From Planctopirus limnophila DSM 3776 (GTDB lineage Bacteria; Planctomycetota; Planctomycetia; Planctomycetales; Planctomycetaceae): 32,000 bases of DNA. The notes under the pieces were generated by a model, which saw nothing but the letters and a program-made list of their open reading frames with translations, was not told where the DNA came from and did not search any database. Numbering within the stretch: the first letter of the stretch is position 1; each line of letters starts with the position of its first letter. Made by a program: the position numbers and the translations under genes. The stretch covers positions 600,001-632,000 of the forward strand of contig NC_014148.1 in assembly GCF_000092105.1 (NCBI RefSeq), read 5' to 3'. Positions 1-32,000 of the stretch are shown here, in pieces.

Positions 1-1
1 C

Positions 2-1336
2 GAGAAGTACACGATTCCGAACGGGGCGACTCTGCAGGTTGCCGAAAACGAAGTCATTGAAGCGGGCCAGATTCTCTGCTCGTGGGATCCTCACTCAGTA
101 CCGATCCTCTGCGAAGTGGGTGGTAAGGTGCGGTTCGAAGATTTGATCGAGGGTCAGACTGTTCGCTCTGAAACCGATCGCATGGGTAACATTCGTAAGA
201 CGATCATCGAACATAAGGGTGATCGTCATCCGCAGATTGTGCTGGAAGACAGTGCTGGTAAAATTCTGGACTTCTACTACCTGCCTGAAAGGGCGACAGT
301 GGAAGTTCTCGAAGGCCAGCAAGTGGCCGCCGGTTCGATTCTGGCGAAGAACCCCCGCGAATCGATGGGTACGCAGGACATCACCGGTGGTCTGCCCCGA
401 GTTACTGAACTATTCGAAGCCCGTAAGCCTAAAGAACCTGCCATTATCTCTGAGATTGATGGCGAAGTAGAACTGGTGGCTGAGAAGAAACGCGGCAAGC
501 GAATCATCAAGGTCAAGGGTGTTGACGGGACCGAACGTGAACACATTATTCCCCATGGTAAGCAACTGCTGGTTCACTCAGGTGAGCAGGTGAAAGCCGG
601 GGATGCCCTTGTTCGCGGACCACTGGTGCCTCACGACATTCTGGCAGTCAGTGGCGAAGAAGCAGTCCATGCCTATTTGCTGCATGAAATCCAGAACGTA
701 TACCGCTCACAGCGTGTGGTCATCGACGACAAGCACATTGAATTGGTCGTTGCCCAGATGCTGCGAAAGGTTCGTGTGGATGATGTCGGTGATACGACAT
801 TGCTGCCAGGCGTGCTGATTGACCGGTTTGAATTCCGCAAGATTAATCAGAAGCTTCAGCAGTGTGGCCGAGTGACCGATCCTGGTGACTCAGAATTCCA
901 TAAGGACGACATTGTCCCGCTGGAAACGATTGCTCAAGTGAACGAAGAAATTGAAGCTTCCGGCGGGCAGCCGATTGCGACGGCCAAGCCACGACCAGCG
1001 TCTGCCAGTACACAATTGCTGGGGATTACGAAGGCCGCTGTGCAGAGCGAAAGCTTCCTGTCGGCAGCCAGTTTCCAGGAAACGACCAAGGTGCTCACGG
1101 AGGCTGCCATCGCCGGTAAGTCCGATTACCTTGTGGGTTTGAAGGAAAACGTGATTCTTGGCCACCTGATTCCCGCAGGAACTGGCTTCAAGCTTCATCA
1201 GAAGTCTGAGGTTCGAATTCGGCCGGAAGCTCTCGCGGAGTTGACTGCCGAAAGAGACAGGATTCTGGCCGCCCGGGCAAACTTGCTCAACGAACCAGAG
1301 ATTTCGCCCAACAGTGGGCTGGGGCGTCTCGAATAA
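2..1336 (+). CDS. rpoC: DNA-directed RNA polymerase subunit beta' (C-terminal part, 5' end outside window)
   Basis: The frame of ORF 116..1336 stays open back to the window edge (EKYTIPNGATLQVAENEV...). The translation carries conserved beta' C-terminal text (GGLPRVTELFEARKPK; LLGITKAAVQSESFLSAASFQETTKVLTEAAI; LKENVILGHLIPAGTG). Confidence 0.95.
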   Translation, partial: EKYTIPNGATLQVAENEVIEAGQILCSWDPHSVPILCEVGGKVRFEDLIEGQTVRSETDRMGNIRKTIIEHKGDRHPQIVLEDSAGKILDFYYLPERATVEVLEGQQVAAGSILAKNPRESMGTQDITGGLPRVTELFEARKPKEPAIISEIDGEVELVAEKKRGKRIIKVKGVDGTEREHIIPHGKQLLVHSGEQVKAGDALVRGPLVPHDILAVSGEEAVHAYLLHEIQNVYRSQRVVIDDKHIELVVAQMLRKVRVDDVGDTTLLPGVLIDRFEFRKINQKLQQCGRVTDPGDSEFHKDDIVPLETIAQVNEEIEASGGQPIATAKPRPASASTQLLGITKAAVQSESFLSAASFQETTKVLTEAAIAGKSDYLVGLKENVILGHLIPAGTGFKLHQKSEVRIRPEALAELTAERDRILAARANLLNEPEISPNSGLGRLE

Positions 1337-1373
1337 ATCCCTGAGAAGACGCAGGGACTGATTGAGTGGTGTG

Positions 1374-1411
1374 AAGCAGAGAGAGAAACGAGGAGTCGCC
1401 TCTCTCTGCTT
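1374..1411 (+). terminator. Hairpin downstream of rpoC (possible terminator or processing site)
   Basis: 12-bp perfect stem AAGCAGAGAGAG / CTCTCTCTGCTT with a 14-nt loop, 38 nt after the rpoC stop. No clear U-tract follows. Confidence 0.35.
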
Positions 1412-1657
1412 GAATTCTGGTTCATGTGCACTGGCACGGAGCCAGGCGTGAGAACCAACTGAAAGTCGGGTTCGTGACTCGGTTAGGTTGAACTCTCAAC
1501 AGCCGTACGTTATCCTTTTCGACTTTCCAGAGAAACTTATCCGCTCGCAGACATGTTCATTCGGTCTTTTGAGTCCGTAAGTTGTTATCTGGTAAGCACA
1601 TACAAATAGTTCTTGTTGATGCGGCAGATGTCTGCAGCCTGATGGACAGATTGATTT

Positions 1658-2029
1658 ATGCCTACGATTAACCAGCTCGTTCGCAAACCACGCGTGAAGC
1701 AACCTAACCGGACCAAGTCACCGGTACTTGAGGCTTGTCCACAAAAGCGTGGTGTGTGTCTGATGGTGAAGACGATGACTCCTAAAAAGCCAAACTCGGC
1801 TTTGCGGAAGATTGCTCGTGTTCGCCTCTCTAATGGAAAAGAAATTACAGCCTACATCCCTGGTGAAGGGCACAACCTGCAGGAGCACTCGATTGTGCTC
1901 GTGCGCGGTGGTCGTGTTCGCGACTTGCCGGGTGTTCGCTACAAGATCATCCGCGGTGTGCTTGATACTCTGGGTGTGAACAATCGTAAGCAGGCTCGCA
2001 GTCGTTACGGTACCAAGCGGCCTAAGTAG
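1658..2029 (+). CDS. rpsL: 30S ribosomal protein S12
   Basis: 123 aa, [12 protein letters not shown]...[10 protein letters not shown]...[17 protein letters not shown]. Canonical S12 sequence and position after rpoC. Confidence 0.97.
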
Positions 2030-2158
2030 GCGATCATTGAGGGCGGATGTTCTCTATCACAGTTTTTTGTGAGATGCGTCTGCCTTGTTGTGGTGGTCAG
2101 AGATTGTCAGTCGGTAAACATCAGCTTGTTTTCGTCTTGCTAAACGTTTGAGAGATTT

Positions 2159-2632
2159 ATGGCCAGTAAATTTACAGCCAGTGCTGATCAACTTAAGCCC
2201 GATACCCGTTATGGTTCCCGTCTGGCTTCCAAGTTCATCAATTGCCTGATGCACGATGGTAAGAAGAGTGTCGCAGAAGGCGTCTTTTACGATGCTCTGG
2301 ATATCATTGCCGAGAAGATTCCCGATCGCAGCCCGATTGAGATCTTTACCACGGCTGTTGATAACTGCCGTCCCAACGTCGAAGTTCGCTCGCGTCGCGT
2401 GGGTGGTGCCAACTACCAGGTGCCGACTCAGGTGAAGCCCAAGCGTCAGCAGACATTGGCGATTCGCTGGATTCTGGCTGCTTGTCGTGGCAAGAAGGGT
2501 CGCCCTATGCACCGTAAGCTTGCTGAAGAGTTTATGGCCGCCTTCCGTCGTGAAGGTGCTGCTGTCACTTACCGTGAAAACGTGCACCGCATGGCCGATG
2601 CCAACAAGGCTTTCGCTCACTTTGCTAACTAA
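2159..2632 (+). CDS. rpsG: 30S ribosomal protein S7
   Basis: 157 aa with S7 motifs ([17 protein letters not shown]; [16 protein letters not shown]; NKAFAHF), directly after rpsL. Confidence 0.96.
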
Positions 2633-2705
2633 TTTCCGACTGTTACTGGTTGGAAGCTGAGTTCAAGTGTTGCACTCTGGCTGTTCAGCCGGCTACTGAT
2701 TTGAA

Positions 2706-2742
2706 GTGCGGCGTGATAATCGATCACGCCGCACTTTTTTTT
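2706..2742 (+). terminator. Rho-independent terminator/attenuator between rpsG and fusA
   Basis: Stem GTGCGGCGTGAT / ATCACGCCGCAC (12 bp, GC-rich), 5-nt loop AATCG, immediately followed by T8. Confidence 0.8.
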
Positions 2743-2863
2743 CGGATCCATCGTCTTCACTCAGTGAGTTGTTCGAGAGCGTCTGTCAGATCAAACTGAG
2801 TGGCTGACTGCTGGAGGTTTATTTTGAACCTCGCGTTGGCTGCTGGAGAGAGGAAAACGGGTC

Positions 2864-4939
2864 ATGATTCGTGACATTTCATCAATTCGCAACATTGGCA
2901 TTATTGCTCATATCGATGCAGGCAAAACGACCACTACCGAGCGCATCCTGTTCTATGCAGGCGAAATTCATAACCCTGGAAATGTGGATGATGGAAATAC
3001 CGTGACGGACTTTGATCCCGAGGAAGCTCAGCGGGGGATCACGATCTACTCGGCAGCCATCAGCTGCTCCTGGCGCGGTTGTTCTATCAACATTATTGAT
3101 ACTCCCGGGCACGTGGACTTTACTGCGGAAGTCCAGCGCAGCCTGCGGGTCCTTGATGGTGGCGTGGTCGTCTTCAGTGCGGTGGAAGGTGTCGAGGCTC
3201 AAAGCGAGACAGTCTGGCGCCAAGCGGATGGATTTAAGGTTCCGCGCATCTGCTTCATTAACAAGCTGGATCGGATCGGGGCTAATTTCGAGCGTGTGAT
3301 TGGTCAGATCACCGAGCGATTGCAGGGCGTTCCGTTAGTTCTTTCAATTCCTATCGGGAGTGGGCCAGCTACGAATTCTGACGGATTTACGGGGATCGTG
3401 GATCTGTTGCGAATGGAAGCGGTTTACTTTGATAAAGAGTCGAAGGGGAGGGAGATTCGCCGTGAGCCGATCCCTGCCGCCTGTCAGGATCTGGCGGATG
3501 ATTATCGCGTTCGGCTCATCGAGAGCGTAGCCATGCTCGATGACGATGTTTTTGCCGTGTATGACGAAACCGGGGATATTCCACTGGCCGATTTGAATCG
3601 TCTGATTCGTCAAGGCACGATCACGGGTCAGTTTCAGCCTCTATTGTGTGGGGCTTCACTGGATTACATCGGTGTGCAGCCGATTCTGGATGCTGTGGTG
3701 GATTATCTGCCCAGTCCACTGGATGTCCCGCCGGTGGAAGGTCGGCATCCGAAAAAAGAGAACATTGAAGTTCGCAAGCCGAATGAAAATGAACCATTCG
3801 CTGGCCTGGTCTTCAAAGTCCAGGTCGACGAGCATTCGGAGTTGTACTTCGTAAGGGTCTATTCGGGAGTGTTAAAAAGCCGCTCGCGAATGCTCAATCC
3901 TCGTACTGGCGAGAAAGAACTGATCAGCCAGTTATGGAAAATGCAGGCCGACTCCCGGGTGAAGCTCGATGAGGCGGGCGCTGGCGATATTGTGGGGGTC
4001 GTGGGGCCGAAGAGTTCTGTAACAGGGGACACTCTGTGTGAAGCGAATCAGCCGATTCTTCTGGAGTCAATCACATTCCCTGAGACTGTGATTTCGATGG
4101 CCATTGAGCCTGAGACGAGTGCTGATCGCAAAAAACTCGAAGAGACACTCAAGCTGCTGGCCAAGCAGGATCCCACATTCCGTGCGAAAGTCAGTGAAGA
4201 GACCGGCCAGACAATTGTCAGCGGCATGGGGGAATTGCACCTCGAAATTATCAGTAAACGGATGGAGCGTGACTTCCATCTGAAAATGAGAATTCATAAG
4301 CCTCGGGTAACCTATCGCGAAACGATCTGTAAAGCGGTGGAGTTTGAAGAAGTCTTTGAGCGGCAGGCGGGGGCGACATCGCTTTATGCGCTGATCAAGC
4401 TGCGGGCTGAACCTCTGGAGGGTGCTCAGTCCGTTGTGGTTGAAAACAAAATGAAACCTGGGGCATTCCCGGCCGAGTTGACTCAGGTGTTGATTCAGGC
4501 CATGAACGACGAATCCAAAAGTGGTGGAACGGTCGGTTATCCACTGATGAACATGAAGTTGCAGGTGCTGGGAGCCGGTTTTCGCGAAGGGGAAACCAAC
4601 GAAATCGCCGTTCGGGCTGCAGCGTCCAGTGCCGTGAGAAGAGTCCTTGATGAGGCGGGGGTAATGCTTCTGGAGCCTGTGATGAAGCTGGAAGTTGTTA
4701 CACCCAATGACTTTGTCGGGAATGTCACAGCCGATTTAAACTCCCGGCGTGCCTCGATTCTGAATACCGGGCTCAGAGGCAATCTGGTTGTGATTGAGGC
4801 GGAGGTTCCACTCTCGGGAATGTTTGGCTATTCGACCCAGGTGCGCAGTCTTTCGCAGGGGCGTGCCTCCTATTCCATGGAGCCACTGCGATTTGCGCCA
4901 GCCCCAGATTCCGTACTCAAAACAATGCTGGGTGAATGA
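2864..4939 (+). CDS. fusA: Translation elongation factor G
   Basis: 691 aa. G1 motif AHIDAGKTT, DTPGHVDF, NKLDR, and EF-G domains IV/V text (GELHLEI; RVTYRETI). Confidence 0.95.
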   Translation: MIRDISSIRNIGIIAHIDAGKTTTTERILFYAGEIHNPGNVDDGNTVTDFDPEEAQRGITIYSAAISCSWRGCSINIIDTPGHVDFTAEVQRSLRVLDGGVVVFSAVEGVEAQSETVWRQADGFKVPRICFINKLDRIGANFERVIGQITERLQGVPLVLSIPIGSGPATNSDGFTGIVDLLRMEAVYFDKESKGREIRREPIPAACQDLADDYRVRLIESVAMLDDDVFAVYDETGDIPLADLNRLIRQGTITGQFQPLLCGASLDYIGVQPILDAVVDYLPSPLDVPPVEGRHPKKENIEVRKPNENEPFAGLVFKVQVDEHSELYFVRVYSGVLKSRSRMLNPRTGEKELISQLWKMQADSRVKLDEAGAGDIVGVVGPKSSVTGDTLCEANQPILLESITFPETVISMAIEPETSADRKKLEETLKLLAKQDPTFRAKVSEETGQTIVSGMGELHLEIISKRMERDFHLKMRIHKPRVTYRETICKAVEFEEVFERQAGATSLYALIKLRAEPLEGAQSVVVENKMKPGAFPAELTQVLIQAMNDESKSGGTVGYPLMNMKLQVLGAGFREGETNEIAVRAAASSAVRRVLDEAGVMLLEPVMKLEVVTPNDFVGNVTADLNSRRASILNTGLRGNLVVIEAEVPLSGMFGYSTQVRSLSQGRASYSMEPLRFAPAPDSVLKTMLGE

Positions 4940-5112
4940 AGTCTCCGTTTCATCTCCGTATTTGAGCGTTTGGAACCAAAGCGAAAGAACTGTCAATCCC
5001 GGTTGATTGACATTCAAGGGTGGTGAATTTAGAATCTTCGCTCCGTCCATGAGTTCGCTTCTTGGATCGCTCATTGAAAAACGCGTAAGTTGCTGGCTGA
5101 AGGGAAGTTCGA

Positions 5113-5439
5113 GTGGTTGGTCAGAAGCAGGAAAAGATTCGTATCCGAATGGAAGCCTACGATCATTCGGTTCTCGATCTGTCGGCAAGCGAAATCGTGG
5201 ATACCGCAAAACGGACCGGAGCCATCGTTCATGGACCGATTCCGCTTCCAACTCGAATTGAGCGGTACACTGTGTTGCGGTCTCCGCACATTGACCGTAA
5301 GTCTCGAGAGCAGTTCGAGATTCGTACACACAAGCGATTGATTGATATTATTCAACCGACTGGCAAAACGATTGACGCGCTGAATAAGCTGTCTCTCCCT
5401 GCCGGTGTGGATGTGAAGATTAAGGCGACAGCCAGCTAA
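5113..5439 (+). CDS. rpsJ: 30S ribosomal protein S10
   Basis: 108 aa with a GTG start, [16 protein letters not shown]...[25 protein letters not shown]. Head of the S10 operon. Confidence 0.95.
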
Positions 5440-5557
5440 GTTTTGCCTTGGCGTCGCGATAGATTCGGTTTGATACGTTGATTTGTTCGGATGATGTCCG
5501 CATTGCCAGGCTCTGGCGATGGCGATGAACAGTCCGCTAGGTTTTAAGGTGTTCGGT

Positions 5558-6256
5558 ATGTCGTGCGGATTGTTAGGTCGCAAAGTTGGTATGACTCAGG
5601 TCTTTACCCCTCAAGGTGAAGCGATTCCTGTGACCGTCATTGAGTGTGGTCCCTGTGTCGTGCTCCAGATTCGCACTGTTGAGCGTGATGGCTACTCAGC
5701 GGTTCAGTTGGGGTTTTCTGATAAGCCTCGTCGCCTCGCATCTCGCTCAGAGCGAGGGCATGTGGCTGCGATTGATAGCAAGAGGCGAAAGTCGCTTGCT
5801 GCCGCTGGTGTGGCACTTGCGGAAAAGGCGGATTGCGAACCCAAGCGATTCGTTCGAGAGTTTCGCGTCACCCCCGAAGAGGCCTCCGCTTTTACTGTTG
5901 GTCAGGTGCTGACGGTCTCCCAGATCTTTGGTGAAGTGAAGCACGTTGATGTGGTGGGGACTTCGAAGGGTCGCGGGTTTGCCGGTGTTATGAAGCGGCA
6001 TAACTTCCACGGTACTTGTGCGAGCCATGGTGTTAAGAAGGTGCACCGCTCTGGTGGGTCAACTGGTCAGAGTACGGATCCGGGTAAGGTCTTCAAAGGA
6101 ACGAAGATGCCCGGGCACTACGGCGATGCTCAGGTCACTGTCCGTCGGCTCCAGGTTGTGAGAGCTGATGATGAAAATAATGTGCTGCTGGTACGCGGCG
6201 CAGTTCCTGGTTATAGCGGCGGGTTTGTGCGAGTGCGGAAGACGAACTGTAAGTAG
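5558..6256 (+). CDS. rplC: 50S ribosomal protein L3
   Basis: The ORF opens at 5519, but the ATG at 5558 (MSCGLLGRKVGMTQVF) matches the usual L3 N-terminus. The exact start is uncertain. Confidence 0.93.
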   Translation: MSCGLLGRKVGMTQVFTPQGEAIPVTVIECGPCVVLQIRTVERDGYSAVQLGFSDKPRRLASRSERGHVAAIDSKRRKSLAAAGVALAEKADCEPKRFVREFRVTPEEASAFTVGQVLTVSQIFGEVKHVDVVGTSKGRGFAGVMKRHNFHGTCASHGVKKVHRSGGSTGQSTDPGKVFKGTKMPGHYGDAQVTVRRLQVVRADDENNVLLVRGAVPGYSGGFVRVRKTNCK

Positions 6257-6326
6257 GTTCTTCCCTCGTGCCTTTGCCTGATTGAGTCAGCGTCTCTTTT
6301 GTTTTGCATAGTAAAGACATTCAATT

Positions 6327-6956
6327 ATGATCAGTCTTCCAATTCATACATCGACGGGTGAGGCGACGGGTCGCAACTACGAGTTTGATCCAGCGGAGCT
6401 GGCAGACAGTATCAATAAGCAGTTGCTTCACGATGCTGTGGTGATGTATCAGGCCAATTTGCGGCAGGGAACGTTTAAATCCAAAAGCCGAGCAGAGATT
6501 GCGGGAAGTAAGCAGAAGCTGTTCAAACAGAAGGGGACAGGTCGCGCCCGCCAGGGGAACAAGCGACAGCCAGTCCGTCGTGGCGGTGGACATGCTTTCG
6601 CAAAGCGTCCGACAGATTTCAGCTATCGTTTGCCTCGCAAGGCTTTGCAGTTGGCAACTCGGATGGCGCTGCTCGGTAAGTTCCAGGACAACGAAGTCAC
6701 AATTATTGAGTCGCTTGCCCTTGAGGCTCCTAAGACCAAGGTCGTGGCAAGTTTGTTGAATAAGCTGGGTCTTGAGTCGAAGGGTTGTCTCATCAGTATT
6801 CCTTCACACGACTCAAATGTCTGGAAGTCTGCCCGCAACATTCCCAAGGTTGGTGTTTCGCCAGCTGCCGGGCTTAATGCTTATCAGTTGCTGCTCCGTA
6901 AGCAGCTGGTTGTCACAACTGATGCGTTGGATTTATTGAGAAAGCCGGCACAGTAG
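6327..6956 (+). CDS. rplD: 50S ribosomal protein L4
   Basis: 209 aa, KQKGTGRARQG..RQP..RGGGHAF motif; operon position. Confidence 0.94.
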   Translation: MISLPIHTSTGEATGRNYEFDPAELADSINKQLLHDAVVMYQANLRQGTFKSKSRAEIAGSKQKLFKQKGTGRARQGNKRQPVRRGGGHAFAKRPTDFSYRLPRKALQLATRMALLGKFQDNEVTIIESLALEAPKTKVVASLLNKLGLESKGCLISIPSHDSNVWKSARNIPKVGVSPAAGLNAYQLLLRKQLVVTTDALDLLRKPAQ

Positions 6957-7021
6957 TTTTATAGGGCATGTTTCGATTGAGATGAGGCTGGTAGCGGTTC
7001 TGGCGGGTAAGGAAGTTTGTT

Positions 7022-7330
7022 ATGGCCATTGTTCCTAAGTCTGGTGTAGTGCTCGAGTCATATCAGGTGATCCTGAAGCCGCTCATTACGGAAAAGGGAA
7101 CTTATCTTTCGTCTAAGCGTAATGCCTACACGTTCCAGGTGAATCCGCTGGCCACGAAATTTGATATCAAGAAGGCTGTTGAAGAGCTTTTTTCAGTTAA
7201 GGTTGAGAAGGTTCGCACTCAGAATCGAGTTGGTAAGCCACGTCGGCATCGTATGAAGCTGGGTTATAGATCTGCCTGGAAGAAGGCAATTGTGACTCTC
7301 AACAATGACGACCGCATTGCTTTCTTTTAG
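7022..7330 (+). CDS. rplW: 50S ribosomal protein L23
   Basis: 102 aa, ILKPLITEKGT...YTFQV...ATKFDIKKAVEELF.VKV; operon position. Confidence 0.94.
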   Translation: MAIVPKSGVVLESYQVILKPLITEKGTYLSSKRNAYTFQVNPLATKFDIKKAVEELFSVKVEKVRTQNRVGKPRRHRMKLGYRSAWKKAIVTLNNDDRIAFF

Positions 7331-7418
7331 GTCTTAGTTATTGATATTTGTGGTTGATTGAAATCGAGTCGATTTTGTCCCGCTGACTCACGTTCATTTG
7401 AGTTGTTGGAATTGAATT

Positions 7419-8279
7419 ATGGGTGTCCGTTTTTACAAGCCCACAAGTGCCGGTCGTCGCGGTGGCATGGTCAGTGATTTCTCCGAAATCACCGATCGTA
7501 AGAAGAAGCCTGAGAAGTCTCTTGTAGTCCCTTACAAGAAGACCGGTGGTCGCAACTTCCAGGGCAAAATCACCAGTCGGCATATTGGTGGCGGCCATAA
7601 AAAGATGTACCGCCTGATTGACTTCAAGCGGAATAAGGACAACGTCACGGGAGTCGTGACACACATCGAATACGATCCTAACCGAACATGCCGTATTGCT
7701 CTCGTGCAGTATGAAGATGGCGAGAAGCGATATATCCTTGCTCCTGAAGGTCTGGCGGCGGGTTCCAAGATCATGAGTGCGAACGACGGCCTGGAGCCGA
7801 TCGTTGGCAATTGCATGCCCTTGGAGAAGATCCCCACGGGAACGTCTGTTCATAATGTCGAATTGCAGCCTGGTCGTGGCGGGCAGCTTTGTCGCAGTGC
7901 GGGTGTTTCCGCAGTTGTGAATGCTCGTGAGTCGGGTTGGGCTCAGATTACATTGCCCTCAGGTGAAGTGCGCCGCGTGCCGTCATCATGCAGGGCTACC
8001 ATTGGTGTGCTCGGTAATGGTGAGCACATGAACATTGTTATCGGGAAAGCTGGTCGTGTTCGCTGGATGGGCAAGCGGCCCTACGTTCGCGGCAGTGCCA
8101 TGAATCCGATTGCTCACCCGATGGGTGGTGGTGAAGGTCGCCGTTCTGGTGGCCGTCACCCAGTCAGTCCGACTGGAAAGTTGGCCAAGGGTGGACGGAC
8201 TCGTAATCCTCGGAAGACCAGCCGTAACGCAATTGTTCGCCGTCGTAAGTCTGTGCGTTATGGTCAGTTGAAGCTTTGA
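7419..8279 (+). CDS. rplB: 50S ribosomal protein L2
   Basis: 286 aa, [22 protein letters not shown]-like text, [16 protein letters not shown]. Confidence 0.96.
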
Positions 8280-8342
8280 TTTGAATGATTTTGATCGGCT
8301 TGAGTTAACTGTTCGTGTTTGTGTGCAATAGGGTATACGTGA

Positions 8343-8612
8343 ATGAGTCGTTCATCGAAAAAGGGCCCGTACGTCGATGAAAAGCTTCTCAAGAAGATTG
8401 AGAAGTTAGTCGTCGCCGGCAAGAAAGAACCCATTAAGACCTGGGCTCGTCGCTCCACAATCAGCCCTGAGTTTGTGGGACATACCTTTCTTGTTCACAA
8501 TGGCAAGCAACATCTTTCGGTCTATGTGACAGAAGAGATGGTCGGTCATAAGCTGGGTGAATTCTCCCTGACGCGTATCTTCCGTGGTCACGGTGGCAAG
8601 GGTAACAAGTAG
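8343..8612 (+). CDS. rpsS: 30S ribosomal protein S19
   Basis: 89 aa, [17 protein letters not shown]...[24 protein letters not shown]. Confidence 0.96.
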
Positions 8613-8658
8613 AATTGTTGCTTTGAAGTGTTAATGGATTTCGTCTTTTAGGTGGATC

Positions 8659-9012
8659 ATGCGTTACCAGGCTGTTCACAAATTCGCTCGTATTGCACCA
8701 ACCAAGGTTCGTCATCTCGCGGATCTGATTCGTGGGCAGTTTGCTGGGCAGGGTTTAACGACCCTCAGGTACATGCCTCATCGTGGTGCGAGAATGCTCG
8801 AGAAAGTCTTGAGTAGCGCTATTGCCAATGCTGAAGATCGGGGAGAAAGAGTGCCCGAGTCTCTCAGAATTATTGAGTGCAAGGTGGATGGCGGTCCGAT
8901 GTTCAAGCGGATTCAGCCTCACGCTCGTGGAATGGGGTTTGTGATTCGCAAGCGTTTCTCTCATATCACGATCGCTATTGGATCGATTGAAAGTCCAGTC
9001 GCTGGTCAGTAG
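8659..9012 (+). CDS. rplV: 50S ribosomal protein L22
   Basis: 117 aa, ARIAPTKVRHLADLIRG...ANAE...VDGGPMFKRIQPHARG. Confidence 0.94.
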   Translation: MRYQAVHKFARIAPTKVRHLADLIRGQFAGQGLTTLRYMPHRGARMLEKVLSSAIANAEDRGERVPESLRIIECKVDGGPMFKRIQPHARGMGFVIRKRFSHITIAIGSIESPVAGQ

Positions 9013-9140
9013 TATTGCCGCTTCAGGCTATATGTCTCCCGGTGGTGGATGTCGTTTGTTTTTGAAATCAATTGCAGGGTAATTTGCCGATTTGGTGAAG
9101 CATCAGGATGGTTTCCATCCGTCAGAAGGGTAGACCAGCA

Positions 9141-9842
9141 ATGGGTCAGAAGGTTCGGCCAACAGGCTTTCGAGTGGGGATAGTCGAAGACTGGCGAAGT
9201 CGTTGGTACGCGACCAAGAAGGAATTTGGTGATCTGCTCATCGAGGATCAGAAGATCCGGCGATTTATCAAGACAAAGTATGAGTTTGCCGGAATACCAA
9301 GGATCGAGATCGAACGAACCCGTGATCAGGTGATTGTCCATCTGCATACGGCTCGTCCTGGTATCATCATTGGTAAGAAGGGCCAGGAAGTTGATCGTTT
9401 GAAGGCCGAGCTTGAAGACCTGACGGGTCGTCGGATGGAGCTCAAGATTGTCGAAATTCATCAGCCGCATCGCAGTGCGGTTCTGGTGGCAGAGGATATT
9501 GCACAGCAGCTTGTGAAGCGTGGTAGTTTTCGTCGCGTGATGAAGAGATCACTGGATCAGGTGATGGAGTCAGGTGTTGAGGGGATCAAAATCGAGATGA
9601 ATGGTCGTCTTGGGGGGGCTGAAATGTCCCGCACCGAAAAGGCGATCCGAGGCTCGATTCCTCTTTCAACTCTGCAGAAGCACATCGATTATGGTCTTGC
9701 GATTGCTAAGACCACAATGGGTGTCATTGGCGTTAAGGTGTGGATCGACTTGGGCGAATATCGTAACGAGGAAGAGAGCTATGGCGCTGATGCCCAAGCG
9801 GGTCAAGCACCGCAAAGAGCAAAGAGGTCGCGTAAAAGGTAA
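9141..9842 (+). CDS. rpsC: 30S ribosomal protein S3
   Basis: The ORF opens at 9108. The ATG at 9141 ([13 protein letters not shown]) is the canonical S3 N-terminus. KH-domain text is present ([12 protein letters not shown]). Confidence 0.94.
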
Positions 9843-10200
9843 TGCGACTCGCGGCATCGAGGTGTCGTTTGGCGACTGGGGTCTGCAGGTTCTTGAGCCT
9901 GGACACATTCGCGGAACAACTATCGAGGCCTGTCGTATTGCTGCAACGCAATATGTTCGTGGTGAAGGTAAGCTTTACATTCGAATTTTTCCGAACAAGC
10001 CTGTCACAGCGCGTCCTTTAGAGACTCGTATGGGTACAGGTAAGGGTGAACCAGACCACTGGGTGGCTGTGGTTCGACCTGGGAAAATTTTGTTTGAACT
10101 GGCTGGTGTTTCGGAGGAAGCAGCCCGCGAGTGTTTCGCTCGTGTGGCTTACAAGCTCCCTTTGAAGGTCAGGCTGGTTGGGCGCACGATTAAGGTTTGA
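9781..10200 (+). CDS. rplP: 50S ribosomal protein L16
   Basis: Internal ATGs at 9781 and 9790 give [16 protein letters not shown], the canonical L16 N-terminus. The gene overlaps the rpsC 3' end by about 53-62 nt in another frame. Confidence 0.92.
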
Positions 10201-10249
10201 TGCTGTGTTTCGCACAGTTATTGGTTTTGAGAGTTTTGTTTGAGGTGAA

Positions 10250-10459
10250 ATGCAGATCATGACAAGTGCCCGTAATCTTCGTGAGATGTCTGCTGAACAA
10301 TTGCAGTTTCAGTTGGATGAAGCGCAGAAGGCATTGTTTGACCTGCGTTGCAAGGCAGCATCCGAGAAGTTGGAAACTCCCAGTCTTGTTCGTCGAGCCC
10401 GACGGGAGATAGCTCGTATTAAGACGGTTCTGCGTCTGCAGGAACTGGCAAAGGTCTAA
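10250..10459 (+). CDS. rpmC: 50S ribosomal protein L29
   Basis: 69 aa (alternative ATG at 10259), LREMSAEQLQFQLDEAQKALFDLRCKAA; operon position. Confidence 0.9.
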   Translation: MQIMTSARNLREMSAEQLQFQLDEAQKALFDLRCKAASEKLETPSLVRRARREIARIKTVLRLQELAKV

Positions 10460-10494
10460 ATTTTTGTCCTGCAGATTCGCAGACGGAGTGATAG

Positions 10495-10758
10495 ATGCGT
10501 AAGACAGTCATCGGTGTTGTAACAGGCGATAAGGCGAGTAAAACCCGCCGAGTGGAAGTTGAAAGAATTTTTAAGCATCCGAAGTATGGTAAGACAGTTC
10601 GCCGTCGAACTGTTTGCCATGCCCATGACGAGAATAATGTTTCTCGCCTGGGTGACACAGTTGAGATCATTGAGAGTCGACCCATGTCCGCCCTCAAAAG
10701 GTGGGCTCTTGTCTCGGTCGTCAAAACAGCATTGCCCACGTCGAGCGATGCTTCCTGA
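10495..10758 (+). CDS. rpsQ: 30S ribosomal protein S17
   Basis: 87 aa, RKTVIGVVTGDKASKTRRVEVERIFKHPKYGKTVRR...HAHDE. Confidence 0.94.
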   Translation: MRKTVIGVVTGDKASKTRRVEVERIFKHPKYGKTVRRRTVCHAHDENNVSRLGDTVEIIESRPMSALKRWALVSVVKTALPTSSDAS

Positions 10759-10820
10759 TTTTTGCTGTGACAGTTGTGCGATTTAAATTAGTGGCTGCGT
10801 GATTTAAGCGAGTTGATGTC

Positions 10821-11189
10821 ATGATTCAAATGCAGACTATGCTGGATGTTGCTGACAACACCGGTGCAAAAACTGCGCGCTGCATTAAGGTTCTAGGCAG
10901 CTCACGGAAGCGAACTGCGACCTTAGGTGATGTGATTGTCCTGGCGGTTCAGAAGGCATTGCCAGGATCCTCGGTTAAGTCCGGCAGTGTCGTTAAGGGC
11001 GTGGTGGTAAGGGTTCGCCAGCCATCCCGTCGTGTTGACGGCAGTTATGTCCGTTTTGATTCAAATGCTGTCGTGATTGTCGATAATGATGGAAATCCTA
11101 AGGGATCACGCATTTTTGGTGCCGTGGCCCGTGAGCTTCGTGAGAAGCGATATATGAAGATTATCAGTCTTGCGTCGGAGGTGGTTTAA
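10821..11189 (+). CDS. rplN: 50S ribosomal protein L14
   Basis: 122 aa, [17 protein letters not shown]...[23 protein letters not shown]. Confidence 0.96.
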
Positions 11190-11190
11190 C

Positions 11191-11547
11191 ATGCGAATTC
11201 GCAAGGGTGACATGGTTGTTGTTCTGACGGGTGATGACGCGAGCGCGACACCTCGCAAGGTGTTGTCTGTCGTCCAGTCGGGTGACAAAGTGGTTGTTGA
11301 GGGTGTTAATCGTGTTTTCAAGCACGTACGACGTGGGCATCCCAAGAGCCAGCAGGGCGGTCGTTTATCGCGTGAGATGCCAGTTTCATCTTCCAATGTG
11401 GCTTACTATTGCAGTGCATGTGGCAAGCCAACTCGGATTGGGATGCGATTACTGGCAGACGGACGCAAAGAGCGTTTCTGCAAAAAGTGTGATGCGTCGA
11501 TTGGTGTAATCAGTCCTGCTCCAAAAAGTGCATCGGTTCCTGGTTAA
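11191..11547 (+). CDS. rplX: 50S ribosomal protein L24 (with a Cys4 motif in the C-terminal half)
   Basis: The ATG at 11191 (MRIRKGDMVVVLTGDD, KOW motif) lies 2 nt after the rplN stop. The C-terminal part contains CSAC...(18 aa)...CKKC. Confidence 0.92.
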   Translation: MRIRKGDMVVVLTGDDASATPRKVLSVVQSGDKVVVEGVNRVFKHVRRGHPKSQQGGRLSREMPVSSSNVAYYCSACGKPTRIGMRLLADGRKERFCKKCDASIGVISPAPKSASVPG

Positions 11548-11610
11548 TTGAAACTGGTACGTTTGAATCTGCTGTGGCAGTGATGTTTGTGTGGAAGGTA
11601 GGCTAGTTTC

Positions 11611-12153
11611 ATGGCACGGTTGATGGAACGGTATCGTTCTGAGATTCTTCCCTCTCTCAAGTCAGAGTTGGGTCGTGAGAACGAACTGTCGTTGCCAAAA
11701 TTAACCAAAGTCGTTGTCAGCATGGGCTTGGGTAAGGCCATTGGTGAACGAAAGCGACTGGAAGAGGCTGCTCAGCACCTGGCATCGATTACTGGGCAAA
11801 AGCCGTTGATCACGAAATCTCGGAAAGCTGTTTCAGGTTTCCGCCTTCGTGAAGGGATGGAAATTGGTTGTATGGTGACGTTGCGCGGTCGCCGGATGTA
11901 TGAGTTTCTTGACCGTTTGATTTCTCTGGCTCTCCCCAGAGTGCGTGACTTTCGTGGTGTGAATCCTAATGGATTCGATGGCCACGGAAATTACAGCATG
12001 GGTCTTACGGAACAGCTTGTGTTTCCTGAGGTCAATCCGGATAAGGTGAACTTCGTCCAGGGGATGAACATTACCATGGTCACCACCGCCCGTAATAATG
12101 ATGAAGGAAGGCTCCTGCTGAAAAAGCTGGGTATTCCTTTCCGTAAAGATTAG
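11611..12153 (+). CDS. rplE: 50S ribosomal protein L5
   Basis: 180 aa, LPKLTKVVVSMGLGKA...RDFRG....FDG.GNYSMGL.EQLVFPE. Confidence 0.95.
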   Translation: MARLMERYRSEILPSLKSELGRENELSLPKLTKVVVSMGLGKAIGERKRLEEAAQHLASITGQKPLITKSRKAVSGFRLREGMEIGCMVTLRGRRMYEFLDRLISLALPRVRDFRGVNPNGFDGHGNYSMGLTEQLVFPEVNPDKVNFVQGMNITMVTTARNNDEGRLLLKKLGIPFRKD

Positions 12154-12202
12154 GTTTGAAGAGTCGTACTGCTTAGCTCCTTAAGTTGACCGAGATTGGA
12201 AT

Positions 12203-12388
12203 ATGGCCACATCAGCACACGTTGCGAAGGCAAAGCGAACCCCTAAGTTCTCGACGCGAAGTGAAAATCGCTGTCAGCTTTGTGGTCGTCCCCGAGCAGT
12301 TTATCGTAAGTTCAAGATCTGCCGTATTTGTTTCCGAAATCTGGCACTCGATGGTTTGATTCCCGGCTGCAAAAAAGCGAGCTGGTAA
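12203..12388 (+). CDS. rpsN: 30S ribosomal protein S14, short zinc-binding (type Z) form
   Basis: 61 aa, [22 protein letters not shown] with a CxxC...CxxC motif; spc-operon position. Confidence 0.94.
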
Positions 12389-12424
12389 GTTCTTTGTCTG
12401 GAAGCTGTTAAGGTTTCTTCTGCT

Positions 12425-12820
12425 ATGATGACCGATCCTGTGGCTGACATGTTGACTCGAATTCGCAATGCCGTAGCTTGCGAGCGCCCTTTCGTGGATA
12501 TTCCTTATTCACGCGAAAAGGCTGCTATCGCTGCTGTGTTGCAGCGCGAGGGGTACGTTTGGGAGTCGGAAGTCATCGAAGGGCAGCCCCGTTCTACATT
12601 AAGGATCAGTCTGAAGTACGGTCCAAGTGGTGAGCGGGTTGTTCAGCAGATCAAGCGGATCAGCAAGCCGGGTTGTCGAGTCTACGCGGGTGTTGACGAT
12701 CTTCCCAATGTTCTCCAGGGCTTGGGGATTGCGATTGTCTCCACCAGCAAGGGTGTGCTGAGTAATCGAGAAGCACGCAAGCAGCGACTTGGTGGTGAGG
12801 TTATTTGCACTGTCTGGTAG
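12425..12820 (+). CDS. rpsH: 30S ribosomal protein S8
   Basis: 131 aa, [16 protein letters not shown]...GGEVICTVW. Confidence 0.96.
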
Positions 12821-12907
12821 TCTGTAACTTCACGCCTTTTGCTGTTTTTGTGTCTGTCGTTATTGAGAGAATTTTCCGGCCGCTATGGTTGGGACTCAGG
12901 GTGTAAT

Positions 12908-13444
12908 ATGTCTCGTATCGGTAAAAAACCAGTTGCTATTCCCGCTGGAGTTACAGTCCAGGTCGCGGGGGATAAGCTCTCAGTCAAGGGGAAGGTAGGC
13001 GAACTTTCGCTCACCGTTCATCCGAAGATCACTGTCCGCGTAGACGCAGGTCAAGTTCTCGTCGAGCGTCCCGATGATACTCGCGAGAGTCGGGCACTCC
13101 ATGGTCTGACGAGAGCTCTTGTGAACAACATGGTTGTGGGCGTCGATAAGCCCTGGGAAAAGAAACTGGAGATTCAGGGTGTGGGTTACCAGGCTGCACT
13201 GGCTGGAAAGACTCTGACACTTCAGGTCGGTTTTGCCAATGCGATCAAGTTGGATGTTCCTACGGGGGTGTCTTGCGTTCTGGCTGATCCCACTCATATT
13301 ACTGTGAGTGGTGCTGATCGGCAGGCCGTAGGGCAGTTTGCAGCTAATATTCGACGAGTCAGGCCACCTGAGCCTTACAAAGGTAAAGGCGTTCGATACT
13401 CCGACGAGCGAGTTCGCCGCAAGAGCGGCAAGGCCATGAGTTAG
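12908..13444 (+). CDS. rplF: 50S ribosomal protein L6
   Basis: The ORF opens at 12839, but the ATG at 12908 (MSRIGKKPVAIPAGV) is the canonical L6 start. PEPYKGKGVRY lies near the C-terminus. Confidence 0.94.
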   Translation: MSRIGKKPVAIPAGVTVQVAGDKLSVKGKVGELSLTVHPKITVRVDAGQVLVERPDDTRESRALHGLTRALVNNMVVGVDKPWEKKLEIQGVGYQAALAGKTLTLQVGFANAIKLDVPTGVSCVLADPTHITVSGADRQAVGQFAANIRRVRPPEPYKGKGVRYSDERVRRKSGKAMS

Positions 13445-13518
13445 TATTTTCTGGGCCTGTGTGTTACAACAGATTGCTTCTTTGTTGATTTTGTATCTGT
13501 CTGAAAAGTGAGTTTGTT

Positions 13519-13881
13519 ATGAAGCTGATCAAGAGAGCTGCCAAGCAAAAGGAGCGACGTGGATTCCGCGTGCAGAATCGTGTGCGGTCTTCAGGGCGTC
13601 TCCGGTTGACGGTTTTTCGCAGCAACAAACATATTTACGCTCAGATCGTAGACGATGTGGCAGGCCAGACGCTTGTCTCTGCTTCGACAGTGGAGAAGTC
13701 AGTTCTGCCTGAGGGGCATGGCAGCGACTGCGCTGCTGCGGCCGCCGTGGGAAAGGCTCTCGCGTCACGTGCTAAGGAAAAAGGCATTGTTGAGATTGCC
13801 TTCGACCGCGGCAGCTATCGTTACCATGGTCGTCTGGCGGCATTGGCAGATGCGGCACGTGAAGCTGGACTCTCCTTTTAG
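13519..13881 (+). CDS. rplR: 50S ribosomal protein L18
   Basis: 120 aa, [18 protein letters not shown]...[22 protein letters not shown]. Confidence 0.95.
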
Positions 13882-13968
13882 TCTGTTGAGTCTTGTGTCG
13901 TGTGACATCTTCTGTTTGTTGCTTTAAGTCTCAGTGCTCTGGTGAGTTGATCAGTCGGAGAAATAGGT

Positions 13969-14448
13969 GTGAGCTCGGAAAATCAGAATTCATCTCCAGA
14001 GCGAGTTGTCCAGATTCGTCGCTGCTCTTGCGTGGTTAAGGGTGGACGGCGTTTCAGCTTCACCGCACTCGTCGTTGTGGGCGATGGGAATGGTCGTATC
14101 GGTTACGGTTACGGTAAAGCCGTTGAAGTTCCTCTGGCAGTTGAAAAGGCTGTCAAGCAGGCCAACAAGCGTATGGTGCGAGTCCCTCTGGTTGATGGAA
14201 CAATTCCTCACCAGGTGATTGGCAACTATGGAACAAGTCAGGTGATGTTCATGCCGGCCAACCCTGGTACCGGGATCATTGCTGGTTCGAGTTTGCGGGC
14301 GATTGCTGAGTCACTGGGTATGAGAGATATTCTGACGAAGGTCAGGGGCTCAAGTAATCCGCTGAATGCCGTCAAGGCCGCCTTCGCTGCTCTTGAGAAA
14401 TTGCGGACGCGAGAAGATGTCGCTCGTCTGCGGGGAGTGAAGATTTAA
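13969..14448 (+). CDS. rpsE: 30S ribosomal protein S5
   Basis: 159 aa with a GTG start, [34 protein letters not shown]. Confidence 0.95.
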
Positions 14449-14450
14449 TT

Positions 14451-14900
14451 ATGATGCTTCATGATGTGAACATCGGAATCAATGGCCACAAGACACGCAA
14501 GCGTGTCGGCCGAGGCCCTGGCTCGGGACATGGCAAGACCTCTGGTCGTGGCCATAAAGGTGCTGGCAGCCGCAGTGGAACCAAGCGTCGTCTGGGGTTC
14601 GAAGGTGGCCAGAAGCCATTGATGCGTCGAATCGCCAAGCGGGGCTTCAGCAATAATTTCTTCGCTCTGAAGATTGCGGAAGTGAATCTCTCTGCGATTG
14701 AGAAGGCTTTTGAAGTGGGTGAAGTCGTCACTCCCGAACAGCTTTCAGTTCGCGGATTGGCTAAGGGCCGCTTCGATCAAGTCAAGATTCTTGGCGATGG
14801 TGATCTGACAAAATCGCTATCAGTGACTGCACATCGGTTTTCTGCCTCAGCTGAGGAAAAGATTTTGGCTGCAGGTGGATCGACAGTTAAGTTGGTTTAG
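14451..14900 (+). CDS. rplO: 50S ribosomal protein L15
   Basis: 149 aa, [21 protein letters not shown]. It starts 2 nt after the rpsE stop, so no rpmD (L30) lies between them. Confidence 0.95.
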
Positions 14901-15057
14901 TGCCGTTTTTCGTCGTCGGATTTCATCTGAGATTCTGTGATTTTCAGATTTCTGGCTACCAAATGTCACTTGTCTTAACTGTAGAGGCTCTGAAGTAGAC
15001 TCTGACGCGTGACTTGGAAACAGGGCACGCGTCGCATCATTGTATGGAATCGCTCAG

Positions 15058-16428
15058 ATGTTCTCACAACTCGCCATGATTTTTCGCATTCCTGAGTTGC
15101 GGCAGAAGATCCTGTTGACGCTCGTTTTGCTAGCCGTCTATCGCATGGGCGGCTTAATTCCTTTGCCATTTATCGATCAGATGAAACTGGCTGAGACGCT
15201 TCAGTCGCAAGGCAGCGACGGCATGGGGCGGGTGATGAGTATGATCTCCCTTTTCTCGGGTACGAGTATCGGGATGAGTACAATCTTCGGCCTGGGGATC
15301 ATGCCGTACATTTCGGCCTCGATCATATTTCAGCTGCTCGGTACGGTTTATCCACCTTTGGAAAAGCTCCAGAAGGAAGGTGAGGCCGGTCGCAAAAAGA
15401 TCAATGAGTACACTCGTATTGCGACAGTTTTTATCGCCTTCGGACAGAGTTTTTTCTGGATCAGACAACTTGCCGTTTCTGGCGGGATCATGGGAAATGA
15501 AGGAAGTCTTTTGATTGCCGCTTACAGTGGTGTCTTCTTCCAGTTGATCTGTACTTTGACGATGACTGCCGGAACGTTGCTCCTGATGTGGATTGGTGAG
15601 CAGATTGATGAGTATGGCATCGGCAACGGCATCAGTCTGATCATTATGGCTGGTATTCTGGCTCGTATGCCCCAAGCTGGCCAGGCATTGCTCGAACCCG
15701 CTTTTCAGAATGGCGTTAAGCTCGGCAGTCAGACCGGTATCGAAAAGTTTCTGCTCCTGGGAATTCTCTTCGTCGGCGTGATCGTTGGTGTCGTGGCGAT
15801 CACACAGGCTCAAAGAAAGATTCCTGTCCAGTCTGCGAAGCATGTGCGTGGGCGATCCGTGGCTGGTGGACAGCGGTCGTATCTCCCATTGAGGCTCAAT
15901 CAATCGGGTGTGATGCCGATTATCTTCGCATCGAGCCTTCTGCTCTTCCCGATGTTTTTGTTCCAGATTCTCTCTCAGTTTTTCCCGACCGTTGGTTTCT
16001 TCCGTCTGGCTGAGGCCACCATGCAGAACCACGGTGGATTTATCTACAACATTCTGTACATCGGTCTGATTTACTTTTTCTGTTACTTCTGGACCGCCAT
16101 TACATTCAACCCGAAAGACATGGCCAATAATCTGAAGGACTACGGCAGCTTTATCCCAGGCTACCGGCCTGGCGGGCGGACTGCAGCTTATCTGGAGGCT
16201 GTGATGGTTCGCGTGACATTTGTGGGTGCAGCGTTCCTGAGTCTGATTTCGATCATCCCGACTGTGATCTCGAATGCTCTGGGAATTGATCCACTGGTCG
16301 CGAGTTTCTATGGCGGAACAGGTTTGCTGATCTGTGTTTCAGTGGCGCTCGACCTGGTCCAGAAAATTGACAGTCACCTCGTGATGAGAAACTACCGCGG
16401 TCTTCTGGAGTCTGATAACGCTGCTTGA
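15058..16428 (+). CDS. secY: Preprotein translocase subunit SecY
   Basis: Polytopic membrane protein (about 456 aa from the ATG at 15058; the ORF opens at a TTG at 15040). SecY text is present (ELRQKILLTL..L.VYR.G..IP.P; GIMPYISASII.QLL; NEYTR; GGTGLLI.V.VALD). Confidence 0.94.
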   Translation: MFSQLAMIFRIPELRQKILLTLVLLAVYRMGGLIPLPFIDQMKLAETLQSQGSDGMGRVMSMISLFSGTSIGMSTIFGLGIMPYISASIIFQLLGTVYPPLEKLQKEGEAGRKKINEYTRIATVFIAFGQSFFWIRQLAVSGGIMGNEGSLLIAAYSGVFFQLICTLTMTAGTLLLMWIGEQIDEYGIGNGISLIIMAGILARMPQAGQALLEPAFQNGVKLGSQTGIEKFLLLGILFVGVIVGVVAITQAQRKIPVQSAKHVRGRSVAGGQRSYLPLRLNQSGVMPIIFASSLLLFPMFLFQILSQFFPTVGFFRLAEATMQNHGGFIYNILYIGLIYFFCYFWTAITFNPKDMANNLKDYGSFIPGYRPGGRTAAYLEAVMVRVTFVGAAFLSLISIIPTVISNALGIDPLVASFYGGTGLLICVSVALDLVQKIDSHLVMRNYRGLLESDNAA

Positions 16429-16599
16429 TTTGGCATGTGAGCACATGTTCACAGTTTCTGTTGTGCAGGCAGGAAATCAACTTTGATGCCGAACTTGCGG
16501 AATTGAGATTGACAAATTCCTGTATCGATTGCGAGTTGGGAATTTGAAAGATAGACTATGCCGCTTCCTCAATGGAAGTGGTCCTTGTGAAGGCAGATT

Positions 16600-16716
16600 A
16601 TGAAGGTCAGGACAAGCGTTAAGCGGATTTGTGAGCATTGCAAGATGGTGCAGAGGAAGGGTCGCGTCTACGTGATCTGTTCGATGAACCCTCGGCACAA
16701 GCAGCGCCAGGGTTAG
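16600..16716 (+). CDS. rpmJ: 50S ribosomal protein L36 (zinc-binding form)
   Basis: Not in the supplied ORF track because it is under 60 aa. Hand translation gives [38 protein letters not shown], canonical L36 with a CxxC...C...H motif. Confidence 0.93.
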
Positions 16717-16867
16717 AACGTTTCTTGCGGAGCTTACAATGAAAGCGTCCGTAACTGATGTGTATGTCTAGTTTTTGATTGTCGCGATCGATTTTGCCAG
16801 TGACTGTCGGGGCTGGCTTGTGATTGCAATTCGTGCCGATTGTCACAGCTTGAGAGAGTAGCTCGTT

Positions 16868-17254
16868 ATGCCGCGTATTCAGGGGGTTGATATCCCCAAT
16901 GACAAACCGACTTACATTTCGCTGCAATACCTTTACGGTGTGGGTGATTTCCGCGCATTTGAGATTTGTTTCAAGCTGGAGATCGATCCTCAGCGGAAAG
17001 CTCGTGAGTTGAGCGATGACGAGCTGGCACGCATCTCGGCCATGCTTGATAAGGATTACCTCGTGGAGGGGTCGTTAAGGCGAAGTATTCAGCAGAATAT
17101 TTCGCGTTTGCGTGACATTCAGTCCTATCGCGGGTTGCGTCATCGTCGAGGCTTGCCTTGCCGAGGTCAACGAACTCGTACGAATGCTCGTACTCGTAAG
17201 GGCATTAAGAAGACGGTTGCCGGTAAGAAGGGCGTGAAGGATATGAAGCACTAA
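16868..17254 (+). CDS. rpsM: 30S ribosomal protein S13
   Basis: 128 aa, MPRIQGVDIPNDK....SLQYLYGVG...SYRGLRHRRGLP.RGQRT.TNART. Confidence 0.95.
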   Translation: MPRIQGVDIPNDKPTYISLQYLYGVGDFRAFEICFKLEIDPQRKARELSDDELARISAMLDKDYLVEGSLRRSIQQNISRLRDIQSYRGLRHRRGLPCRGQRTRTNARTRKGIKKTVAGKKGVKDMKH

Positions 17255-17355
17255 GCCGCCACGTGTGTGAGTGGTCTGTGCTTGTGTTCTGCAGTCTCGG
17301 TTTGGTTGCATTTCTGTTCGTTTTTTGATGGCGGTTGACGCCTGAGGGTTTGATA

Positions 17356-17736
17356 GTGGCAAAGACTAAGCGTCGTAAGATTCGTCGCAACGTGAACCGC
17401 GGTATTGCACATATCCGTGCGACTTTCAATAACACGACAGTGACTATCACTGACGCAAATGGTGATGTGCTCTGCTGGGCCACCGCTGGAACAGTGGGCT
17501 TCAAAGGGAGCCGTAAAAGTACTCCTTTCGCCGCTCAGCGTGCTGCTGAGACATGTGCCGAACGCGCTGCCAAGTTCGGTGTTCGAGAAATGGAAATCCG
17601 CGTTAAGGGGCCTGGTTCTGGCCGCGAGAGCGCTATCACCGGCCTTCAGGGTGCTGGTATCTCCATTCGCTCGATTGAAGATGTCACGCCACTGCCGCAC
17701 AACGGCTGTCGGCCACCGAAGAAGCGCCGCGTCTGA
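17356..17736 (+). CDS. rpsK: 30S ribosomal protein S11
   Basis: The ORF opens at a TTG at 17335. The GTG at 17356 ([29 protein letters not shown]) fits the S11 N-terminus. The start is uncertain. Confidence 0.93.
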
Positions 17737-17865
17737 TTTACGTGCCGGCTGGTCAAGCACTTTCTGATCGGTGATTTGTTGAAACTATGTAGTCTGCCGT
17801 CTTTCTACGAGATTGACCTGACGTACACGTTAAGTTTGAGTCCTGTGGCTTTTGGAGATTGACAG

Positions 17866-18876
17866 ATGCGGATTCGCTGGCGTGGACTGGAATTGCCGAG
17901 CCGGGTTGTTCCTGAGCGCGAGACATTGAGTTCGACTTACGGCAAGTTTACAGTTGAACCGTTCGAACGTGGTTTCGGTTCAACGATCGGTAACAGCTTG
18001 CGTCGGATTCTGCTTTCCAGTCTGGAAGGTAGCTCTGTGACTTCGGTCAAGATTCAAGGTGTCCAGCATGAATTCACGACGATCCCGGGGATTGTCGAGG
18101 ATGTGACTGAGATCGTTCTGAATCTGAAGGCGATCATCGTCAAGAATCACAGTCCTTCGACCAAAACTCTGCGAATTGAGAAGACCTCGCGTGGAGTTGT
18201 TACTGCTGGCGATATCATCACCGATGATCAGGTGGAAATCCTGAATCGTGATCTCGTGATCGCCACGATGACTGATGACGTGCCCCTGTATCTGGAAATG
18301 ACCGTTGAGAATGGCCGTGGTTATATTCCTGCGGCTGATCATCATGGTCCGGAACAAGAGCTGGGAGTTATTCCCCTCGATGCGATTTTCTCACCTGTGG
18401 TTCGTGTCCGTTATCTGATCGAGGAGACTCGAGTTGGTCAGCGGACGAACTACGACCGCCTGATCCTCGAAATCTGGACCAACGGTACAGTCACTCCTGA
18501 ATCTGCACTCGTGGAGTCTGCCAAGATTCTGCGCAAGCATCTCAATCCGTTTATTACCTACCGCGAGCCAGGTCCGGAAATGTTCCCGGAAGGTGGACTC
18601 CGGAATATGCTCGAAGCTACGGGATATGCTCCTGTGGATCTTGAGTTGGAAGAGAAGCTGGGCCAGAGTCTGGCTGAGCTGAATCTTTCTGTGCGTGCGA
18701 CGAACTGTCTGGAATCTGAAGGAATTAACTTCGTTCGAGACCTTGTGACGCGAACGGAAGATCAACTTCTGCAGGTGCGAAATTTCGGTGAGACAACCCT
18801 TACGGAAGTTCGCGAGCGTCTGGGATTGATTGGCTTGCGGTTGGGTATGAAGTTGCCTAACTCGGCACGTGTTTAG
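17866..18876 (+). CDS. rpoA: DNA-directed RNA polymerase subunit alpha
   Basis: 336 aa, [17 protein letters not shown]...; the C-terminal domain has [14 protein letters not shown]...E..LL.VRNFGE. Confidence 0.96.
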
Positions 18877-18965
18877 TTTAGCTGTTTACCTGCCTTCAGG
18901 CAGTGAGTTTTGTTCGACATTACTGGATTGCCGGGCTCTGCCCGTGAGAGACATTAGGATTTATC

Positions 18966-19583
18966 ATGCGACATAAAGTTGCCGGGCGCCAGCTCGGGCG
19001 CAATGCATCACATCGTCATGCCATGTTTCGGAACATGTCAGTCAGTTTGATTTTGACAGTTCGTTCCGAAAAGAAGGACGGCGAAGCGAAAGTCCCAGGT
19101 CGGATTGTGACAACTCTTGAGAAGGCGAAAGAGTTGCGTCCTCATCTGGAGAAGCTGATCACGCTGGCTAAGCGAGCTCAGGAGGCTGAAAAGGCCGCCG
19201 CTCCGTTTGCTACCGCTGCTGAGAGAAACTCCGAAGAGTGGCGAGCCTGGCGTAAGTCAGACCAGTGGCAGAAGTGGTCGAACGCTATTGCTCCCGCCGT
19301 TGCACTTCGTCGCAGGGCCTTCGCTGCTCTGCGTGATAAAGTGGCTTTAGAGATTCTGTTCGATGATCTCGGGCCTCGATTCGCCGATCGTCCGGGTGGA
19401 TATCTCCGGATTGTTCGACTTGCTGAATTCCGTCTGGGCGATGCCGGGAGGCGTGCACTGATCGAATTCGTCGGTGAGAATGATCGCCTCAAACGACAGA
19501 GACGCGCAGCTCCAGTGGTCAGGCAAGAGGCACCGCCAGCTGAAGTAACTTCTCCTGAAGCTCCCGCTGCTGATCCCGTCTAG
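18966..19583 (+). CDS. rplQ: 50S ribosomal protein L17 (extended, 205 aa)
   Basis: The N-terminus [24 protein letters not shown] and the GGYLRIV core are canonical L17. An internal insertion of about 50 aa and a Pro/Ala-rich C-terminal tail lengthen it. Confidence 0.93.
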
Positions 19584-19612
19584 GCTGGATGAGTTTTTCG
19601 ATGAGATACCTT

Positions 19613-19651
19613 GAAGACCTTGGCACTGTTGCCAAGGTCTTCTTGTTTTAT
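19613..19651 (+). terminator. Rho-independent terminator after rplQ
   Basis: 13-bp perfect stem GAAGACCTTGGCA / TGCCAAGGTCTTC, loop CTGT, followed by TTGTTTTAT. Confidence 0.8.
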
Positions 19652-19989
19652 CGGTTGTATCGAGAGTCGGGGCATTTCTGGATGTGCTGATCAATGATGA
19701 CGACTATAGAAGTTGCCAGAAGGTGAATTGACCAGGCAATTGTTGAGCTGCCGTTGTGAACTGATCTAGTGCGGGTCCCGGAAAGCAGCTACGCGTTGTT
19801 GATTGGGAAAGCATGCTTGCCCAGAACTGCAAGCATGGCACACTGAACGCGTTTTTTGATGGATAGTGTATAGGTTTCATCTTTGAGTCGCTTCGGAACC
19901 TTTTGTTGTGTTCAAAGGGATCGAGCAGCCCGGTTTGCGGGAGTGTTGACAGTTCAGTCATCTAGTTTGAGTGGGTGCTATGATCTGAT

Positions 19990-21729
19990 ATGCCAGACCC
20001 ATTTTTACGAACTTTGATGACTTTGGAGCTGGCGTCTGGAAATCAGAGGTTGGATCTTCTGGCCATTGGTCTGAGTTCTGGTGTCGATCGTATTGAGGAT
20101 GCCTGTGCCCAGATGCTGCTGGCTGATGGCTCTTTACCAGCTCAGGCCATGCTGATTGCTGCTGCCGCTCGACCATCCGTGTGTCTGGGTGAGAAGATCA
20201 GGGCGAATGCTGACACGCTCTCTGTGGCTTTCAGGCAGCTGCTGATCCATGGGACTCCCACGCAGGCAATTGCAGCTCTTGATGCGATCGAGCTGACGGA
20301 AACATTGGAGCCTGTCCCTGTTGTTATTGAGCTACTTAGGGCCAATGTTCCTCAGCCAGTTCTGGATAGGGCTGAGAATCTTTTGCGGAGTATGGCCTGG
20401 AAGCTACATGAGTTAACAGAACATGGCAGCGAAAAGCGATTACATCCGACTTTAGCGGCACTGGCAGCCCGTTATCGACTGCCAATTATCGAGGCGTTAT
20501 CGCGTGCTCTGGAATTGGAAGTTGACCATTTAGAACTGCAAAAAGCCAATGTTCGAGAGTTGTTTATTGAGTGTCTCATGATCATCGGCCCGGATGATGC
20601 TCCCGAAGTACGACGAGTCCTCTGGTCGTCAAATCCGAGTGTCCGGGAAATTGTGCGTCATCTGATGATGAGTGGTACACACCCCGGGATACTCCGGTCG
20701 ATTATTGGATCTCTTGGCCACAATTATCCGCATCCCCGAGCACTCGATGCAGTTCAGGAGCGGGATGATCCCGAGTTTGTGGTTTCATTATTAATGACGA
20801 TCTCGAAACCAATCTCTCAAAAGCTGATGCAGAATCTGAGACAGATCAGCTCGGTCAACTGGCTTAGTCGAGAATCACTCGATTTATCCTGGATCCCCGG
20901 AGAGTATCAGGCAGGGATTATCCACTTGATCAATCTGACCAGGTTATCACGAGATTGCCGGAGGAATGTGGAAGAATGGCTGTTAAGGTACGGTTGCTCT
21001 GAGGCCCGTGAAGTCGCTGTTCAGAGTGCTTCCCAGCATGATGGCGATAAGGTCAAAGAGATCGTTCGCAGCAGTCTCAACTCCGCTGACAGTGCTGTCG
21101 CTGCCTGGGCCTGTTCGCAATTGAAAACGCAACAGTTTCCCGATGCTGCACGACTCCTGCTGGAGAAGCTCCGCTGTGCAGATCGAGAGGTTCGAGAAGT
21201 CGCCCGGGCAGAGTTACTCGAGTGGTTTCACGCTGAACGTATGCTTGAGATGCAGGAGGCCATGACTCCTGAGATCGGGCGCCATGCAGGTCGCTTACTG
21301 CTGGAAATTGACGATTCAGCGTTAACGACCATTGAACTGGAGTTAAACCATGCGATTCGTCATCGCAGAATCCGGGCATTAATGGCGATTGACCGGATGG
21401 AACTGATTCACGAAACGCAGGCCTTTCTGTTCAAGATGTTGACGGATATCGACCCGCTCGTCAGAAGGACACTGGTTGATATTCTTGCCAAGTTACCGAG
21501 TTTGGATTCCTTACTTGCACTGCAATATCTGACTCGTGATGAGAGTCTGCGAGTCAGAGAAGCGGCTGTCGTTGCTTTCCAACGGTTGAAAGGATCGATG
21601 GGGGAATTGAACCTGGCAAGTCAGTTGTCGAATCACGTAGAAACGGCCGAGCGTCCTGTCTCATCAACAGACGATTCGGGAATTCTGGCATGGGCTAATC
21701 CAGCTGATGAAACCCGGTCAATCAATTGA
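19990..21729 (+). CDS. Hypothetical protein, all-alpha with HEAT/ARM-like repeats
   Basis: 579-aa ORF, Leu/Ala/Arg-rich. It has repeated helical units ending in motifs such as D..VRE.A..AL and DPLVRRTLVDILA typical of HEAT repeats. No catalytic motif was recognised. Confidence 0.6.
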   Translation: MPDPFLRTLMTLELASGNQRLDLLAIGLSSGVDRIEDACAQMLLADGSLPAQAMLIAAAARPSVCLGEKIRANADTLSVAFRQLLIHGTPTQAIAALDAIELTETLEPVPVVIELLRANVPQPVLDRAENLLRSMAWKLHELTEHGSEKRLHPTLAALAARYRLPIIEALSRALELEVDHLELQKANVRELFIECLMIIGPDDAPEVRRVLWSSNPSVREIVRHLMMSGTHPGILRSIIGSLGHNYPHPRALDAVQERDDPEFVVSLLMTISKPISQKLMQNLRQISSVNWLSRESLDLSWIPGEYQAGIIHLINLTRLSRDCRRNVEEWLLRYGCSEAREVAVQSASQHDGDKVKEIVRSSLNSADSAVAAWACSQLKTQQFPDAARLLLEKLRCADREVREVARAELLEWFHAERMLEMQEAMTPEIGRHAGRLLLEIDDSALTTIELELNHAIRHRRIRALMAIDRMELIHETQAFLFKMLTDIDPLVRRTLVDILAKLPSLDSLLALQYLTRDESLRVREAAVVAFQRLKGSMGELNLASQLSNHVETAERPVSSTDDSGILAWANPADETRSIN

Positions 21730-21762
21730 ATAATCAAGTCTTTAAATTCAGAGGCTCCGGTA

Positions 21763-22206
21763 ATGACGCTTGAAAGTCAGTACATGATCGAGAATGTGCT
21801 GAGACAAGCCTGGTTCATGCAGGCAGCCATGCCGCTGTACTGGTTTGGCGGAGCACTCGTTGCCATTTTGATTTTGTGGCTCATGCTCTACGTGGTTGAT
21901 CAACTCAAACTGGTCAGAGAACATCGGGTTGAGCCGTCCCAGAGTTTGTTTACTCAGCTTTGCGAAGCACATGTTTTGACAAAGACAGAGTCAATCGAGC
22001 TTCGCAGCGTGGCTGATCTCGTCAGTCATGCAACTCCGGCGGCAATTTTTGTCCGTCCTGATCTGCTGGCTGAGGGATGTCAGAAACTTGGTCTCGACGA
22101 GGTTCGTCACCGTGAATGGCAGCATCGCCTGTTTGGCGAAGCCATCGCTGCCGAAGTCGAACTTTTGCATAGCCCAGTACGCGAAAAAATAACCAGCTCA
22201 TCATGA
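21763..22206 (+). CDS. Hypothetical small membrane-anchored protein
   Basis: 147-aa ORF with one hydrophobic helix (LYWFGGALVAILILWLMLYVV). The last 185 nt overlap the convergent DUF4126-like gene, so the true end of one of the two is uncertain. Confidence 0.4.
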   Translation: MTLESQYMIENVLRQAWFMQAAMPLYWFGGALVAILILWLMLYVVDQLKLVREHRVEPSQSLFTQLCEAHVLTKTESIELRSVADLVSHATPAAIFVRPDLLAEGCQKLGLDEVRHREWQHRLFGEAIAAEVELLHSPVREKITSSS

Positions 22207-22738
22207 CGAGCAACACGATCGCAATCATTCCGGCCAGAATCGGAAGTACCACTGCCAGTATCGAAAGCAGTAATGCGATGAGGTCTTCAATCACCGAAAC
22301 GACAGTGGTTCCAGTTCCAGCCGTGGCTACGTTCACTGCTGGTCTGATCGCTGAGCGGGAAAGATGGACGGTACTCCCTACGAGGCAACCAGCAGCGAGG
22401 AGAATCACAGGGTGAATCTGGATGACGGAGGATGTCTGGCTGGCAAACAGAATGGCGCTGGCGATGGGAGCCAGAAACATGCCGACCGTGTGCAGAGCGT
22501 GGTCAACGGCAGGAATCTTATCCCCGATCAAATCGATCAGCCCTAAAATGGTGATCGCAATCAGCAGATATTCATTGCCAAGCCAGTCATAGGGTGCAGC
22601 TAACGTAATCCAGCCACTTCGATGTGCTAGCCCCAGCGTGATTAAAGAAACGTAGGTATTTAAACCACTGGCCGCCGAAAGCCCCAGTCCACCCATGAGG
22701 CCAGTCAGTGCTTCAGAGAGTGGTGGCATGATGGACAA
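22022..22738 (-). CDS. DUF4126-like integral membrane protein
   Basis: 238 aa with several TM helices and Gly-rich text (GLGLSAASGLNTYVSLITLGL; IGDKIPAVDHALHTV) as in DUF4126 family proteins. The hydrophilic C-terminal tail overlaps the upstream + strand ORF. Confidence 0.6.
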   Translation of the reverse strand: MSIMPPLSEALTGLMGGLGLSAASGLNTYVSLITLGLAHRSGWITLAAPYDWLGNEYLLIAITILGLIDLIGDKIPAVDHALHTVGMFLAPIASAILFASQTSSVIQIHPVILLAAGCLVGSTVHLSRSAIRPAVNVATAGTGTTVVSVIEDLIALLLSILAVVLPILAGMIAIVLLVMMSWLFFRVLGYAKVRLRQRWLRQTGDAAIHGDEPRRDQVSDIPQPADQDGQKLPPELHD

Positions 22739-22819
22739 CTGGTGAAAATGAGGATGGTTGTGAGCGTGACGTTCTGAACCTGCGTTGGCTATGAAGATCG
22801 ATCAAACAACATGAATTGA

Positions 22820-24886
22820 TCAGCTGGCTGTGGCCTCGCGTTCGATGTCATCCGAGTTGAACTGGACGTCGACCAGAGTTGTCACCGGGTACCCACTGCG
22901 GGGATTCTGACCTTTGCGGAACTGCAGTCGCCAGATGAGATTGCCGTTAAGTTCATCGATACCGCCGGCCTCGGAAGGGAGAAAAGTCTCAATAGACTCT
23001 CCCGGTGCGAGCGCAATCCCCAGGGGCATGTTGGCAATCGACACTTCATCTTGCAGAGGGAGTTCAAAAAGATTGATCACACCGGTATCTGACGCCAGTT
23101 GATCGGCCCACTTGATGAACTGATTGGCACGACTGCCAAATCGTCGATCACGAAAAAATACCAGCTCTCGATCCAAAGGGATAATGGTCTGATCCCGGCT
23201 GACATTCTTGAATCGAACGAGCAGCTTCAGAACTGGCTCGGTTGTTTCTGATGAGGAGTTCGAGGCATTCTGCACGATGCTGATCGGGCCGCGAGTGACT
23301 TTCAGTGGAGTCAATTCGATGTTGCCGAAGCGACGCGTCTGATTCAGTTTGAGGGTGTGTAGCGGGGCCACACGATTGTCGGGATTGATGAGTGTGACTG
23401 AGATGCCGGTGGCGGGCGGTTTGATATCCGGCAGGCTTTCGAGTTGATGGTAAGGTTGTCTCATGTATTGCACGATGAAAAAGAGAAGTGCAAGAGTCGA
23501 GGCACTGGCATAGCCCGCCAGCAGGAGAAAGAGTTGCCTGGAGACGACCTCTTCTTTTCGGAGAGATGCAGGATTCTCCGGAAAAGCGTCGGCAGTTCCG
23601 GCCGATAAACTTCCGACTGGCACAGGTTGCCTCGAGAACTGAAAATTACCCTCCTGAACTTTGTCTCCTGATCGTTTTTCTGATGTAGTTCCAGTGGAAA
23701 CCAGAGTGAGATCTTCACCGGTCGGAAAAGGTTGGGCCAGTTGGGAGAAGCTGGATAGCTGTTGGACATCCAGATTCGTCTCGGGGGTTTGTGCAGCCAC
23801 TAACGGCTGATCAAGATTTGAGAGAAAAGCGAGCGATTGATCTTCGGCGGAGTTGATTTCCGTACCTGCGGAGATCGATGGCGCATTTGATGTGGCGACG
23901 GCTGGGAAATCGGGGGTTGCTGAATCTCCGTGACCTTGCGTCGTTACGTCAACAGTCATCGAAGGTTCTGTGAGATTCATGGCAGGCTCTGCTGTCATGA
24001 GCCCAACGCCGGCTGTCTGTCGAATGAGTTCGGCCAGTTGTGGTGATGACTGGGAGAAGTGATCTGTTTCCGGATCGCTGGTATGAAGATCGTTGCTGAG
24101 GGATGGATCGATCGTTGTGGCTATGGTGTGGCCTGGTAGACCAGCCGGAGAACTATAGCTGTCATCTGCAAGTGTTGGATTTAGAGTCTCTTCAGTCACG
24201 GCAGGGAATGATTCACTGATTTCCTGCAAACTGGAATGGGGGGCGATCACTGGCTGTGAGTCGGGTATGAAGTCGAACACCACCTCTTCTTCCGGCTCGC
24301 TGGTCACGGCATGGGCTGGTTCAAAAGAAGGCATGCCAGGAAGAGATTCTGCCGGCACTGTTTCCGCGATGATTGATCCCAGACTTGGAATGGGGAGCTC
24401 ATCCATCCCGGGAAGATGTGGGCTCGGAAATACAAAAGACTGCAAATCATCATGATGTTCGCCAGGGCCTGAGGGCTCTGTCGAGGATGGAACAGTCTGG
24501 AGAAAATCGAAGTTGACGGTCGCCGGACTTGTTGCGCCTGTCGGGCTGTCGATAGCAGGTATGAACGGAGGCAAGAAATCTTTTGAGGCCATCGGGGAGG
24601 AAGTTGTATTGGTCGAAAAATCAGGCTGAGGTATGGATGACAGAAAATCCGGGATTGATGCTGATCCAGGGAAATTCTTGGCAGGGGCACCAAGCTGAGA
24701 AAAATCAAATGTCGAATCGATGCTCTCTGCTTCGGAACTCACCGGAGCGACAGGCTCGGACTCCACGGGGATTTCTGATTGAACTTCGAGATGGGCACCG
24801 CACTCGGGGCACTCCACAACCACATTTCCTTCGGCCTCGACCATCATCGGGTTTTGACAGGAGCCGCAGATAATCTCAAATGGCAT
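22820..24886 (-). CDS. Zinc-ribbon / disordered linker / single-TM / C-terminal domain protein
   Basis: 688 aa. The N-terminus has CGSC...(16 aa)...CPEC (a zinc ribbon). About 400 aa of Pro/Ser/Thr/Glu-rich low complexity follow. One TM helix (LFLLLAGYASASTLALLFFIV) precedes a folded C-terminal domain of about 200 aa. Confidence 0.65.
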   Translation of the reverse strand: MPFEIICGSCQNPMMVEAEGNVVVECPECGAHLEVQSEIPVESEPVAPVSSEAESIDSTFDFSQLGAPAKNFPGSASIPDFLSSIPQPDFSTNTTSSPMASKDFLPPFIPAIDSPTGATSPATVNFDFLQTVPSSTEPSGPGEHHDDLQSFVFPSPHLPGMDELPIPSLGSIIAETVPAESLPGMPSFEPAHAVTSEPEEEVVFDFIPDSQPVIAPHSSLQEISESFPAVTEETLNPTLADDSYSSPAGLPGHTIATTIDPSLSNDLHTSDPETDHFSQSSPQLAELIRQTAGVGLMTAEPAMNLTEPSMTVDVTTQGHGDSATPDFPAVATSNAPSISAGTEINSAEDQSLAFLSNLDQPLVAAQTPETNLDVQQLSSFSQLAQPFPTGEDLTLVSTGTTSEKRSGDKVQEGNFQFSRQPVPVGSLSAGTADAFPENPASLRKEEVVSRQLFLLLAGYASASTLALLFFIVQYMRQPYHQLESLPDIKPPATGISVTLINPDNRVAPLHTLKLNQTRRFGNIELTPLKVTRGPISIVQNASNSSSETTEPVLKLLVRFKNVSRDQTIIPLDRELVFFRDRRFGSRANQFIKWADQLASDTGVINLFELPLQDEVSIANMPLGIALAPGESIETFLPSEAGGIDELNGNLIWRLQFRKGQNPRSGYPVTTLVDVQFNSDDIEREATAS

Positions 24887-25037
24887 GCAAGGGACTTTCC
24901 ATCAGAGGGAAGACGGATTTCTCTGTACAGAATAAGCATGTCGGTAGGCTGATGCGAGATCTACTCCCGGAAAGGGTCATTTCGCTATGGAATGGGGCTT
25001 CGGCTTTTTCCATGGACTGTCTCTTCCCATCAAATAA

Positions 25038-25075
25038 CAACACCCGCGGGCCGGAATTTCGACCCGCGGGTGTTG
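25038..25075 (-). terminator. Terminator hairpin downstream of rsr
   Basis: 13-bp perfect GC-rich stem CAACACCCGCGGG / CCCGCGGGTGTTG with a 12-nt loop. On the - strand it is followed by TTATTTGAT and lies 41 nt after the rsr stop. Confidence 0.7.
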
Positions 25076-25115
25076 GCTTGAGTATACAGAAAATGGATCG
25101 GAGTCCAATTCGCGT

Positions 25116-26753
25116 TTACAGTTCGATCGCTTCCACTTCAGCCACGAATCGCTGGTTGTTGTCAGCGAGGAATGCACTGATCACGTTGAACACGGCGTCA
25201 CTGAAGCCACCGATGTTCATGATGTCAGTTCGCTCACAAGCCTGGACTGTCTGGTACGGCTGCAAGTCGATGTTAATCAACTTCGGTGGGGCAGCTTTTC
25301 GGCTCAGCTTTCGCTGGTTCGATGAAAAAGCTTCCCAGGCCGTCATCACACCGGTTGAACCGTGCCGTCCTGTTCCGACCCAACTCTCGTTATCGCTCAC
25401 GAGAACCATGCCGGCGAACTTTCGTCTCGCATACTTCTGGTTGGCAACAACCAGTGGCAGCGAACAATCCGTTCCGCCACCGCCGTACTTCGCCAATCGC
25501 TGAGCAATGCTCAGGATCGAATCGTTGGGATCGATCTTCACATCGTAAGCCGACGTATCGAACGGAATCACAACGCTGGCCGGGTTACGCCTGAGGATCG
25601 CTGCTGCGAACAGTGCTGCCACGTCGATGCAGCGCATCTTCGAAGTTGCACCTCGTCCACGGTTCCCAGTGACCGGGCTGCTCATTGATCCAGATGTATC
25701 CAGACCAATCACCACCGGTCCCGGCAACTCCGGTACGTTTCCACAGGCGATCTCGGCGGCCTTATGCAGTGCAGTCTTGATCTTCTGCGGAACGTTGTCG
25801 TCTGCGTTCAAGTACGCAGCAAAGTACTGGTACGGGAACTGCTTGGAGCGTTGAATCTCCGTCTTGTCAGCGATCCGGTCAGCCACGTAATCAACCATTG
25901 CACTTGTGGCGAGCACATCGTGTCGCAGCAAAGTGTTCAAGTTCATACGTAGTGCCTGCGGACCCATCTTGCGAGCCAGAACTGCCCAAACCTTCGGTCC
26001 CCTGGCGGCATCGGACAACAAGTCCCAGCGGACGATGTCGAGTCCACCAGCGATCAAGGCCTGCGCTTCTTCGCTTTCCGACTTGCGGTACGCGATCAGC
26101 GACTGAACTTCGACCGGCAGGTCGGCTTCCGTGGCGGGTGCCCACTTGTCGATGCTCTTATCGGTCAACCAACCGAACATCGCCCGGCGAGCGTTGTCCT
26201 TAGGTGTCGGTCGAGCCATACGCAGGATATCCCGCAAGCTCGGATCGTTACCGATAGACGCGCTCAACAGCTTTCCAACCGAGGCGGTGTTTAGCCAACG
26301 CTGGAAGGCTCGCTGCACAGAGCTCGACAAGCCAACGCGACTCTTACCGGCCTTGTTCTTGAACTGACCTGAGCGAATCATCTGGAACACAGTTCGCAGA
26401 ACGCGACCGTTGTCGACCACGCGATCGAAGACGCGATGCATCAACTCGGTATCACGAACTGACAGCGCGACCAGCAATGCAGCCGGCATGTCTTTCATGA
26501 ACGCTTTCTCACGAGCATAGAGAGCCAGCTTCGCCAGGTACTGGTTGTCGTCGACTGTGTCGATCAACTTGAGCACTTCGTCGAGCTGTGATTCTGCAGT
26601 ACTGTAGAACGCGTTGTTGAAGGTGCCGGTAGCAGCCACCTGGGCCAGCGCGTGTTTAGGTTCGAGTTGATATGCGAGGCCACCGGCTTCGTTGACGGCG
26701 TTGGCCTTCGGGAGTCGGCCAAGTATGCTTGCGAAAAGAGACATGTTTGCCAT
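25116..26753 (-). CDS. rsr: Ro 60-kDa autoantigen orthologue (Rsr): TROVE domain plus vWA domain
   Basis: 545 aa. The N-terminal text ([30 protein letters not shown]; [20 protein letters not shown]) is typical of bacterial Ro/TROVE proteins. The C-terminal vWA domain has the MIDAS motif [12 protein letters not shown]. Confidence 0.85.
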
Positions 26754-26771
26754 AGTGGAATTGTGAAGTTT

Positions 26772-26789
26772 GAAGTTCGAAGTTTGAAA
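26772..26789. repeat. Left arm of an 18-bp perfect inverted repeat bracketing the four-helix-bundle gene
   Basis: GAAGTTCGAAGTTTGAAA is the exact reverse complement of 27187..27204. It belongs to the same family as the palindromes in the tRNA-array spacers. Confidence 0.9.
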
Positions 26790-26837
26790 CCGTAAGATGA
26801 CGGCGCGAGTCAGTAAGTTTGAATAGTCGAAGGTAAT

Positions 26838-27185
26838 ATGAAGAGCGATTTACCTGATAGAACGTTCGCGTTTGCAGAAAGAATTGTGCGGTTTTGTATG
26901 TTCTTGGAGCAAAATGGCAGAGTGTCAACAACATTGGCAACGCAACTGCTTAGGTCGGGTACATCGGTGGGAGCCAACGTTGAGGAAGCTGGAGCATCAG
27001 AGAGCCGCAAAGACTTCATTCACAAGTATGCAATCGCTTGCAAAGAGGCACGCGAGTCTCATTACTGGCTTCGTCTATTGGCCGTGTCAGAGGTCGTTCC
27101 AAAAGATCGATTAGAACTACTCACGAGTGAAGCAAATGAACTCATCGCTATTTTGACAACGATCATCAAGAAGTCGCGAGAATGA
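26838..27185 (+). CDS. Four-helix-bundle protein (23S rRNA intervening-sequence protein family)
   Basis: 115 aa. The text F..RI..F...L......[17 protein letters not shown]....S.KDFIHK..IA.KEARES.YWLRLL is diagnostic of this family. It is the only + strand gene in the island. Confidence 0.85.
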
Positions 27186-27186
27186 A

Positions 27187-27204
27187 TTTCAAACTTCGAA
27201 CTTC
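27187..27204. repeat. Right arm of the 18-bp inverted repeat
   Basis: TTTCAAACTTCGAACTTC begins 2 nt after the four-helix-bundle stop codon. Confidence 0.9.
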
Positions 27205-27486
27205 CCATTTTGAACTTCGTCGGTGTACTCTGAATCAGCAGGCAATCATTATCTCGGCTTGAAAATGTTGGAACGAGGTATGAACAAGAGTTGCCTTTCG
27301 GCAATACGGACTTCCGACTTCAAGCAACATTGTCACTCGACCGTTGACAGGCATGTCTATCTTTGAAAAGACTCGCATGCCATTCACTAGCGGGTCACCC
27401 CGCAATCGCTACCTTAGGCCCGTCATGGAATCCTGTCCGTCAGTTCCAGCCCTTGTTGGACTCATTGATGAGATGGAAGGTTCGCT

Positions 27487-27723
27487 TCACTTCAGCGATC
27501 TTGAAGGCATTAAAGCCGGAATCCGGTCCATGTTCGCATCGACGAGTTCCTCGATAATGCTCCCTAGAGTGGTTCTGTTGCCAGAGCTGAAGGGTAGATT
27601 CGCGTCAAGGTCGATAAGCATGCAGTGCCGATGCGTATTATATGGACGTTTGGTCTTTTCCAAGCCATATCCGTGATTCTTGTACTGAAGCGAATGGCGC
27701 CATCGATGTTTCTCACTCGTCAT
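27487..27723 (-). CDS. Hypothetical small ORF overlapping the RNA ligase stop (possibly a gene remnant)
   Basis: 78-aa ORF whose ATG overlaps the ligase 3' end by 11 nt. No recognisable motif. Other frames further downstream on the - strand (lower coordinates) give only short open stretches, so this may be a decayed gene. Confidence 0.25.
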   Translation of the reverse strand: MTSEKHRWRHSLQYKNHGYGLEKTKRPYNTHRHCMLIDLDANLPFSSGNRTTLGSIIEELVDANMDRIPALMPSRSLK

Positions 27724-28774
27724 ACTTCACAAGAAAGGCGGGGTTAATCGCTTTAAAGCTTAATCGTCCCCCCGTGTCCGGCTCGAATGTTTCCGATATG
27801 GGACGGAGAACGATTCCTTCGCGCAAGGTGGATGAGTTCAAAACACTTTTTCCTTCGGCGAGCTTAATCAGTTCGTCGATGGAATGGTTCAGTGTCACCT
27901 TTTCGAGGAATGGTACCGCCACGAGACCAAGCGACTTAATCACCTCTTGCATTTGATCGAAGTCCAACAGCATCCCGGTCGTTAAGTTCACGACATTAAA
28001 AATTCTCAGTGTCACAAACTCGAGCCGGTATTTATTGCCCTGGATTCCCGGGCCAATCATCTCTCCTTGAACCGCCAGGTCGAAGCCTAGTTGCTTTGAC
28101 ATTTCAGCCAGCTTTTCCCTCAAATGGAATGACTCGGCAATGGCGACATACTTCGATGTGCCATCCATCTCGTCAATCCACTGATTGCGGCTGCAGATGC
28201 CGAACTGAGACTGATAATGGAATGCCGTGAAGGAACTTCCATCGAGCTTTTCGGTGACAATCAACTCTTTTCCTTTGTGTCGCTCGAGTGCGTCTGCGAG
28301 CAGCTGAACACGAGTTTCATCTGTTTTGGGCACAAAGCTTGGAAACGGACCTTTAATCTTGCCAACCATACCAGCAGGTATAGGGGGCTCCCATTTCACG
28401 ATGCCGAGCTCGGCAGTGACTTCAGTGCCGAGCGGCAGGTGATCACCGTTCGGCACCAGGGAAACGGGAAAACAAATTCCTTGTGAATATTGTCCGCGGA
28501 GTTTGATTGTGCGAATTCGGAAACCAGCTGGTACCGCAATGCGACCGGTCGCATCGATTTGTGCGGGCTTGAAGCAATTGCTACGGAGAAACTCGAATTC
28601 TGAACGCTCGGGAAGGAGTGAGTCGATTTCACAATAGATGATTTTGTCACCGACGCGATACTCTCCGCGCTTGACCACAACCGCCCAACCCAAAATCCTT
28701 GCCAGTTCAATCGAGTCTGCATTTGTGATTGGCTCGATGGCTGAAATTGTCTGTATGGTTGCCAGTTTTCGCAT
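27713..28774 (-). CDS. ATP-dependent RNA ligase, DraRnl (DRB0094) type
   Basis: The ORF opens at 28813, but MRKLATIQTISAIEPITNADSIELARILGWAVVVKRGEYRVGDKIIYCEIDSLLP (ATG at 28774) is the characteristic N-terminal OB-like module of this family. The nucleotidyltransferase motif I lysine lies in TEKLDGSS. Confidence 0.8.
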   Translation of the reverse strand: MRKLATIQTISAIEPITNADSIELARILGWAVVVKRGEYRVGDKIIYCEIDSLLPERSEFEFLRSNCFKPAQIDATGRIAVPAGFRIRTIKLRGQYSQGICFPVSLVPNGDHLPLGTEVTAELGIVKWEPPIPAGMVGKIKGPFPSFVPKTDETRVQLLADALERHKGKELIVTEKLDGSSFTAFHYQSQFGICSRNQWIDEMDGTSKYVAIAESFHLREKLAEMSKQLGFDLAVQGEMIGPGIQGNKYRLEFVTLRIFNVVNLTTGMLLDFDQMQEVIKSLGLVAVPFLEKVTLNHSIDELIKLAEGKSVLNSSTLREGIVLRPISETFEPDTGGRLSFKAINPAFLVKYDE

Positions 28775-28826
28775 GTTTTTTGAGATTTGGAGTAAAGGAA
28801 GATGAGCAGTCATTTTGGTTTACGAG

Positions 28827-28896
28827 CAGGAACGCAGTGATTCGAACACTGTCCATCGGTTTTGGAGGCCGAGTCCGCTCCCAGGCGAACATTCCT
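28827..28896 (-). tRNA. tRNA-Trp (anticodon CCA), no encoded CCA end
   Basis: Manual cloverleaf: AGGAATG T TCGC-CTGGGA-GCGG AC TCGGC CTCCAAA ACCGA TGGA CAGTG TTCGAAT CACTG CGTTCCT G. It has the A1-U72 pair and G73 typical of bacterial tRNA-Trp. The D region is compact and there is a C31xA39 mismatch. Confidence 0.7.
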
Positions 28897-29222
28897 GTAG
28901 AATAAGGAACAAAAGGTAAAGTAAAAGAGATCAGCGGGGCGACCGAAATGCGAGACGATAGCAATCTGCAGGCGTCTCTGCGCCCGAAAGTAACCGTGTG
29001 CATCGGCAACGCATCGAATCTGGCCAAGGCAATCACCTCAGAAATACAAATGTGTTGGCCTGCCGAATAAATGGCTCATCGCGAGCCGGCACAAGCCGGC
29101 TCTATTCATTTCAGTCATACAACTGGTAATCCATGAGATCGACAATCCTGGCAGTGTCGTTCAACGGGATGATCCGAACACGCAGATCCGTAGCTATAGC
29201 AAGCTCCAGCGCTGGCGTTGGT

Positions 29223-29753
29223 TCATGCATCATCCTGACTTTTCGAAACAGGCTCGGGTCCACTCCTGCTCAGACGATCGACAAGTGCGAGAATCGTGGG
29301 AGTCCTGTAACTTCCGTGCATCTCGCTCACGCACCTTGCCGCTTCGCTTTCGTTGGTTCCCACTGCTGTGATCCAGAGTGGTCTCGAACTTTTCCCCCGA
29401 TAAACTTCAATCGCGTTTTTTGCTGTCGCAAACGAAGTCTTGGCCACACCGATCACCGGGACTTGACCTTCAAGTAACTCGAACAGGTGAGCACCCAACC
29501 CCCTTTTTCCGTTGGCATCGAGCCATACGTATCCGTCGACAACGATAAGGCTTGGTTTGGCAACAAGCTGATTCAGTACTGCCTTTATGCATGGCAGTTC
29601 GCGTTTGTAAAATTCTCCAGGGATGTAATCTTCGATGCTCGGAATCTCGACCGTGTGACTCCCCTGTGGCAACTCTGCCTTCCAATCGGAGATTGTGACG
29701 CATGCCGCCAGCGCAGATTGCACTTGATATCCGACATCGACGCAAGCGATCAC
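29223..29753 (-). CDS. nfi: Endonuclease V family protein (short form)
   Basis: 176 aa, GTG start preceded by AAAGGAGG. It aligns by eye to EndoV blocks: VDVGY (catalytic Asp), YIPGEFYKRELP (Glu), LIVVDGYVW (Asp), PVIGVAKT (Lys), PLWITAVG. It lacks about 30 N-terminal residues of E. coli Nfi. Confidence 0.7.
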   Translation of the reverse strand: MIACVDVGYQVQSALAACVTISDWKAELPQGSHTVEIPSIEDYIPGEFYKRELPCIKAVLNQLVAKPSLIVVDGYVWLDANGKRGLGAHLFELLEGQVPVIGVAKTSFATAKNAIEVYRGKSSRPLWITAVGTNESEAARCVSEMHGSYRTPTILALVDRLSRSGPEPVSKSQDDA

Positions 29754-29772
29754 AATTTCCTCCTTTGATTAA

Positions 29773-29917
29773 AACACCTGACGAGGTTGTGGCCAGAGTT
29801 ATTACCTCGACGGACGCAAAGCGACCTTCGAGGTTCCGGCCCATTGTTACATTAACGAGTGGACCGGGCGGGAATCGAACCTGCTAAACCATGTACTCCG
29901 AACCGGCAGTCAAGTGT
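29773..29917 (-). ncRNA. Structured RNA B: Y-RNA-like stem plus permuted tRNA-like domain (paralogue of RNA A)
   Basis: On the - strand the parts run in this order. Basal helix ACACUUGAC / GUCAGGUGU (9 bp, one G-U). Internal loop UGCCGGU / CCACAACCUC. Helix UCGGAGU / ACUCUGG. T-arm GCAGG-UUCGAUU-CCCGC. The acceptor 3' strand CCGGUCC pairs with GGGCCGG across an 18-nt closing loop. A long hairpin (CCUCGA...UCGAGG) replaces the D-arm. The RNA ends 20 nt before the EndoV start codon. Confidence 0.5.
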
Positions 29918-29918
29918 T

Positions 29919-30082
29919 GTTTCAAAACGATCGATGAAGAGATGTGTCAGAGGGTTTACGGCGCTCTACCACTGAGCTACGGCGCAATGAACTAAATCAA
30001 AGTTGCGCCAGTGGGATTCGAACCCACGACTTCCGGCTTATCAGGCTGTGCTCCAACTCGGCAGTCGATCGTTGTTTGAGAC
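29919..30082 (-). ncRNA. Structured RNA A: candidate YrlA-type Y RNA with a circularly permuted tRNA-like domain
   Basis: On the - strand the parts run in this order. Basal helix GUCUCAA-[AC bulge]-AACGAUCGA / UCGAUCGUU-UUGAAAC. Internal loop CUGCCGAG / CACAUCUCUUCA. Helix UUGGAG / CUCUGA. Anticodon-loop-like heptamer CUGAUAA. T-arm GUGGG-UUCGAAU-CCCAC. The acceptor 3' strand UGGCGCA is closed by a 17-nt loop onto the 5' strand UGCGCCG (7 bp). A fully canonical U8 A9 and D-arm GCUC-AGUGGUA-GAGC follow. Confidence 0.55.
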
Positions 30083-30156
30083 TTTAGGATTCAGGTTCCA
30101 GGTATCAGGTGTGGATTTCCTGAAGACTGACACCTGACTCCTAAAGACTGTTCTAG

Positions 30157-30228
30157 TAGCTCGACCAGGAGTCGAACCTGGAACTTCTCGTTAGAAGCGA
30201 GAGGTGATATCCACTTCACCATCGAGCT
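30157..30228 (-). tRNA. tRNA-Arg (anticodon UCU)
   Basis: AGCTCGA TG GTGA-AGTGGATA-TCAC C TCTCG CTTCTAA CGAGA AGTT CCAGG TTCGACT CCTGG TCGAGCT A. All stems are perfect. No CCA is encoded. Confidence 0.85.
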
Positions 30229-30234
30229 GCGAGC

Positions 30235-30279
30235 AGTCTTGAGGAGGGAGACTTGAGTCTGAAGAAAATCCTCAAGACT
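30235..30279. repeat. Spacer hairpin (11-bp perfect inverted repeat)
   Basis: AGTCTTGAGGA (30235..30245) pairs with TCCTCAAGACT (30269..30279), between tRNA-Ser(GCU) and tRNA-Arg(UCU). Confidence 0.8.
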
Positions 30280-30309
30280 CACATCTCACTCCTCACTACT
30301 GTTTTTGAG

Positions 30310-30395
30310 CGGAAGGTAAGGGATTCGAACCCATATAGCACGAATGCTGCACTGTTTAGCAAACAGGCCCGGCCAACCATATCCGGCTACCTTCC
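30310..30395 (-). tRNA. tRNA-Ser (anticodon GCU), type II
   Basis: 86 nt. Acceptor GGAAGGT/ACCTTCC, G73, anticodon loop TTGCTAA. The long variable arm is GCAGCATTCGTGCTAT (AGCA-TTCG-TGCT) and the T-loop is TTCGAAT. Position 8 is A, and there are single mismatches in the T and anticodon stems. Confidence 0.75.
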
Positions 30396-30398
30396 AAT

Positions 30399-30474
30399 TC
30401 AGGTTTCTGACCTCGGGTTTCAGAATTCAGGTTTTGAAATTCCTGAAGCCTGATAACTGACTCCTGAAACCTGA
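30399..30474. repeat. Spacer hairpins of the CAGGTTTC/GAAACCTG family
   Basis: Outer stem TCAGGTTTC (30399..30407) / GAAACCTGA (30466..30474). An inner stem TTCAGG...CCTGAA is also present. Confidence 0.7.
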
Positions 30475-30478
30475 TGAG

Positions 30479-30552
30479 TGACGCAGGCGGGATTTGAACC
30501 CGCAATCACGAAGGTTTAAGCTTCGCCGCTATTCCAATTCGCGTACCGCGTC
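30479..30552 (-). tRNA. Type I (short variable arm) tRNA with Leu anticodon UAA
   Basis: GACGCGG TA CGCG-AATTGGAAT-AGCG G CGAAG CTTAAAC CTTCG TGATT GCGGG TTCAAAT CCCGC CTGCGTC A. 74 nt with a 5-nt variable loop. U8, A14 and G18G19 are present. Confidence 0.7.
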
Positions 30553-30570
30553 GGAAAAAGTTTGAATTGA

Positions 30571-30620
30571 GAAGTGTGAAGTGTGAAATTTCAAACGTCG
30601 AACTTCACAATTCACACTTC
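30571..30620. repeat. Spacer palindrome of the GAAGT/ACTTC family
   Basis: 17-bp stem GAAGTGTGAAGTGTGAA / TTCACAATTCACACTTC (1 mismatch) with a 16-nt loop. Confidence 0.8.
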
Positions 30621-30624
30621 CAAA

Positions 30625-30697
30625 CGGCCTGCCAAGGAATCGAACCTTGTCTGAAAGTTTCGAAGACTCTCGTGCGAATCCATCACACTCGCGGGCC
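30625..30697 (-). tRNA. tRNA-Arg (anticodon UCG), non-canonical details
   Basis: GGCCCGC GA GTGT-GATGGATTC-GCAC G AGAGT CTTCGAA ACTTT CAGA CAAGG TTCGATT CCTTG GCAGGCC G. It has a C5xA68 mismatch, and positions 8 and 14 are G instead of U and A. Confidence 0.6.
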
Positions 30698-30745
30698 CTA
30701 TCAACACGTATCAGGGGGAAGGCATCAGGTTTCAGGAAGAGGAAA

Positions 30746-30817
30746 TATCCTTGCCAGGAGTTGAACCTGGTCCGTAACCTTCGCAGGGTTAAATGCAGTC
30801 CCTTACACCTCAAGGAC
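30746..30817 (-). tRNA. tRNA-Arg (anticodon GCG)
   Basis: GTCCTTG AG GTGT-AAGGGACT-GCAT T TAACC CTGCGAA GGTTA CGGA CCAGG TTCAACT CCTGG CAAGGAT A. It has a G1-U72 pair and A at position 8. Confidence 0.65.
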
Positions 30818-30851
30818 ATTAAATGGAACCTGAATCCTGAAACGTGATTAG

Positions 30852-30924
30852 TGGTGCAGGGGGGATTCGAACCCACAAACACTTGTTTCTAAAACAAGCC
30901 GCTCAGCCGCTGGCGTACTGCACC
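30852..30924 (-). tRNA. Type I (short variable arm) tRNA with Leu anticodon UAG
   Basis: GGTGCAG TA CGCC-AGCGGCTG-AGCG G CTTGT TTTAGAA ACAAG TGTTT GTGGG TTCGAAT CCCCC CTGCACC A. 73 nt with a 5-nt variable loop and one U50xC64 mismatch. Confidence 0.7.
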
Positions 30925-30934
30925 GAAAGAATTG

Positions 30935-30993
30935 TGAATTGAGAAGTTAGAACTGTGAAGTGGGAAGTTTCAAACTTCAAACTTCTGAATTCA
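30935..30993. repeat. Spacer palindrome of the GAAGT/ACTTC family
   Basis: Outer stem TGAATTGAGAAGTT / AACTTCTGAATTCA (1 mismatch). The inner palindrome is GAAGTTTCAAACTTC (30964..30978). Confidence 0.75.
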
Positions 30994-31003
30994 AACTTCC
31001 GAG

Positions 31004-31078
31004 CGACCCATACCGGATTTGAACCGGTGATCTCCGCCGTGACAGGGCGGCGTCCACTCCAGGCTGGACCAATAGGCC
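31004..31078 (-). tRNA. tRNA-Asp (anticodon GUC)
   Basis: GGCCTAT TG GTCC-AGCCTGGAGT-GGAC G CCGCC CTGTCAC GGCGG AGATC ACCGG TTCAAAT CCGGT ATGGGTC G. It has G73 and two G-U pairs in the acceptor stem. Confidence 0.8.
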
Positions 31079-31089
31079 GTAAACAAAAG

Positions 31090-31161
31090 AGGCGCTACCG
31101 AGATTCGAACTCGCGATCAGCGTGTTTTGCAGACACGCCCCGCACCAAGCGGATTAGCGCC
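31090..31161 (-). tRNA. tRNA-Cys (anticodon GCA)
   Basis: Acceptor GGCGCTA/TAGCGCC with U73 (a Cys identity element). Anticodon arm CGTGT-CTGCAAA-ACACG, T-arm GCGAG-TTCGAAT-CTCGG, compact D-arm CCGC-TTGGT-GCGG. Confidence 0.75.
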
Positions 31162-31170
31162 GTGATTAAA

Positions 31171-31243
31171 TCGTCCTGGACAGACTCGAACTGTCGATCG
31201 ACTGTTTGTAAGACAGATGCCTTCGCCGCTAGGCCACAGGACG
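31171..31243 (-). tRNA. tRNA-Val (anticodon UAC)
   Basis: CGTCCTG TG GCCT-AGCGGCGA-AGGC A TCTGT CTTACAA ACAGT CGATC GACAG TTCGAGT CTGTC CAGGACG A. Confidence 0.8.
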
Positions 31244-31259
31244 ATGCGTTTAAAAAGAG

Positions 31260-31341
31260 CGGAAGACCAGGGACTCGAACCCCGAAGCGCCAGGCGCCAG
31301 CCGTTTTCAAGACGGTTTCCTCATCCAGCCGGATGTCTTCC
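31260..31341 (-). tRNA. tRNA-Ser (anticodon UGA), type II
   Basis: 82 nt. Acceptor GGAAGAC/GTCTTCC, G73, anticodon loop CTTGAAA, variable arm with stem GCGC-CTG-GCGC (loop CUG on the - strand RNA), T-arm CGGGG-TTCGAGT-CCCTG. Confidence 0.75.
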
Positions 31342-31345
31342 AGAT

Positions 31346-31401
31346 CAGGTTTCAGGCATCAGGGATCAGGCTTCAGAGCGAGAAGGGGGACCTGAAACCT
31401 G
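31346..31401. repeat. Spacer hairpin of the CAGGTTTC/GAAACCTG family
   Basis: 11-bp perfect inverted repeat CAGGTTTCAGG (31346..31356) / CCTGAAACCTG (31391..31401). Confidence 0.8.
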
Positions 31402-31414
31402 AAGTCTGGCAAAG

Positions 31415-31488
31415 GGTGACCGATCGGAATTGAACCGACATCGACCTGGTTCACAGCCAGGTTCCTGAAACCAATACAGGACGGCCAC
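31415..31488 (-). tRNA. tRNA-His (anticodon GUG)
   Basis: Acceptor GTGGCCG/CGGTCAC with C73. Anticodon arm CCTGG-CTGTGAA-CCAGG, T-arm GTCGG-TTCAATT-CCGAT. The genomic nucleotide at position -1 is U, not G. Confidence 0.75.
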
Positions 31489-31490
31489 AT

Positions 31491-31565
31491 TGCCGGAGGC
31501 AGGAATCGAACCTGCGAGCTTCTGGTTCAGAGCCAGACGCAACGACCAACAGTTGCTACTCCGGT
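31491..31565 (-). tRNA. tRNA-Gln (anticodon CUG)
   Basis: Acceptor ACCGGAG/CTCCGGC (A1xC72 unpaired). D-arm GCAA...TTGC, anticodon arm TCTGG-CTCTGAA-CCAGA, T-arm GCAGG-TTCGATT-CCTGC. Confidence 0.7.
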
Positions 31566-31582
31566 AATTTGATATCTATCAA

Positions 31583-31654
31583 CCCGGGCGGAAGGAGTTG
31601 AACCTTCATACCACTGCTTCAAAGGCAGTTGGCTTACCATTAGCCGACATCCGA
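31583..31654 (-). tRNA. tRNA-Gln (anticodon UUG)
   Basis: D-arm GGCT-AATGGTA-AGCC, anticodon arm ACTGC-CTTTGAA-GCAGT, T-arm GAAGG-TTCAACT-CCTTC. The acceptor TCGGATG/CGCCCGG is weak (one AxC mismatch and two G-U pairs). Confidence 0.6.
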
Positions 31655-31672
31655 ACAACCTTCATCAAACAG

Positions 31673-31818
31673 AGTGCCATGTCGGAGTCGAACCGACCTG
31701 ACCGAATTGGAAGGTTTTTCACGTTGTTTCATGATCGACTTCGTTGGGGAATCAATCGTTGCACAACGTGTGACTTTCCGGCCACCTTTAAAAACCTTTG
31801 CCGCTCGGCCAATGGCAC
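31673..31818 (-). tRNA. 146-nt tRNA-like gene with a structured insertion of about 75 nt in the anticodon-arm position
   Basis: Perfect 7-bp acceptor GTGCCAT/ATGGCAC. Type-II-like 5' half TGGCCGAGCGGCAAAGG. T-arm GTCGG-TTCGACT-CCGAC. Between them lies a 9-bp helix AAGGTTTTT/AAAAACCTT enclosing an 8-bp helix CACGTTGT/ACAACGTG and a 6-bp helix GATTGA/TCGATC. No 7-nt anticodon loop is identifiable. Confidence 0.45.
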
Positions 31819-31829
31819 GGTGGGAGTTT

Positions 31830-31858
31830 GAAGTTCGAAGTTTCAAACTTCGAACTTC
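31830..31858. repeat. Uninterrupted copy of the palindrome that is split around the four-helix-bundle gene
   Basis: GAAGTTCGAAGTTT-C-AAACTTCGAACTTC has 14-nt arms identical to the outer 14 nt of the arms at 26772..26789 and 27187..27204. Confidence 0.85.
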
Positions 31859-31879
31859 TCAATTCACACTTCTGAAAGG

Positions 31880-31954
31880 CTCCGGCGGCAGGAATCGAAC
31901 CTGCGTCCAGGCGATTAACAGTCGCCTTCCCGTACCAGCACAGGACCCACCGGA
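31880..31954 (-). tRNA. tRNA-Asn (anticodon GUU)
   Basis: TCCGGTG GG TCCT-GTGCTGGTAC-GGGA A GGCGA CTGTTAA TCGCC TGGAC GCAGG TTCGATT CCTGC CGCCGGA G. It has the U1-A72 pair and G73 of tRNA-Asn. Position 8 is G. Confidence 0.7.
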
Positions 31955-32000
31955 GTAAGATCAGGTTTCAGACTTCAGGAGTCAGCTTTCAGGAGAAAAT

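Follow-up and report, generated by a model that had tools for sequence, protein, structure and literature searches.

Do the RNA-related genes that crowd the end of a 32,000-nt stretch of the Planctopirus limnophila DSM 3776 genome (NC_014148.1, positions 600,001 to 632,000; hereafter the window) form a module, or do they share a neighbourhood by chance? In the last 7 kb of the window, a tRNA array, two YrlA-like RNAs, an endonuclease V (EndoV) homologue, the remnant of an HNH endonuclease gene, tRNA-Trp, an RNA ligase and the Ro60 orthologue Rsr all lie on the minus strand, the sole plus-strand gene (26838-27185) encoding a four-helix-bundle protein recognized by Pfam and NCBIfam profiles (PF05635/TIGR02436). 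Every element named in the original prediction was recovered at or close to its predicted position with ARAGORN, Rfam, Pfam and NCBIfam, and its Rsr, ligase and EndoV calls survived profile-HMM searches, with TROVE/vWA_Ro60, TIGR02306 and PF04493 scoring above their cut-offs. Its inventory thus held, but lacked an HNH pseudogene, the remnant of a third Y RNA, a terminator after rsr and the continuation of the array; likewise, its picture of the locus was accurate as to the elements present, but overlooked the partial decay of the local copy.

The most downstream gene of the series encodes the 545-aa Rsr (25116-26753, minus strand), which combines a TROVE with a Ro60-type vWA domain in Pfam (PF05731, 43.6 bits; PF25045, 56.8 bits; each above its cut-off). 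It aligns end to end with the Rsr model NF041674, albeit at 83 bits and thus far under the equivalog cut-off of 900, and matches the RNA-binding protein family phrog_850 with 139 bits. Located 41 nt past the rsr stop codon, an intrinsic-terminator-like hairpin of 16 bp, 12 of them G-C, followed by TTATTT (25038-25075, minus strand), is likely the 3' end of the transcription unit, within which no convincing internal terminators were found. The gaps between the genes are small: the distance from the second Y RNA to the EndoV start codon, originally put at 20 nt, came to about 18 nt on remeasuring, and that from tRNA-Trp to the ligase ATG (position 28774), put at 52 nt, to 51-52 nt. Together with the single strong terminator after rsr, these gaps are compatible with the proposed tRNA-mRNA co-transcripts.

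ARAGORN predicts 15 tRNAs on the minus strand of the window, namely 14 in the array (in-window part 30156-31954) and tRNA-Trp(CCA) at 28826-28896; ten of them pass the Rfam tRNA gathering score, while the other five are marginal and fall below it. A sixteenth tRNA-like piece on the same strand is a truncated tRNA-Gly(tcc) (31672-31713). As transcribed, the in-window array reads Asn(gtt), truncated Gly(tcc), Gln(ttg), Gln(ctg), His, Ser(tga), Val(tac), Cys, Asp, Leu(tag), Arg(gcg), Arg(tcg), Leu(taa), Ser(gct) and Arg(tct), with the CCA end encoded by none of its tRNAs. The original prediction had suggested looking past position 32000 for the start of the array, its promoter and any integrase. 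The array indeed continues there with Gly(gcc), Lys(ctt), Ile(tat), Lys(ttt), Ile(gat) and Ala(tgc), accompanied by a second IVP cassette (see below), and reaches a total of 20 tRNAs; neither the window nor the adjoining 4.7 kb contains an integrase or recombinase gene. The array tRNAs are best described as supernumerary, divergent genes of a long (L-type) array. In P. ephydatiae, for instance, the array tRNA-Asn and the canonical tRNA-Asn 10 kb away are alike at only 46 of 76 positions.

tRNA-Trp, the module's conserved tRNA on the Rsr side, narrowly misses the Rfam gathering score (28.0 bits against 29). It features an A1-U72 pair, G73 and a short D loop, does not encode its CCA end, and is followed by an odd tRNA-Thr in most relatives. 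Among 14 distinct homologues, 97.6% of its cloverleaf is paired, with compensatory changes in 11 of 21 pairs, while pairing in slid-alignment controls does not exceed 52.9%.

The original prediction had also claimed two structured RNAs with tRNA-like domains between the array and EndoV. Both resemble the YrlA family (RF02553), although their scores lie below its gathering score of 69, and the fold of the first is backed by covariation. RNA A (29923-30077, minus strand; 37.6 bits, E 8e-7 in a local search) has a terminal and an internal stem around a permuted tRNA-like domain, composed of a T arm, an acceptor-like stem-loop and a D arm. In an alignment of 30 sequences, 97.9% of the cells are paired, with compensatory changes in 19 of 30 pairs; none of 500 shuffles reached the observed value, and slid controls remained at or below 56.5%. 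RNA B (29771-29922, minus strand; 22.6 bits over the full length, E 0.017) consists of a terminal stem ACACUUGAC...GUCAGGUGU, a module GACUGCCG...GGAGUACAU, a T-arm-like and an acceptor-like hairpin, and a lineage-specific extra hairpin where the D arm would be. It has a folding z-score of -4.0 and modest covariation (6 of 24 pairs), and its homologues adjoin RNA A in more than 20 loci. Finally, P. hydrillae (L084:9518-9658) and locus L063 retain a third, complete YrlA-like RNA proximal to Rsr; in P. limnophila, only about 30 nt of its 5' end persist (...AAUGAUUGCCUGCUGAUUCAGAGUACA; 27224-27254, minus strand).

This remnant is truncated by an IVP cassette on the plus strand (26757-27219), which carries the gene for the 115-aa four-helix-bundle/23S-rRNA-intervening-sequence protein. 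The cassette is bounded by inverted repeats (26757-26789 and 27187-27219), which are built of short tandem units and are 100% complementary over 18 nt. It is an insertion that took the place of the Rsr-proximal Y RNAs. A second trace of decay is the HNH homing-type endonuclease gene (28974-29266, minus strand), a frameshifted remnant recognizable by tblastn in two frames (43% identity over 68 aa, 58% over 33 aa); in 13 related loci, this position holds an intact copy, and an intact homologue matches PF01844 HNH with 54 bits. Given this pseudogene, the truncated tRNA-Gly and the replacement of the proximal Y RNAs, the P. limnophila island may be partly inactive.

The ligase gene (27713-28813, minus strand) encodes an ATP-dependent RNA ligase of the Rnl5/DraRnl/NgrRnl type, with an N-terminal OB domain, a nucleotidyltransferase domain and the motif I KLDGSS. 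It scores 190 bits against TIGR02306 RNA_lig_DRB0094 (cut-off 151), also matches PF21189 and PF09414, and aligns over its full length with the Naegleria RNA ligase (Rnl5; PDB 5cot, E 8e-62). Translation probably starts at the ATG at 28774, which is also the gene caller's choice; an upstream in-frame ATG at 28813 lies only 12 nt past tRNA-Trp.

To place these elements in context, we compared 80 related Rsr loci from Planctomycetota. A set comprising a tRNA array in common gene order, YrlA-like RNAs, tRNA-Trp and Rsr recurs in syntenic arrangement in many planctomycete genomes and is a real conserved module rather than a chance adjacency. Where at least 7 kb of upstream sequence is available, 13 of 31 loci have at least ten same-strand tRNAs upstream of Rsr, one further locus has an array of 29 tRNAs on the opposite strand, and about a third (11 of 31) have no tRNAs near Rsr, so that Rsr does not require the array. 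Of the 60 loci for which 1 kb or more of upstream sequence is available, 38 have YrlA-like RNAs upstream of rsr on its strand. From Planctopirus through Crateriforma, the tRNA order is ...Ile-Lys-Ile-Lys..Gly..Asn..Gln-Gln-His...Ser(gct)-Arg(tct), then Trp(-Thr)-Rsr. In 14 loci, the array is preceded by a leader that consists of a short ORF and an intrinsic terminator, an arrangement that likely represents a translation-sensing switch. The ligase and EndoV, originally counted as members of the module, proved not to belong to this core, as only four and six of the related loci, respectively, carry them. Other accessory genes are Band-7 (five loci, with examples in the island versions of P. hydrillae, P. 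ephydatiae and Crateriforma), HNH, Pth2, Tpt1/Macro/ARH and large serine recombinases.

Several observations bear on how the island spreads. Isolates of the Pirellulaceae, a family of another order, have an Rsr with 92-93% identity, and some MAGs contain several copies. Between P. limnophila and P. ephydatiae, the flanks are unlike, while the block from the Y RNAs through EndoV to tRNA-Trp is 93.5% identical. The high Rsr identity across planctomycete orders, together with the differing flanks, indicates that the island moves horizontally. Furthermore, about ten loci, and L090, have genes for a large serine recombinase, a DUF2924 protein and ParB beside rsr.

On these grounds, we consider the locus, with a probability of roughly 0.6, to be a horizontally mobile island of Planctomycetota, of which the window holds the 3' two-thirds, and which counters damage with replacement or decoy tRNAs and a Ro-Y RNA particle. 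In transcription order, its core comprises the leader, some 20-30 divergent, supernumerary tRNA genes arrayed in common order, tandem YrlA-like RNAs, tRNA-Trp (with the odd tRNA-Thr in most relatives), further Y RNAs, rsr and the terminator. Around this core, cargo directed at RNA ends and tRNAs (HNH endonuclease, Band-7, compact EndoV, Rnl5 ligase, Pth2 and Tpt1+Macro+ADP-ribosylglycohydrolase) is exchanged, IVP cassettes are gained and lost, and in many copies the recombinase, DUF2924 and ParB-like genes are present as well. The trigger may be damage to tRNA or rRNA or a block of translation, as caused by toxin RNases, anticodon nucleases, ribosome inhibitors or deamination. In response, the array would supply replacement or decoy tRNAs, and the Ro-Y RNA particle, like its counterparts in Deinococcus and Salmonella, would deliver structured RNAs that are nicked or misfolded to nucleases or repair enzymes. 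In P. limnophila, whose cargo is EndoV and the ligase, EndoV could nick 3' of inosine or other lesions and leave 3'-OH and 5'-P ends, exactly those that an ATP-dependent nick-sealing ligase would seal. A role in RNA damage or tRNA backup is the most reasonable reading. The anatomy, homologies, RNA structures, synteny and traces of mobility are established by the sequence comparisons, whereas single-unit expression, stress induction, the binding of RNAs A and B by Ro, and what EndoV and the ligase act on are inferred. Points against this reading are the sub-threshold scores of the YrlA-like RNAs and of five tRNAs, the decay of the local copy, the Rsr loci without tRNAs, the lone EndoV genes elsewhere, the lack of an integrase or recombinase in and just beyond the window, and a PADLOC search in which no protein matched known defence systems, generic HNH matches aside.

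The place of EndoV in this scheme deserves separate consideration. The 176-aa protein (29223-29753, minus strand; PF04493, 49.4 bits against a cut-off of 23.4) is translated from a GTG preceded by AAGGAGG. Like canonical EndoV (E. coli Nfi, T. maritima TM1865, mammalian ENDOV), it has an RNase H-like fold, the catalytic D/E/D/K residues and a YIPG wedge-like motif: in motifs aligned to 3goc and 4xpu, the catalytic residues are kept, a family alignment of 35 sequences shows no variation at D6, E52, D73 and K105, and the AlphaFold model (pLDDT 89.8) has E. coli EndoV as its top PDB match (4xpu, TM 0.77, probability 1.00). Canonical proteins, however, have about 215-225 aa, whereas the compact form lacks their first ~35-40 residues and starts at the first catalytic Asp strand, replaces 'HPRR' with 'DANGKR', reaches just 47 bits against the NCBIfam equivalog cut-off of 230, and is embedded between Y RNAs and a tRNA. 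E. coli EndoV accepts inosine in both DNA and RNA (PMC4842958). It is conceivable, though we doubt it, that the gene is simply the organism's ordinary nfi for the repair of deaminated DNA bases in a compact form, and that its position has no RNA-related meaning. The canonical catalytic residues and the annotation of the family as deoxyribonuclease V fit this idea, as do the family members that stand alone in other phyla and, in unrelated contexts, in Capsulimonas and Gemmataceae, which argue for EndoV as opportunistic cargo rather than a dedicated partner. Its same-strand position immediately downstream of RNA B speaks against it, as do the conservation of the Y RNA-EndoV-Trp block between Planctopirus species with differing flanks and the recurrence of EndoV inside the Crateriforma island, where it lies between Band-7/tRNA-Arg and the Y RNAs.

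Somewhat less probable still is that the whole island is a counter-defence cassette that derives from a phage or mobile element and serves that element, for instance by making good the loss of tRNAs to anticodon nucleases of the host while it infects or transfers, with the P. limnophila copy as a domesticated or decaying remnant. tRNA arrays have been discussed as anti-defence systems (PMC12803027), the decay of the local copy would fit, serine recombinase and ParB genes adjoin many island copies, and Rsr, ligase (260 bits against phrog_968), HNH and Pth2 all match phage protein families. Moreover, the island is found on one IMG/VR contig, and Ro homologues occur in 366 phage records. The closest of these, Myxococcus phage Mx1, encodes Ro amid ~17 tRNAs, a peptidyl-tRNA hydrolase, an HNH endonuclease and a phosphoesterase, which is the functional palette of the island. 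Yet the Mx1 Ro is just 40% identical to the island Rsr, and those of actinophages (Bixzunavirus mycobacteriophages, Streptomyces phages) about 23%, compared with 60-98% for chromosomal copies. The tRNAs of Ro-encoding phages are scattered among phage genes rather than arranged in a compact array, with just two near Ro in mycobacteriophage Grungle. In the ~20-kb neighbourhoods of the islands, the IMG/VR contig included, we saw no capsid, tail, terminase or replication genes; EndoV, IVP, u121 and u454 have no PHROG match, and the P. limnophila island, with no recombinase nearby, lies 5.5 kb from a ribosomal-protein cluster.

The notion that a cryptic, mostly silent L-array was inserted by chance beside an ordinary rsr-Y RNA locus, as tRNA-like sequences are hot spots of integration and recombination, and that the tRNAs, Rsr, EndoV and the ligase are functionally unconnected, could draw on the loci without tRNAs, the variable cargo, the lone EndoV genes and the poor Rfam scores of several array tRNAs, but is improbable given the same-strand order array-Y RNAs-Trp-Rsr shared by 13 or more species-level genomes with Rsr identities as low as 67-70%, the location of RNAs A and B between the array and the remainder of the module instead of next to rsr, the tRNA-Trp cloverleaf maintained by compensatory changes, the consistently RNA- or tRNA-directed cargo (Pth2, Tpt1, ligase, EndoV, Band-7), and the conserved leader and terminator before the array and the terminator after rsr.

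The original prediction knew of no description of this combination. In the literature searched, the conserved linkage of tRNA array and Ro, the compact EndoV and the likely translation-sensing switch indeed appear undescribed, and the apparent novelty lies in these; the parts themselves are each of known types, and the combination is less unprecedented than supposed, since Rsr with YrlA and non-RtcB ligases, and long arrays linked to RNA repair and HNH genes, have already been published, but separately, and phage Mx1 likewise has Ro among tRNAs. Burroughs and Aravind reportedly described, in 2016, Rot/TROVE and SPFH/Band-7 modules for RNA repair that include Y RNA or a Band-7-associated tRNA. 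According to a preprint that cites this work, Rsr and YrlA 'occasionally' adjoin other ligase families, and Band-7 occurs with a tRNA-like RNA (bioRxiv 10.1101/312249); the modules are also cited elsewhere (PMC7824862). They reportedly share with the island a scaffold (Ro and/or Band-7), a tRNA-like RNA and interchangeable ligases or end-healing enzymes, whereas a full tRNA array or EndoV is apparently not among their components.

Likewise, the rsr-yrlBA-rtcBA operon of Salmonella Typhimurium (Chen 2013/2014, PMC4201824; Hughes 2020, PMC7790460) combines an Rsr with TROVE and vWA domains, tandem Y RNAs, at least one of which mimics tRNA in part (T arm, acceptor-like stem, D arm), and an RNA ligase on the same strand. 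Its ligase is RtcB, however, while the island has the ATP-dependent Rnl5/DraRnl type and neither RtcA nor a visible RtcR/sigma-54 regulator. The Y RNAs lie downstream of rsr in Salmonella and upstream in the island, where their YrlA matches are below the Rfam gathering score, and the 20-tRNA array, EndoV, the HNH remnant and the IVP cassette are additions of the island.

The array itself has its closest counterparts in other L-type arrays, including those of cyanobacteria. Such arrays spread by horizontal gene transfer, keep company with HNH, rtcB and RNA-processing genes and respond to translational stress with induction (PMC8421152); Planctomycetes are among the array-bearing phyla in two surveys (Santamaria-Gomez 2021, PMC8421152; Tran 2015, PMC4758250). 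Like the trn operon of Anabaena PCC 7120 and other 'tRNA array units', the island contains supernumerary, divergent tRNAs in a long same-strand array that lacks periodicity and has an adjoining HNH endonuclease, in a neighbourhood rich in RNA-repair and RNA-processing genes, and with a patchy distribution that suggests horizontal transfer. It differs in the linked ligase, which is Rnl5 rather than RtcB, and in being joined to Rsr and Y RNAs, neither of which is mentioned for L-arrays in PMC8421152. The candidate means of control differ as well: the Anabaena trn operon has repressor-bound direct repeats in its promoter, while the island has the leader ORF and terminator.

The minus strand of the last 7 kb of the window carries an island in which elements of two known kinds are joined, an L-type array of tRNA genes and a Rot/TROVE-Y RNA repair module. 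Every element named in the original prediction, that is, the tRNAs, Rsr, an RNA ligase, an endonuclease V (EndoV) homolog, two structured RNAs, tRNA-Trp and a single plus-strand gene, was recovered with ARAGORN, Pfam/TIGR and Rfam, and the calls for Rsr, ligase and EndoV hold in profile-HMM searches, where PF05731/PF25045, TIGR02306 and PF04493 all score above their cut-offs. The observation is confirmed and extended, and its overall interpretation is supported in part. Features that had escaped the first reading are the remnant of an HNH endonuclease gene, the cassette nature of the plus-strand gene, a truncated tRNA-Gly(UCC), a terminator past rsr and the part of the array beyond the window.

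Within the window, ARAGORN places 14 array tRNAs at 30156-31954 on the minus strand. A search for the start of the array past position 32000, proposed in the original prediction, found that it continues: in L001, the P. limnophila locus extended past the window, it comprises 20 tRNAs (L001:3546-6598; 6.5 per kb), of which 14 lie within the window, and the extension contains the rest of the array, a second insertion cassette and, upstream, a leader region. L-type arrays are defined as having at least 20 tRNA genes, at least two per kb, in one orientation and in non-periodic order, and the P. limnophila array, with its non-periodic order, is of this type. The Rfam gathering score for tRNA is reached by 10 of the 15 in-window tRNAs, those below it being Trp (28.0 bits), Arg-UCG (25.5 bits), Cys and the two class-II Ser tRNAs, and none of the in-window array tRNAs encodes its CCA end. 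Whether array tRNAs are additional to the housekeeping set was compared in a single case, in which the array tRNA-Asn(GUU) of P. ephydatiae agrees with the canonical copy 10 kb away at 46 of 76 positions and has a non-standard D arm. The 222-nt gap between tRNA-Asn and tRNA-Gln holds the 3' 42 nt of a tRNA-Gly(UCC) (31672-31713, minus strand), which is 97.6% identical to the intact gene of relatives. To judge from its cloverleaf, which is 97.6% paired over 14 distinct homologs with compensatory changes in 11 of 21 pairs, the separate tRNA-Trp (28826-28896, minus strand; ARAGORN) is a well-formed tRNA, with A1-U72, G73, a CUCCAAA anticodon loop and a UUCGAAU T loop.

The interval from the array to the EndoV gene holds two Y-RNA-like RNAs in tandem on the minus strand, RNA A (~29923-30077) and RNA B (~29771-29922). 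They match the YrlA family RF02553 with 37.6 bits, in the tRNA-like core only, and with 22.6 bits, respectively; both remain below the Rfam gathering score of 69 bits, and the RNAs of relatives reach 43-52 bits. With A and B as queries, nhmmer found homologs in 42 loci, upstream of rsr and on the same strand. An alignment of 30 A-type sequences (mean column identity 60%) contains five helices, namely a terminal stem, an internal stem, a T arm with GGUUCGAAUCC, an acceptor-like stem-loop and a D arm with GUAGCUCAGUGGUAGAGC. Of its cells, 97.9% are paired, and compensatory changes occur at 19 of 30 pairs; not one shuffle among 500 came up to these values, and sliding the partners by 1-3 columns left at most 56.5% paired. 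A permuted tRNA-like domain made of T arm, acceptor-like stem-loop and D arm is the defining trait of YrlA (PMC4201824; bioRxiv 10.1101/312249), and by sequence alignment RNA A has this architecture, with a terminal stem of the Ro-binding type around the permuted domain. RNA B has in common with RNA A the 5' GACUGCCG...GGAGUACAU, the 3' CUUCGUCA, the T arm and the acceptor-like hairpin; it is without a canonical D arm and its covariation backing is modest. RNAalifold gave a poor consensus structure for the RNA B alignment, and the shared modules were taken from homology to RNA A. For YrlA, a location within 4 kb of rsr has been used as a criterion (Chen 2014, PMC4201824); measured from the rsr start codon, RNA B ends at 3.0 kb and RNA A at 3.2 kb. 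On these sequence grounds, we regard both as real Y-RNA-like genes. Of a third, Rsr-proximal RNA, A3, P. limnophila keeps the first ~30 nt (~27224-27254, minus strand), as identified by alignment to P. hydrillae and a close MAG, and at least one further Y-like RNA of this type is present between ligase and rsr in P. hydrillae (L084:9518-9990) and in locus L063. Two more GACUGCC...CUUCGUCGA units were seen by eye in the A3 stretch of the P. hydrillae alignment.

Rsr itself (545 aa; 25116-26753, minus strand) consists of TROVE and Ro60-vWA domains, which score 43.6 bits with PF05731 (cut-off 23) and 56.8 bits with PF25045 (cut-off 27.7) in Pfam. The curated bacterial Rsr model NF041674 aligns with it end to end (residues 13-530) at 83 bits vs an equivalog cut-off of 900, and these scores mark it as a divergent Ro ortholog that is not of the enterobacterial or Deinococcus type. 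The same-strand Y RNAs lie 3.0-3.3 kb upstream of the gene in the case of A and B and ~470 nt upstream in that of the proximal remnant. A terminator-like, G+C-rich hairpin of 16 bp followed by a T-run (25038-25075) lies 41 nt past the rsr stop, and a search inside the island found no terminator of comparable strength. Directly downstream of rsr, at 22820-24886 on the minus strand, lies a gene whose 688-aa product has a zinc ribbon at its N terminus, a long middle part of low complexity rich in Ser, Pro and Thr, a predicted membrane segment and, at its C terminus, a conserved domain. As this gene is kept at the same position in P. hydrillae (86% identity) but is absent there in other island copies, it probably marks the island boundary.

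For the comparison of neighborhoods, which we anchored on Rsr, 79 loci from one-genome-per-species contigs were used together with P. ephydatiae, Crateriforma conspicua and one IMG/VR contig. Sequence reaching 7 kb or more ahead of rsr is present in 31 loci. Of these, 13 carry 10-34 tRNAs on the same strand in the 9 kb preceding the gene and one carries six; a further locus has a 29-tRNA array on the opposite strand, and 11 have no tRNAs. From Planctopirus to Crateriforma and Mariniblastus-like MAGs, the order of the array is alike (Phe-Glu-Ala-Pro-Ile-Lys-Ile-Lys-Thr-Gly...Asn...Gln-Gln-His-Ser-Val-Cys-Asp-Leu-Arg-Arg-Leu...Ser(GCU)-Arg(UCU)), and the array is followed by Y RNAs A and B, a variable cassette, Trp(CCA), usually an odd Thr(UGU), small ORFs (SEC-C, u121), one or more further Y RNAs and rsr. 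Chance adjacency of array, Y RNAs, Trp and Rsr can be rejected, with this order recurring in at least 13 genomes; the rejection does not extend to EndoV and the ligase as obligate partners. Because the protein cargo varies among loci, these four constitute the core of the island; of the neighborhood originally predicted, they are the part that recurs, whereas the ligase (four loci, between Trp and Thr) and the compact EndoV (six loci) are accessory cargo of the Planctopirus-like lineage, EndoV being found in Crateriforma as well. Other cargo includes HNH genes (13 loci), IVP cassettes, which encode a four-helix-bundle/23S-rRNA-intervening-sequence protein (10 loci), Pth2 directly after rsr (six loci), Band-7 (five loci), a 450-aa beta-propeller-like ORF (four loci), and genes for a large serine recombinase, DUF2924 and ParB-like proteins (~10 loci). 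In ~4 loci (L005:13181-16471, from Crateriforma conspicua, and L077, L047 and L018), rsr is directly followed by genes for Tpt1/KptA, an RNA 2'-phosphotransferase, two Macro proteins, an unknown 175-aa ORF and an ADP-ribosylglycohydrolase, a predicted ADP-ribose/2'-phosphate RNA end-processing set joined to the island.

When Planctopirus (Planctomycetales) is compared with complete genomes of Pirellulaceae, which belong to another order, Rsr identity amounts to 92-93%. Several MAGs hold two or three copies, and between P. limnophila and P. ephydatiae the block of Y RNA, EndoV and Trp has 93.5% DNA identity and rsr 91.7%, with flanks that have nothing in common. Because of this identity across orders, the multiple copies and the differing flanks, the distribution is patchy and resembles that produced by horizontal gene transfer (HGT). 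As in other L-type arrays, an HNH gene is linked to the array, intact in 13 loci and a pseudogene in P. limnophila. P. limnophila and P. hydrillae are collinear and differ in the presence or absence of Band-7, Pth2, tRNA-Leu(CAA), IVP cassettes and proximal Y RNAs. Recombinase modules adjoin many island copies; a search of the window for serine recombinase, Pth2, Band-7, u121 and ParB found none. Since the end of rpoC, fusA, the S10-spc-alpha ribosomal-protein cluster, secY, rpoA and rplQ fill the plus strand of the window at 1-19600, the island lies ~5.5 kb downstream of a core translation gene cluster and convergent to it; its neighborhood in P. ephydatiae is another.

These features of mobility also lend themselves to a rival explanation, by which the island is a counter-defence cassette serving a phage or mobile element. 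Jumbo and other large phages carry Ro alongside tRNAs and ligases (PMC7824862), the closest phage Ro (40% identity), that of Myxococcus phage Mx1, sits among tRNAs, a peptidyl-tRNA hydrolase and an HNH gene, and tRNA arrays have been discussed as anti-defence devices (PMC12803027). The surroundings of the island fit such a role less well: no phage structural genes were found around it in P. limnophila, P. ephydatiae, Crateriforma or one IMG/VR contig. A prophage was rejected, as this search around the island turned up only genes for recombinase, ParB, DUF2924 and HNH, and so was a known defence system, PADLOC giving only generic HNH similarity.

In our assessment, the best-supported reading, with an overall probability of roughly 0.6, is that of a mobile island for the backup and repair of the translation apparatus. 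Its evolutionary and anatomical part is highly probable, and for its functional part the odds are about even. The island would supply tRNAs as spares or decoys and, with them, a Ro-Y RNA particle that handles damaged structured RNA, and the lineage-specific cargo enzymes would heal, seal or dispose of damaged RNA ends. Bacterial Ro/Y RNA particles are widespread and poorly understood, as are long tRNA arrays, and separate lines of work have tied each of them to RNA repair and to surviving translational stress. That they are physically joined in conserved order in many genomes argues that they share one pathway, and this can be studied in P. limnophila, a culturable organism with a sequenced genome. 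The same conserved joining weighs against a second rival, a cryptic array with no functional coupling to its neighbors. L-arrays are known to spread by HGT, count Planctomycetes among their phyla and adjoin HNH endonucleases, rtcB and RNA-processing genes, and that of Anabaena is induced by translational stress (PMC8421152; PMC4758250). Rsr is not mentioned in the L-array paper PMC8421152, and a full-text literature search found no paper linking tRNA arrays to Ro/TROVE. The novelty claimed for the combination stands in this respect, but L-arrays beside RNA-processing genes were already published. Within the searchable literature, the conserved array-Ro linkage, the compact EndoV cargo, the leader ORF with its terminator and the invasion of the operon by intervening-sequence (IVS)-type cassettes look new. 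As to Band-7, a preprint notes, citing Burroughs & Aravind 2016, that proteins of this type pair with a tRNA-like RNA (bioRxiv 10.1101/312249).

The leader may bear on how such an array is controlled. In P. limnophila it lies beyond the window (L001:3100-3490, corresponding to window ~33264-33654), and we compared it across 14 loci (L001, L002:4190-4560, L023:2904-3272, L005:~1930-2290, L034, L036, L045, L049, L050, L066, L069, L084, L090 and L021). All have, ahead of the first array tRNA, the conserved box GCGAACC...GTCTAT, an ORF that is 33-90 codons long, with little conservation of its peptide from lineage to lineage, and a strictly conserved terminator, AACCCGGUGU-loop-ACACCGGGUUUUUU, which lies 26-50 nt past the ORF stop and 40-55 nt ahead of the tRNA. 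The stop codon is in all 14 loci immediately followed by a sequence resembling the 3' arm of the terminator (UAA-CACUSGG, UGA-CACUYGG, UGA-CAAGGG, UGA-CGCCUGG or UAG-ACCAGG). By pairing with the 5' arm of the terminator, this stop-adjacent sequence could serve as an antiterminator, and a terminating ribosome would cover it; for these reasons we tentatively consider that the leader may act by ribosome-dependent attenuation, opening the array when translation of the leader ORF fails. The positional coincidence with the stop codon is a stronger argument for an attenuator than the energies of the duplex between the terminator's 5' arm and upstream sequence, which are significant in 3 of 14 loci (z -2 to -3). 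In its physiological logic, this would agree with the induction of the Anabaena L-array by translational stress (PMC8421152), with a different mechanism, and a translation-sensing attenuator could account for the silence of 'cryptic' tRNA arrays up to the point where they are required. Searched against Rfam, the leader matched no family, the best hit being sraL (16 bits, E 0.25). A scan for sigma-70 promoters found fewer sites than in shuffled sequence; the GCGAACC...GTCTAT box is unlike the E. coli consensus and was not called a promoter.

Among the cargo, the EndoV homolog (176 aa; 29223-29753, minus strand; PF04493 49.4 bits vs a gathering score of 23.4) starts with a GTG five bases past AAGGAGG. 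It begins at the first catalytic Asp strand and is missing the canonical N-terminal ~35-40 residues, so that its PF04493 match covers profile positions 19-139 of 198; against NF008629, the Nfi equivalog, it scores 47 bits (cut-off 230), and its length and architecture are not the canonical ones. The family comprises proteins of 165-178 aa from Planctomycetota, Armatimonadota and Chloroflexota. Across 35 members, D6, E52, D73, K105 and the wedge region Y43-x-P-G46 are invariant or nearly so, and the motifs align with VDV, PG..RE, DG and GVAK of 3goc and 4xpu. The AlphaFold model (pLDDT 89.8) best matches E. coli EndoV 4xpu (TM 0.77), all of its top 33 PDB matches are EndoV structures, and the protein is apparently a competent compact enzyme. 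A third rival is that it is a plain DNA-repair gene; its setting among RNA genes points the other way. EndoV is an inosine-specific nuclease acting on RNA, with a biological role that is unresolved (PMC7192598, PMC4842958). As a lead, the island offers a natural context for this long-unexplained RNA activity.

The ligase (27713-28813, minus strand) is of the Rnl5/DRB0094 type (TIGR02306, 190.2 bits vs a cut-off of 151.15), with an N-terminal OB and a nucleotidyltransferase domain (PF21189, 113 bits; PF09414, 99.5 bits), and aligns over residues 13-364 with Naegleria NgrRnl (PDB 5cot; E 8e-62), motif I KLDGSS falling on KLDGSS. As originally noted, its family differs from RtcB: whereas in the Salmonella rsr-yrlBA-rtcBA operon it is RtcB that is coupled with Rsr and Y RNAs, the island is without RtcB, RtcA and RtcR/sigma-54 control, and none of these three proteins was found among island ORFs or clustered related loci. 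In P. limnophila, EndoV would leave nicks with 3'-OH and 5'-P ends, which are the substrate of Rnl5 ligases, and from this we infer a suggestive match of end chemistries; in P. ephydatiae and Crateriforma, EndoV is present without the ligase. Taken to its full extent, the idea of a mobile backup and repair island becomes that of a so far undescribed 'translation-rescue island' spreading horizontally among Planctomycetota, in which a spare-tRNA array, switched on by a translation-sensing leader attenuator, is operonically fused to Ro-Y RNA and exchangeable RNA end-healing and sealing enzymes, with EndoV and Rnl5 in Planctopirus as a possible cut-and-reseal pair on deaminated or damaged tRNA. 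Normal leader translation would then keep the array off, the terminating ribosome covering the antiterminator. As a whole, we consider this doubtful.

The only plus-strand gene of the island (26838-27185; PF05635 67.2 bits, cut-off 33.8; TIGR02436 88.9 bits, cut-off 24) encodes an IVP protein and forms a cassette between inverted repeats at 26757-26789 and 27187-27219. By alignment to P. hydrillae and the close MAG, this cassette replaced the stretch with A3, that is, at least one Y-like RNA. The gene is located not in a 23S rRNA intervening sequence but in the tRNA/Y RNA/rsr unit, where it is likewise flanked by inverted repeats. A second cassette is located at L001:4372-4793, corresponding to window ~31961-32382, and more are found in L005, L014, L019, L021, L034, L036 and L069. 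They occupy the opposite strand at varied sites in the array and beside rsr, between 18-32-nt inverted repeats of short tandem units, and resemble IVS-type invaders of an RNA operon other than that of rRNA, which would be evidence that four-helix-bundle cassettes of this type are able to enter such operons. The stem flanking the cassette could permit its excision from the precursor by RNase III. A frameshifted HNH endonuclease pseudogene (28974-29266, minus strand) accounts for the 326-nt 'spacer' that separates EndoV from tRNA-Trp; intact 213-aa homologs occupy the same position in 13 related loci.

Two of the tRNAs in related loci are unusual. The odd 'tRNA-Thr(UGU)', which is absent from the window, lies 6 nt after tRNA-Trp in L011 (1939-2013) and ~20 other loci; it is atypical in its D arm (GGCUCGACUGAGAAAGGC) and T loop (GCGCGAAUC) and may be a tRNA-like RNA instead of a decoding tRNA. 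A tRNA-Ile with the anticodon UAU is found in the arrays of L001 (4032-4105, past the window), L005, L023, L045, L069 and L090. Such a tRNA is uncommon in bacteria, where AUA is normally read by a lysidine-modified CAU tRNA.

What the first reader, a model, noticed from the sequence alone, without database searches (positions are those of the whole stretch)
29773..30082. Two tandem paralogous RNAs with circularly permuted tRNA-like domains (candidate YrlA-type Y RNAs)
In both units the T-arm comes first, then the acceptor 3' strand, a 17-18-nt closing loop, and then the acceptor 5' strand (7 bp in each). In unit A this is followed by a textbook U8-A9-D-arm (GCUCAGUGGUAGAGC). The position of the anticodon stem instead leads into a long bulged stem formed by the unit's 5' and 3' ends. 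This is the connectivity reported for YrlA Y RNAs, which bind Ro/Rsr, and an rsr gene lies 3 kb away on the same strand. Units A and B share a direct repeat (GACUGCCG). They share similar internal-loop sequences (UGCCG opposite CACAnCUC). They also keep a helix through base changes (A: UUGGAG/CUCUGA; B: UCGGAGU/ACUCUGG), which argues for a conserved fold. Unit A retains a CUGAUAA heptamer, like a tRNA-Ile(GAU) anticodon loop, suggesting descent from a tRNA. The alternative reading is genuinely permuted tRNA genes, which to my knowledge are unreported in bacteria.
Basis: partly seen in the sequence, partly recalled or inferred. Interest (0 to 1): 0.82.

Follow-up and report, generated by a model that had tools for sequence, protein, structure and literature searches.

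The report
Two tRNA-mimicking Y RNAs beside rsr
The two tandem elements are real, structured non-coding RNA genes of the known bacterial Y RNA (YrlA-like) class, which partners the Ro60/Rsr protein. They belong to a divergent planctomycete branch that standard databases miss, so this is a solid but not fundamentally new find.

Summary
On the minus strand of a Planctopirus limnophila DSM 3776 window lie two tandem RNAs: unit A at 29927-30072 and unit B at 29775-29916. They sit between a tRNA gene array and an EndoV-like gene, an Rnl5 RNA ligase gene and rsr.

Both units share a terminal stem, internal loop and second stem. In unit A this module encloses a complete, circularly permuted tRNA-like domain. 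In unit B it encloses only a T-arm and a closed 7-bp acceptor stem.

Homologues in about 60 planctomycete rsr loci support every helix by covariation (93-96% of cells paired, against 30-53% in shifted controls). All 149 best model hits lie upstream of rsr on its strand.

Rfam YrlA matches both units, but below its gathering score (37.6 and 22.6 bits against 69). The closest analogue is the Mycobacterium smegmatis YrlA/YrlB pair.

The suggested descent from tRNA-Ile(GAU) is not supported, and genuine permuted tRNA genes are very unlikely.

Rsr binding, expression and RNase P/CCA processing are inferred, not shown.

Verdict: a new, divergent member of a known kind. The context is a horizontally mobile cassette of tRNA array, Y RNAs and rsr, which I did not find described in the literature I could search. 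Interest is moderate.

The parts
29927..30072 (-). Unit A: YrlA-like Y RNA, terminal stem to terminal stem (about 146 nt; U-run follows at 29926-29924)
   Evidence: CM R1 168.7 bits. The structure is 96.1% paired in 19 homologues, and 15 of 35 pairs show compensatory change.
30051..30072 (-). Unit A, 5' half of the conserved stem module: P1 5' strand (30072-30064), loop UGCCG, P2 5' strand (30057-30051). Presumed Rsr-binding side.
   Evidence: GACUGCC and GGAG-UACA are at least 90% conserved over 150 units. This stretch aligns to the 5' GNCGAAN-G region of Rfam YrlA (shown for unit B).
29927..29952 (-). Unit A, 3' half of the stem module: P2 3' strand CUCUGAC, loop ACAUCUCUUC, P1 3' strand
   Evidence: The window copy has A where 143 of 144 units have the G of an invariant C-G pair.
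29957..30037 (-). Unit A tRNA-like domain, in order: 3-bp anticodon-stem remnant, 5-nt variable region AAGUC, T-arm 30027-30011, closed 7-bp acceptor 30010-29980 with 17-nt loop, U8A9, D-arm 29977-29963
   Evidence: Rfam YrlA model positions 23-87, 37.6 bits. Covariation in the T, acceptor, D and P3 helices.
29775..29916 (-). Unit B: second Y RNA (YrlB/Yrn1-like), terminal stem to terminal stem; followed by UUUU and the RBS of the next gene
   Evidence: R1 61.5 bits, E 2e-16. Rfam YrlA end-to-end, 22.6 bits. 94.1% paired, 9 compensatory pairs in 20 homologues.
29836..29884 (-). Unit B half-tRNA ('minihelix'): T-arm 29884-29868, plus a 7-bp acceptor 29867-29836 closed by an 18-nt loop
   Evidence: Weak similarity to the tRNA-like domain of permuted tmRNA (19-22 bits).
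29805..29833 (-). Unit B lineage-specific hairpin at the D-arm position
   Evidence: Present in only 6 of the 20 aligned B-type copies and kept paired through G-U changes. A seventh full-length copy, in L002, was not in that alignment.
27224..27257 (-). 5' remnant of a third (C-type) Y RNA, truncated where an insertion begins
   Evidence: Homology to L054/L075 breaks at 27224, inside their C-type unit. Weak R1 hit at 27157-27257.
25116..26753 (-). rsr (Ro60 orthologue, WP_041400983.1)
   Evidence: Pfam TROVE + vWA_Ro60. Full-length match to D. radiodurans Rsr 2nvo, E 8.5e-19. Named.
30156..31954 (-). Co-oriented tRNA gene array (14 genes in the window; it continues beyond 32000) ending 84 nt upstream of unit A
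   Evidence: L001 shows 20 array tRNAs in total.
29223..29753 (-). EndoV-like ORF (Plim_0509); its RBS AAGGAGG starts 10 nt after unit B
   Evidence: Pfam Endonuclease_5, 5.9e-13; sequence.
27713..28813 (-). ATP-dependent RNA ligase, Rnl5 / DRB0094 family
   Evidence: Pfam PHA02142 OB + RNA_ligase. Naegleria RNA ligase 5cot, E 8e-62..
28826..28896 (-). tRNA-Trp(CCA), between the Y RNAs and rsr
   Evidence: Conserved at this position in many loci.

Best explanation
Units A and B are two paralogous bacterial Y RNA genes of the YrlA-like kind, belonging to the rsr (Ro60) locus of Planctopirus limnophila.

Each RNA is modular.
- Its 5' and 3' ends pair into a conserved stem module: P1, an asymmetric internal loop (UGCCG opposite CA..CUUC), and P2 followed by UACA. 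By analogy with other Y RNAs, this module is the Rsr-binding site (inferred).
- The centre is a variable effector module.
- In unit A the centre is a complete tRNA mimic wired as a tRNA opened at the anticodon loop and closed at the acceptor end. It keeps every canonical tertiary-contact nucleotide.
- In unit B the centre is only the T-arm/acceptor minihelix.

Likely biogenesis (inferred): the RNAs are transcribed with the upstream tRNA array and the downstream EndoV-like, ligase and rsr genes, then excised by tRNA-processing enzymes. Both units have a 7-bp acceptor stem followed by a conserved purine-C-U. They are therefore predicted to be cut by RNase P at the 5' side of the acceptor 5' strand and finished with CCA. 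This would give two-piece RNAs, as shown experimentally for M. smegmatis YrlA.

Likely function (inferred): once bound to Rsr, they gate or tether it to tRNA-recognising or RNA-decay/repair factors for quality control of structured RNA, most plausibly tRNA.
For: Shown here:
1. The fold is real. A-type alignment: 96.1% of cells paired against 30-53% in shifted controls, 15 of 35 pairs with compensatory change, 0 of 500 shuffles as good. B-type: 94.1% against 31-49%, 9 compensatory pairs. All 147 distinct units: 93.3% against 30-43%, 31 of 35 pairs compensatory (that alignment was fitted to the model).
2. Rfam YrlA is the best non-tRNA match.
3. Genetic linkage to rsr. Both strands and both 10-kb flanks were searched, yet 149 of 149 hits are upstream and co-oriented, with a median distance of 227 nt.
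4. Modularity. Only the two ends are conserved across 150 units, while the centres vary: tRNA-like, T-arm only, or unrelated hairpins.
5. Rsr is a full-length Ro60 orthologue.
6. After the acceptor 3' strand, R-C-U is kept in 17 of 19 A-type copies. In the 20 B-type copies the C is kept in 19 and the U in 18. The rest of the loop varies. Five of 9 array tRNAs have the same CU trailer.

From the literature:
- The YrlA criteria, the RNase P cleavage and CA addition of the 7-bp-acceptor M. smegmatis YrlA, and its T-arm-only partner YrlB made from one precursor upstream of rsr (PMC4201824).
- YrlA as a circularly permuted tRNA mimic, occasionally next to non-RtcB ligases (10.1101/312249).
Against: - No expression, Rsr-binding or processing data exist for this organism.
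- Both units are below Rfam's gathering score (37.6 and 22.6 against 69).
- The 5' motif is AUCGACUG / CUUGACUG, not a strict GNCGAAN0-1G.
- Unit A's thermodynamic fold is unremarkable (z -1.9), and its minimum-energy structure does not form the D-arm.
- The window's copy of unit A carries two private substitutions at positions at least 90% conserved in the presumed Rsr-binding module. One is U->C in GGAGUACA. The other is G->A, which breaks a C-G pair found in 143 of 144 units.
- This strain has also lost three rsr-proximal Y RNAs, so the system may be decaying here.
- No promoter or terminator was detected, although the scan is not tuned to Planctomycetes.
Confidence: 0.8

Rival explanations
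1. Cis-acting processing or leader elements. On this view the tRNA-like folds serve only as RNase P/RNase Z 'punctuation' that separates the tRNA array from the downstream mRNA (EndoV-like, ligase, rsr), or as a leader regulating rsr. They would not be stable trans-acting Rsr partners.
For: - The units sit exactly between the last array tRNA and the RBS of the next ORF.
- In most loci the units lie immediately upstream of rsr, at a median of 227 nt.
- The 7-bp acceptor plus RCU looks like a tRNA-processing substrate.
Against: - The most conserved part of the family is the terminal stem module, not the tRNA-like part. Many units have no tRNA-like part at all, so punctuation cannot explain them.
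- That stem module aligns with the Ro-binding end of Rfam YrlA.
- M. smegmatis Y RNAs are also cut from a leader precursor and are still stable Rsr-bound RNAs.
Confidence: 0.1
2. Decayed tRNA pseudogenes, or rearranged tRNA fragments, at the edge of a fast-evolving tRNA array.
For: - They are adjacent to a tRNA array.
- The D-arm and T-arm are textbook tRNA sequences.
- Unit B lacks a D-arm.
- tRNA models make chimeric calls across adjacent units in relatives.
Against: - Pseudogenes would not keep 93-96% pairing with dozens of compensatory changes across orders of Planctomycetes.
- They would not keep a non-tRNA terminal stem with residues at least 90% conserved.
- They would not occur in loci that have no tRNA array, such as L035, L037, L047, L053 and L062.
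Confidence: 0.03
3. Genuine circularly permuted tRNA genes. Their transcripts would be circularised (for example by the neighbouring ligase) and re-opened at the acceptor loop to give a functional tRNA.
For: - Unit A has the order 3' half, loop, 5' half.
- Its tRNA core is complete.
- It has a CUGAUAA heptamer at the anticodon-loop position.
- An RNA ligase gene is nearby.
Against: - No anticodon arm can be rebuilt. Only 3 bp of stem remain, and the strands continue into the conserved P2/P1 stem.
- The heptamer is present in 3 of 19 homologues and is replaced elsewhere by GCUUCAGGAGC and others.
- The region is not similar to the array's tRNA-Ile(GAU).
- B-type and short units lack most tRNA parts.
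- The ligase and EndoV genes are absent from most loci that carry the RNAs.
- ARAGORN finds no tRNA here.
Confidence: 0.02
4. A two-piece (permuted) tmRNA-like gene.
For: Unit B's T-arm and acceptor weakly match the tRNA-like domain of permuted and beta-proteobacterial tmRNA (17-22 bits).
Against: - The scores are far below the gathering scores (47 and 84).
- Only the generic T-arm/acceptor portion matches.
- There is no tag reading frame or pseudoknots, and the unit is only about 142 nt.
- A standard one-piece tmRNA exists in a related planctomycete locus (L063).
Confidence: 0.01

Closest known systems
Mycobacterium smegmatis YrlA + YrlB (Chen et al. 2014, PMC4201824)
   Same: - Two tandem Y RNAs upstream of rsr on its strand.
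- The first, about 147 nt, has a full tRNA-like domain and a 7-bp acceptor stem.
- The second keeps only a T-arm.
- Both come from one precursor.
- The acceptor is followed by a C, so trimming plus CA addition gives a CCA end.
   Different: - The sequence is too diverged for Rfam YrlA to reach its threshold.
- The 5' motif is (A/C)U(C/U)GACUG rather than GNCGAAN0-1G.
- Unit A has an extra 11-12-nt insertion between P2 and the anticodon-stem remnant.
- The units lie 3 kb from rsr, with EndoV-like, tRNA-Trp and Rnl5 ligase genes between.
- They abut a tRNA array.
- Processing and Rsr binding are untested here.
Salmonella Typhimurium YrlA (Rfam RF02553; crystal structure PDB 6cu1, bioRxiv 10.1101/312249)
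   Same: - The same connectivity: Ro-binding stem, V region, T-arm, closed acceptor, D-arm, back to the stem.
- The same conserved T-loop and D-loop residues and tertiary-contact nucleotides.
   Different: - The Salmonella acceptor stem-loop is short and is not an RNase P substrate.
- It is encoded 3' of rsr in an RtcR-controlled rsr-yrlBA-rtcBA operon.
- Here the units lie 5' of rsr, the ligase is Rnl5 rather than RtcB, and no RtcR-type regulator was seen.
Deinococcus radiodurans Yrn1
   Same: Like unit B, it is a Y RNA whose effector module has a T-arm but no clear D-arm. D. radiodurans also encodes the founding DRB0094 (Rnl5) ligase family member.
   Different: The order and orientation of the arms differ, and Chen et al. 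regard Yrn1 as independently evolved. Yrn1 tethers Rsr to PNPase, which is shown experimentally. No such data exist here.
Circularly permuted tRNA genes of the red alga Cyanidioschyzon merolae (my own knowledge: Soma et al. 2007)
   Same: The gene order is 3' half, then linker, then 5' half of a tRNA.
   Different: Those genes rebuild a complete tRNA with an anticodon arm through a circular intermediate. Here the anticodon arm is replaced by a conserved Ro-type stem, and no functional tRNA can be assembled.
Phage and jumbo-phage RNA-repair modules: tRNA sets + RNA ligases + TROVE protein with a tRNA-like partner (PMC7824862)
   Same: Many tRNA genes, an ATP-dependent RNA ligase and a Ro/TROVE protein with a tRNA-like RNA occur together on mobile DNA.
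   Different: Here the module is chromosomal or on an integrative element in Planctomycetes, with up to five or six Y RNA paralogues per locus.

Membership tests
YrlA-type bacterial Y RNA (Chen et al. 2014; Rfam RF02553) | Encoded within about 4 kb of the Ro60/rsr gene on the same strand | tested here: met
   Units A and B lie 3.0-3.3 kb upstream of rsr (26753) on the minus strand. Family-wide, 146 of 149 hits are within 4 kb and all are co-oriented.
YrlA-type bacterial Y RNA (Chen et al. 2014; Rfam RF02553) | GNCGAAN0-1G motif near the 5' end (putative Ro60 contact) | tested here: inconclusive
   The aligned position reads AUCGACUG in unit A and CUUGACUG in unit B. That is 4 of the 6 specified bases in unit A and 3 of 6 in unit B. 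The local variant GACUGCC is at least 90% conserved in 150 units.
YrlA-type bacterial Y RNA (Chen et al. 2014; Rfam RF02553) | Nearly invariant T stem-loop and D stem-loop, with an acceptor-like stem-loop between them | tested here: met
   Unit A has all three, with compensatory changes. Unit B has the T-arm and acceptor but NO D-arm, so it is a YrlB/Yrn1-like partner rather than a YrlA.
YrlA-type bacterial Y RNA (Chen et al. 2014; Rfam RF02553) | Nucleotides for tRNA tertiary contacts (U8:A14, G15:C48, G18G19:U55C56, U54:A58, G26, G46) | tested here: met
   Read directly from unit A: U8 A9, D-loop AGUGGUA, variable region AAGUC, T-loop UUCGAAU. The three-dimensional fold was not tested.
YrlA-type bacterial Y RNA (Chen et al. 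2014; Rfam RF02553) | Score at or above Rfam's gathering threshold (69 bits) | tested here: not met
   Unit A scores 37.6 bits (local) and unit B 22.6 bits. None of about 35 related units in 9 loci passes. This is a database threshold, not a biological criterion.
YrlA-type bacterial Y RNA (Chen et al. 2014; Rfam RF02553) | Physically bound by Rsr; modified by TruB/DusA | not testable with these tools
   This needs immunoprecipitation and modification mapping.
Y RNA in general | 5' and 3' ends pair into a conserved, loop-interrupted stem, and the central module is variable | tested here: met
   Over 147 distinct units, P1 is 92.7% paired and P2 89.7%, with 13 of 16 pairs compensatory. Only the two ends are conserved.
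Circularly permuted tRNA gene | The two halves can be rejoined into a complete tRNA with an anticodon stem-loop | tested here: not met
   Only a 3-bp stem remnant is present. The anticodon-loop-like heptamer is in 3 of 19 homologues. ARAGORN makes no call.
Two-piece tmRNA | tRNA-like domain plus tag-encoding reading frame and pseudoknots; model score above threshold | tested here: not met
   Scores are 17-22 bits against 47 and 84, covering the T-arm/acceptor only. ARAGORN finds no tmRNA.

The most novel reading that the evidence does not exclude
The Y RNAs are built-in parts of a horizontally mobile 'translation-rescue' cassette: a near-complete tRNA set, up to five or six Y RNA paralogues and rsr, with or without an RNA ligase and EndoV-like gene. 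On this reading they are co-transcribed with the tRNAs. [quoted passage not shown] Their role would be to point Rsr at damaged or foreign tRNAs during phage-host or element-host conflict. That would give the long-sought effector logic of the tRNA-like Y RNA domain a tractable genetic system.
Probability: 0.2. Interest if true: 0.65.

Novelty: new member of a known kind. Interest (0 to 1): 0.36.

Why it matters
Bacterial Y RNAs that mimic tRNA have been known since 2014, but what their tRNA-like domain does is still unknown.

- This locus extends the class to Planctomycetes, through a clade that the curated Rfam model does not capture.
- Its acceptor stems are full-length (7 bp), so these RNAs should be processed like tRNAs. 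Until now this has been seen only in M. smegmatis.
- It places the Y RNAs directly at the end of a large tRNA array, on what looks like a mobile cassette shared between planctomycete orders.
- P. limnophila appears among the planctomycetes for which genetic tools have been described (PMC4910669, seen only as a search listing). If so, the link between Ro60, Y RNAs and tRNA surveillance could be tested there.
- For annotation: these elements are missed by standard pipelines, and tandem copies can even be mis-called as intron-containing tRNAs.

Tried and rejected
- Rfam at gathering thresholds gave only tRNAs in the window, and no YrlA in 9 related loci.
- Descent from tRNA-Ile(GAU) is rejected. 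The heptamer is not conserved. The array's tRNA-Ile(GAU) ranks 11th of 21 in similarity, and the best match, tRNA-Ile(UAU), shares only generic D-arm sequence.
- The tmRNA reading is rejected because only the generic T-arm/acceptor portion matches.
- Plastid-ycf2 and psbl-rps4 'hits' on the plus strand are reverse-complement echoes of tRNA-like arms.
- The sigma-70 promoter and intrinsic-terminator scan found nothing relevant near the units. This is uninformative for Planctomycetes.
- Single-sequence folding of unit A does not recover the cloverleaf and is only marginally more stable than shuffles. The structure rests on covariation instead.
- The idea that EndoV and the Rnl5 ligase are core partners is rejected, because they are confined to the Planctopirus lineage plus L005.
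- Literature searches for Y RNAs or tRNA arrays in Planctomycetes found nothing.
- Several sources were not held, so I cannot say whether P. limnophila was already on the 2014 list of 254 species. These are the 2014 supplementary species tables, Burroughs & Aravind 2016, and the Sim/Wolin reviews.
Full report
WHERE AND WHAT

The window is from Planctopirus limnophila DSM 3776, genes Plim_0504 to Plim_0509 (exact protein look-up). Its left two-thirds is ordinary chromosome, including SecY and RpoA.

The finding lies on the minus strand. Read 5'->3' on that strand, the region runs as follows.
- A co-oriented array of 14 tRNA genes, 31954->30156. The same contig in another assembly shows 20 array tRNAs.
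- Unit A, 30072->29927.
- A 10-nt spacer.
- Unit B, 29916->29775.
- UUUU, then an AAGGAGG ribosome-binding site and the GUG start of an EndoV-like ORF, 29753->29223.
- tRNA-Trp.
- An ATP-dependent RNA ligase of the Rnl5/DRB0094 family, 28813->27713. It matches the Naegleria RNA ligase structure at E 8e-62.
- A plus-strand '23S rRNA intervening-sequence protein' gene.
- rsr, 26753->25116. It has TROVE and Ro60-vWA domains and is collinear over its full length with D. radiodurans Rsr (2nvo), E 8.5e-19.

OBSERVATION CHECK

Unit A contains, in order:
- a terminal 9-bp stem, P1;
- the loop UGCCG;
- a 7-bp P2, GUUGGAG/CUCUGAC;
- an internal loop;
- a 3-bp remnant of an anticodon stem, CGG/CCG;
- a 5-nt variable region, AAGUC;
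- a T-arm, GUGGG-UUCGAAU-CCCAC;
- a 7-bp acceptor stem closed by a 17-nt loop;
- U8-A9;
- a D-arm, GCUC-AGUGGUA-GAGC.

The nucleotides that make tRNA's tertiary contacts are all in place: U8, A14, G15/C48, G18G19, U54-U55-C56, A58, G26 and G46. I read these directly from the sequence.

Unit B has the same P1, loop and P2 module, a T-arm with one conserved A.C mismatch, and a 7-bp acceptor closed by an 18-nt loop. It has no D-arm and no anticodon-stem remnant. A 29-nt hairpin sits where the D-arm would be.

The shared string GACUGCCG-N2-U-N-GGAG occurs exactly twice in 32 kb, once per unit.

IS IT MORE THAN CHANCE, AND IS THE FOLD REAL?

Rfam's YrlA model (RF02553) is the best non-tRNA match to both units.
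- Unit A scores 37.6 bits, E 3e-7, over model positions 23-87, which is the tRNA-like core.
- Unit B scores 22.6 bits, E 0.007, aligned end to end over positions 1-114. That alignment includes the 5' CgaAUGC and 3' AcUuGuc stem motifs.
- Both are below the family's gathering score of 69, so a standard annotation run reports nothing here.

I fetched 79 loci encoding relatives of the Rsr protein, all from Planctomycetes. BLAST found diverged copies of both units upstream of rsr in many of them.

On an alignment of 19 A-type copies, the structure I proposed is 96.1% paired. Controls in which partners are slid by 1-3 columns give 30-53%. Fifteen of 35 pairs show changes on both sides, including 6 of 7 acceptor pairs and 2 of 3 anticodon-stem pairs. 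No shuffle out of 500 reaches any of the measures.

Twenty B-type copies give 94.1% against 31-49%, with 9 compensatory pairs.

A covariance model built from the A-type alignment finds 184 matches in 1 Mb of loci. In the window it scores unit A at 168.7 bits. It scores unit B, which was not used to build it, at 61.5 bits, E 2e-16.

On the 147 distinct best matches, pairing is 93.3% against 30-43%, and 31 of 35 pairs are compensatory. That alignment is fitted to the model, so it leans towards the structure.

Single-sequence folding is less persuasive. Unit A has z = -1.9 and its minimum-energy fold lacks the D-arm. Unit B has z = -3.7.

LINK TO rsr AND MODULAR ARCHITECTURE

Both strands and up to 10 kb on each side of rsr were searched. 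All 149 non-window hits in the top 150 lie upstream of rsr on the rsr strand. Of these, 146 are within 4 kb, and the median distance is 227 nt. Fifty-nine of the 68 loci with more than 300 nt of upstream sequence have at least one hit. This is the criterion Chen et al. used to define YrlA candidates (PMC4201824).

Loci carry one to six units. Across 150 units, the only columns shared by more than 80% of sequences are the two ends:
- 5' ...GACUGCCG-NUUYGGAG-UACAU;
- 3' CUCUG..CA..CUUCGUC...UUU.

GACUGCC, GGA, UAC, CUC and CUUCGU are at least 90% conserved. The centres differ: a full tRNA mimic, a T-arm only, or unrelated hairpins. A conserved terminal stem plus a variable central module is the Y RNA design (10.1101/312249).

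MOST LIKELY MECHANISM

Shown:
- These are structured RNAs under purifying selection.
- They are genetically coupled to a Ro60 orthologue.
- They have YrlA connectivity.

Inferred:
- The conserved stem module binds Rsr.
- The tRNA-like centre recruits or mimics a substrate of tRNA-recognising factors.
- The RNAs gate or tether Rsr, as in the D. radiodurans Rsr/Y RNA/PNPase machine.

One specific inference concerns processing. Chen et al. showed that M. smegmatis YrlA, the only YrlA they examined with a 7-bp acceptor stem, is cut by RNase P and then acquires CA to form a CCA end. They also showed that its partner YrlB keeps only a T-arm, and that both are processed from one precursor upstream of rsr.

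Units A and B reproduce that arrangement.
- Both have 7-bp acceptors.
- The three nucleotides after the acceptor 3' strand are purine-C-U in 17 of 19 A-type copies. In the 20 B-type copies the C is kept in 19 and the U in 18. The rest of the loop is free to vary.
- Five of 9 tRNAs in the adjacent array have the same N73-CU trailer, and none encodes CCA.

I therefore predict RNase P cleavage at 29987|29986 (A) and 29843|29842 (B), trimming back to R-C, and CA addition. The products would be two-piece RNAs held together by the stems.

Co-transcription with the array and the downstream genes is suggested only by the tight spacing and the shared strand. The promoter and terminator scan found nothing useful.

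CAVEATS SPECIFIC TO THIS STRAIN

The window's unit A has two private substitutions at near-invariant positions of the presumed Rsr-binding module.
- GGAGUACA has become GGAGCACA.
- CUUCGUC has become CUUCAUC. This breaks a C-G pair present in 143 of 144 units.

In the closest relatives, three further Y RNA units lie just upstream of rsr. These relatives are a Planctomyces sp. MAG (L054) and P. hydrillae (L075). In the window, that roughly 450-nt stretch is replaced by 468 nt carrying the intervening-sequence-protein gene. Only the first 34 nt of the first unit survive, at 27257-27224. The Y RNA complement of DSM 3776 is therefore reduced and may be decaying.

RIVALS

- Decayed tRNA pseudogenes. 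This is excluded by the covariation, by the conserved non-tRNA stem, and by the presence of the units in loci without any tRNA array.
- True permuted tRNA genes. No anticodon arm can be rebuilt. The CUGAUAA heptamer is in only 3 of 19 homologues. The domain is no closer to the array's tRNA-Ile(GAU) than to most other tRNAs. The ligase and EndoV genes are lineage-specific.
- A tmRNA-like gene. Only the generic T-arm/acceptor matches.
- Pure processing 'punctuation' or a leader element. This cannot explain the many units without any tRNA-like part, and it is not exclusive of Y RNA function. It remains the only rival with appreciable probability.

COMPARISON AND NOVELTY

The kind is known. YrlA RNAs were reported next to rsr in 254 bacterial species and 22 phages. 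They are described as circularly permuted tRNA mimics, and are occasionally found next to non-RtcB ligases.

What is new is membership. This is a divergent planctomycete clade that is invisible to Rfam's threshold. It has an insertion between P2 and the anticodon-stem remnant, a variant 5' motif, and full-length acceptor stems.

I could not check whether P. limnophila was already in the 2014 species tables, because they are not held.

I rate it a new member of a known kind, of moderate interest.

CONTEXT WORTH RECORDING

- In many loci the A-type unit directly follows a co-oriented array of 16-32 tRNA genes, which usually ends with tRNA-Arg(UCU). tRNA-Trp, with or without tRNA-Thr, lies between the Y RNAs and rsr.
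- Rsr is 84-93% identical between Planctopirus (order Planctomycetales) and Pirellulaceae genomes and MAGs (order Pirellulales).
- Neighbouring genes in those loci include HNH endonucleases, transposases, a Shedu-like nuclease, ParB-like proteins and large serine recombinases.
- One IMG/VR contig carries 32 tRNAs, four Y units and a 90%-identical rsr next to a serine integrase.
- Together this looks like a horizontally mobile cassette of tRNA array, Y RNAs and rsr. It resembles the RNA-repair and tRNA-provisioning modules noted in jumbo phages (PMC7824862).
- I found no description of such a cassette in Planctomycetes in the literature I could search.

Noticed in passing
window 26756-27223 (with the + strand ORF 26838-27185): A 468-nt segment carrying a '23S rRNA intervening-sequence protein' (four-helix-bundle, bAvd-like) gene replaces about 450 nt. 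In the closest relatives (L054 8736-9184, L075 9549-9998) that stretch holds three more Y RNA units. The breakpoint falls inside the first of those units. A second IVP gene lies just past the window end (L001 4393-4752), and IVP genes recur in other rsr loci (L010 8314-8727, L017).
   Followed up: partly
window 30076-30155, 30229-30308, 30396-30477, 30553-30624 (minus strand): The spacers between tRNAs of the array each fold into a long, nearly perfect hairpin of about 25-30 bp (-26 to -40 kcal/mol, z -3.9 to -6.7). They may be RNase III-type processing sites or folding insulators. No such hairpin separates unit A from unit B.
   Followed up: partly
loci L005, L012, L014, L024, L025, L027, L036, L054, L060, L075, L081/L082; window 30156-31954 and beyond: Large co-oriented tRNA arrays (16-32 genes, a near-complete anticodon set, many with unusual D-arms) are linked to rsr in Planctomycetes of two orders, with Rsr 84-93% identical between them. 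In most of these loci the array runs directly into the A-type Y RNA. In L012 it lies downstream of rsr on the other strand. Serine recombinases, ParB-like genes, transposases, HNH and Shedu-like genes lie nearby, and one IMG/VR contig carries the whole set. It looks like a mobile tRNA-array/Y RNA/rsr cassette.
   Followed up: partly
L047 8820-8967; L062 8912-9048: The Rfam tRNA model makes above-threshold 'tRNA' calls of 137-148 nt. Each joins the acceptor-5'/D-arm half of one Y RNA unit to the T-arm/acceptor-3' half of the next unit. This is an annotation artefact that tandem permuted mimics can cause.
   Followed up: no
window 30050 and 29935 (minus strand; unit A): Two strain-specific substitutions fall at positions at least 90% conserved in the family. 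One is U->C in GGAGUACA. The other is G->A, which breaks the C-G pair closing P1 and is the only such break among 144 units. An independent read-set assembly (Logan SRR017854, L001) is identical, so this is probably not an assembly error.
   Followed up: partly
window 29223-29753 and 27713-28813 (minus strand): A short (176-aa) EndoV-like protein and an Rnl5-family ligase sit between the Y RNAs and rsr, but only in the Planctopirus lineage and L005. From general knowledge, EndoV leaves 3'-OH and 5'-phosphate ends, which is the chemistry Rnl5 ligases seal. The two could therefore form a nick-and-reseal pair. This was not tested.
   Followed up: no
window 22820-24886 (minus strand): A 688-aa protein directly downstream of rsr (Plim_0504) has only a weak N-terminal zinc-ribbon match. 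It is conserved only within Planctopirus. Its function is unknown.
   Followed up: no
L054 8702-9164; L075 9515-9978; L010 9525-9977: The rsr-proximal paralogues fall into three further types. The C-type is about 142-147 nt with T-arm and D-arm. The D-type is 116 nt with two unrelated hairpins. The E-type is 92-105 nt. All share the same terminal stem module, so Planctopirus relatives encode five distinct Y RNAs per locus.
   Followed up: partly

Follow-up and report, generated by a model that had tools for sequence, protein, structure and literature searches.

The window analysed here, 32,000 nucleotides of the Planctopirus limnophila chromosome, carries a dense tRNA gene array at one end. 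ARAGORN, the use of which the original prediction had recommended, called 14 tRNA genes on the minus strand between positions 30156 and 31954, in the same gene order that had been read from the letters alone (Table 1); the segment also contains one disrupted tRNA-Gly(UCC). The predicted continuation past the window edge was borne out by contig L001, which shows 0 mismatches to the window over 12.8 kb and contributes seven further genes: Gly-GCC, Lys-CUU, Ile-UAU, Lys-UUU, Ile-GAU, a deviant Pro-UGG and Ala-UGC. The whole array comprises about 22 genes and a separate tRNA-Trp. The gathering score of the Rfam tRNA model is reached by 10 of the 14 array tRNAs, and the best Rfam match of both Ser genes is class II/Sec-like. 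On the same strand the array is followed by two Y RNA genes, an EndoV-like gene, the gene of an Rnl5 nick-sealing RNA ligase, and the gene encoding Ro60. A search for a promoter of the array unit yielded none that was recognisable.

Table 1. Features of the tRNA array and the Ro60 locus (window coordinates)
Feature	Position	Strand	Evidence
tRNA-Asn(GUU), G8	31878..31954	-	ARAGORN; low generic score, Rfam tRNA 29.7 bits; orthologs 94.6% paired, 8 compensatory pairs
Disrupted tRNA-Gly(UCC), the "tRNA-like gene" of the original prediction	31672..31818	-	
tRNA-Gln(UUG), A5xC68	31582..31655	-	ARAGORN; Rfam 54.1 bits; ortholog compensatory pairs
tRNA-Gln(CUG), A1xC72	31490..31566	-	ARAGORN; Rfam 50.3 bits; ortholog compensatory pairs
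tRNA-His(GUG)	31414..31488	-	ARAGORN; Rfam 39.8 bits; 17 compensatory pairs in orthologs
tRNA-Ser(UGA), class II, A8	31259..31341	-	ARAGORN; Rfam; ortholog compensatory pairs
tRNA-Val(UAC)	31170..31244	-	ARAGORN; Rfam 63.5 bits; ortholog compensatory pairs
tRNA-Cys(GCA), A8	31089..31161	-	ARAGORN; unreported by Rfam tRNA model; orthologs 99% paired, 10 compensatory pairs
tRNA-Asp(GUC)	31003..31078	-	ARAGORN; Rfam 55.3 bits; ortholog compensatory pairs; 93% identity over 60 nt with Gordonia phage Sixama tRNA-Asp
tRNA-Leu(UAG), class I (short variable arm), A73	30851..30924	-	ARAGORN
tRNA-Arg(GCG), A8	30745..30818	-	ARAGORN; Rfam 45.9 bits
tRNA-Arg(UCG), G8, C5xA68	30625..30697	-	ARAGORN; Rfam 25.5 bits; orthologs 97.8% paired, 11 compensatory pairs
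tRNA-Leu(UAA), class I, A73	30478..30552	-	ARAGORN; Rfam 56.7 bits; family covariation
tRNA-Ser(GCU), class II, A8	30309..30395	-	ARAGORN; Rfam; ortholog compensatory pairs
tRNA-Arg(UCU), last gene of the array	30156..30228	-	ARAGORN; Rfam 63.1 bits; ortholog compensatory pairs
Intergenic spacers, heptamer-periodic palindromes	30229..31877	-	Repeat families
Y RNA 1 (YrlA-like)	29928..30071	-	Rfam YrlA 37.6 bits (below gathering score); own model R1 130.7 bits
Y RNA 2 (Y RNA 1 family, degenerate D-arm)	29775..29916	-	Rfam YrlA 22.6 bits full length; R1 119.6 bits
Short EndoV-like protein, 176 aa	29223..29753	-	Pfam PF04493 E 5.9e-13; PDB 3goc E 1.9e-7
tRNA-Trp(CCA), atypical, detached from array	28826..28896	-	ARAGORN; Rfam 28 bits; 96-100% identity across Planctopirus, 10 compensatory pairs
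Rnl5-family ATP-dependent RNA ligase (DraRnl/NgrRnl type)	27713..28813	-	TIGR02306 190 bits (cut-off 151); PDB 5cot E 8e-62; Pfam PF21189+PF09414
Four-helix-bundle "23S rRNA IVS protein" ORF	26838..27185	+	Pfam PF05635, TIGR02436
Ro60 ortholog (TROVE + vWA)	25116..26753	-	Pfam PF05731+PF25045; 100% identity to P. limnophila TROVE protein

Y RNA 1 begins with a terminal stem, followed by a T-arm, an acceptor-like hairpin and a D-arm. This is the architecture of YrlA, reproduced here with covariation: the family is 94.7% paired versus 35-43% when the pairing is slid, and 25 of 30 pairs show double changes. Y RNA 2 is conserved in P. ephydatiae. The EndoV-like protein retains the core motifs VDV, RE, DGY and GVAK and scores under the NCBIfam equivalog cut-offs. 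The IVS-protein ORF lies within a hairpin of the spacer type, bounded by a perfect 18-nt inverted repeat (26772-26789 and 27187-27204). Two IVP genes are located antisense inside the unit, an arrangement that, like the lack of a recognisable promoter, counts against the explanation preferred below. The physical coupling of the array to Y RNAs, an RNA ligase and Ro60, the strongest feature of the region, falls just outside the segment to which the original prediction referred.

In tRNA-Gly(UCC) a hairpin-forming insertion of about 70 nt stands where the 5' strand of the anticodon stem would be. Joined together, the two halves are 86% identical to the intact Gly-UCC of L013/L017. The fold of the disrupted gene is stable (z = -3.9), a tRNA body bearing a long arm; the gene shows 92% conservation in P. 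hydrillae and has no counterpart elsewhere. The spacers form 60-80-nt hairpins between the tRNAs, and seven of eight spacers fold with z values of -3.4 to -6.7; their motifs, (GAAGTTT)n/(AAACTTC)n and (TCAGGNT)n/(ANCCTGA)n, are enriched (18 versus 0.8 expected and 21 versus 1.3 expected).

With tRNA positions numbered by T-arm anchoring, U8 is absent in 8 of the 21 array members and A14 in several, as had been noticed from the sequence, and the mismatches A1xC72 in Gln-CUG and C5xA68 in Arg-UCG were also found. Across the family, 37% of the array tRNAs are without U8 and 41% without A14, which could impair folding or aminoacylation and so counts against a functional set. No member encodes CCA, as stated in the original prediction, but this is not special to the array: CCA is encoded in 0 of 8 non-array tRNAs of related planctomycete loci, and its absence is a trait of the host phylum. 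Anticodon loops are canonical (U33 in 92%, A37 in 90%). A73 is present in 44 of 46 class I Leu tRNAs, and the family to which tRNA-Leu(UAG) belongs covaries at 15 of 20 pairs. Relative to the sister species P. hydrillae, the tRNA genes are 94% identical and the spacers 71%. In comparisons with orthologs, all 21 members keep their pairing at 84.5-100%, with 3-17 compensatory pairs each. The array tRNAs are under functional constraint, with selection on structure; they are unusual, yet functional-looking.

The anticodons are not random duplicates, in line with what had been proposed: in 21 related arrays with 489 tRNAs, 5 duplicate anticodons were counted versus 129 +/- 7.5 expected by chance. 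Gene order is conserved, and content varies from 5 to 40 genes between relatives. The idea of a self-contained set did not hold. The P. limnophila array serves 14-15 of the 20 amino acids; it has no tRNA for Met, Phe, Tyr, Thr or Glu, and its Gly-UCC gene is interrupted. Even the fullest relatives, with 40 anticodons for 19 amino acids, have no tRNA-Met. In the four-codon boxes of P. limnophila (Ala, Val, Ser, Leu, Pro) mostly the U34 member is kept, which fits minimal-decoder logic. The fuller arrays rely on isoacceptor triplets with G34, U34 and C34 and not on superwobble. A34 occurs in 3 of 591 tRNAs; in tRNA-Arg, G34 replaces the A34/I34 usual in bacteria (22 Arg-GCG versus 1 ACG), and Ile-UAU occurs in 12 cases. 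P. ephydatiae retains five array genes plus Trp in another chromosomal context, and this loss, together with the disrupted gene, indicates that the module can decay without obvious cost.

The linkage of the array to Ro60 extends across the phylum. In 84 planctomycete Ro60 loci, the 499 kb upstream contain 596 tRNAs, 593 of them co-oriented, compared with 6 in the 540 kb downstream; among the 40 loci whose upstream sequence reaches 8 kb or more, 22 have at least 5 tRNAs. Y RNA-like units, up to 7-8 in tandem in other planctomycetes, lie between array and Ro60; the Y RNA model yielded 281 matches, all on the Ro60 strand and at a median of 528 nt upstream of Ro60. The ligase and EndoV are present at only a few Ro60 loci and are therefore accessory to the module; PTH2 and HNH occur in relatives. 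A mobile or phage connection is also evident. The module occupies differing chromosomal contexts within one genus, and one copy (L093) adjoins serine recombinase and ParB genes. tRNA clusters lie beside Ro60 in phage Mx1 and in 80 IMG/VR contigs, and in a mycobacteriophage Ro60 is preceded by a Y RNA that our model detected at 50.8 bits.

The array could in principle be the main housekeeping tRNA operon of the host, given that in P. limnophila and P. hydrillae some 10 kb separate it from rplQ/rpoA, beside ribosomal-protein operons, and that its genes are under purifying selection. This explanation has already been largely refuted and is hardly credible any longer. Of the 61 tRNAs in the original annotation of the genome, just 11 belong to the array; later annotations give 66-74 for the genome, and relatives without the excess have 54. 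About 50 tRNA genes are annotated outside the array. In published transposon insertion indices, 9 of the 11 annotated array tRNAs fall in the paper's non-essential range, and Ro60, the ligase and EndoV were scored non-essential in the same data. Tran­sposon insertions in array genes, the lack of tRNAs for five to six amino acids, low generic tRNA scores, an array Asn only 58% identical to the housekeeping Asn in a sister genome, and the remnant array in P. ephydatiae all argue against a housekeeping role and for tRNAs of the array or phage type, as had been predicted. The array is supernumerary and dispensable in the laboratory. The missing laboratory phenotype is also compatible with absence of any function under most conditions. 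An active prophage that matches its own codon usage during lytic growth is very unlikely as well. The closest phage Ro60, that of Mx1 (40% identity), is surrounded by 26 tRNAs, and a 90%-identical Ro60 resides on an IMG/VR "viral" contig. However, neither the 32-kb window nor the 6.6 kb beyond it contains a gene for a capsid, terminase, tail or integrase protein. Ribosomal operons and ordinary chromosomal genes flank the locus, which is syntenic between two species.

Somewhat better placed, yet still improbable, is the view that the array is what is left of a tRNA cluster from a phage or mobile element, in decay and no longer functional in the present host. The disrupted member, the variable gene content of relatives, the dispensability in the laboratory, the occurrence of the same module on phages and on a recombinase-bearing element, and the absence of phage structural genes nearby would be expected of such a remnant. 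The conservation of tRNAs over spacers, pairing-preserving compensatory changes in every member, maintained anticodon non-redundancy, and retention of the module with Ro60 across several planctomycete families (Ro60 identity 62-93%) nevertheless require ongoing selection. Doubtful to a similar degree is a role of the array RNAs mainly as tRNA-shaped ligands, either decoys or sponges of tRNA nucleases or substrates or partners of the particle that Ro60 forms with Y RNA; the tRNA-like Y RNAs would, in addition, have evolved from the array. Such a role would agree with the tight, directional coupling to Y RNAs and Ro60, with Y RNAs being permuted tRNA mimics, with the deviating tertiary core positions U8 and A14, and with the stable fold of the disrupted Gly-UCC. 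Decoys, however, would need neither one gene per anticodon, near-complete codon coverage and conserved identity elements, all of which give the appearance of a decoding set, nor canonical anticodon loops.

The most plausible explanation, which we regard as probable, is an auxiliary tRNA set that derives from a mobile element and is coupled, in a horizontally spread, conserved module, to the repair and quality control of RNA. The analysis establishes the identities of the genes, their linkage, the selection on structure, the non-redundancy, the dispensability in the laboratory and a connection to mobile elements or phages; co-transcription, processing, aminoacylation and the circumstances of use are proposed. 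The minus strand would be transcribed into polycistronic precursors, with the hairpin spacers and tRNA ends cleaved by host RNases (RNase P, RNase Z and possibly RNase III) and CCA added by the host enzyme. The released tRNAs would form an auxiliary, non-redundant elongator set that appears to avoid anticodons in need of host-specific editing, with no A34/inosine and with Ile-UAU instead of lysidine-CAU. Once aminoacylated, they may keep decoding going after damage to the housekeeping tRNAs or their depletion, as under translational stress or attack by tRNA-cleaving toxins, while Ro60-Y RNA and the ligase would handle misfolded or nicked RNAs. Precedents are the Anabaena L-array, which is induced by translational stress along with rtcB (PMC8421152), and jumbo phages, described as provisioning tRNAs, RNA ligases and TROVE (PMC7824862).

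Long tRNA gene arrays have been described as tRNA array units (Tran et al. 2016, PMC4758250) and L-arrays (Santamaria-Gomez et al. 2021, PMC8421152), and both surveys already reported them in Planctomycetes. As in L-arrays such as the trn operon of Anabaena PCC 7120, at least 20 co-oriented, supernumerary tRNA genes occur at more than 2 per kb, are patchily distributed between close relatives and have HNH homing endonucleases as neighbors in relatives; periodicity is rare. The Anabaena array is co-regulated with the RNA ligase rtcB, whereas the ligase here is Rnl5. Unlike L-arrays, the planctomycete array is physically coupled to Ro60 and Y RNA genes, phylum-wide and with a single orientation, and its set is strictly non-redundant, without A34 and with Ile-UAU and class I Leu tRNAs. 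A literature search found no paper combining "Ro60" with "tRNA array". Known bacterial Ro60 (Rsr)-Y RNA loci include Salmonella rsr-yrlBA-rtcBA and the Deinococcus Rsr/Yrn1/PNPase particle (Chen et al. 2014, PMC4201824; Hughes et al. 2020, PMC7790460). They share with the P. limnophila locus at least one tRNA-mimicking Y RNA just upstream and an RNA ligase nearby; the latter locus differs in having no RtcB, RtcA or RtcR, in Y RNAs under the Rfam YrlA gathering threshold, and in the full tRNA array upstream. In the 2014 survey of Y RNAs, matches overlapping tandem tRNA genes were deliberately discarded (PMC4201824). Large phages combine tRNA provisioning with RNA-repair gene sets (Iyer et al. 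2021, PMC7824862); Myxococcus phage Mx1 belongs here, as do the phages of Mycobacterium cluster C and Streptomyces BE that encode "Ro-like" proteins. These phages resemble the module in bringing together tRNA clusters, Ro60/TROVE, peptidyl-tRNA hydrolase, HNH endonucleases and ATP-dependent RNA ligases, and Mx1 also in its 74-77-nt Leu tRNAs. The P. limnophila copy, by contrast, lies on the chromosome, with no phage structural genes in its vicinity, and the order in Planctomycetota is stereotyped, from array to Y RNAs to Ro60, whereas in phages the clusters are found on one side of Ro60 or the other.

ARAGORN identifies 14 tRNA genes in the 1.8 kb of the array that lie within the window, all on the minus strand and, when read on that strand, in exactly the order given in the original prediction. 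The proposed continuation of the array past the window edge is borne out by L001, a Logan contig of P. limnophila that is the reverse complement of the window (0 mismatches in 12,778 nt) and reaches 6.6 kb further, where Gly-GCC, Lys-CUU, Ile-UAU, Lys-UUU, Ile-GAU and Ala-UGC are found. On L001, 20 ARAGORN genes occupy 3.05 kb (6.6 per kb), in agreement with the definition of a tRNA array unit as at least 20 tRNA genes at a density of at least 2 per kb (Tran et al. 2016, PMC4758250). On top of these come a disrupted Gly-UCC and, beyond the window edge, a deviant Pro-UGG with a non-canonical T-loop that ARAGORN missed at default settings and that is 93% identical to Pro-UGG of the related planctomycete arrays L093 and L009. 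The P. limnophila set amounts to 21-22 anticodons for 14-15 amino acids. As in the L-arrays of Santamaria-Gomez et al. (2021, PMC8421152), all genes have one orientation and are spaced closely enough for co-transcription (spacers of 1-431 nt); a sigma-70 promoter scan yielded nothing over background.

Coordinates of the features of the P. limnophila island and its surroundings (window positions unless L001 is given)
Feature	Position	Strand	Evidence or remark
tRNA array, part in the window	30156-31954	-	14 genes, ARAGORN
tRNA array, ARAGORN genes	L001 5458-8510		20 genes
Deviant Pro-UGG	L001 5633-5706		beyond window edge
Disrupted tRNA-Gly(UCC)	31672-31818		
Second IVS-protein ORF	L001 6285-6706	antisense to array	beyond window edge
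Y RNA-like gene 1 (Y1)	29928-30071	-	Rfam 37.6 bits; YrlA layout
Y RNA-like gene 2 (Y2)	29775-29916	-	Rfam 22.6 bits; YrlA layout
Short EndoV-like ORF	29223-29753	-	
tRNA-Trp, isolated	28826-28896	-	ARAGORN
Rnl5-family RNA ligase	27713-28813	-	TIGR02306
23S-rRNA-IVS-protein ORF (four-helix bundle, bAvd-like)	26838-27185	antisense to array	bracketed by perfect 18-nt inverted repeat
Ro60	25116-26753	-	PF05731 + PF25045
688-aa protein downstream of Ro60	22820-24886	-	

With the general tRNA model of Rfam, 10 of the 14 in-window genes reach the gathering score; Arg-UCG obtains 25.5 bits, Cys is unreported, and the two Ser genes are matched best by long-arm/Sec-like models. The array is real, yet a good part of its members is poorly scored by generic models. 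Weak Rfam matches opposite the tRNA strand, such as 'Plastid-ycf2' (plus strand, 30156-30228 and 30002-30040), are in all likelihood artefacts caused by the tRNA-like antisense strand.

Because ARAGORN sometimes gives the acceptor stem an eighth pair, positions within the tRNAs were renumbered with the T-arm as anchor. Under this numbering the departures from housekeeping rules noticed earlier are upheld: Gln-CUG has A1xC72 and Arg-UCG C5xA68, U8 is missing in 8 of 21 members, and A14 is absent from several. The lack of an encoded CCA is true of every member but does not set the array apart, as CCA is encoded in 1 of 593 array tRNAs and in none of 8 non-array tRNAs, the latter all from related loci. 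A C-U directly after the discriminator is found in 81% of the array tRNAs (483/593) and in 5 of the 8 non-array tRNAs, and may be a 3'-processing signal of CCA-less planctomycete tRNA genes.

What had been listed as a tRNA-like gene is indeed tRNA-derived, more precisely a disrupted tRNA-Gly(UCC), in which the 5' strand of the anticodon stem has been replaced by a hairpin-forming insertion of ~70 nt. ARAGORN with the -i option reports it as 'Stop-UUA' with a 71-nt intron; this reading, an intron-containing suppressor or Tyr tRNA, was dropped because both halves match intact Gly-UCC genes of the related arrays L013 and L017. The disrupted gene has a stable fold (z = -3.9) and is shared with the sister species P. 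hydrillae only.

The low scores raise the question of whether the members are pseudogenes. Comparison of P. limnophila with P. hydrillae gives 94% identity for the tRNA genes and 71% for the spacers. When 21 members were compared with orthologs from related arrays, 84.5-100% of the alignment cells were paired versus 33-58% with the 3' partner slid by one column, and compensatory double changes occurred at 3-17 pairs in each of the 21. Pairing is kept even in the low-scoring members Cys, Ile-GAU, Trp and Ala. Judged from these alignments, the array members are structurally constrained RNAs and not pseudogenes, with the disrupted Gly-UCC as the sole exception. A further possibility, that these are the only genomic copies and hence simply the host's main tRNA operon, can be weighed against published data; transposon mutagenesis and a genome-wide essentiality map exist for P. 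limnophila (PMC10632474). Published annotations count 61, 66 or 74 tRNA genes in the genome, above the expected number for a host, as in L-arrays with their supernumerary genes; Planctoellipticum, with 54 tRNAs, has 'at least 20 fewer'. The Tn-seq supplement places just 11 tRNA locus tags (Plim_R0013-R0023) within the array, which leaves ~50 tRNA genes elsewhere. The insertion indices of these 11 genes are 0.014-0.069, and 9 of them have values of at least 0.04, the non-essential range of that paper; Ro60, the ligase and the EndoV-like gene were also scored as non-essential. The array is therefore supernumerary, on the basis of published tRNA counts, and laboratory growth does not require it; the main-operon reading is thus eliminated.

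Directly downstream of the last tRNA, and on the same strand, follow Y1, Y2, the EndoV-like ORF, tRNA-Trp, the Rnl5 ligase and Ro60. The last has the domain order of Ro60/Rsr proteins, TROVE followed by vWA, and scores far under the NCBIfam cut-off for the Rsr equivalog (83 vs 900 bits), so that it belongs to a divergent clade. The protein matches the TROVE protein of P. limnophila DSM 3776 at 100% identity. The predicted ligase exhibits the N-terminal OB and nucleotidyltransferase domains of the Rnl5 (DraRnl/NgrRnl) family (TIGR02306, 190.2 bits against a threshold of 151.15; PF21189 and PF09414) and matches Naegleria NgrRnl (5cot) with an E value of 8e-62. Neither RtcB nor RtcA nor RtcR was found among the island ORFs scanned with Pfam, NCBIfam and PHROGs, in contrast to the Salmonella-type Rsr-YrlA-RtcBA RNA repair operon, which has them. 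At six related loci a PTH2-type peptidyl-tRNA hydrolase gene adjoins Ro60 (L006 11741-12139, L009 15035-15433, L093, L011, L013 and L016); a peptidyl-tRNA hydrolase is also encoded beside the Ro60 of phage Mx1, and PTH2 is absent from the P. limnophila copy.

Y1 and Y2 remain below the gathering score of the YrlA model (RF02553, 69 bits), as do their relatives with 48.6-49.2 bits. Nevertheless, they display the YrlA layout, in which the 5' and 3' ends form a terminal stem, followed by an internal loop, a second stem and then a tRNA-like module of T-arm, acceptor-like hairpin and D-arm. They are located 3.0-3.3 kb upstream of Ro60 on the same strand, in keeping with the adjacency of YrlA genes to Ro60. 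The RNAalifold consensus of six seed sequences from four Planctopirus genomes has compensatory changes in the terminal stem, and a covariance model built from these seeds gave 281 matches across 84 planctomycete Ro60 loci, all on the Ro60 strand. The best 150 matches, distributed over 73 loci, lie a median of 528 nt upstream of Ro60, with at least two in 48 loci. In these 150 matches (148 distinct homologs), 94.7% of the cells are paired versus 35-43% in slid alignments, and double changes occur at 25 of 30 pairs; the pairing figure is somewhat inflated by an alignment that was fitted to the model, but the margin is very large. The model also detects, with 50.8 bits, the expected Y RNA directly upstream of a mycobacteriophage Ro-like gene. 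In L061 (8955-9979), L049 (8014-9978) and many other loci, as many as 7-8 Y RNA-like units stand in tandem immediately upstream of Ro60, although runs of this length depend on weaker matches. In studied bacteria one to four Y RNAs are described, fewer than in these planctomycete runs.

The association of the array with Ro60 is not confined to P. limnophila. A scan of a genome collection with a diverse Ro60 alignment yielded 80 loci, all from Planctomycetota, with 62-93% Ro60 identity. Across these and the Planctopirus loci (84 Ro60 loci), the 499 kb upstream of Ro60 contain 596 tRNA genes (593 co-oriented with Ro60), and the 540 kb downstream contain 6. Restricting the count to loci with 8 kb or more of upstream sequence (40 loci) leaves 22 with at least 5 tRNAs, 18 with at least 10 and 14 with at least 20. 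The module also displays the horizontal spread and patchy occurrence among relatives of L-arrays: within Planctopirus it is found in differing chromosomal contexts and with 5 to 32 genes; in the close relative L093 it adjoins a large serine recombinase, two ParB-like genes and homing-endonuclease genes; and the array Asn is only 58% identical to the housekeeping Asn of a sister genome.

Phages offer a parallel. The closest phage Ro60, that of Myxococcus phage Mx1 (40% identity), is surrounded by 26 co-oriented tRNAs and has the peptidyl-tRNA hydrolase and an HNH endonuclease in its neighborhood; IMG/VR contains 80 Ro60 loci with 618 tRNAs in 1.41 Mb of flanks, the clusters being on either side of Ro60. 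When the array region was compared at near-identity with deposited phage DNA, the only match was a 60-nt stretch of tRNA-Asp (31013-31072, 93% identical to tRNA-Asp of Gordonia phage Sixama), and PHROGs and Pfam revealed no phage structural, packaging or integration genes among the large ORFs of the window and the called genes upstream. The window itself as phage DNA is ruled out by its rpoC, str, S10, spc and alpha operons.

The anticodons of the array family are non-redundant. In 21 arrays of at least 10 genes only 5 duplicate anticodons occur among 489 tRNAs, as compared with 129 +/- 7.5 expected from random draws from the pooled anticodon frequencies. Because the fullest arrays hold 40 different anticodons for 19 amino acids, Met being absent, in a gene order shared with P. 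limnophila, the sequences suggest that a single ancestral array had ~40 genes and that P. limnophila has retained 21-22 of its anticodons. A34 requires editing by TadA, and Ile-CAU requires TilS. Family-wide, A34 is present in 3 of 591 array genes, Arg-GCG occurs 22 times versus one Arg-ACG, and there are 12 Ile-UAU. We therefore infer that the set avoids dependence on both enzymes, and the repertoire looks as if made to circumvent them. A link between EndoV and inosine-containing tRNA-Arg was considered as the reason for Arg-GCG but not adopted as the main one, given that EndoV is present in only a few loci and Arg-GCG throughout the family.

The leucine tRNAs deviate further. Canonical bacterial tRNA-Leu belongs to class II (PMC2377443), with a variable arm of more than 10 nt, whereas Leu-UAG (73 nt) and Leu-UAA (74 nt) of the array have variable loops of 4-5 nt. 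Such class I Leu tRNAs comprise 46 distinct sequences of 72-78 nt in the family, with the anticodons UAA, UAG, CAA, GAG and, in a few, CAG. They share A73 (44 of 46), a conserved U8-A9-CGC...GCG D-arm and G18G19, and compensatory changes affect 15 of 20 stem pairs; the long variable arm is kept by Ser, Tyr and most Leu-CAG genes of the same arrays. Their leucine identity is plausible, because LeuRS determinants are A73 and the core pairs U8-A14, G18-U55 and G19-C56, and deletion of the variable arm chiefly lowers affinity (PMC2377443). The class I Leu tRNAs thus form a well-supported exception to the textbook class II rule, which bears on LeuRS recognition and on the engineering of orthogonal tRNAs.

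The array spacers consist of two families of heptamer-periodic palindromes, both strongly enriched and essentially restricted to the island, and 7 of the 8 longer spacers form hairpins (z of -3.4 to -6.7). The perfect inverted repeat around the first IVS-protein ORF is this spacer heptamer motif and bounds a stretch from 26772 to 27204; the second such ORF likewise lies within spacer-motif inverted repeats. Both ORFs have low insertion indices (0.019-0.020) and, unlike their neighbors, were scored as essential or unclear. As ORFs bracketed in this way resemble those inside rRNA intervening sequences, the analogy suggests that the spacer hairpins may undergo processing of the RNase III type.

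The best-supported interpretation is that of an auxiliary tRNA array of the L-array type, derived from a mobile element or phage and united with Y RNAs and Ro60 in one module; in P. limnophila, to judge from the encoded proteins, the module would additionally include a predicted nick-sealing ligase and an EndoV-like nuclease. Beyond the observed anatomy, linkage, selection and dispensability of this module, we infer that its tRNAs are expressed, processed and charged, and which conditions trigger it. The array tRNAs would be likely to keep translation running while the normal tRNA pool is damaged, and Ro60-Y RNA and the ligase would deal with faulty RNAs. The rescue role is proposed by analogy with the Anabaena L-array, where translational stress induces the array along with rtcB (PMC8421152), and with the 'tRNA provisioning plus RNA repair' logic of jumbo phages (PMC7824862). 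A more far-reaching reading is offered tentatively, as possible rather than probable: Planctomycetota may carry a conserved, mobile 'second decoding kit', with one elongator tRNA per anticodon, class I Leu included, independent of host anticodon editing (no inosine or lysidine) and sharing a single expression unit with tandem Y RNAs and Ro60, in which the Ro60-Y RNA particle would be dedicated to the maturation, surveillance or repair of the alternative tRNA pool and the Y RNAs would have descended from array tRNAs.

Long tRNA arrays are known and mostly cryptic, and Ro60-Y RNA loci are already well known. Planctomycetes arrays are mentioned in both array surveys (Tran et al. 2016; Santamaria-Gomez et al. 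2021), and the 2014 Y RNA survey states that matches overlapping tandem tRNAs were discarded (PMC4201824). Our literature search found no paper combining 'Ro60' with 'tRNA array'. Apparently not described before are the directional module of array, Y RNA and Ro60, the strict non-redundancy of the tRNA set, its avoidance of anticodons that need editing, and the class I Leu tRNAs. The phylum-wide directional coupling, which is shared with large phages, unites two puzzles, tRNA arrays and Ro60-Y RNA, in one testable hypothesis of auxiliary tRNAs plus RNA surveillance or repair.

Several genes flank the island. Downstream of Ro60, the 688-aa protein has a counterpart in P. hydrillae only and shows a faint N-terminal zinc-ribbon match; Pfam, PHROGs, NCBIfam and PADLOC gave no informative family match. 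Upstream of the array and outside the window (L001 1209-4792), a 507-aa MotA/ExbB-like protein with a weak match to ZorA of Zorya (E 2.4e-7), the only PADLOC match among the island proteins, precedes two unknown proteins (278 and 372 aa) that are conserved in P. hydrillae; the three genes may represent a defence system beside the island. Elsewhere the window consists of the chromosomal rpoC / rpsL-rpsG-fusA / S10-spc-alpha cluster, in which the gap between fusA and rpsJ (4939-5113) is devoid of tuf and the str and S10 operons are adjacent, ~170 nt apart.

Follow-up and report, generated by a model that had tools for sequence, protein, structure and literature searches.

What is a gene that starts and ends like a tRNA gene, is 146 nt long, and goes undetected both by ARAGORN in its default mode and by the Rfam tRNA model? 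It could be a tRNA with an intron, a tRNA-shaped RNA with some other role, or a dead gene; an initial annotation took it for a tRNA-like RNA whose anticodon loop has been replaced by an extended arm. The window analyzed here, 32,000 nt long (G000:C1:600001-632000), is from the complete 5.46-Mb genome of the planctomycete Planctopirus limnophila (G000; a chromosome of 5,423,075 bp and a 37,010-bp replicon). Its last 7 kb are an RNA-centered island on the minus strand, containing a tRNA array (more than 20 genes), a YrlA-like RNA, a second Y-like RNA, a homolog of EndoV, a tRNA-Trp gene, an ATP-dependent RNA ligase (domains PF09414 and PHA02142 OB), and Rsr, the Ro60 ortholog (25116-26753, minus strand; TROVE and Ro60 vWA domains, Pfam PF05731 at 3e-11 and PF25045 at 3e-15). 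The 146-nt element is part of the array (31673-31818, minus strand), with rsr 4.9 kb downstream on the same strand. Its placement in an Rsr/Y-RNA island, proposed at the outset, is borne out by the Pfam identification of Rsr and the Rfam identification of the YrlA-like RNA nearby.

The island is not confined to this genus. Rsr of P. limnophila shares 96% identity with its counterpart in Planctopirus hydrillae JC280, and many Pirellula/Pirellulaceae genomes (loci L006-L084) encode an Rsr 87-93% identical to that of Planctopirus (Planctomycetaceae). These homologs are accompanied by the same array and the same Y RNAs; the island is therefore horizontally mobile, and as a whole it has evidently been transferred across families. 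Array content is mosaic among islands, ranging from 6 to 31 tRNAs. Several members of the P. limnophila array are non-standard: tRNA-Asn(GUU), for example (31878-31954, minus strand), scores 29.7 bits on the Rfam tRNA model and fits the tRNA-Sec model better (35.7 bits, below threshold), owing to a 9-bp acceptor-like stem. The array spacers (31819-31877 and others) are hairpins or heptamer repeats, such as GAAGUUCGAAGUUU-GAAA-CUUCGAACUUC, and diverge quickly between species. Just past the end of the window, between tRNA-Gly(GCC) and tRNA-Asn, there is an ORF for a four-helix-bundle protein of the 23S-IVS type (G000:C1:632002-632358, plus strand). Its dS relative to P. hydrillae is 0, against 0.13-0.31 for neighboring genes, and it is therefore a tract recently exchanged or inserted within the array. 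A 688-aa zinc-ribbon gene downstream of rsr is outside the island; among the loci searched, it was found only in that of P. hydrillae (L079).

Positions within the element are given as RNA position i, corresponding to window coordinate 31819-i; all of its parts are on the minus strand. The perfect 7-bp acceptor stem originally noted is present: GUGCCAU (RNA 1-7; 31812-31818), which is identical in P. hydrillae, L009, and L018, pairs along its full length with AUGGCAC (31674-31680), and the 3′ strand ends in a discriminator U (31673-31680 together) with no encoded CCA. The D region (UGGCCGAGCGG), a canonical T arm, and the wide separation between them were likewise confirmed, the gap being about 96 nt. 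The D region had been called type-II-like, but it is the normal arm of the class I array tRNA-Gly(UCC) family: GCCG-AGCGGCAA-AGGU (RNA 10-25; 31794-31809) is unchanged from the intact tRNA, with RNA 1-25 100% identical to L018:4609-4633 and L009:238-262. The T arm is GUCGG-UUCGACU-CCGAC (RNA 122-138; 31681-31697). From one arm to the other, the order is AGGU, UUUUAAAGGUGG, CCGGA, a 63-nt insert, CUUCCAA, UUCGG, UCAG, T arm. By alignment to intact orthologs, UUUUAAAGGUGG (RNA 26-37; 31782-31793) is an extra linker replacing the single nucleotide 26; it repeats AAAGGU, and its U-run is able to pair with an A-run at the 3′ end of the insert. CCGGA (RNA 38-42; 31777-31781) is the 5′ strand of the anticodon stem and pairs with UUCGG (RNA 113-117; 31702-31706). 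The insert (RNA 43-105; 31714-31776), between tRNA positions 31 and 32, is a hairpin of 8 bp (31763-31770/31720-31727), a 5+5-nt internal loop, and a further 6-9 bp (31749-31757/31733-31742), and is absent from 35 intact family members. Directly after it is an intact anticodon loop, CUUCCAA (RNA 106-112; 31707-31713; anticodon UCC, Gly), identical to the loop of the intact orthologs. A normal anticodon loop, which could not at first be located, is therefore present, with stem strands directly before the insert and directly after the loop.

Compared with canonical decoding tRNAs (RF00005), then, the element has the 7-bp acceptor stem and discriminator, a T loop of the UUCGA type, and a D arm with GG, while 63 nt split stem nucleotide 31 from loop nucleotide 32 and there are 12 nt at nucleotide 26. 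At E ≤ 10, Rfam yields only chance-level T-loop matches over the element, and a promoter and terminator scan found neither.

Where such a gene came from is the best-answered part of the question. BLAST of the element against 79 Rsr loci gave split matches to adjoining pieces of one 72-nt gene; identity with the element is 100% over nt 1-25 and 97.6% over nt 106-146 in L018 and L009, and L031 is at 95%. ARAGORN calls all three tRNA-Gly(UCC). In these syntenic arrays, from Pirellula-type genomes, the intact gene occupies the same slot (Asn-[Ser CGA]-Gly UCC-Gln UUG) and has the 3′ flank CTCTGTTTGATGAA in common with the element. A covariance model of the element (self-score 189 bits; 187 bits for the P. 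hydrillae copy) found intact array-type tRNA-Gly(UCC) genes of 71-72 nt in 35 of 150 genomes of the family, and the anticodon stems of these intact members co-vary (CUGGA/UCCGG, CCAGG/CCUGG, CCGGG/CCCGG, CCAGC/GCUGG). The Planctopirus copy has 74 nt more: 11 at position 26, and the 63-nt hairpin before the intact loop. Judging by these alignments, it very probably derives, by insertion, from an ordinary array tRNA-Gly(UCC). The Infernal search suggested in the initial annotation thus recovered a P. hydrillae homolog and the intact tRNAs, but no covariation in the 146-nt form, since there are just two near-identical copies of it. The description of a tRNA-shaped gene with a structured anticodon-arm insertion of some 75 nt stands as well, with the correction that the loop has not been replaced: it and both stem strands are retained. 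A canonical housekeeping tRNA-Gly(UCC) is encoded elsewhere in the genome, so decoding of GGA and GGG does not depend on the element.

The 146-nt form was found only in P. limnophila and P. hydrillae (G001), whose copies are 95.2% identical. Two congeners lack it: G003 (L058; Rsr 98%), with an 83-nt spacer in its place, and G002 (Rsr 94%), which retains just six array tRNAs. Both of these keep rsr and the two Y-like RNAs. About half of the inspected arrays have nothing in the Gly(UCC) slot. Neither a repeat nor a mobile element, the insert has no second copy in its own genome, and BLAST in 41 relatives found nothing related beyond the P. hydrillae copy. A pattern search of 401 genomes of the phylum returned no relative; among metagenome contigs it gave 97 matches, all to unrelated coding or random sequence, and two scans of viral contigs gave chance matches only.

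Other array tRNAs have insertions of their own. The same tRNA-Gly(UCC) in another genus (G474; L207:1555-1654, corresponding to G474:C84:28554-28653) is 100 nt long, with a GNRA-capped hairpin of 28-30 nt (GGGCACCGAUUGGCCGAAAGGCCAGAUUGG) following CUUCC of the anticodon loop, in the slot Asn-Ser-X-Gln; no rsr was detected in this 94%-complete genome. It is independent of the Planctopirus variant. A tRNA-Val common to two species (L018:5185-5293 and L031:5185-5275) has its UAC loop replaced by a hairpin. The L018 copy has an additional 20-nt insertion relative to L031, and there is a compensatory T-stem change between the two. L018 also has a tRNA-Leu(CAA) with a 21-nt hairpin at the D/anticodon junction (L018:5732-5827), and its Val and Leu inserts share GCGACCA..CGUCGGUG..GCCCG.

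Could the gene decode as it stands? Both of its competing global folds predict that it is unable to. The minimum free energy (MFE) structure (-54.9 kcal/mol, z = -4.2, with none of 200 shuffles equally stable) includes all three helices originally named, AAGGUUUUU/AAAAACCUU, CACGUUGU/ACAACGUG, and GAUUGA/UCGAUC, and the insert folded alone gives -17.9 kcal/mol (z = -3.6). This MFE structure is a rod built on AAGGUUUUU/AAAAACCUU, which uses up a D-stem strand and three loop nucleotides. The other fold, constrained to a cloverleaf, keeps the D arm and anticodon stem, and pairing of A43-G45 with C106-U108 joins the hairpin to these in an arm of about 27 bp; it is 10 kcal/mol above the MFE in P. 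limnophila, and 2 kcal/mol above it in P. hydrillae. The two copies differ at seven positions (19, 21, 32, 39, 66, 105, and 114). As a rod, five of the seven substitutions disrupt pairs, and the 9-bp helix loses two pairs in P. hydrillae; as a cloverleaf, two disrupt a pair, one improves a pair, and four are in loops. On these predicted structures, the cloverleaf with an extended arm is the better fit to the substitutions.

The element is most likely either a non-decoding tRNA-shaped RNA or a young pseudogene, rather than a new class of RNA. The scheme that we tentatively prefer, without giving it an even chance, is that of a processed, unspliced, non-decoding tRNA mimic under some constraint. 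Its ancestor is the array-type tRNA-Gly(UCC) of a horizontally spread island of tRNA array, Y RNAs, EndoV, RNA ligase, and Rsr; in the P. limnophila/hydrillae lineage this gained 11 nt at the D/anticodon junction and the single-copy 63-nt hairpin between nucleotides 31 and 32. Because the "elbow" of acceptor, T, and D arms is untouched, RNase P and RNase Z could release the RNA from the array transcript, and CCA could be added, while it remains unspliced. Its anticodon arm would form an irregular rod, about 27 bp long and including pairs between C106-U108 of the loop and A43-G45; in the alternative fold, the 9-bp helix would sequester a strand of the D stem, and decoding would be blocked either way. 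It may then persist as a non-decoding mimic in an island devoted to RNA quality control and repair, possibly as a decoy or scaffold for tRNA-binding factors.

A young pseudogene is a rather less probable but still substantial alternative: a redundant array tRNA-Gly(UCC), inactivated by insertions (arising, for example, from hairpin-templated replication errors at the anticodon stem-loop) and now decaying with no function of its own, any transcript being a dead-end product. Between P. limnophila and P. hydrillae, array tRNAs are on average 94% identical and the element 95.2% (7 of 146 nt differ), with 4 of the 80 inserted nucleotides differing. Of the flanking spacers, the upstream one (59 nt) is 82% identical and the downstream one is too different to align, and dS of island and flanking genes is 0.13-0.31. 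The binomial probability of four or fewer differences in 80 nt is 0.017, 6e-4, or 2e-6 at neutral divergences of 0.13, 0.18, and 0.25, respectively. A divergence of 5%, set against 18% in the adjoining spacer and the dS of the island genes, hints at constraint on the element and speaks against a decaying gene. Since the tract adjoining the element has a dS of 0, however, part of this conservation could be due to recent exchange rather than selection.

None of the substitutions fall in the acceptor stem, T arm, or anticodon loop, which is not what is expected of a pseudogene; nor is an insert in the form of a well-made hairpin, as opposed to random sequence, or the survival of dead DNA in bacteria, where it is usually deleted quickly. 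Among the substitutions located in helices, on the other hand, all but one are disruptive and none is compensatory, and the P. hydrillae fold is weaker by 10 kcal/mol (z = -1.9). The stable P. limnophila fold counts toward a tRNA mimic, the weakened P. hydrillae one against it.

Distribution, too, favors a pseudogene: the element is sporadic and lineage-specific, has been lost in the closest relatives (G002 and G003/L058) and is dispensable, and belongs to a genus whose arrays are eroding, G002 being down to six tRNAs; the vacancy of the Gly(UCC) slot in about half of the arrays, and the G474 insertion-bearing gene without rsr, are further points against a mimic. Redundancy with the housekeeping tRNA-Gly(UCC) suits either a mimic freed from decoding or a dead gene. 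The G474, L018, and L031 cases can be seen as parallels to a tRNA mimic, or else as similar lesions unique to other arrays, with the extra insertion in L018 tRNA-Val relative to that in L031 looking like progressive accumulation. Pseudogenes have also been documented in long tRNA arrays (PMC8421152, PMC4758250).

If the RNA is a mimic, is Rsr its partner? Genes for bacterial Y RNAs lie no more than about 4 kb from rsr, share its strand, and are co-distributed with it (PMC4201824); in YrlA, tRNA bodies on long stems serve Rsr systems (PMC4201824; bioRxiv 10.1101/312249). The island's YrlA-like RNA (29926-30076, minus strand) has a closing helix ACGAUCGA(C)/(C)AUCGAUCGU, a handle CUGCCGAGUUGGAG, and a permuted tRNA-like domain, over which it scores 37.6 bits on RF02553, under the gathering score of 69; it is conserved in 13 other islands, and its closing helix shows a compensatory series from G-C through G-U to A-U. 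Directly after it comes the second Y-like RNA (29774-29923, minus strand; handle ACAAC-ACUUGAC-UGCCGGUUCGGAGUACA, closing helix ACACUUGAC/GUCAGGUGU), the two having in common a handle of the form ACAAC-helix-UGCCGRUUNGGAGUACA. In G002 this handle recurs in a third, small Y-like RNA (L208:~11572-11650), just upstream of rsr; Rfam contains neither the second nor the third as such. A module GACUGCCGNNUNGGAGUACA ... CUCUG..ACA..CUUCG is common to both Y-like RNAs and conserved across islands; given the resemblance to Ro-binding stems that contain CCGAG, it is a plausible binding site for Rsr. The pattern matches the two Y-like RNAs only and is absent from the element, so that any binding of Rsr by the latter would not be via the handle that these share. 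RF02553 has no match on 31550-32000 at up to E = 10; the hairpin loop does hold AACGAAG, a 6/7 match to GNCGAAN0-1G. Genomic co-occurrence is mixed: the element is upstream of rsr on the same strand, there is rsr without the element in G002 and G003/L058, and an insertion-bearing Gly gene without detectable rsr in G474. As partner of the mimic, Rsr accounts for only a small share of the total probability.

The initial annotation had further suggested that insert and YrlA-like RNA share a protein-binding helix grafted onto tRNA scaffolds in two topologies. The motifs it pointed to (AACGAUYGA, UCGAUC, and GAAACAAC) are indeed present in both, the full set of common words being CAACGAUYGA, (G)UCGAUC, and GAAACAAC, and the combined pattern occurs at just two places in the 5.46-Mb genome, the element and the Y-like RNA. 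A grafted helix does not follow: the likeness comes down to a palindromic helix of 6-9 bp and ACAAC. With a collapsed YrlA of another species as query, the insert was the fifth-best match in the genome (E = 0.74), and this is suggestive only through co-location, the query having been designed after the insert had been seen. Local alignments of insert and YrlA found exact words of 8-9 nt only (p = 0.12 and 0.017), and GAAACAAC, on the YrlA side, forms the variable junction with the second Y RNA. With a palindromic core, a variable junction, poor alignments, and a fifth-ranked match, the case for kinship of the two sequences is weak. A similarity to AAAGUCNCA upstream of YrlA was dropped, as it is not conserved in other islands.

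A third explanation, that the element is the precursor of a working tRNA-Gly(UCC), is improbable. In this case the 63-nt hairpin would be removed by some bacterial endonuclease and the halves rejoined by the island RNA ligase or RtcB, which would amount to a new, protein-dependent bacterial tRNA intron. Retention of the anticodon loop and both stem strands in two species, with a fully paired stem in P. limnophila, fits this, although in P. hydrillae the stem has an A.G mismatch. Removal of 28 nt flanked by GG repeats would leave the G474 variant at exactly 72 nt; removal of the Planctopirus hairpin would still leave position 26 with 12 nt, as against the single nucleotide of a tRNA. Enzymes for rejoining are at hand, in the ATP-dependent ligase of the island and two RtcB genes elsewhere in the genome, though neither activity is specific to splicing. 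The insertion is at the stem-loop junction (31/32), outside the loop. As had been anticipated, it is too short for a group I intron: the catalytic core of these takes up at least 200 nt (P3-P9) and sits within the anticodon loop, and Intron_gpI has no match at E ≤ 10. The expectation that there is no bulge-helix-bulge (BHB) intron held as well. Neither a BHB nor a relaxed BHB can be drawn at the junctions (42|43 and 105|106), there being only the 3-bp A43-G45/C106-U108 helix without 3-nt bulges, and EndA (PF01974) has no match in this 100% complete genome, with all four archaeal controls positive.

A feature of the DNA itself that happens to lie in a dead tRNA gene, be it the scar of a recombination event or a palindrome bound by a protein (CACGTTGT..ACAACGTG, with an inner TCGATC), is very improbable. 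The insert is a long quasi-palindrome, and genes for four-helix-bundle proteins have been inserted into palindromic spacers elsewhere in the island. This palindrome, however, is single-copy, with no other instance in the genome, related loci, or viral and metagenome scans, and there is no promoter-like or terminator-like site. The chance that the element is a tRNA(UUA) of the suppressor type with a long variable arm, an AAGGU/ACCUU anticodon stem, and a 71-nt intron at the canonical 37/38 site is negligible: ARAGORN -i returns this model, and the 9-bp helix underlying it is in the MFE fold, but the intact orthologs show AAGGU to be a D-stem strand and place CCUU within the Gly anticodon loop, P. 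hydrillae has lost two of the five stem pairs, and the D stem would have to be one of 3 bp closing a loop of 4 nt, so that this tRNA-Stop(UUA) was set aside as an artifact. Applied to the 79 Rsr loci, the intron mode of ARAGORN gave mostly chimeras of neighboring tRNAs and was unusable.

If the RNA is made and kept, the locus would capture a decoding tRNA in the course of becoming a tRNA mimic within an Rsr/Y-RNA island, with the ancestor visible in sister genomes; such an intermediate has so far been lacking in proposals that Y RNAs originated from tRNAs (bioRxiv 10.1101/312249). If it is a pseudogene, it is a record of the erosion of a redundant tRNA array. In practical terms it is an annotation trap, which the intron mode of ARAGORN turns into a false ochre-suppressor tRNA. 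Either way, it is far more ordinary than a tRNA whose anticodon loop has been replaced. A more ambitious reading, which must be considered unlikely, is that planctomycete array tRNAs have repeatedly given rise to tRNA-shaped adaptor RNAs through structured rods in the anticodon arm (Planctopirus Gly, G474 Gly, and the L018/L031 Val and Leu variants), with the Planctopirus RNA as an un-permuted counterpart of YrlA, a living intermediate between tRNA and Y RNA that binds Rsr or another island protein; or else that the inserts are the first protein-spliced tRNA introns in bacteria.

Among known RNAs, tmRNA is similar in that a long helix, in place of the anticodon arm, accompanies its acceptor stem and T arm, but the element has a full D arm and neither an mRNA-like part nor pseudoknots, and the tmRNA-like T-loop match is a chance-level one of 8 bits. 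With the BHB introns of archaea and eukaryotes and the group I introns of bacteria it shares an intact mature domain and additional sequence lengthening the anticodon arm and pairing with anticodon-loop nucleotides. It differs from the former in the lack of a BHB motif and of EndA in the genome, from the latter in an insert far below core size with no Rfam match, and from both in the 31/32 insertion site and the second insertion at position 26. The non-functional members of long tRNA arrays (L-arrays; PMC8421152, PMC4758250) offer a closer comparison, the element belonging to an array that is mobile and redundant, numbers more than 20 genes, and varies in membership between relatives, and encoding no CCA; its lesion differs in being a well-folded 63-nt hairpin with an 11-nt linker, maintained in two species at tRNA-like identity. 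To YrlA (Chen et al., 2014, PMC4201824; Wang et al., 2018, bioRxiv 10.1101/312249) it is comparable in its tRNA-like body with a long irregular helix for an anticodon stem, its position on the rsr strand in one island with two YrlA-type RNAs, and the palindromic helix ACGAUYGA/UCGAUC and ACAAC found also in the local YrlA. Unlike YrlA, which is permuted, it has normal tRNA topology with a closed arm and free ends that form an acceptor stem; it has no RF02553 match, island Y-RNA handle, or exact GNCGAAN0-1G; it is 4.9 kb from rsr, and missing in relatives that retain rsr; and its recent descent from a decoding tRNA can be demonstrated.
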